DNA of 24,280 nucleotides from the NCBI GenBank assembly GCA_040261965.1, contig JBDQNA010000001.1:1-24280 (forward strand). The letters run 5' to 3'. The position numbers and the translations under genes are program-made. Below, one piece after another: positions 1 through 24,280 of this stretch. The notes under the pieces are model-generated. The model ran no database searches. It was not told the origin of the DNA and worked only from the letters and a program-made list of their open reading frames with translations. This DNA comes from Flavobacteriaceae bacterium (lineage in GTDB: Bacteria > Bacteroidota > Bacteroidia > Flavobacteriales > Flavobacteriaceae). The stretch's first letter is position 1, and every line of letters begins with the position of its first letter.

Positions 1-815
1 CCTGTAAGACGTTGGTCATTGTACGCACCATAAACTTCGATGTGCTCCTTTACAACAGGACGGAATGCTTCACAAATTTTATCATACGTTTCCTTTGAAC
101 CACAAGTTCTAAGTGTTGTGTTTGAGAAGTTTGCATGCATACCTGAACCATTCCAGTCAGTAGCACCGAGTGGTTTTGGGTGATAATCAATAGCTAGACC
201 ATAGTCCTCAGCCAAGCGCTCTAAAATATAACGGGCGATCCATATTTGATCACCTGCCTCGGCAGCACCTTTAGAAAAAATCTGAAATTCCCATTGTCCA
301 GGAGCTACTTCACCATTTGTTCCTTCTACGTTTAGTCCAGCATCCAAACAAATGTCGAGGTGTCGGTCCATGATCTCACGTCCGAAAGAGTTTTTTGCTC
401 CCACAGAACAGTAGAACTGGCCTTGTGGCGTTTGGTCTTTTGGAAAGCCAAGTGGAAGATTTGTTTCTGGATCCCATAAAAAGTATTCTTGTTCAAATCC
501 AAACCAGAAGTCATCATCATCTTCTTCAATGGTTGCACGACCGTTAGAAACGTGTGCTGATCCATCTGCATTAAGGACTTCAGTCATAACCAAATATCCA
601 TTTCTTCTTTCAGGGTCTGGGTAGATGGCAACAGGCTTTAAAAGACAGTCAGAAGACCCTCCCTCAGCTTGAAGCGTAGAACTACCATCAAAAGACCACA
701 TTTCGACATCCTCTAGTTTTCCAGAAAAGTCGCTAACTACTTTTGTTTTACTACGAAGGCTGGCAGTGGGCTTGTAGCCATCCAACCAAATGTATTCAAG
801 TTTTGATTTATTCAT
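1..815 (-). CDS. glnII: Glutamine synthetase type II (GSII, eukaryote-like), 3' end runs off the window; absent from the ORF track
   Basis: Manual translation from ATG at 815 gives MNKSKLEYIWLDGYKPTASLRSKTK...WSFDGSST...FGFEQEY...YCSVG...EGTNGEVAPGQWEFQI...DWNGSGMHANFS...YGAYNDQRLTG. It stays open to base 1 and carries the GSII motifs. Confidence 0.93.
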   Translation of the reverse strand, partial: MNKSKLEYIWLDGYKPTASLRSKTKVVSDFSGKLEDVEMWSFDGSSTLQAEGGSSDCLLKPVAIYPDPERRNGYLVMTEVLNADGSAHVSNGRATIEEDDDDFWFGFEQEYFLWDPETNLPLGFPKDQTPQGQFYCSVGAKNSFGREIMDRHLDICLDAGLNVEGTNGEVAPGQWEFQIFSKGAAEAGDQIWIARYILERLAEDYGLAIDYHPKPLGATDWNGSGMHANFSNTTLRTCGSKETYDKICEAFRPVVKEHIEVYGAYNDQRLT

Positions 816-835
816 GATTTTATAATATGATGAAA

Positions 836-843
836 CAAAAATA
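836..843 (-). promoter_or_regulatory. Bacteroidota housekeeping sigma -7 box (TATTTTTG) for GSII
   Basis: Plus strand CAAAAATA is TAnnTTTG on the minus strand, 20 nt upstream of the ATG at 815. No clear -33 TTTG; that position is occupied by a palindrome. Confidence 0.55.
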
Positions 844-854
844 AAATTTATAAT

Positions 855-878
855 ACACCCACTATGATAGTAGGGTGT
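855..878. promoter_or_regulatory. Palindromic candidate operator A1 (ACACCC-N12-GGGTGT)
   Basis: Perfect 6-bp inverted arms around ACTATGATAGTA, in the divergent GSII/GSIII intergenic region. It resembles the sites at 911, 13242 and 13299. Confidence 0.6.
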
Positions 879-910
879 CTTTTTATAAACATTATACATA
901 TTTTTATAAA

Positions 911-928
911 CCCCTTAAAATAGAGGGG
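911..928. promoter_or_regulatory. Palindromic candidate operator A2 (CCCCT-N8-AGGGG)
   Basis: CCCCTTAAAATAGAGGGG. Its centre is 53 bp from A1 and it shares the TTAAAATAG core with the site at 13299-13317. Confidence 0.6.
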
Positions 929-1014
929 ATATAATTACTAAATATGTAATATTCTTTAGTTTTTACATTAATTTCAAAATGACAAAACAACAAACGTAAT
1001 ACGGCTATTTGATG

Positions 1015-1022
1015 TATATTTG
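1015..1022 (+). promoter_or_regulatory. Housekeeping sigma -7 box (TATATTTG) for GSIII
   Basis: Exact TAnnTTTG match 23 nt upstream of the ATG at 1046. Confidence 0.6.
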
Positions 1023-1045
1023 TTACTTCCTAAAACCTTAAAATC

Positions 1046-3232
1046 ATGAATAAACTGCGTTTTCAAGCCATTCAGGACGCTGTCAGCCGCCTACCAAAAC
1101 CCTTTTATAACGATAAAATAAAATCATCGCTTTTTGCCAGTCACGTCTTTACTAAGAAGGTAATGCGTACATTTTTGACAAAACAAGCTTTTCTTGAAGT
1201 CGATGAAGCTATTGAAAAAGGCACAAAAATTAATCGAAATATTGCCGACCATGTAGCCGCTTCAATGAAAGATTGGGCCATGTCTATGGGTGCTACCCAT
1301 TATACACACTGGTTTCAGCCTTTAACTGGGGCTACTGCCGAAAAGCACGATGCCTTTTTTGACTTTGATTCTAACGGCGATAGCCTTGAGTATTTTGGGG
1401 GTTCGCAATTGGTGCAACAAGAACCAGATGCGTCTAGTTTTCCTAGTGGTGGAATTCGCAACACTTTCGAAGCAAGGGGATATACCGCATGGGACCCTTC
1501 ATCACCAGCCTTCATCTACGGTACCACGCTTTGTGTACCCACAATTTTTGTTTCTTATACAGGTGAAGCTTTGGACAATAAAACACCACTGCTTCGTGCA
1601 CTAAACGCAATTGACGATGCAGCTACACAAGTAGCCAAGTATTTTGATAAAAATGTTACACATGTGCACGCTACCCTTGGGTGGGAACAAGAGTATTTTC
1701 TCATTGATAAGGCACTAGCTTCTTCTAGACCAGATATTATGCTGACGGGCAGAACCCTGGTGGGTCACCCTCCCCCAAAAGGACAGCAGTTGGACGATCA
1801 TTATTTTGGATCAATTCCTTCTCGTGCTATTAATTTTATGCGCGAATTAGAATATGAATCTATGTTGCTGGGAATTCCTGTAAAAACACGTCACAATGAA
1901 GTAGCGCCGAACCAATTTGAATTAGCACCTATTTTTGAGGAAGCCAATCTTGCTGTTGATCATAACGCACTTCTGATGGATATTATGGGTAAGGTGGCCA
2001 GTAAGCATCACTTCAAGGTGCTGCTTCACGAAAAGCCTTTTTCTGGTATCAACGGATCTGGAAAACACAATAACTGGTCGCTGTCTACCAACACAGGTGT
2101 CAATCTCTTAAGCCCGGGGAAGACACCCATGAGTAACTTGCAGTTTTTGACATTTTTCATTACCACCATTAAGGCGGTTCAAAACTATGAATCTCTTGTG
2201 CGCTCTTCTGTAGCTAGTGCAGGAAACGACCACCGTTTGGGTGCTAATGAAGCGCCGCCAGCCATTGTTTCTATTTTTATCGGTTCTCAATTGTCAGCTG
2301 TCCTCGAAAACTTGGAACATGTCTCTAAGGGAAAGCTATCTCCCAAAGAGAAAACAGATTTAAAGCTTAATGTTGTGGGTAAAATCCCGGAGATATTGCT
2401 GGACAACACCGATAGAAACAGGACTTCCCCTTTTGCCTTTACAGGAAATAAATTTGAATTTCGTGCCGTTGGTTCCAATCAAAACTGCGCCATACCCATG
2501 ACTGTTTTAAATACTATCGTAGCCAAGCAGTTAATTGCATTTAAAAACGAAGTTGACGCACTTATTAAGTCCAAAAAACTTAAGAAAGATGACGCTATCT
2601 TTAATGTGTTGCGTGAGTATGTCAAGACCACAAAAAATATTTTGTTTGACGGAGATGGTTATAGCCAATCATGGGAAAAGGAAGCCAAAAGAAGAGGACT
2701 CTCTAATTTGAGGAAAACCCCAGAAGCTTTATCTGTTCGTATGAACAAAGATGTGATTGATTTGTTTGCATCTGTTAATGTCATGAATGTCGTTGAGCAA
2801 AAAGCGCGTTATGAAATTCAATTGGAACAGTATGTGCAAACAGTAGAAATTGAAAGCCTTGTATTAGAAAACCTGGTTAACAATCAAATACTTCCAACGG
2901 CATTTAAATACCAAAGCATGCTGATTGAAAATGTGAAAGGTTTAAAAGAAATCTACGGGGATGACTTCTCAAAATACGCGCCTGTTGCTATGAATGTTAT
3001 CGAAAAAATTAGTGGTATTACAGATAAACTGGCTACTGCTTGTGCAACACTTGCTAAAGAACGAACGAAGGCCAATAGCATGAGCAAGTTTGACGACAGT
3101 GCCCAAATGTATGCTAAAAACGTACTTCCCCTTTTTGATAAAATACGTGAATGTGTAGATGGACTAGAGCTTATTGTTGATGACTCCGCCTGGCCATTAG
3201 CCAAATATCGAGAACTATTATTTTTACGTTAA
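1046..3232 (+). CDS. glnN: Glutamine synthetase type III
   Basis: 728 aa, the typical GSIII length. Motifs ATHYTHWFQPLTG, AEKHDAF, LVQQEPDASSFPSGG, RNTFEARGYTAWD, HNEVAPNQFE, HEKPFSGINGSGKHNNWS, DRNRTSPFAFTGNKFEFRAVG. Confidence 0.96.
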   Translation: MNKLRFQAIQDAVSRLPKPFYNDKIKSSLFASHVFTKKVMRTFLTKQAFLEVDEAIEKGTKINRNIADHVAASMKDWAMSMGATHYTHWFQPLTGATAEKHDAFFDFDSNGDSLEYFGGSQLVQQEPDASSFPSGGIRNTFEARGYTAWDPSSPAFIYGTTLCVPTIFVSYTGEALDNKTPLLRALNAIDDAATQVAKYFDKNVTHVHATLGWEQEYFLIDKALASSRPDIMLTGRTLVGHPPPKGQQLDDHYFGSIPSRAINFMRELEYESMLLGIPVKTRHNEVAPNQFELAPIFEEANLAVDHNALLMDIMGKVASKHHFKVLLHEKPFSGINGSGKHNNWSLSTNTGVNLLSPGKTPMSNLQFLTFFITTIKAVQNYESLVRSSVASAGNDHRLGANEAPPAIVSIFIGSQLSAVLENLEHVSKGKLSPKEKTDLKLNVVGKIPEILLDNTDRNRTSPFAFTGNKFEFRAVGSNQNCAIPMTVLNTIVAKQLIAFKNEVDALIKSKKLKKDDAIFNVLREYVKTTKNILFDGDGYSQSWEKEAKRRGLSNLRKTPEALSVRMNKDVIDLFASVNVMNVVEQKARYEIQLEQYVQTVEIESLVLENLVNNQILPTAFKYQSMLIENVKGLKEIYGDDFSKYAPVAMNVIEKISGITDKLATACATLAKERTKANSMSKFDDSAQMYAKNVLPLFDKIRECVDGLELIVDDSAWPLAKYRELLFLR

Positions 3233-3233
3233 T

Positions 3234-4418
3234 ATGACAAAAAACCCTTCCAGTGAGCGTTATCAAATGCGTGGTGTATCTGCAGATAAAGAAGATGTAC
3301 ACGCAGCTATTGAGAATATAGATAAAGGACTTTTTCCAAAAGCGTTTTGTAAAATTGTTCCGGATTACCTTACTGGAGATGCCGACTATTGTTTGGTGAT
3401 GCATGCCGATGGGGCTGGCACAAAGTCATCTTTAGCATATATGTATTGGAAAAAAACGGGCGACCTTTCTGTGTGGAAGGGGATAGCTCAAGATGCACTG
3501 ATCATGAACATTGATGACTTACTCTGTGTAGGTGCTGTTAATGAAATTCTTATTTCATCGACCATTGGACGGAACAAAAACCACATTCCCGGTGAGGTCA
3601 TTAAAGCTATTATTCAAGGAACCAACGAGCTTGTAGATGAGCTTAATGCACAAGGTATGAAGCTAACGTTAACAGGTGGTGAAACCGCAGATGTTGGTGA
3701 CTTGGTGCGTACTATCATTGTGGATTCTACTGTAACGGCACGCCTAAAGCGCGATCATGTTATTGATAATGCCAACATCAAAGCGGGTGACGTAATTGTA
3801 GGATTGGCTTCTTATGGGCAAGCTTCCTATGAAACCGATTACAATGGCGGTATGGGTAGTAACGGACTTACCTCAGCACGTCATGATGTGTTTAACAAAT
3901 CTCTCGCTGATGAGTTTCCAGAAAGTTTTGATCCATTGGTGCCAAATAATTTGGTTTATACAGGGTCTAAAAACTTAGAAGATGCTGTCGAAGGTGTTGC
4001 TGTAGATGCGGGTAAGTTGGTGTTGTCTCCTACGCGTACATATGCACCTGTCATGAAAGCAATTTTAGATGCCTTTAGCCCTCAAGAAATTCACGGTGCA
4101 GTACATTGTAGTGGAGGCGCCCAAACCAAAGTGCTTCATTTTATTGATAACGGACATATTATCAAAGACAATATGTTTCCCATTCCCCCGCTATTCAAAA
4201 TGATTCAAGCCGAATCAAAAACAGATTGGCGTGAGATGTACAAGGTGTTTAATATGGGTCACAGGTTGGAGCTATACATTTCCCCAGAAAATGCAGATTC
4301 AATTATTAAAATCGCCAAATCGTTTAGCATTGACGCCCAAATTATAGGGCGTGTGGCTGAGCACCCAACAAAAAAACTTACCTTATCCACACCAAACGGA
4401 ACTTTCGAATATGCCTAA
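3234..4418 (+). CDS. purM: Phosphoribosylformylglycinamidine cyclo-ligase (AIR synthase, Bacteroidota type)
   Basis: YQMRGVSADKEDV, HADGAGTK, MNIDDLLCVGA, GGETADVGD, GMGSNGLTSARH, HCSGGAQTK, VFNMGHR. Confidence 0.9.
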   Translation: MTKNPSSERYQMRGVSADKEDVHAAIENIDKGLFPKAFCKIVPDYLTGDADYCLVMHADGAGTKSSLAYMYWKKTGDLSVWKGIAQDALIMNIDDLLCVGAVNEILISSTIGRNKNHIPGEVIKAIIQGTNELVDELNAQGMKLTLTGGETADVGDLVRTIIVDSTVTARLKRDHVIDNANIKAGDVIVGLASYGQASYETDYNGGMGSNGLTSARHDVFNKSLADEFPESFDPLVPNNLVYTGSKNLEDAVEGVAVDAGKLVLSPTRTYAPVMKAILDAFSPQEIHGAVHCSGGAQTKVLHFIDNGHIIKDNMFPIPPLFKMIQAESKTDWREMYKVFNMGHRLELYISPENADSIIKIAKSFSIDAQIIGRVAEHPTKKLTLSTPNGTFEYA

Positions 4419-5016
4419 GCTATTATTGATTATTGCAATTGCTGTTGGTGTGAATACGCTGTCTTACGCTCAAGAAGGGGAGGACCTGTTTATGCTATTT
4501 GACGAAAACATTGAAGCGCCACCTTTGCTTCCAGAACGCATGATTTTTACACAGCGAATTTTTTGGGGTGAAAAAGGTATTTTTAGAACTACAGGTGTTG
4601 CTCCCCTAACTATGGAACAGCGCCAAAAAGAGCTTAAGGTTCGTCGTATAATGCTTACCACACACCAAGTGCTTGGCTACGCAACTTTAGCAGCTATGGT
4701 TGCTCAAGGAATTATTGGCGGAAAATTATATAACGGAGACGACAGCTTGTATAGCCTTCATAAAACCATGGGTGATGTGGTGAATATTGGTTATTTTACT
4801 ACTGCGGGAATGTCTCTCTTTGCACCGCCTCCACTCATCAATAAAAAGGTGCGCGGATTCTCATCAATTAAAGCACATAAAATACTAGCAACTGTTCACT
4901 TTTCCGCTATGGTAGCTACAAACATATACAAAGACAAAAATCCTGAAATCCATAAAGGGGCCGCTTATACCGCCTTTGGAAGTTATGCGATGGCTGTTTT
5001 GGTTTTTAAATTTTAA
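4411..5016 (+). CDS. Uncharacterised membrane protein (201 aa) with a predicted signal peptide and four His-bearing helices; possibly cytochrome b561-like
   Basis: Preferred start is ATG 4411, which overlaps the purM stop and gives the signal-peptide-like MPKLLLIIAIAVGVNTLSYA/Q. His at 85, 117, 156, 163 and 181 lies at or near the start of hydrophobic segments. The function call is inference. Confidence 0.6.
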   Translation: MPKLLLIIAIAVGVNTLSYAQEGEDLFMLFDENIEAPPLLPERMIFTQRIFWGEKGIFRTTGVAPLTMEQRQKELKVRRIMLTTHQVLGYATLAAMVAQGIIGGKLYNGDDSLYSLHKTMGDVVNIGYFTTAGMSLFAPPPLINKKVRGFSSIKAHKILATVHFSAMVATNIYKDKNPEIHKGAAYTAFGSYAMAVLVFKF

Positions 5017-5017
5017 A

Positions 5018-5551
5018 ATGATACGTCACTTATTCCTCTTTTTAATTGTTTCTTTCTCATTAGGGGCTCAACAACTCCTAGTAGAAACCGCTGCATCAGA
5101 AATCACTTACGATGCCTCACATGTAGTACATGATTGGTCTGGTACTTCAAAACAAGTCCAAGGGGTGGTTGTGCTCAAGGATGCTGTCCCTTCTCGCATG
5201 GCTATTGCTACCTCAGTTGCCTCGTTTGATTCTAGAAATGAGGGTCGTGATGCTCACGCCCTTGAAGTGTTGGAGGCTTTAGTATTTCCAAAAGTTTCAT
5301 TTTACGCAGACACCTTTGCTTTAGAGGGCGAAACCCTAAGCATAACTGGGAATTTAAAATTTCACGGTAAAACAATACGCCTCACAACTACTGCCAATTG
5401 GGTTAAAAAAGAGGATGGTTGGTTGCTCGAAGGGGATTTTGACTTTAAGCCTTCTGAATTTGATATTACGCTTCCCGCCTTTATGCTTGTCAAGATTCGT
5501 GACAATATACATATCAGCTTTAGGTTGGAGTTGCGTACCTTTGCTTTATAG
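5018..5551 (+). CDS. YceI-family periplasmic polyisoprenoid/lipid-binding protein
   Basis: Start ATG 5018, 1 nt after the upstream stop. Signal peptide, then SEITYDASH..HDWSG, VASFDSRNEGRDAH (cf. RDxH), ITGNLKFHGKT, GDFDFKPSEFDI. Confidence 0.8.
   Translation: MIRHLFLFLIVSFSLGAQQLLVETAASEITYDASHVVHDWSGTSKQVQGVVVLKDAVPSRMAIATSVASFDSRNEGRDAHALEVLEALVFPKVSFYADTFALEGETLSITGNLKFHGKTIRLTTTANWVKKEDGWLLEGDFDFKPSEFDITLPAFMLVKIRDNIHISFRLELRTFAL
5536..5543 (+). promoter_or_regulatory. Internal -7 box (TACCTTTG) for prfA, inside the 3' end of the YceI gene
   Basis: TAnnTTTG followed by C, 11 nt before the prfA ATG. Confidence 0.45.
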
Positions 5552-5554
5552 TAC

Positions 5555-6634
5555 ATGCTACAAGAAAAACTACAGATTGTAAAACAACGTTTTGATGAGG
5601 TTTCTGATCTTATCATTCAGCCTGATATTATCGCTGATCAGAAGCGATACATTTCCTTGAATCGTGAATACAAGGATTTGAATGCATTGATGGAAAAACG
5701 TGCGGAATATCTAAGCCTTTTAGGTAATAAGGATGAGGCAGAGGCCATTATTTCAGAAGAGAAGGATCCTGAGATGCTTGCAATGGCTAAAGAAGAATTG
5801 GATGTTTCCTCAAAAAAACTACTTTCCCTTGAAGATGAAATTCGCTTTATGCTTATTCCCAAGGATCCTGAAGATGTTAAAAATGTTATGATGGAGCTTC
5901 GTGCAGGTACAGGCGGTGATGAGGCGAGTATTTTTGCCGGCGACTTGTTCCGTATGTATACGAAATATTGTGAGGGTAGGGGCTGGAAGGTAAACGTTGT
6001 GGATATGAGCGAAGGTACTTCTGGTGGATTTAAAGAAATTATTTTTGAAGTAAATGGAGACCACGTATATGGGACATTAAAGTTTGAATCTGGAGTTCAC
6101 CGTGTTCAACGAGTGCCACAAACCGAAACCCAAGGACGTGTTCATACATCAGCAGCTACTGTTATGGTACTGCCCGAAGCGGAGGAGTTTGATATAGAGC
6201 TCGATATGTCTGAGATTAGAATTGAGCGTACTACCTCAACAGGCCCAGGAGGTCAGTCAGTTAATACAACCTATTCTGCTATCAAATTGCATCATGAGCC
6301 AACAGGTATGATTGTCAGTTGCCAAGATCAAAAATCTTCTCACAAGAATCTTGAAAAGGCTTTGAAGGTACTGCGTTCAAGACTCTATGACATGGAGCTT
6401 GCCAAAAAGCAGGCTGCTGATTCAGAAAAACGAAAAAGTATGGTTTCTTCTGGAGATCGATCTGCTAAAATAAGAACGTATAATTATCCACAAGGACGTG
6501 TCACAGACCACCGCATTGGATTAACTTTGTATGATCTGCAAAATATCATCAATGGAGATATTCAAAAGCTGATTGATGAAATGCAACTCTATCAAAATAC
6601 CGAGAAACTCAAATTTTCAGACGAATTGCTGTAG
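5555..6634 (+). CDS. prfA: Peptide chain release factor 1
   Basis: GGQ motif (GPGGQSVN), PxT recognition loop ([13 protein letters not shown]), [26 protein letters not shown]. Confidence 0.97.
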
Positions 6635-6635
6635 T

Positions 6636-7451
6636 ATGACACGACAAGATTTATACAATCAAATTCAGTTGAAAAAATCATTCTTGTGTTTGGGTCTAGA
6701 TCCTGACCTAGAGAAAATGCCTAATCAGTTTATTGCTTCAAGCGAAGAACCCCTTTTTGATTTTTGTAAGGCCATAGTTGATGAAGTGCAACACCTTTGC
6801 GTAGCGGTCAAAATAAATACAGCATTTTTTGAAGCTTATGGCGAAACGGGGTATGCATCTTTGTCTAAACTCATACATTATATTAAATCACACTATCCCG
6901 ATTTATTCACAATTGCTGATGCCAAACGTGGCGATATAGGCAACACATCTTTGCGCTATGCTAAGGCCTTTTTTGAAGCCATGCCCTTTGACGCCATTAC
7001 CATAGCTCCTTATATGGGTAAAGACTCCGTTGAACCTTTCTTAACATATAAAGACAAGCATGCCATTTTATTGGCCTTGACTTCTAATCATGGAGCTGAT
7101 GATTTTCAAGTAGCTAAAAATGCGGAAACCCCATTATTTAAAGAAGTACTGACCACTTCTTTAAACTATGAAAATGCCGATAGGCTTATGTATGTGGTTG
7201 GCGCTACTAAAGCAGAATATTTAAAAGAAATTAGAGTATTAGTACCTGATGCATTTTTGTTGATACCAGGTATTGGTGCACAAGGCGGTAGCCTTAAAGA
7301 TGTTTTTGAAAATGGTGCAAATAAACAAATAGGTCTTTTGGTTAACTCGTCTCGTGGGATTTTATATGCCAGTAAGGGTGAAGATTATGTTACTGCTGCT
7401 GCTAAAGTTGCTGCTTCACTTCAAAATCAAATGCAAAAACTACTCGCCTGA
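6636..7451 (+). CDS. pyrF: Orotidine-5'-phosphate decarboxylase (type 2 subfamily)
   Basis: LCLGLDPD, KINTAFFE, DAKRGDIGNT, LLIPGIGAQGG, NSSRGILYA. Start placed at ATG 6636, just after the prfA stop. Confidence 0.95.
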   Translation: MTRQDLYNQIQLKKSFLCLGLDPDLEKMPNQFIASSEEPLFDFCKAIVDEVQHLCVAVKINTAFFEAYGETGYASLSKLIHYIKSHYPDLFTIADAKRGDIGNTSLRYAKAFFEAMPFDAITIAPYMGKDSVEPFLTYKDKHAILLALTSNHGADDFQVAKNAETPLFKEVLTTSLNYENADRLMYVVGATKAEYLKEIRVLVPDAFLLIPGIGAQGGSLKDVFENGANKQIGLLVNSSRGILYASKGEDYVTAAAKVAASLQNQMQKLLA

Positions 7452-8233
7452 TGCTGCATTACAGTCGCTTCATACATCAAACATCTTCTGAATGGGTCAC
7501 CTTTGTTCACGGCGCAGGAGGTAGTTCGTCTATTTGGTTTAAACAAGTGCGCGACTATGCCAAGCATTACAATGTATTGTTGCTAGATCTTCGTGGTCAC
7601 GGGAATTCTAAACCCACTATTAAACGCGCCTTTGAAAAGCGGTATACCTTCGATAGTATTGTTGATGATATTATTGAAGTTTTAGATCATGAAAAGATTA
7701 AAAGTTCCCATTTTATAGGTATTTCTCTGGGTACTATATTGATTCGTCAATTGGCAGAGAATCATCCTGAACGTGTTTCGAGCATGATTATGGGCGGCGC
7801 AATTATGAAACTTAATTTTAGATCACAGATATTAATGCGTCTGGGGAATATCGTTAAGTCGGTGATACCTTACTTGTGGCTCTATCGTTTTTTTGCATTT
7901 ATTATCATGCCTAAAAAAAACCATCGTGAGTCTAGGTTGCTTTTTGTTCGTGAGGCAAAAAAACTTTATCACAAAGAGTTTTTACGTTGGTACAGGCTTA
8001 CTTCAGAACTAAAGCCATTACTTCGATTGTTCAGACAGGTAGATGTTGGCATTCCTACGCTCTATGTCATGGGAGAAGAAGACTATATGTTTCTGCCTAG
8101 TATACAAAAGTTGGCTGCAATGCACCAGACATCGCGAATAACTGTAGTCCCTGATTGTGGACATGTTGTTAACGTAGAACAGCCTACGTTTTTTAATACG
8201 ACAACGCTGCGTTTTCTGAAATCCCTTAACTAG
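7451..8233 (+). CDS. Alpha/beta-fold hydrolase
   Basis: FVHGAGGSS oxyanion loop, DLRGHG, nucleophile elbow GISLG, GEED, CGHVVNVEQP. TGATG overlap with pyrF. Confidence 0.88.
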   Translation: MLHYSRFIHQTSSEWVTFVHGAGGSSSIWFKQVRDYAKHYNVLLLDLRGHGNSKPTIKRAFEKRYTFDSIVDDIIEVLDHEKIKSSHFIGISLGTILIRQLAENHPERVSSMIMGGAIMKLNFRSQILMRLGNIVKSVIPYLWLYRFFAFIIMPKKNHRESRLLFVREAKKLYHKEFLRWYRLTSELKPLLRLFRQVDVGIPTLYVMGEEDYMFLPSIQKLAAMHQTSRITVVPDCGHVVNVEQPTFFNTTTLRFLKSLN

Positions 8234-9084
8234 GTAAATATCACAGTTTTGTTTCCATAGACAAGCACCTTTTTCTCAACGTGGTGCTTAACGGCATTTG
8301 CCAATACCATTTTTTCCAAATCTCGCCCTTTGGCAATTAATTGCGAAACACTATGGTTGTGTGATACGTGTGCCACTCCCTGCTCAATAATTGGTCCTGC
8401 ATCCAGTTCTTCTGTAACATAGTGACTGGTAGCGCCAATGATCTTTACGCCCCGTTCGAAAGCGGAATGATAGGGCTTTGCTCCTGGAAAGGCAGGTAAA
8501 AATGAGTGGTGAATGTTGATAATTTTATTCCCGTATGCTTCAATAAGATCTGTAGGTATGATTTGCATATAACGCGCAAGAACCACAAAATCCACCTTGT
8601 GTTTTGCCAAGAGCGCAAGTTGTTGTATTGTAGCAGCTGCTTTTGTTTCTTTGGTTACTGGAGTGTGGAAAAAAGGGATGTCAAAGGCTTTTGCTATTGA
8701 GGCTAAGTCTTCGTGATTGCTCAGTATAAAGGGGATTTCAACGGCGAGTTCTCCAGACTTATAACGTCCCAATAAATCATAAAGGCAATGATCGTATTTT
8801 GATACAAAAATAGCCATCTTCGGTTTGTAGTGTAGTGGCTGGTGACTCCAAGTCATGTTGTATTCGTTTGCCAGTTCGTTTTCAAACAGACTAACAAAAT
8901 TTTGATACGAACATAGTTGTTCGTCTAATTCGGCTTGAAGGCGCATAAAAAAAGCACCATTTTCTCTGTCAACATACTGGTCAATGTATTGGATGTTTCC
9001 TTTTTGTTGGTAAACAAAAGAAGTTACATCTGCAATAATTCCCTTCTTGTCTGGACACTGAATAACAAGTGTAATGGCGTACAT
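8230..9084 (-). CDS. purU: Formyltetrahydrofolate deformylase
   Basis: N-terminal ACT domain (CPDKKGIIA), VSKYDHCL, VVLARYMQI, INIHHSFLPAFPGAKPY, GATSHYVT, LDAGPII. Start placed at ATG 9084 (284 aa). Confidence 0.96.
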   Translation of the reverse strand: MYAITLVIQCPDKKGIIADVTSFVYQQKGNIQYIDQYVDRENGAFFMRLQAELDEQLCSYQNFVSLFENELANEYNMTWSHQPLHYKPKMAIFVSKYDHCLYDLLGRYKSGELAVEIPFILSNHEDLASIAKAFDIPFFHTPVTKETKAAATIQQLALLAKHKVDFVVLARYMQIIPTDLIEAYGNKIINIHHSFLPAFPGAKPYHSAFERGVKIIGATSHYVTEELDAGPIIEQGVAHVSHNHSVSQLIAKGRDLEKMVLANAVKHHVEKKVLVYGNKTVIFT

Positions 9085-9098
9085 ATGTTGTTTTGCTG

Positions 9099-9106
9099 CA
9101 AACATA
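9099..9106 (-). promoter_or_regulatory. Possible -7 box (TATGTTTG) for purU
   Basis: Plus strand CAAACATA, directly after the amt terminator and 14 nt before the purU ATG. Confidence 0.4.
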
Positions 9107-9109
9107 CAT

Positions 9110-9149
9110 AAAAAACAAACCCGAGTGTTTATAAAAAACGCTCGGGTTT
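9110..9149 (-). terminator. Intrinsic terminator after the PII-amt genes
   Basis: AAACCCGAGTGTTT-N5-AAACGCTCGGGTTT (14-bp arms, one mismatch), followed on the minus strand by GTTTTTT. Confidence 0.8.
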
Positions 9150-9171
9150 AGGTTGCTAATTAGTTGTTGTG

Positions 9172-10410
9172 CTATTTTTTAGAAACACTAAAGTCTGCAT
9201 AAGCCGACATGCCGTGTTCAGCATCGTCAAGCCCTCCAATTTCATGTTCTTTAGTTACGCGCAGTCCTATTGTTGCATTTACAACAAGCACTATGAGTAA
9301 TGCACTCAAAACACAGAAAGCACCAACAATACCTACTCCTGCGAGTTGTAGCATAAACTGCTTGGCACTAGCCATATTACCAAAGATACCTACAGCAAGC
9401 GTCCCCCACATTCCTGCAAAAAGGTGAACGGCAATAGCGCCTACCGGATCATCTAATTTTAGTTTTTCAAGCAATGCGATGGCAAGTACAACAATAATAC
9501 CGCCAATACCGCCAATAATCATGGCTTCGCCTGTCGACATTTGATCTGCTCCAGCTGTTATGGCAACTAATCCACCAAGAACACCATTCATAAACATGGT
9601 TAAATCATAGTTTTTGTAAAGTATGTGTGAAAATATTGAAGCTACAATCCCACCTGCTGCTGCAGCTAAACTTGTGGTCACAAGTACCAATGAAGTCGTT
9701 GCAGGATCAGCAGATAATACTGAGCCACCATTAAAGCCAAACCAGCCTAACCAGAGGATAAGAACCCCCCCAGCCGCTAAAGGCATATTGTGGCCAAAAA
9801 TTGGGTTTGAAGTTCCATCGGCGCTGTATTTGCCAATACGTGCCCCCAAAAAGTATATGGTGATAAGCGCTGCCCATCCTCCGACAGAGTGTACAAGCGT
9901 AGATCCCGCAAAGTCATAAAACCCCCAATGGGATAGAAATCCGCCTCCCCATTGCCATGAACCTACGATAGGGTATATAATCCCAACGTATAATATGGCT
10001 ATTACAAAAAAGGCCTCTAGCTTGATGCGTTCTGCAACAGCTCCAGAAATGATGGTAGCAGCAGTGGCAGCAAACATCCCTTGAAACAAGAAATCTGTCC
10101 ACCAAGTATAACCACCACTTGCATAAGTAGCAGTCATGCCTCCTTCAGGTGGAGCAATACCCCACCCAGCAAATTTAAAAAAGCCAGTAGCTCCTTCTTC
10201 AAAACCGGGGTACATGAGGTTAAAACCAGCGAGTGCATACAGCAGTAGCCCAGCGGTAATAACAAAAAAGTTTTTGAATAAAATGTTAACGGTATTTTTT
10301 TGACGTGTCAGCCCTGCTTCAAGTAGCGAGAAGCCCATGTGCATAAAAAATACGAGTGCTGTACAGATCATCATCCATACATTGTTAGCAGTAAATAGTG
10401 CAGTGTCCAT
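9172..10410 (-). CDS. amtB: Ammonium transporter (Amt family), distal copy
   Basis: DFAGSTLVHSVGG and DDPVGAIAVH (twin His), WLGWFGFNGGS, GLDDAEHG. It lies directly downstream of the PII gene. Confidence 0.96.
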   Translation of the reverse strand: MDTALFTANNVWMMICTALVFFMHMGFSLLEAGLTRQKNTVNILFKNFFVITAGLLLYALAGFNLMYPGFEEGATGFFKFAGWGIAPPEGGMTATYASGGYTWWTDFLFQGMFAATAATIISGAVAERIKLEAFFVIAILYVGIIYPIVGSWQWGGGFLSHWGFYDFAGSTLVHSVGGWAALITIYFLGARIGKYSADGTSNPIFGHNMPLAAGGVLILWLGWFGFNGGSVLSADPATTSLVLVTTSLAAAAGGIVASIFSHILYKNYDLTMFMNGVLGGLVAITAGADQMSTGEAMIIGGIGGIIVVLAIALLEKLKLDDPVGAIAVHLFAGMWGTLAVGIFGNMASAKQFMLQLAGVGIVGAFCVLSALLIVLVVNATIGLRVTKEHEIGGLDDAEHGMSAYADFSVSKK

Positions 10411-10420
10411 TAATGTTTGT

Positions 10421-10759
10421 TTAGTTTAAAGTGTATCTGCCTTTTTCGCCCGTTCTAATGCGGTAGGCTTCCTCAACGGGGAGAACAAATATTTTTCCAT
10501 CACCAATGTTTCCCGTCCCACCAGCTTCGATAATGGCCTGTACAGCCGGCTCAACAAAGTCGTCATTTACCACTATTGAGAGCATTCTGCGTTCAATAGC
10601 GGAAGTACTATAGGATACTCCTCTATATACACGCCCTTTATTTTCATTCCCAAGGCCAGTTACATCCCAATAACTGAAAAATGTAACCCCAGCTTCGTGG
10701 AGTTTGTTTTTTACATCCTCAAACTGCGTTTTTCGGATGAGTGCTTCTATTTTTTTCAT
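10421..10759 (-). CDS. glnK: P-II family nitrogen regulator (GlnK/GlnB-like)
   Basis: 112 aa from ATG 10759. MKKIEALIR, YRG T-loop, TGNIGDGKIFV, RIRTGE. Adjacent to amt. Confidence 0.93.
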   Translation of the reverse strand: MKKIEALIRKTQFEDVKNKLHEAGVTFFSYWDVTGLGNENKGRVYRGVSYSTSAIERRMLSIVVNDDFVEPAVQAIIEAGGTGNIGDGKIFVLPVEEAYRIRTGEKGRYTLN

Positions 10760-10787
10760 TTTTAAATAATTAAGGCGCAAGTATAAT

Positions 10788-10821
10788 AAAAATAAAGGGA
10801 TTGAGTAGACTCAATCCCTTT
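10788..10821 (-). terminator. Perfect hairpin, probable intrinsic terminator, between the first amt and the PII gene
   Basis: AAAGGGATTGAGT-AG-ACTCAATCCCTTT (13-bp perfect inverted repeat), followed on the minus strand by ATTTTT. Confidence 0.7.
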
Positions 10822-10880
10822 CACATTATAAACTATCTAATTAACAAACTAACTACTAACTAAATTAAGTTTAAAAATTT

Positions 10881-12158
10881 TTATGGATTTAGATCGCTGT
10901 TGAAAGCAAGCTCTCCGTGTTCTGCCATATCTAGGCCTTTTAACTCGTCTTCTTTTGAAACACGTATTCCAATAGTTACTTTAAGTACGTACAAAACAAT
11001 TAAAGAAGTGATCACCGCCCAAGCGCCGTATGCAGCAACTCCTATCGCTTGAATGCCAAGTTGAGAAGCACCACCACCGTTTAATAAGCCAATTCCTGTT
11101 GCGCCATCAACGCCCCAAAGACCTATAACGAGCGTACCCCAAGCACCAACTACACCATGTGCAGAAGCAGCTCCAATAGCGTCATCAATCTTAAGTTTTT
11201 TCTCAATAAACTCAATGGAGAATACCACAATAATACCACCAACTAAACCAGCCAAGAAACCACCTTCAAATGTCATATTACCACAACCTGCAGTAATGGC
11301 AACCAAACCAGCAATTGCGCCGTTTAATGTTTGGGATAAACTAGGTTTCCCAAGGTATAACCAAGATGTAAACAATGCGCCAAGTGCACCAGCAGCAGCA
11401 GCAATGTTGGTAACCATAACAACAGCTGAAGCAGCAATTGAGTCGTCACCTCCCCAAGCAAGTTGAGAACCACCGTTGAAGCCAAACCATCCTAGCCAAA
11501 GGATAAATACACCTAAAGTTCCTAATAAAAGGTTACTTCCTGGAATAGCATTGACTTTTCCATCTTTATATTTTCCAAATCTTGGACCTACCATCCATGC
11601 AGCACATAAAGCCGCCCATCCACCAACAGAGTGAACAATTGAAGATCCTGCGAAGTCGATGAATCCGAGGTCAGCTAACCAAGCACCGTCTCCATACCAC
11701 TGCCATCCACCAGAAATAGGGTAAATGAAAGCTGTTAAGAATAATGTGAATATAATGTAAGTGCTGTATTTAGTTCTTCCTGCTACAGCTCCAGAAACGA
11801 TCGTGGCTGCAGTTGCAGCAAATACCGTCTGGAAGAATACATCGTGAGCACCAGCCCCTGGATTCATCCATATATCACTGATAGAAAGGAAACCAGATGC
11901 ATCCTTAGTTCCGTACATAAGCCCGTAACCTAGCGCCCAGAAACTAATCGTTCCTACGCTGATATCCATGAAATTTTTCATGGCAATATTAGCTGCGTTT
12001 TTAGCACGTGTTAATCCAGATTCTACTAGCGTAAATCCTGCTTGCATGAAGAAAACAAGAATTCCAGATAAAAGAATCCACAATATTGTAAAGTCTTCAT
12101 TTGCGTCAACAGCTACTGAAGACGTAATGATGTTTGGTATTGTAGTTAATAATGACAT
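10881..12158 (-). CDS. amt: Ammonium transporter (Amt family), proximal copy
   Basis: FFMQAGFTLVESG, DFAGSSIVHSVGG and DDAIGAASAH (twin His), WFGFNGGS, GLDMAEHG. Confidence 0.96.
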   Translation of the reverse strand: MSLLTTIPNIITSSVAVDANEDFTILWILLSGILVFFMQAGFTLVESGLTRAKNAANIAMKNFMDISVGTISFWALGYGLMYGTKDASGFLSISDIWMNPGAGAHDVFFQTVFAATAATIVSGAVAGRTKYSTYIIFTLFLTAFIYPISGGWQWYGDGAWLADLGFIDFAGSSIVHSVGGWAALCAAWMVGPRFGKYKDGKVNAIPGSNLLLGTLGVFILWLGWFGFNGGSQLAWGGDDSIAASAVVMVTNIAAAAGALGALFTSWLYLGKPSLSQTLNGAIAGLVAITAGCGNMTFEGGFLAGLVGGIIVVFSIEFIEKKLKIDDAIGAASAHGVVGAWGTLVIGLWGVDGATGIGLLNGGGASQLGIQAIGVAAYGAWAVITSLIVLYVLKVTIGIRVSKEDELKGLDMAEHGELAFNSDLNP

Positions 12159-12186
12159 ATCTTAAATTATTGTGATTAAAATTTAA

Positions 12187-13176
12187 TTAGAAAGAATAAA
12201 TAGCTGCCAATACGAATGAAGATAGGCTATCTGTTGCTCCGTCAGCATCCATGTAGTATGCGTCTGATGCAGTGTCAACTCTAAATTCTGGCTTAATAGT
12301 CATATTTCCAGAAGTGAAGCTTCCAGTAAGTGTGATAGAAGTATTGTCGCCATCACCAAAAGCACCTAAAGCACCATTTTCAGTAAAAGCCTCAAATCTT
12401 CCACCAAGTGTGAATGCGTCAGATAAAGCAACTTGTGGATAAAGTGCAACACCAGAGAACTCAATAGCATCATCCTCGTAAGTAGTTGCGTTTATGCCTA
12501 AGAAGAAACTGTCTGAAATATCAAGACCACCTGTAAAATCAAACTGCGTAGCACCTTGTCCAGTCAATAAGTTTAGGTATTGTCCGTATAGACCCAATTG
12601 AGCACCAAACATATAGTCATCACCCGTTGGTTGAGATTCTGTAGCGTCTGTAGTATTGAGTACACCAAGCATTAAAGAAACATCATCAGAAAGCGCAATA
12701 TCAGCTTTTAAACCTGTGTGTGAGAAAGGTCCGTAAGAGAACATGTATGATGTAGAATAGTTAAAGTTAGCAGCAGGAGAAATTACTTCATATCCTAAGA
12801 AAGTATTGAAGTTACCAAGTGTCAACGTGAAGCTATCGCTTACATTATAATATACATATAATTGATTAACAATACTTGAAGATCCTGAAGAACCAAAAAC
12901 GGCATCTGCACCTCTTGGTCCATACACCAAATCAGCAACAAAACCTGATTTCTCTCCTTCATAAGAAAGTACAATGTTAGCCATACCAAGCGAAAAGCCG
13001 TTTAGGTTAGCAAAAGAAGTACCCGGAGCATACTCACTACTCCTGTAATAAGAGTCAACGGTACCAGAAACACTGAATGTTGACTCCTCTTGGGCTTGTA
13101 CAGTAGTCATTCCTCCGAATACTAAAAAAGCTACAAGAGCTGAAAACGTTAAAATAGATGATAAATTATTTTTCAT
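12187..13176 (-). CDS. Outer-membrane beta-barrel porin (OmpL-like/BBP2 type)
   Basis: Signal peptide ending VQA/QEE, alternating beta-strands, IVNQLYVYY, GNFNTFLGYEVISP, NYSTSYMFSYGPF, C-terminal Phe (AAIYSF). Family assignment is from recall of motifs. Confidence 0.8.
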   Translation of the reverse strand: MKNNLSSILTFSALVAFLVFGGMTTVQAQEESTFSVSGTVDSYYRSSEYAPGTSFANLNGFSLGMANIVLSYEGEKSGFVADLVYGPRGADAVFGSSGSSSIVNQLYVYYNVSDSFTLTLGNFNTFLGYEVISPAANFNYSTSYMFSYGPFSHTGLKADIALSDDVSLMLGVLNTTDATESQPTGDDYMFGAQLGLYGQYLNLLTGQGATQFDFTGGLDISDSFFLGINATTYEDDAIEFSGVALYPQVALSDAFTLGGRFEAFTENGALGAFGDGDNTSITLTGSFTSGNMTIKPEFRVDTASDAYYMDADGATDSLSSFVLAAIYSF

Positions 13177-13220
13177 AATGTAATGTTTAGTTAATTATTT
13201 ATTTTGAATTAATAATGAGC

Positions 13221-13228
13221 CAAAAGTA
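13221..13228 (-). promoter_or_regulatory. Housekeeping sigma -7 box (TACTTTTG) for the porin-amt operon
   Basis: Plus strand CAAAAGTA, 44 nt upstream of the porin ATG. Confidence 0.6.
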
Positions 13229-13241
13229 TACTAATTAGTGT

Positions 13242-13268
13242 TTACCCCCTTATTAAATTAGGGGGTAA
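13242..13268. promoter_or_regulatory. Palindromic candidate operator B1 (TTACCCCCT-N9-AGGGGGTAA)
   Basis: Perfect 9-bp arms, overlapping the expected -33 position of the porin-amt promoter. Confidence 0.65.
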
Positions 13269-13298
13269 GTGTATATATTTATATAAAAAATAATATTA

Positions 13299-13317
13299 AC
13301 CCCATTAAAATAGGGGT
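13299..13317. promoter_or_regulatory. Palindromic candidate operator B2 (ACCCC-ATTAAAATA-GGGGT)
   Basis: Centre is 53 bp from B1; the core is nearly identical to site A2. Confidence 0.6.
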
Positions 13318-13355
13318 ATAATAAAATTTATATGCTTTTTTTGTTTATAGTGTTG

Positions 13356-13733
13356 CTAAAACTGCTTATGCAATAACATTCCAGCATATATACAGGCCAT
13401 TCCTAGCGTAAAAGTGCCAATACTGTAAATAAAGAAGTTGAAAAGCTGGCCTTGCTCAATAAAGCGCATGTTCTCTAATGTAAAAGTGGAAAAGGTAGTC
13501 AGGCCGCCACAAAAGCCAACAGCCAATAACATATGCTGCGTATTGGATACAGAAGACTTTGTGCTGAGAAAACCCATAAGTAAGCCCAACAACAAACACC
13601 CTATTATATTTGCGATAAGTGTTGCCAAAGGTAACTGAGGAGATATGGGCTTTATCAAGAGTCCTATACTATATCTAAAAAGGCTTCCAAGCCCCCCACC
13701 TAGAAAAACGAGTAAGAAAGAAATCATATTCAT
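13356..13733 (-). CDS. crcB: Fluoride efflux channel Fluc/CrcB
   Basis: GGGLGSLFRY, ATLIANIIGC, GFCGGLTTFSTF. Start at 13733 or 13727. Confidence 0.93.
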   Translation of the reverse strand: MNMISFLLVFLGGGLGSLFRYSIGLLIKPISPQLPLATLIANIIGCLLLGLLMGFLSTKSSVSNTQHMLLAVGFCGGLTTFSTFTLENMRFIEQGQLFNFFIYSIGTFTLGMACIYAGMLLHKQF

Positions 13734-13734
13734 G

Positions 13735-13917
13735 CTACACGATGCTTTTAACACCTACCAGTAAGCTGACAAAAATTAAAAAGCCTATCAACACCCAAAA
13801 ACTTCCTTTAAAATATTTTTTACTTTTTTGTTTGTCCTTTTTGTAGCTATATATAATGACGAAAGTGAAGCTTACAATAAAAAAAAGGGCAAAAATCAAT
13901 TGACCGTTGCTGAACAT
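13735..13917 (-). CDS. Small two-helix membrane protein (60 aa), function unknown
   Basis: MFSNGQLIFALFFIVSFTFVIIYSY-KKDKQKSKKYFK-GSFWVLIGFLIFVSLLVGVKSIV: two hydrophobic segments with a basic loop. Its stop lies 1 nt before crcB. Confidence 0.7.
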   Translation of the reverse strand: MFSNGQLIFALFFIVSFTFVIIYSYKKDKQKSKKYFKGSFWVLIGFLIFVSLLVGVKSIV

Positions 13918-13946
13918 AATGTTATTTTTAGCGAAATTATAAAAAA

Positions 13947-14330
13947 ATGCAAGACCAACTTGATGCAGTAGCGGCATTTCACAAAGCCTTTGGGGTAGGA
14001 GTCGCTCAAAAGCCAACAGCTACAACAGCCAAACACATATTAAATTTACGCCACAGATTGATGGCAGAGGAGAACGAAGAATACCTTGAAGCAGCAAATA
14101 GCAATGACTTGGTTGAAGTGGCCGATGCCCTTGGTGACATGCTCTATATATTATGTGGCACCATACTTACACACGGCATGCAACACATAATTGAAGATGT
14201 CTTTGCAGAAATTCAGGACAGTAACATGAGCAAACTTGGCGTAGATGGCAAGCCTATTTATAGGGAAGATGGTAAGGTAATGAAGGGGCCTAATTACAGG
14301 CGTCCAGATTTAAATCAGTTTTTGGACTAG
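13947..14330 (+). CDS. Nucleoside triphosphate pyrophosphohydrolase, MazG-like (PRA-PH/DR2231-type)
   Basis: LMAEENEEYL, EVADALGDMLY, EIQDSNMSK, REDGKVMKGPNY. Confidence 0.88.
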   Translation: MQDQLDAVAAFHKAFGVGVAQKPTATTAKHILNLRHRLMAEENEEYLEAANSNDLVEVADALGDMLYILCGTILTHGMQHIIEDVFAEIQDSNMSKLGVDGKPIYREDGKVMKGPNYRRPDLNQFLD

Positions 14331-15388
14331 TCACAAACTTTATAGCGCCAATGAAATGGATCCTCAGTATTGTTATATTGAATATCCATCAATTTTTCCT
14401 TTAACATAAGGGCATAGCTATTTTCTGGCAGTGGAGTTTCAAATTTTTCTCCTTTGTAGCCAAAACCTTCAATGGTTTGGACTACTACGGCCGTACCGCT
14501 ACCAAAAATCTCAAGTAGGGTACCAGATTTTGATGCTTCAATAAGTTCAGCAACACGAAGCATGCGCACTTCTGTTTTTAATCCTAAATGCTTTGCTAAA
14601 TCCAAAATACTCTTTCTTGTAACACCATCTAAAATACTGTCACTTATTGGCGCCGTAATTAGGGTGTCACCAATGCGAAAGAATAAATTCATGGTGCCAG
14701 CCTCTTCGATATATTCGTGAGTGGCAGCATCAGTCCATATTACTTGTTGGTATCCTTCGCTTTTTGCCAATTGGGTTGGGTAGAATTGACCTCCATAGTT
14801 ACCAGCTGCCTTAGCATAGCCTGTACCGCCTTGAGGGGCGCGACTGTAATGATCTGCAATTTTTACACGAACCTCACCACCATAATAACTGCTTACCGGT
14901 GCACAAATAATCATAAAACGATATTCGGTTGCAGCAGATGCTTGAACCCCTGCTTGAGAAGCAAAAACAAATGGTCTCACATATAACGAATTTCCTTTTC
15001 CTGCTTTTACCCACGCCTTGTCAAGAGTAATGAGCTGTTTCATGCCATCTAGAAAAAGGGCTTCTGGAAATTGTGGTATCGCAAGGCGTTCGGCAGACTT
15101 ATTAATGCGCTTTGCGTTCTGATCAGGTCTAAACAACCAAACACTGCCCTGATCATCTTTGAATGCTTTCATGCCCTCAAATACAGCTTGACCGTAGTGT
15201 AAAACACTTGCAGCAGGAGAAAGTTCCATGGGTGCATAAGGTACAATCTTTGGGGTCTGCCATTGACCGTCACGATAGTCGCAAACAAACATGTGATCCG
15301 AAAAAGTAGATCCGAATGTAAGATTGCTAAAATCAACGGTATCTATTTTAGATGCTGTTGAGGGTGTTATGTGTATTGATGAGTTCAC
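14327..15388 (-). CDS. ilvE: Branched-chain amino acid aminotransferase
   Basis: FGSTFSDHM, LHYGQAVFEGMKA, LFRPDQN, AKAAGNY (PLP Lys), EEAGTMN, ILDGVTR, GSGTAVVV. Start inferred at GTG 15388 (353 aa). Confidence 0.93.
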   Translation of the reverse strand: MNSSIHITPSTASKIDTVDFSNLTFGSTFSDHMFVCDYRDGQWQTPKIVPYAPMELSPAASVLHYGQAVFEGMKAFKDDQGSVWLFRPDQNAKRINKSAERLAIPQFPEALFLDGMKQLITLDKAWVKAGKGNSLYVRPFVFASQAGVQASAATEYRFMIICAPVSSYYGGEVRVKIADHYSRAPQGGTGYAKAAGNYGGQFYPTQLAKSEGYQQVIWTDAATHEYIEEAGTMNLFFRIGDTLITAPISDSILDGVTRKSILDLAKHLGLKTEVRMLRVAELIEASKSGTLLEIFGSGTAVVVQTIEGFGYKGEKFETPLPENSYALMLKEKLMDIQYNNTEDPFHWRYKVCD

Positions 15389-15392
15389 ACAA

Positions 15393-15400
15393 CAAAAGTA
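15393..15400 (-). promoter_or_regulatory. -7 box (TACTTTTG) immediately before the ilvE GTG
   Basis: Plus strand CAAAAGTA, 4 nt from the inferred start codon. Confidence 0.5.
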
Positions 15401-15451
15401 TAAAAATCTTGGGTGCACAATTCTAGGTAGCTTAAATTTACCAAAAAAAAG

Positions 15452-16369
15452 ATGCATATTCTCATAACAGGTGCTAGTGGATTGGTTGGTAGATCGCTCA
15501 TATATGCCTTGGAACAAAGGGATTATCGCATTTCAACACTCTCTACAAGCAAGCATTCAAAACCTGTTTCAGCCCGTATTAAAACACACTATTGGAGTCC
15601 TAGCAAGGGTATTTTAGACGGAAAAGCACTTGATGGAGTTGATGTAATCATCAGTTTGGCAGGTGCCAAAGTCAATCAACGCTGGACAAAAAAAAATAAA
15701 AAAGCTATTTTAGATAGCCGCATTAACGGAACCCAGCTCATTCAAAATGCGCTCAAAAACAAACCCAATCACAGGGTTACACATTTTATAAGCGCATCTG
15801 CCGTTGGTCTTTATCCTTCAGCTTTTGATAAAACCTATAATGAGAATGAAACCAAAGTTTCGGATTCCTTTACAGGTGAGGTTGTGGCTGCCTGGGAACA
15901 ACAAGTAGCGGCAATAGCGCCTTATGTTACGCACATTAGTATAATAAGAATTGGCTTAGTCTTGGCGCGTTCTGGAGGCGCACTAATCCCATTAGCAACA
16001 CCTGCTTCATTTGGTTTGGGCGCATGGTTTGGTTCTGGAAAGCAATGGCAGTCTTGGATTCACATTCAAGACTTGGTTCAATTGTTTATGTTTGCAATGA
16101 ATCATCCTGGAACCTATAATGGTGTCTCCCCAAATCCAGTGACTCAAAAACAGTTGGTCAAGGCTATTTCAAGGCAATACAAAATGCCCCAATGGTTGCC
16201 TGGCATACCTGCTTTTTTAATTAAGATGGCAATGGGGAAAATGGCCAGCATACTTTTTGATAGTATTCGTGTTTCCAGCGCACACGTGCAAGAACAAGGA
16301 TTTTCTTTTGTTTTCCCGTCAATTCAAGAGGCGCTTCAAGATTTATTACCCCTTAATTCAAAAAAGTAG
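15452..16369 (+). CDS. TIGR01777/YfcH-like NAD-dependent epimerase/oxidoreductase
   Basis: ILITGASGLVG, ISLAGA, WTKKNKKAILDSRI, SASAVGLY, RIGLVL, GSGKQWQSWIHIQD, NGVSPNPV. Confidence 0.9.
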   Translation: MHILITGASGLVGRSLIYALEQRDYRISTLSTSKHSKPVSARIKTHYWSPSKGILDGKALDGVDVIISLAGAKVNQRWTKKNKKAILDSRINGTQLIQNALKNKPNHRVTHFISASAVGLYPSAFDKTYNENETKVSDSFTGEVVAAWEQQVAAIAPYVTHISIIRIGLVLARSGGALIPLATPASFGLGAWFGSGKQWQSWIHIQDLVQLFMFAMNHPGTYNGVSPNPVTQKQLVKAISRQYKMPQWLPGIPAFLIKMAMGKMASILFDSIRVSSAHVQEQGFSFVFPSIQEALQDLLPLNSKK

Positions 16370-16375
16370 TGTCAT

Positions 16376-16409
16376 TTTGACATAGAAGTTTTTTTGGCAG
16401 TACTTTTGC
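16376..16409 (+). promoter_or_regulatory. grpE-dnaJ promoter: housekeeping TTTG-N21-TACTTTTG overlapping a sigma54-type TGGCAGTACTTTTGC
   Basis: TTTG at 16376-16379, -7 box at 16401-16408, and a -24/-12 pattern at 16395-16409 with canonical GG/GC spacing. Confidence 0.65.
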
Positions 16410-16429
16410 CACATAATTCAAAAACAATT

Positions 16430-16948
16430 ATGGCTGCCAAAAAGGAAAAAAAAACAGCACAAAAAGAGGAAAAGCAAGAGGCACAAGAACCCGTTGTTGA
16501 GCGCAACGAACTTCTTGAAACTCAAGAAGCTTTAGAAGCGGAGAATAACAAGTTTTTACGGTTGTTTGCCGAGTTTGAAAACTATAAAAAACGCACAGCC
16601 AAAGAACGAATCGAGCTGTTCAAAACAGCTTCTCAAGAAGTCATGGTAGCACTGCTGCCTATTTTAGACGATTTTGAGCGTGCGCTTTCCGAACTAGATA
16701 AAGCAGATGATAAGCTCACAGGCATTCAACTTATTTACAACAAATTCTTTGACACCTTAAAACAGCAAGGTCTAACCAAGATGGAGATTGAGCCCAAGGC
16801 AGTTTTTGATGCTGAACTTCATGAAGCCATAACCCAATTGCCCGCTTCAGATGATCACCCAAAAGGTAGTATTATTGATGTTGTAGCTTCTGGATATAAA
16901 CTTGGCGATTTAATTATCCGCTACCCCAAGGTAGTGGTGGCACAATAG
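16430..16948 (+). CDS. grpE: Nucleotide exchange factor GrpE
   Basis: [51 protein letters not shown]. Start placed at ATG 16430. Confidence 0.96.
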
Positions 16949-16950
16949 CT

Positions 16951-18060
16951 ATGAAAGAAGATTATTACGACATACTAGGCGTCAGCAAGTCTGCTTCAGC
17001 TGCTGAAATTAAAAAAGCATATCGCAAAAAAGCGATTGCCCACCACCCCGATAAAAACCCTGGGGATGCGGAAGCTGAAAAGAAATTTAAAGCTGCAGCA
17101 GAGGCGTATGAAGTGTTAGGTGATGAACAAAAACGCGCCAAGTATGACAATTACGGTCATGCCGCATTTGATGGCAGCCAAGGTTTTGGTGGTGGCGGCA
17201 TGAATATGGACGATATCTTCAGTCAGTTTGGGGATATTTTTGGTAGTGCTTTTGGTGGTGGCTTTGGTGGCTTTGGCGGAGGCGGACAGCGCCGCACCAA
17301 GGGGACCAACCTTCGTGTTAGGGTAAGCTTAACTCTCGAAGATATGGTGCTTGGTGTTGAAAAGAAGATTAAAGTAAAACGCAAAAAACAAGCACCCGGT
17401 GTTAGTTATGCGACCTGTAAAACCTGTCAAGGTTCAGGTCAAACCATGCGTATTACCAATACTATATTGGGTCGTATGCAGTCTGCTACAACATGTACTG
17501 CTTGTAATGGTGCTGGACAAACCCTTCGTCATCGACCGTCAGGAGCTGACAGTTATGGTATGATATCTGAAGAAGAAACGGTATCTATTAAAATTCCTGC
17601 AGGTGTTGAGGATGGCATGCAGCTAAAGGTTTCTGGTAAAGGAAATGAAGCGCATGGTCAAGGAATTTCTGGAGATATGATCGTACAAATCACGGTTAAG
17701 GACCACCCCACGCTCAAGCGTGAGGGCAACAACCTTCATTTTGATTTGTATATTTCCTTATCTGAAGCTGTATTGGGTACCTACAAAGAAATTGATACTG
17801 TCGGAGGCTCTGTGCGTATCAAATTAGAGGCTGGAATACAATCAGGTAAAATATTGCGCTTGAAAGGCAAAGGTATCCCGAGTCTTAACCACTATGGTAC
17901 AGGAGATACGTTGGTTCATATCAATGTTTGGACTCCGGAGCAGCTGACAAAAGAACAAAAACAGTTTTTTGAGCAACAGGCCACACACGACAATTTTAAA
18001 CCCAACCCAAGATCAAGTCATAAATCGTTTTTTGATAAGGTAAAAGACATGTTTTCATGA
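16951..18060 (+). CDS. dnaJ: Chaperone DnaJ
   Basis: J domain with HPDKNPG, a G/F-rich region with DIF, two CxxCxGxG motifs, and a C-terminal domain. Confidence 0.97.
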
Positions 18061-18089
18061 TTTTATGGGTTTTGTATTCATAAAGTTTA

Positions 18090-18097
18090 TATATTTG
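18090..18097 (+). promoter_or_regulatory. -7 box (TATATTTG) downstream of dnaJ
   Basis: Exact TAnnTTTG match. The nearest upstream TTTG (18071-18074) is only 15 nt away, which is non-canonical spacing. Confidence 0.45.
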
Positions 18098-18102
18098 GAC
18101 TA

Positions 18103-18184
18103 ACGATAGATTTATCTATAGTTATTTTTCTTTTTCATAGCAATTTTTTCCCACCCTCTTTTTGAGGGTGGGTTTTCTTTTTTT
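18103..18184 (+). ncRNA. Candidate small RNA (about 80 nt) between dnaJ and mscS
   Basis: A promoter box upstream, a short hairpin (ATAGAT-TT-ATCTAT), a U-rich single-stranded tract and a terminator. No family recognised. Confidence 0.35.
18150..18184 (+). terminator. Intrinsic terminator
   Basis: CCCACCCTC-TTTTT-GAGGGTGGG followed by TTTTCTTTTTTT. Confidence 0.85.
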
Positions 18185-18210
18185 AGCAAGTATTTTGTCT
18201 ATATTAGAGT

Positions 18211-19029
18211 ATGGAAAAAATCAAATCAATCTTTCAATATAATATTGGTATAGGCGATGCTCAAATGAGTGTCGGTTCCTTTTTGGTTATGGTTTTACTG
18301 ATCATTGCCTTATACTTTACCATGCGCTTTGTGCGCAAAATACTAACACGCAAATTATCCGATGAACGCAAAGGAAAATTCAAACCTGTCTTTTCATTCT
18401 TTAACTATTCGCTTTATACGGTAATTGTGTTGCTTGCTTTGCAAAATGCAGGTGTCAACCTAAATGCGCTTTTAGCCGCATCAGCTGCCTTATTGGTAGG
18501 CGTTGGTTTTGCCTTGCAGACCTTTTTTCAAGATATCATTTCGGGTATCTTTATTTTAATAGATCAAACCGTTCACGTAGGCGATATTATTGAGCTTGAC
18601 GGAAAGGTTGGACGTGTTGAGAATATAACTCTGCGTACCACTAGAGCTGTTACTCGTGACAATAAGGTACTGGTCATTCCCAACCACAAGTATTTGACTA
18701 CAACTCTTTTTAATTGGACGGAGAACGATAAAGTCACTGGGGAATCTATAAATGTGGGTGTTGCTTATGGCACTGACGTGGAAAAATTCAAAAAAGTAGT
18801 ATTGGAAATTGCGACTCAGCACCCAGATGCTACAAAGAAAAAAGATCCCATACTGTTGTTTCAAGATTTTGGAGACAGCAGTCTAGATTTTACGTTGATT
18901 GTATTTACTGAAAACGCATTCAAAGGCGCCATGATTAAGTCTGATATTAGGTTTGCTATTGAAAAAGCATTGAGAATTAACGACATAGAGATACCTTTCC
19001 CACAACGCGTAATACATACATCCAACTAA
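18211..19029 (+). CDS. mscS: Small-conductance mechanosensitive channel family protein
   Basis: Three N-terminal hydrophobic segments, VGVGFALQ..QDIISG, HVGDIIELDG, VLVIPN, VGVAYGTD, DFGDSSLDF, IEIPFPQR. Confidence 0.92.
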   Translation: MEKIKSIFQYNIGIGDAQMSVGSFLVMVLLIIALYFTMRFVRKILTRKLSDERKGKFKPVFSFFNYSLYTVIVLLALQNAGVNLNALLAASAALLVGVGFALQTFFQDIISGIFILIDQTVHVGDIIELDGKVGRVENITLRTTRAVTRDNKVLVIPNHKYLTTTLFNWTENDKVTGESINVGVAYGTDVEKFKKVVLEIATQHPDATKKKDPILLFQDFGDSSLDFTLIVFTENAFKGAMIKSDIRFAIEKALRINDIEIPFPQRVIHTSN

Positions 19030-20175
19030 ATGGCACAAATTTTAATTGTAGAGGACGAGGCAAATATTCGTCGTGTATTGCATAAGATACTTATTGATGT
19101 TGACAAAAACATCAACATAAGCGAGGCCGCCGACGGAGTAGAAGCCATATCAAAGGTGGATACCCAGACATATGACCTTATATTATGTGACATTAAAATG
19201 CCTAAAAAAGATGGAATTGAGGTACTGGAGCATATTCAAAACGTATCTCCACAATCAGCAGTAGTGATGATATCAGGTCACGGGGATTTAGAAACTGCCG
19301 TAAAGGCAATGCGTATGGGTGCTTATGATTATATATCAAAACCACCTGACTTAAACCACCTGCTACAGACGGTCAATGCTGCGCTTCAAAGAGACACTTC
19401 ACCAAATAAAAAGGTCAAAAGTATTGCTGTTCCTAAGCAGTATACGATGATTGGAAATTCAGAAGCCATTCAAACCATTCACAACATGGTTGAAAAAGTA
19501 GCGCCAACCATGGCGCGGGTTATGATTCAAGGCCCTAATGGCAGTGGTAAAGAATTGGTTGCAAGAGCATTGCACTTTAAAAGTAATCGTGCCAGCGCCC
19601 CTTTTGTAGAAGTGAATTGTGCTGCAATTCCCACAGAGCTTATAGAAAGTGAACTTTTTGGGCATATTAAAGGTGCTTTTACCTCTGCACACAAAGATCG
19701 CAAAGGAACTTTTGAGCAGGCACAAGGCGGCACGCTGTTTTTAGATGAAATAGGAGACATGAGTCTTGCTGCGCAAGCCAAAGTCTTGCGCGCCTTGGAA
19801 GAGCATAAAATTCAACGGGTTGGAAGTGCAAAAACCATTGCTGTGGATGTTCGTGTTATTGCAGCTACAAATAAAAACATTAAAGAAGAGATTGCTCAAA
19901 ATCGCTTTCGTGAAGACTTATACCATCGATTGGCTGTGATAGAAATTCATGTGCCTGCACTGAACAATAGAAGAGATGATATTCCTCTTTTAGCAGATCA
20001 TTTCTTATCCCTTTTAATACCAAAAAAGGAACTTCTTACTGAGGCTGTTGTTGCGCTGCAAAAAATGGATTGGACAGGGAATATTAGGCAATTGCGTAAT
20101 TTTATCGAGCGATTACATATTTTGGGTGGACATCAAATATCCGCACAAGATGTGTCAACATATACCCTTATATAA
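19030..20175 (+). CDS. Sigma54-interacting response regulator (receiver + AAA+), lacking a C-terminal HTH
   Basis: Receiver with CDIKMP and ISKP; Walker A GPNGSGKE; ESELFGHIKGAFTSA; Walker B LFLDE; RFREDLYHRL; WTGNIRQLRN. The protein ends about 20 aa later. Confidence 0.9.
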   Translation: MAQILIVEDEANIRRVLHKILIDVDKNINISEAADGVEAISKVDTQTYDLILCDIKMPKKDGIEVLEHIQNVSPQSAVVMISGHGDLETAVKAMRMGAYDYISKPPDLNHLLQTVNAALQRDTSPNKKVKSIAVPKQYTMIGNSEAIQTIHNMVEKVAPTMARVMIQGPNGSGKELVARALHFKSNRASAPFVEVNCAAIPTELIESELFGHIKGAFTSAHKDRKGTFEQAQGGTLFLDEIGDMSLAAQAKVLRALEEHKIQRVGSAKTIAVDVRVIAATNKNIKEEIAQNRFREDLYHRLAVIEIHVPALNNRRDDIPLLADHFLSLLIPKKELLTEAVVALQKMDWTGNIRQLRNFIERLHILGGHQISAQDVSTYTLI

Positions 20176-20183
20176 ATACCACA

Positions 20184-21587
20184 ATGCTAAAAAACATTTT
20201 TTTTCTCTTTTTAAGTGTTGCGCTATACGCTCAACCCAATACATCTGAAAAGCAACAACTCAAAACATTTTTTGACACTTCATTGTTGGACGGACACGCT
20301 TATGAGTGGTTAGATTATTTAACCAATCGCATAGGCAGTCGTTTGTCTGGTTCGTTGGGTGCAGAGCGTGCCGTAGCTTGGACCAAAGCAGAATTGGAGG
20401 CAATGGGTCTGGATCGTGTTTATTTACAAGCTGTTAAAGTCCCCAAGTGGGTGAGGGGTGCAAAAGAATTTGCGCTTATCGAAACAGCACCTGGCGTAAC
20501 CTTTAATGTACCTATAACTGCCCTTGGTGGTTCTGTTGCGACTCCTTCTGTTGGACTAAAGGCTTTTGTTGTTGAGGTGCAAGGTATTGAGGAGCTCAAA
20601 GCCTTGGGTAGAGCGCAAATTGAAGGAAAAATCGTTTTCTTTAATCGTCCCATGCAAGCTGATCTTATCAGTACTTTTCAGGCATATTCAGGTTGTGTGG
20701 ATCAACGTTATAGTGGAGCTAAAGAAGCGAGTGCATACGGCGCTGTCGGAGTTATTGTTCGATCAATGAATTTACGCTTCGACGACCTTCCCCATACAGG
20801 AGCCATGAGCTATGGAGATCAAGATGTATCTAAACGCATACCTGCAGCTGCTATAAGCACCAATGCAGCTGAAAAATTAAGTAAGCTTTTGAAACTTGAA
20901 CCCAATCTCAAATTCTTATTTCGTCAACAATGCAAAACCTACCCCGATGTCTGGTCACATAATGTTATTGGCGAGATTACAGGAAGTGAATTTCCAAATG
21001 AAATTATCGTTGTAGGCGGTCACTTGGATTCTTGGGATCTAGGGGATGGTGCTCACGATGATGGTGCAGGAGTGGTGCAGTCTATGGAGGTGCTGCGTTT
21101 GTTTAAAGCTACGGGTTATAAACCAAAACGTACCATACGAGTCGTGTTATTTATGAACGAGGAAAACGGACTTAGAGGAGGGAATGCCTATGCCGACAAT
21201 GCACTGTTGACAGGAGAACGGCATATTTTTGCTCTTGAATCTGATGCAGGCGGTTTTACGCCACGTGGTTTTTCATTTAATTGTTCTGACGAGGAATTTG
21301 CACAAGTTGAGTCCTGGAAGCCCTTGTTTAAGCCGTACTTAATTCACTATTTTGAGCAGGGTGGAAGCGGTGCTGACATCAGACCTCTAAAAAACAAATA
21401 CAATGTATTGGCGGGTCTTCGTCCTGACTCCCAGCGCTATTTTGATCACCATCATGCTGAAAACGACTCCTTTGACGCCGTAAACAAGAGAGAACTTGAA
21501 CTTGGTGCTGCAACCATGACTTCGCTCATATATTTATATGATATGTATGGACTAGCTGTACCATCTGACAATACTTTTGCGCGGTAA
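20184..21587 (+). CDS. Secreted M28-family zinc peptidase with PA domain (carboxypeptidase Q-like)
   Basis: Signal peptide, GSRLSGS, GGHLDSWD, GAHDDGAG, NEENGL, ALESDAG, YFDHHH. Confidence 0.88.
   Translation: MLKNIFFLFLSVALYAQPNTSEKQQLKTFFDTSLLDGHAYEWLDYLTNRIGSRLSGSLGAERAVAWTKAELEAMGLDRVYLQAVKVPKWVRGAKEFALIETAPGVTFNVPITALGGSVATPSVGLKAFVVEVQGIEELKALGRAQIEGKIVFFNRPMQADLISTFQAYSGCVDQRYSGAKEASAYGAVGVIVRSMNLRFDDLPHTGAMSYGDQDVSKRIPAAAISTNAAEKLSKLLKLEPNLKFLFRQQCKTYPDVWSHNVIGEITGSEFPNEIIVVGGHLDSWDLGDGAHDDGAGVVQSMEVLRLFKATGYKPKRTIRVVLFMNEENGLRGGNAYADNALLTGERHIFALESDAGGFTPRGFSFNCSDEEFAQVESWKPLFKPYLIHYFEQGGSGADIRPLKNKYNVLAGLRPDSQRYFDHHHAENDSFDAVNKRELELGAATMTSLIYLYDMYGLAVPSDNTFAR
21572..21579 (+). promoter_or_regulatory. 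Internal -7 box (TACTTTTG) for the MATE gene cluster
   Basis: TAnnTTTG followed by C, in the last codons of the peptidase and 19 nt before the MATE ATG. Confidence 0.45.
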
Positions 21588-21598
21588 CAACCTCAAAG

Positions 21599-22963
21599 AT
21601 GCTCCAACAATACACCAAAGAATTTAAAACCAACTTACGCCTTGCTTGGCCTGTAATGTTAGGTATGGTAGGGCACACTTTGGTGCAATTTGTCGATAAC
21701 ATCATGGTAGGGCAATTGGGAACTACCGAATTGGCAGCCATTTCTCTAGGAAACAGCTTTGTTTTTATCGCCATGTCCATCGGTATTGGGTTTTCAACAG
21801 CCATTACACCACTTATTGCTGAAGCTGATGCCAAACAAAACGCCCATGCCCTTCAAAAGGTATTGCACGAGGGGTTGCGACTTTGTATCATTCTAGGTGT
21901 CGTTCTTTTTCTAGGTGTTTATATAGCTAAGCCGCTGTTGTTCCAAATGGGACAAGAACCCGAGGTAGTTGCATTGGCTTTTCCCTACTTAAACTGGGTG
22001 GCTGTTTCCTTATTGCCTCTTGTTATTTTTCAAGCATTTAAGCAGTTTTCAGACGGTATGTCGCTAACCCGCTATTCCATGTATGCTACGGTATTGGCCA
22101 ATGTCGTAAATGTCATTATCAACTATGTTCTCATTTTTGGGATATGGATATTTCCAAAATGGGGTGTTACAGGAGCAGCTGTGGGTACTTTAGCATCCAG
22201 AGTGACCATGTTGGTTTTTGTAATCATATTACTCTATCGCGATCCCAGAACAGCTGCAATTCTACGGCAGTTGGTTCCCAAACAACTGTATAAAAAAGAA
22301 TTAAACCACTTGTTGCACTTGGGCTTGCCTTCATCTCTTCAAATGTTTTTCGAGGTCAGTTTTTTTACTTTTGCCATCTGGGTATGTGGATTTTTAAGCA
22401 AAGATGCCCAAGCAGCCAATCAGATTGCGCTCAACCTATCTTCCATGACCTTTATGGTCGCCATGGGACTAAGTGTAGCAGCAACCATTCGTGTAGGAAA
22501 CCAAAAGGGTTTTAAGGCTTTTGGTGAATTGAAACGTATTGCTTTATCTGTGTTCTTGCTCACACTACTGTTGGATGTCCTTTTCGCAGCTTTCTTTGTT
22601 GCTTTTAACGAATGGCTTCCTTGGTTATATCTTGACTCAACTACCGGTTTAGACACATTTGCAGTTGCAGAACTAGCAGGATCACTGTTGTTTATATCTG
22701 CTTTTTTTCAAATTTTCGATGGCGCCCAAGTGGTCGCTTTGGGGAGTTTAAGGGGGTTACAGGACGTTCGTATTCCCACTTGGATTACCTTTTTGGCATA
22801 TGGACTCATAGGTGTACCTATTATGCTTTACTTGAGTGTAGAAGTAAATATGGGCGCAAGAGGTGTGTGGATTGGCCTATGCCTTGGTCTGGTGGTATCT
22901 TCATTGTTGTTGTATCTTCGCTTTAGGTATTTATCTAATAAACTAATACGCTCACATGGCTGA
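21599..22963 (+). CDS. MATE-family efflux transporter (NorM-like)
   Basis: About 12 TM segments; FVDNIMVGQLG..LAAISLG, LGLPSSLQMFFEV, AANQIAL, ATIRVGN, FQIFDGAQVV. Confidence 0.93.
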   Translation: MLQQYTKEFKTNLRLAWPVMLGMVGHTLVQFVDNIMVGQLGTTELAAISLGNSFVFIAMSIGIGFSTAITPLIAEADAKQNAHALQKVLHEGLRLCIILGVVLFLGVYIAKPLLFQMGQEPEVVALAFPYLNWVAVSLLPLVIFQAFKQFSDGMSLTRYSMYATVLANVVNVIINYVLIFGIWIFPKWGVTGAAVGTLASRVTMLVFVIILLYRDPRTAAILRQLVPKQLYKKELNHLLHLGLPSSLQMFFEVSFFTFAIWVCGFLSKDAQAANQIALNLSSMTFMVAMGLSVAATIRVGNQKGFKAFGELKRIALSVFLLTLLLDVLFAAFFVAFNEWLPWLYLDSTTGLDTFAVAELAGSLLFISAFFQIFDGAQVVALGSLRGLQDVRIPTWITFLAYGLIGVPIMLYLSVEVNMGARGVWIGLCLGLVVSSLLLYLRFRYLSNKLIRSHG

Positions 22964-23189
22964 TACTATTCCAACATTTTTACTTGCAGATAATGCAGAA
23001 CACCCCGATGCTGTTTTTGTAGTACACACACAGTTTCCACGCTTTATATTAAACTTGGCCAATGACGAACTCGAATGGTGGGAAACCTTTGCTAAAGAGG
23101 ACAAAGAAAGTGCTACAGAAGAAGTTGCCTTGTGGATTGAACGCGCAACAGAATTCTATGATAATGAAGTAAACAAATATACCGACTGA
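22956..23189 (+). CDS. Small acidic hypothetical protein (77 aa)
   Basis: Overlaps the MATE stop by 8 nt and joins PAP2 through TGATG, an arrangement typical of a real translationally coupled gene. Confidence 0.75.
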   Translation: MADTIPTFLLADNAEHPDAVFVVHTQFPRFILNLANDELEWWETFAKEDKESATEEVALWIERATEFYDNEVNKYTD

Positions 23190-23749
23190 TGGACTCCTTG
23201 CTGCTTTGGGATCAAGAACTCTTTTTATGGCTTAACAGTCTGGGCTCCGAACCTTTTGATGCCTTCTGGATGACGGTTACAGACAAACGATATACTATAG
23301 GTCTTTATGCCATACTCACTGCTGTTATGAGCAAACGGTTAGGTTGGAAAAACACACTATGGATGTTATTGGTCATTACACTGCTTATTACTTTCACGGA
23401 CCAAGTAACCAATCTATTTAAAGACGGGTTTAAACGTTTACGCCCTTGTCATGAGGCTGGGCTATCTGATATCATGCGTCAGGTTAAACCAGGCTGTGGG
23501 GGTAAGTATGGATATTTTTCTGGACATGCCTCAAACTCTTTTGCTATGGCTACTTTCTTTGTGGTGCTTTCCGCACGACATTTTAAACGGCTCCGTTGGC
23601 TATTTGTGGTAGCAGCCTTGGTTGCGTACAGCCGCATTTATATAGGTGTGCATTATCCACTTGATGTTATCAGCGGAACCTGTTTTGGTACCCTGGGTGG
23701 TTGGCTATTCGCCAAGCTGTACTTGCGTTTTATTCCAAATCCGATTTAA
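23189..23749 (+). CDS. PAP2-family membrane phosphatase
   Basis: KDGFKRLRP, FSGH, SRIYIGVHYPLD. Confidence 0.92.
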   Translation: MDSLLLWDQELFLWLNSLGSEPFDAFWMTVTDKRYTIGLYAILTAVMSKRLGWKNTLWMLLVITLLITFTDQVTNLFKDGFKRLRPCHEAGLSDIMRQVKPGCGGKYGYFSGHASNSFAMATFFVVLSARHFKRLRWLFVVAALVAYSRIYIGVHYPLDVISGTCFGTLGGWLFAKLYLRFIPNPI

Positions 23750-24280
23750 TTAACTCGGGATAATTTTGTAAAAAGGCACTCACACGGGGTTTAGATACAG
23801 CTTTTATGTAAGGATTGTTAGGATTGTTCTTTTCATAGTCTTGATGGTAGTCCTCAGCTTGATAAAATACATCAAACTTTTTCACTTCAGTAACAATAGG
23901 GTCGGAGTAGCGTTTGGCAACCGTTAATCGTTGAATACTTTTTTCTATAACTTCTTTTTCTTCTGCTGTTTTGTAAAAAGCTATGGACCGATAATGCGTT
24001 CCTCTGTCTGGCCCTTGACGGTTTAGTGTAGTGGGGTCATGTGAGCCAAAAAACACGGTTACTAAAGTTTCAAACGACACGACCTCTTTGTCATAAATCA
24101 CTTTTGTAGTCTCTGCATGTGCTGTTCTACCCCTAACCACCTGATTGTATGTGGGGTTTTTGGTTGTTCCACCTGCATAGCCCGAAATGGCCTCGTGAAC
24201 GCCTGAAACCTGCTCAAAGACAGCTTCGACACACCAGAAGCATCCTGAGGCAAAATAAGCTACTTCATGACCTTGTGGAA
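23730..24280 (-). CDS. msrA: Peptide-methionine (S)-S-oxide reductase MsrA, 5' end outside the window
   Basis: The frame extends past the ORF-track start to the edge: PQGHEVAYFASGCFWCVEAVF...SGYAGG...PTY...AHAE...HDPTTLNRQGPDRGTHYRS...AEDYHQDY. Confidence 0.95.
   Translation of the reverse strand, partial: PQGHEVAYFASGCFWCVEAVFEQVSGVHEAISGYAGGTTKNPTYNQVVRGRTAHAETTKVIYDKEVVSFETLVTVFFGSHDPTTLNRQGPDRGTHYRSIAFYKTAEEKEVIEKSIQRLTVAKRYSDPIVTEVKKFDVFYQAEDYHQDYEKNNPNNPYIKAVSKPRVSAFLQNYPELIKSDLE

Follow-up and report, generated by a model that had tools for sequence, protein, structure and literature searches.

Paired palindromes at nitrogen-assimilation promoters of a marine flavobacterium: probable operators of a common nitrogen regulator

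Nitrogen genes and paired dyads in the window

The window analysed here, a 24,280-nucleotide stretch from the draft genome of a marine flavobacterium (1.13 Mb, 65% complete, 80 kb of intergenic DNA), encodes a GlnII-type glutamine synthetase (GSII), a type III glutamine synthetase (GSIII), a BBP2 porin, two Amt proteins and a P-II protein (Table 1). These assignments rest on Pfam and NCBIfam profile matches and agree with the gene calls of the initial annotation. The truncated GSII protein matches the NCBIfam GlnII model with 282 bits; its true start is position 816, from which the N-terminus aligns in 17 relatives, and an upstream ATG at 899 was rejected. The porin and the Amt downstream of it (10881–13176) would be transcribed together from the dyad-bearing promoter at 13221–13317.

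Table 1. Genes, putative promoter elements and palindromes (dyads) of the two nitrogen loci
Feature	Position	Strand	Sequence, basis or remark
GSII, 5' part, continues beyond the window	3–816	−	Pfam Gln-synt_N, Gln-synt_C
Putative GSII −7 box	836–843	−	TATTTTTG
Dyad A1, proximal site of the GSII promoter	855–878		ACACCC-N12-GGGTGT; centre 866.5
A1–A2 spacer, A/T-rich	879–910		Two conserved T-runs (TTTTTATAAAC and ATTTTT) in genus alignment columns
Dyad A2, distal for GSII	910–929		ACCCC-N10-GGGGA; centre 919.5
Putative GSIII −7 box	1015–1022	+	TATATTTG; invariant TATATTTGT block in genus alignment
GSIII	1046–3232	+	Pfam GSIII_N, Gln-synt_C, Gln-synt_C-ter
Second Amt gene	9172–10410	−	Pfam, NCBIfam
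P-II, glnK-like	10421–10780	−	Pfam, NCBIfam; likely start 10759
Intrinsic terminator between amt1 and P-II	10794–10821	−	12-bp stem, 4-nt loop, −17 kcal/mol
Amt downstream of porin	10881–12158	−	Pfam
BBP2 porin	12187–13176	−	Pfam
Putative porin-amt −7 box	13221–13228	−	TACTTTTG
Dyad B1, promoter-proximal	13242–13268		TTACCCCCT-N9-AGGGGGTAA; centre 13255
Dyad B2, distal	13299–13317		ACCCC-N9-GGGGT; centre 13308

Direct reading of the sequence locates all four palindromes exactly where they had first been described, with 53 bp between the centres of either pair. The core of A1 is ACCC-N12-GGGT (857–876), and A2 can also be read as an inner CCCCT-N8-AGGGG (911–928). The earlier statement that the other intergenic regions of the window contain no such site holds as well, the only further CCC...GGG dyad between genes being the dnaJ terminator at about 18150–18176. 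A 9-mer, TTAAAATAG, had been noted as common to the distal sites; it is present in both but not kept in relatives and, as read from the alignments, is A/T-rich spacer without a specific common word.

A conserved motif restricted to nitrogen genes

The consensus of the dyads is tACCCC, 8–10 A/T-rich bases and GGGGTa, the C-run and the G-run together spanning 17–19 bp from one outer edge to the other, in an operator-sized unit of 20–23 bp. The half-site spacing varies by 1–2 bp, B1 being an outlier at 21 bp, and the base in front of the C-run is A in 129 of 140 half-sites without any selection for A. A strict rule (A, a C-run of at least 3, a spacer of 8–12 nt with at least 80% A/T, a G-run of at least 3, T) gives four intergenic matches in 80 kb, compared with 0.45 ± 0.62 expected from Markov simulations. 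Two of them are B1 and B2, the third precedes gltB on contig C9, and the fourth, at a contig edge, looks like coding sequence. A1 and A2 just miss the strict rule; with a weight matrix trained in part on sites from the window itself, A2 ranks third and A1 about tenth among intergenic sites.

A chance origin of the dyads is excluded by this excess over expectation. The wider proposal that they represent a mobile palindrome of the REP or MITE type, or a coincidence in A/T-rich spacers, can practically be dismissed, even if in one genome of another family (L091) a single spacer holds a cluster of similar CCCCC-TTTTTAAA-GGGG repeats. In the 65%-complete source genome, intergenic copies of the motif are found at only three nitrogen loci and are rare in unrelated intergenic DNA, and they occupy fixed, orthologous positions from species to species and from family to family.

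Within the genus, whose members are non-independent samples, both dyads of the GSII/GSIII spacer are kept in 18 species, and the distance between A1 and A2 is 52.5–54.0 bp in the 14 of these in which both pass the strict rule. The footprint consists of the CCC and GGG arms with their flanking A and T, while the spacers diverge; in A1, the CCC and GGG columns hardly vary, unlike the spacer between them. The A/T-rich spacer from A1 to A2, with its retained T-runs, may constitute a bend or an UP-like element. The porin-amt promoter carries two or three dyads at intervals of 52–53 bp (52.2–53.2 bp) throughout the genus. B2 is the best-conserved member of this array, a third dyad lies a further 52–53 bp upstream in three species, and the proximal dyad is degenerate outside the 7 species in which it passes the strict rule. 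Paralogous porin loci of the same genomes, which serve as a negative control, contain no dyad.

The same arrangement is found at other nitrogen genes. A dyad pair precedes gltB on another contig of the source genome and in two relatives, with a spacing of 53–54 bp, and in other genera and families a spacing of 52–54 bp is found at GSIII, glnK and ald. Among 201 Flavobacteriales genomes, 12 of 16 perfect TACCCC...GGGGTA sites are located at nitrogen genes (seven before GSIII, three before glnK-amt, one between ureABC and urtA and one before ald); three lie within coding sequence, and the control gave five matches. The gene ald recurs as a dyad target in a second genus, and some other orders of Bacteroidia contain the motif before GSIII. 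The check suggested with the initial annotation, which asked whether orthologous promoters keep the motif and its 53-bp spacing and whether the motif is enriched at nitrogen genes, was run in part and gave a positive result.

Promoter geometry and mode of action

The position of the dyads relative to the promoter is likewise fixed. The CAAAAATA of the GSII −7 box is invariant in 18 of 18 genus sequences, and a TAnnTTTG box occupies the same relative place at porin-amt in 14 genus relatives; no TTTG −33 element could be read upstream of the −7 box in either promoter. The centre of A1 is 23.5 bp and that of B1 27 bp from the respective box, as originally measured. The G-run of A1 ends 13–14 nt from the box in 17 of 18 species. 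In gene orientation, 16 nt lie between the end of the B1 G-run and its −7 box, which places B1 at the −33 position, and this gap is 16–18 nt in the 7 species whose proximal dyad passes the strict rule. Across different genera, 13–18 nt separate the dyad end from TAnnTTTG at the GSII, porin, GSIII, glnK and urtA promoters, or one helical turn more. At gltB, and at GSIII in the source genus, the dyads are 85–200 bp away from a recognisable −7 box, with A2 about 86 bp upstream of that of GSIII.

With a probability of about 0.8, a single dimeric, sequence-specific protein uses all four palindromes as operators, controls a nitrogen-assimilation regulon and acts as an activator at the −33 position. 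The dyads very probably are docking sites of the master nitrogen regulator of this group. The original suggestion that one regulator co-controls ammonium uptake and glutamine synthesis gains support from the conservation, the regulon and the spacing; its dimer-of-dimers or looping mechanism is a proposal. In the GSII and porin-amt promoters, which would be weak alone, the proximal dyad would stand in for the absent −33 element, its centre lying at about −37 to −40 from the putative start (all start-relative positions rest on the TAnnTTTG boxes). The second dyad, 53 bp or five helical turns upstream, would face the same side of the helix. Under nitrogen scarcity, the regulator on the proximal site would recruit RNA polymerase in a class II-like manner, aided by the upstream dimer, which would bind cooperatively, loop the DNA or make a second, class III-like contact with polymerase. 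2-Oxoglutarate, glutamine and the state of P-II or GS are candidate signals.

Because the proximal dyad covers the −33 position, it could equally block polymerase. The same sites would then serve a repressor that, under nitrogen excess, occupies the −33 region of the GSII and porin-amt promoters and forms a loop with the upstream dyad, along the lines of GlnR, AmtR or NrpR. Known nitrogen regulators include several repressors, the core promoter is overlapped by the proximal dyad, and operator pairs at a distance of five turns are suited to repression loops. However, the lack of a −33 TTTG is expected of activator-dependent promoters, dyads elsewhere are one turn further or far upstream, where polymerase would not be occluded, and many species keep the distal site better than the core-overlapping one, so that repression appears unlikely.

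The palindromes might also function as nucleic-acid hairpins, i.e., as terminators, attenuators or a small RNA. Each dyad can fold (−7 to −15 kcal/mol), a simple scan calls A1 and B2 terminator-like, on the plus strand there is a conserved T-run behind A1, and B2, about 40 nt past the crcB stop, is located behind this stop in every genus member; B2 could thus double as a crcB terminator. However, the genes on either side of A1 and A2, of the gltB pair and of the ure/urt site diverge, which leaves nothing to terminate, and the stems show no covariation, being always a C-run and a G-run with conserved flanking A and T. Their loops measure 8–12 nt, they are less stable than the real terminators of the window (−17 to −19 kcal/mol), for which the one between amt1 and P-II is the yardstick, and a fixed 53-bp spacing combined with a fixed distance to the −7 box is senseless for terminators. 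Rfam gives no match in the dyad regions at E values up to 1, and the dyads are upstream of the putative transcription starts. In four marine metatranscriptomes, coverage of the window is best at GSII and porin-amt, which also counts in favour of the operator reading, though weakly, as the data are contigs. These contigs cover 11200–13143 well, coverage is 0–0.55 in the 13077–13543 bin that holds the porin-amt dyads, and none of the contig pieces listed reaches the dyads. Terminators, like repeats, are unlikely because the arms are conserved in sequence, lack covariation and occur in divergent promoter regions; overall, a hairpin function is highly improbable.

In the sea, in soil and in the gut, much of the organic matter is broken down by Bacteroidota. 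The regulon outlined by the dyads (GSII, GSIII, porin-amt, glnK-amt, gltB, urease with a urea transporter, and alanine dehydrogenase) is small and coherent and, together with the well-defined operator, makes the transcriptional response of this phylum to nitrogen supply directly testable. The motif can be used as bait for purifying the regulator and as a predictor of nitrogen-controlled genes in uncultured marine flavobacteria, and it may aid the reading of metatranscriptomes as indicators of nitrogen limitation. If the activator reading is correct, these promoters would provide a first example of an activator-dependent architecture on the −33/−7 promoters of the phylum.

Candidate regulators and comparison with known nitrogen systems

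The literature searched contains no published description of the motif and names no nitrogen regulator or operator for Bacteroidota, in line with the initial annotation, which knew of no characterised nitrogen regulator in Flavobacteria. In the genomes, no candidate regulator gene adjoins the dyads or has the motif upstream. A Crp/Fnr-type regulator was rejected: HTH_Crp_2 and cNMP_binding are without a match in a complete dyad-bearing genome (G007), and a near-complete one (G004) has nothing above the cut-off, with one weak HTH_Crp_2 match at 21.8 bits. The NtrC-like protein encoded in the window (19030–20175) was also rejected, as it has receiver and AAA+ domains without HTH_8. The single LysR protein resembles OxyR, and the single Rrf2 gene adjoins cysteine genes. 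Two AsnC-type genes are present per genus genome, with no dyad before them. The genus also encodes a MerR-like protein of 106 amino acids, the size class of TnrA and GlnR. It reaches 33 bits against the TnrA model (cut-off 140 bits), its best NCBIfam match is HspR, its PDB matches to TnrA and GlnR are weak (E of about 1e-4), and no link to the dyads was found. The two AsnC-type proteins and the small MerR-like protein are retained as candidate regulators.

A more specific proposal, to which we give somewhat less than an even chance, is that the regulator falls outside the NtrC, NtcA/CRP, GlnR-OmpR, AmtR-TetR and NrpR groups, is the master switch of Flavobacteriales and some other Bacteroidia, and activates the unusual −33/−7 promoters of the phylum in class II/III fashion from sites phased at five turns. 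Possible examples are an AsnC-type protein that senses glutamine or 2-oxoglutarate and a minimal MerR-like reader of the GS or P-II state.

The motif does not match the consensus sites of NtrC, NtcA, GlnR/TnrA or NrpR, which upholds the initial assessment. NtrC and sigma-54 were rejected, since 817–1045 and 13177–13355 contain neither a −24/−12 GG-N10-GC element nor TGCACC-N5-GGTGCA, but TAnnTTTG boxes instead. GlnR and TnrA of Bacillus, minimal members of the MerR family, also control glnA and amtB-glnK by palindromes, often two per promoter. Their consensus differs, the 17-bp TGTNA-N7-TNACA site is absent from both dyad regions, and the MerR-like protein of the genus remains far below the TnrA cut-off. 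The Lrp/AsnC family (E. coli Lrp at gltBD, AsnC at asnA and mycobacterial AldR at ald) resembles the dyad system in its helically phased arrays of A/T-centred palindromes and in the overlapping targets gltB and ald, but its known sites are 13–15 bp long and usually about three turns apart, whereas the dyads form arrays of 2–3 sites at a 53-bp period.

NtcA, the CRP/FNR-family regulator of cyanobacteria, has its GTA-N8-TAC site some 22 nt ahead of the −10 box. As would be the case with the dyads, a palindrome replaces the upstream hexamer of GS, amt and urea-uptake genes at a fixed distance from the downstream box, and the content of both regulons is much alike. The sites themselves differ, with GTA...TAC instead of ACCCC...GGGGT and half-site centres 11 bp apart instead of about 14–15 bp. 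A CRP/FNR site in general (GTA-N8-TAC or TGTGA-N6-TCACA, half-sites about 11 bp apart) was rejected, as the dyads are ACCCC-N8-10-GGGGT with edges at 17–19 bp. The class II/III CRP and FNR promoters of E. coli, with sites near −41.5 and −91 to −93, share with the dyad promoters, as predicted from the TAnnTTTG boxes, a proximal site near −40 and a second site 52–53 bp upstream on the same face. They differ in that the dyads serve the Bacteroidota polymerase with its −33/−7 promoters and in that the dyad-associated starts are predicted. Arrays with three or four sites hold the same period.

Paired dyads at two promoter regions

Reading of the sequence confirms that four C-rich/G-rich palindromes (dyads) lie where the initial annotation had placed them, A1 and A2 in the spacer between the genes for the GlnII-type (GSII) and type III (GSIII) glutamine synthetases, and B1 and B2 upstream of the porin-amt genes. 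The proposed centre-to-centre distance of 53 bp is exact for both pairs, and the TAnnTTTG -7 boxes are present on the minus strand, 23.5 and 27 bp from the centres of the respective proximal dyads. The 9-mer TTAAAATAG, common to both distal sites, is not preserved among relatives, and this detail of the initial annotation is not upheld. Judging by gene content and relatives, the source organism is a small-genome marine flavobacterium; its draft genome comprises 1.13 Mb in 162 contigs (~65% complete, 41% G+C), one of which (C5) makes up the entire window, same-genus relatives have genomes of 1.4-1.8 Mb, and sequence near-identical to the window is present in marine metatranscriptomes. The gene related to AIR synthase begins 2 nt past the GSIII stop codon, so its co-transcription with GSIII is probable. 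Genes beyond the window were called as ORFs and assigned with Pfam.

Features of the window and of related sequences
Feature	Sequence	Position	Strand	Remark
GSII gene	window	3-816	-	GlnII-type glutamine synthetase
GSII -7 box	window	836-843	-	
A1	window	855-878		proximal to GSII
A2	window	910-929		distal to GSII
GSIII gene	window	1046-3232	+	type III, divergent from GSII
AIR-synthase-related gene	window	3234-4418	+	PurM/ThiL/SelD-like, below all equivalog cut-offs
Second Amt	window	9172-10410	-	
P-II	window	10421-10780	-	
Terminator	window	10794-10821	-	
Amt	window	10881-12158	-	
Porin	window	12187-13176	-	BBP2-type
Porin-amt -7 box	window	13221-13228	-	
B1	window	13242-13268		proximal
B2	window	13299-13317		distal
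crcB	window	13356-13754	-	upstream of porin
NtrC-like gene	window	19030-20175	+	381 aa
gltB	contig C9, same genome			glutamate synthase large subunit; dyads at -234 and -180 from start codon
ureABC	relative G175, locus L084	3-1325		
UrtA-type gene	relative G175, locus L084	1577-2785		divergent from ureABC
Rrf2 gene	relative G007, locus L114	1498-1911		
AsnC-type gene	relative G007, locus L135	1291-1767		
PEP carboxylase	relative G007, locus L135	1777 onward		
MerR-like gene	relative G007, locus L138	1420-1740		106 aa
Palindrome cluster	relative G052, locus L091	~1480-1800		

The entire draft genome contains 30 matches to CCCC-N6-14-GGGG. The intergenic ones with an A/T-rich spacer are those at GSII/GSIII and porin-amt; the others are intragenic or belong to G+C-extended terminator stems. 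A stricter rule (A, C-run of at least 3, spacer of 8-12 nt with at least 80% A/T, G-run of at least 3, T) yields 4 matches in the 80 kb between genes, where first-order Markov simulations predict 0.45 +/- 0.62. The 4 matches are B1, B2, one site on C9 and one contig-edge site that reads as coding sequence. The possibility that the dyads are repeats or chance occurrences is excluded by these counts. In G052, a genome from another family, a palindrome of the CCCCC-TTTTTAAA-GGGG(G) type is present at least three times within one spacer; the copies resemble a local repeat family and not nitrogen operators.

Conservation within the genus and at other nitrogen genes

The expectation that dyads and spacing would be kept in orthologous promoters is borne out across the genus at both loci. 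In 18 species, a spacer of 233-237 nt separates GSII from GSIII, and its alignment shows conserved islands at both -7 boxes, at the arms (CCC and GGG) of A1 and A2 and at two T-runs between the dyads, while the rest has diverged and the intra-dyad spacers vary freely. Both A dyads comply with the strict CCC/GGG rule in 14 of the 18 species, where their centres are separated by 52.5-54.0 bp; counts across phylogenetically related species overstate independence. At the porin-amt promoters, the distal dyad is nearly always intact and the proximal one intact or half-degenerate. The spacing in promoters with both dyads is 52.2-53.2 bp, and three species carry a third dyad 52-53 bp further upstream. 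As a negative control, the paralogous second porin locus of these genomes has no dyad upstream.

The T-runs TTTTTATAAAC and ATTTTT in the A1-A2 interval (879-910) are as conserved in the genus as the dyad arms, and may represent intrinsically bent DNA, UP-like elements or another site for a protein. In several genomes the second porin paralogue has a different upstream region with a conserved TTTCCCC...TTTTTTT block, and in some species a porin copy directly follows amt rather than preceding it (loci L033 and L047 of genus relatives).

From 140 half-sites the consensus w-w-t-A-CCC-C-t-w-A-A is obtained; the A ahead of the C-run occurs in 129 of them, without having been selected for, and the outer edges of C-run and G-run are 17-19 bp apart in 66 of 70 dyads. 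What is conserved in the half-sites is thus the sequence itself and not pairing alone. The dyads could also be read as RNA hairpins that serve as terminators, attenuators or sRNA. This is unlikely, since the dyads occupy divergent promoter regions at three loci, their stems do not vary or covary, the loops span 8-12 nt, and stabilities of -7 to -15 kcal/mol fall short of the -17 to -19 kcal/mol of the real terminators in the window; an Rfam scan of the whole window (E up to 1) gave no match in the dyad regions. Alone among the dyads, B2 could double as a terminator of crcB, which precedes the porin gene in every genus member.

In five relatives, the pattern ACCCC-N7-11-GGGGT matches the two known loci, terminators (recognizable by G+C-extended stems between A- and T-runs) and, in addition, the spacer upstream of gltB. 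The gltB dyads on C9 are 54 bp apart, and those of a relative occupy nearly identical positions (-235 and -182). The divergent neighbour of gltB encodes an NhaD-type antiporter, and the dyads therefore probably serve gltB. GSIII genes in other Flavobacteriales families carry the motif as well, often in the more perfect form TACCCCC-N9-GGGGGTA and again paired, 52-53 bp apart.

A perfect motif (TACCCC, A/T core, GGGGTA) was searched in 201 high-quality Flavobacteriales genomes and gave 16 sites versus 5 for the reversed control. Seven of these precede GSIII, three precede glnK-amt, one lies between ureABC and the gene for a UrtA-type binding protein and one before alanine dehydrogenase; three are located inside genes and one in a local repeat cluster. 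Enrichment at nitrogen genes would, according to the initial annotation, support the proposal; 12 of the 16 sites lie at such genes. The alanine dehydrogenase gene of a second genus has a dyad pair with 53.5-bp spacing. In G175, the divergent ureABC and UrtA-type genes have one perfect dyad in common; the TACTTTTG box that belongs to the transporter gene follows it after 15 nt, and a half-site is located ~50 bp upstream. Outside the Flavobacteriales, the matches to the perfect motif in a phylum-wide scan look like terminators. Among 42 families sampled across other Bacteroidia orders, ~6-7 show good dyads upstream of GSIII in a scan with a weight matrix trained in part on the window's own sites.

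Promoter geometry and the predicted mode of action

Motif, nitrogen-gene specificity, spacing and position relative to the -7 box are direct observations. In the promoters of both GSII and porin-amt, the -7 box is good and TTTG is absent from -33; exactly this position is occupied by the proximal dyad with the arm that faces the promoter. The proximal G-run ends 13-14 nt from the -7 box of GSII and 16-18 nt from that of porin-amt; in other genera, a gap of 15-18 nt recurs before the -7 box of GSIII, glnK and urtA, and is longer by one helical turn in two cases. A palindrome near -40 and another five turns further up make up the class II/III layout of activator-dependent promoters controlled by CRP, FNR or NtcA. 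Because of this likeness, the sites are most likely operators of a dimeric activator needed under nitrogen scarcity. When nitrogen is scarce, such an activator would occupy the proximal dyad in place of the -33 element, while the upstream dyad would make binding cooperative or provide an additional contact with polymerase; transcription start sites, sign of regulation and cooperativity are inferred. A repressor acting at the same sites is a serious alternative, as the proximal dyad overlaps the core promoter, but it fits less well with the absent -33 element and with dyads that lie one turn or more upstream.

The activator reading is weakly supported by coverage in contigs of four marine metatranscriptomes, which show presence, not absence, and possibly include close strains. 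Word depth is 50-160 for GSII and 15-43 for porin-amt, far above neighbouring genes; it is 0-0.55 in the bin with B1 and B2 (13077-13543), and none of the contig pieces listed reaches the dyads. In the same contigs, with the same possible admixture of close strains, GSIII has a word depth of 0-4 versus 50-160 for the divergent GSII, so that two genes with a common control region appear to be very differently expressed in the sea.

Candidate regulators and comparison with known systems

The survey of regulators covered the Crp/Fnr, Rrf2, LysR, NtrC-like, AsnC and MerR families. Crp/Fnr domains are detected neither in the complete genome G007 nor in the near-complete G004, apart from one weak sub-cut-off HTH match in the latter; both genomes carry the dyads, and a Crp/Fnr regulator is therefore rejected for the genus. 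Type-2 sites of IscR have CCC and GGG arms, which is why the Rrf2 family was considered. Each genome has a single Rrf2 gene, oriented divergently to cysH and cysD-like genes, and its product thus probably regulates sulfur or cysteine metabolism; the Rrf2 protein of G007 has a C-terminal cysteine cluster. LysR is likewise represented by a single gene per genome, with an OxyR-type GHC...C motif, and was dismissed. The NtrC-like response regulator of the window, whose gene begins directly after an mscS-like gene, contains receiver, sigma-54 AAA+ and lid domains and lacks the C-terminal DNA-binding HTH. It is ruled out as a dyad binder by itself, and the promoters are not of the sigma-54 type.

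Two AsnC-type proteins are present in every genus genome examined, and one of their genes lies 10 nt upstream of PEP carboxylase, an anaplerotic enzyme that feeds carbon skeletons into nitrogen assimilation. AsnC/Lrp proteins control gltBD, asnA and ald in other organisms, and the AsnC-type proteins are tentatively proposed as first candidates. A 106-aa MerR-like protein also occurs in every genus genome examined; among known families it is most similar to HspR, TnrA and GlnR, with scores that stay far below the respective cut-offs. Of the 46 Bacteroidia genomes sampled, 40 encode it in single copy (identity 44-58%); it can be regarded as a core gene of the Bacteroidia, so its phylogenetic profile does not discriminate. 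The motif is absent upstream of the AsnC-type and MerR-like candidates. No autoregulated regulator gene emerges from weight-matrix scans of this genome or from searches of ten larger genomes with the perfect and relaxed patterns. Nor is a regulator gene found beside the target genes, next to which a Na/Ca exchanger, TatA, crcB and NhaD recur.

A full-text literature search on nitrogen regulators of Flavobacteria and Bacteroidetes, amtB, glnA and motifs retrieved no description of such sites, and Weinberg 2010 concerns cyanobacterial glnA RNA only. The dyads fall outside the NtrC, GlnR/TnrA and NrpR systems and the NtcA and CRP families, because the defining site sequences or regulators of these were looked for and do not match. 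In a phylum for which no characterised nitrogen regulator was found in the literature, they represent a predicted nitrogen-regulon operator, the architecture of which would work like that of NtcA-type and class II/III CRP promoters.
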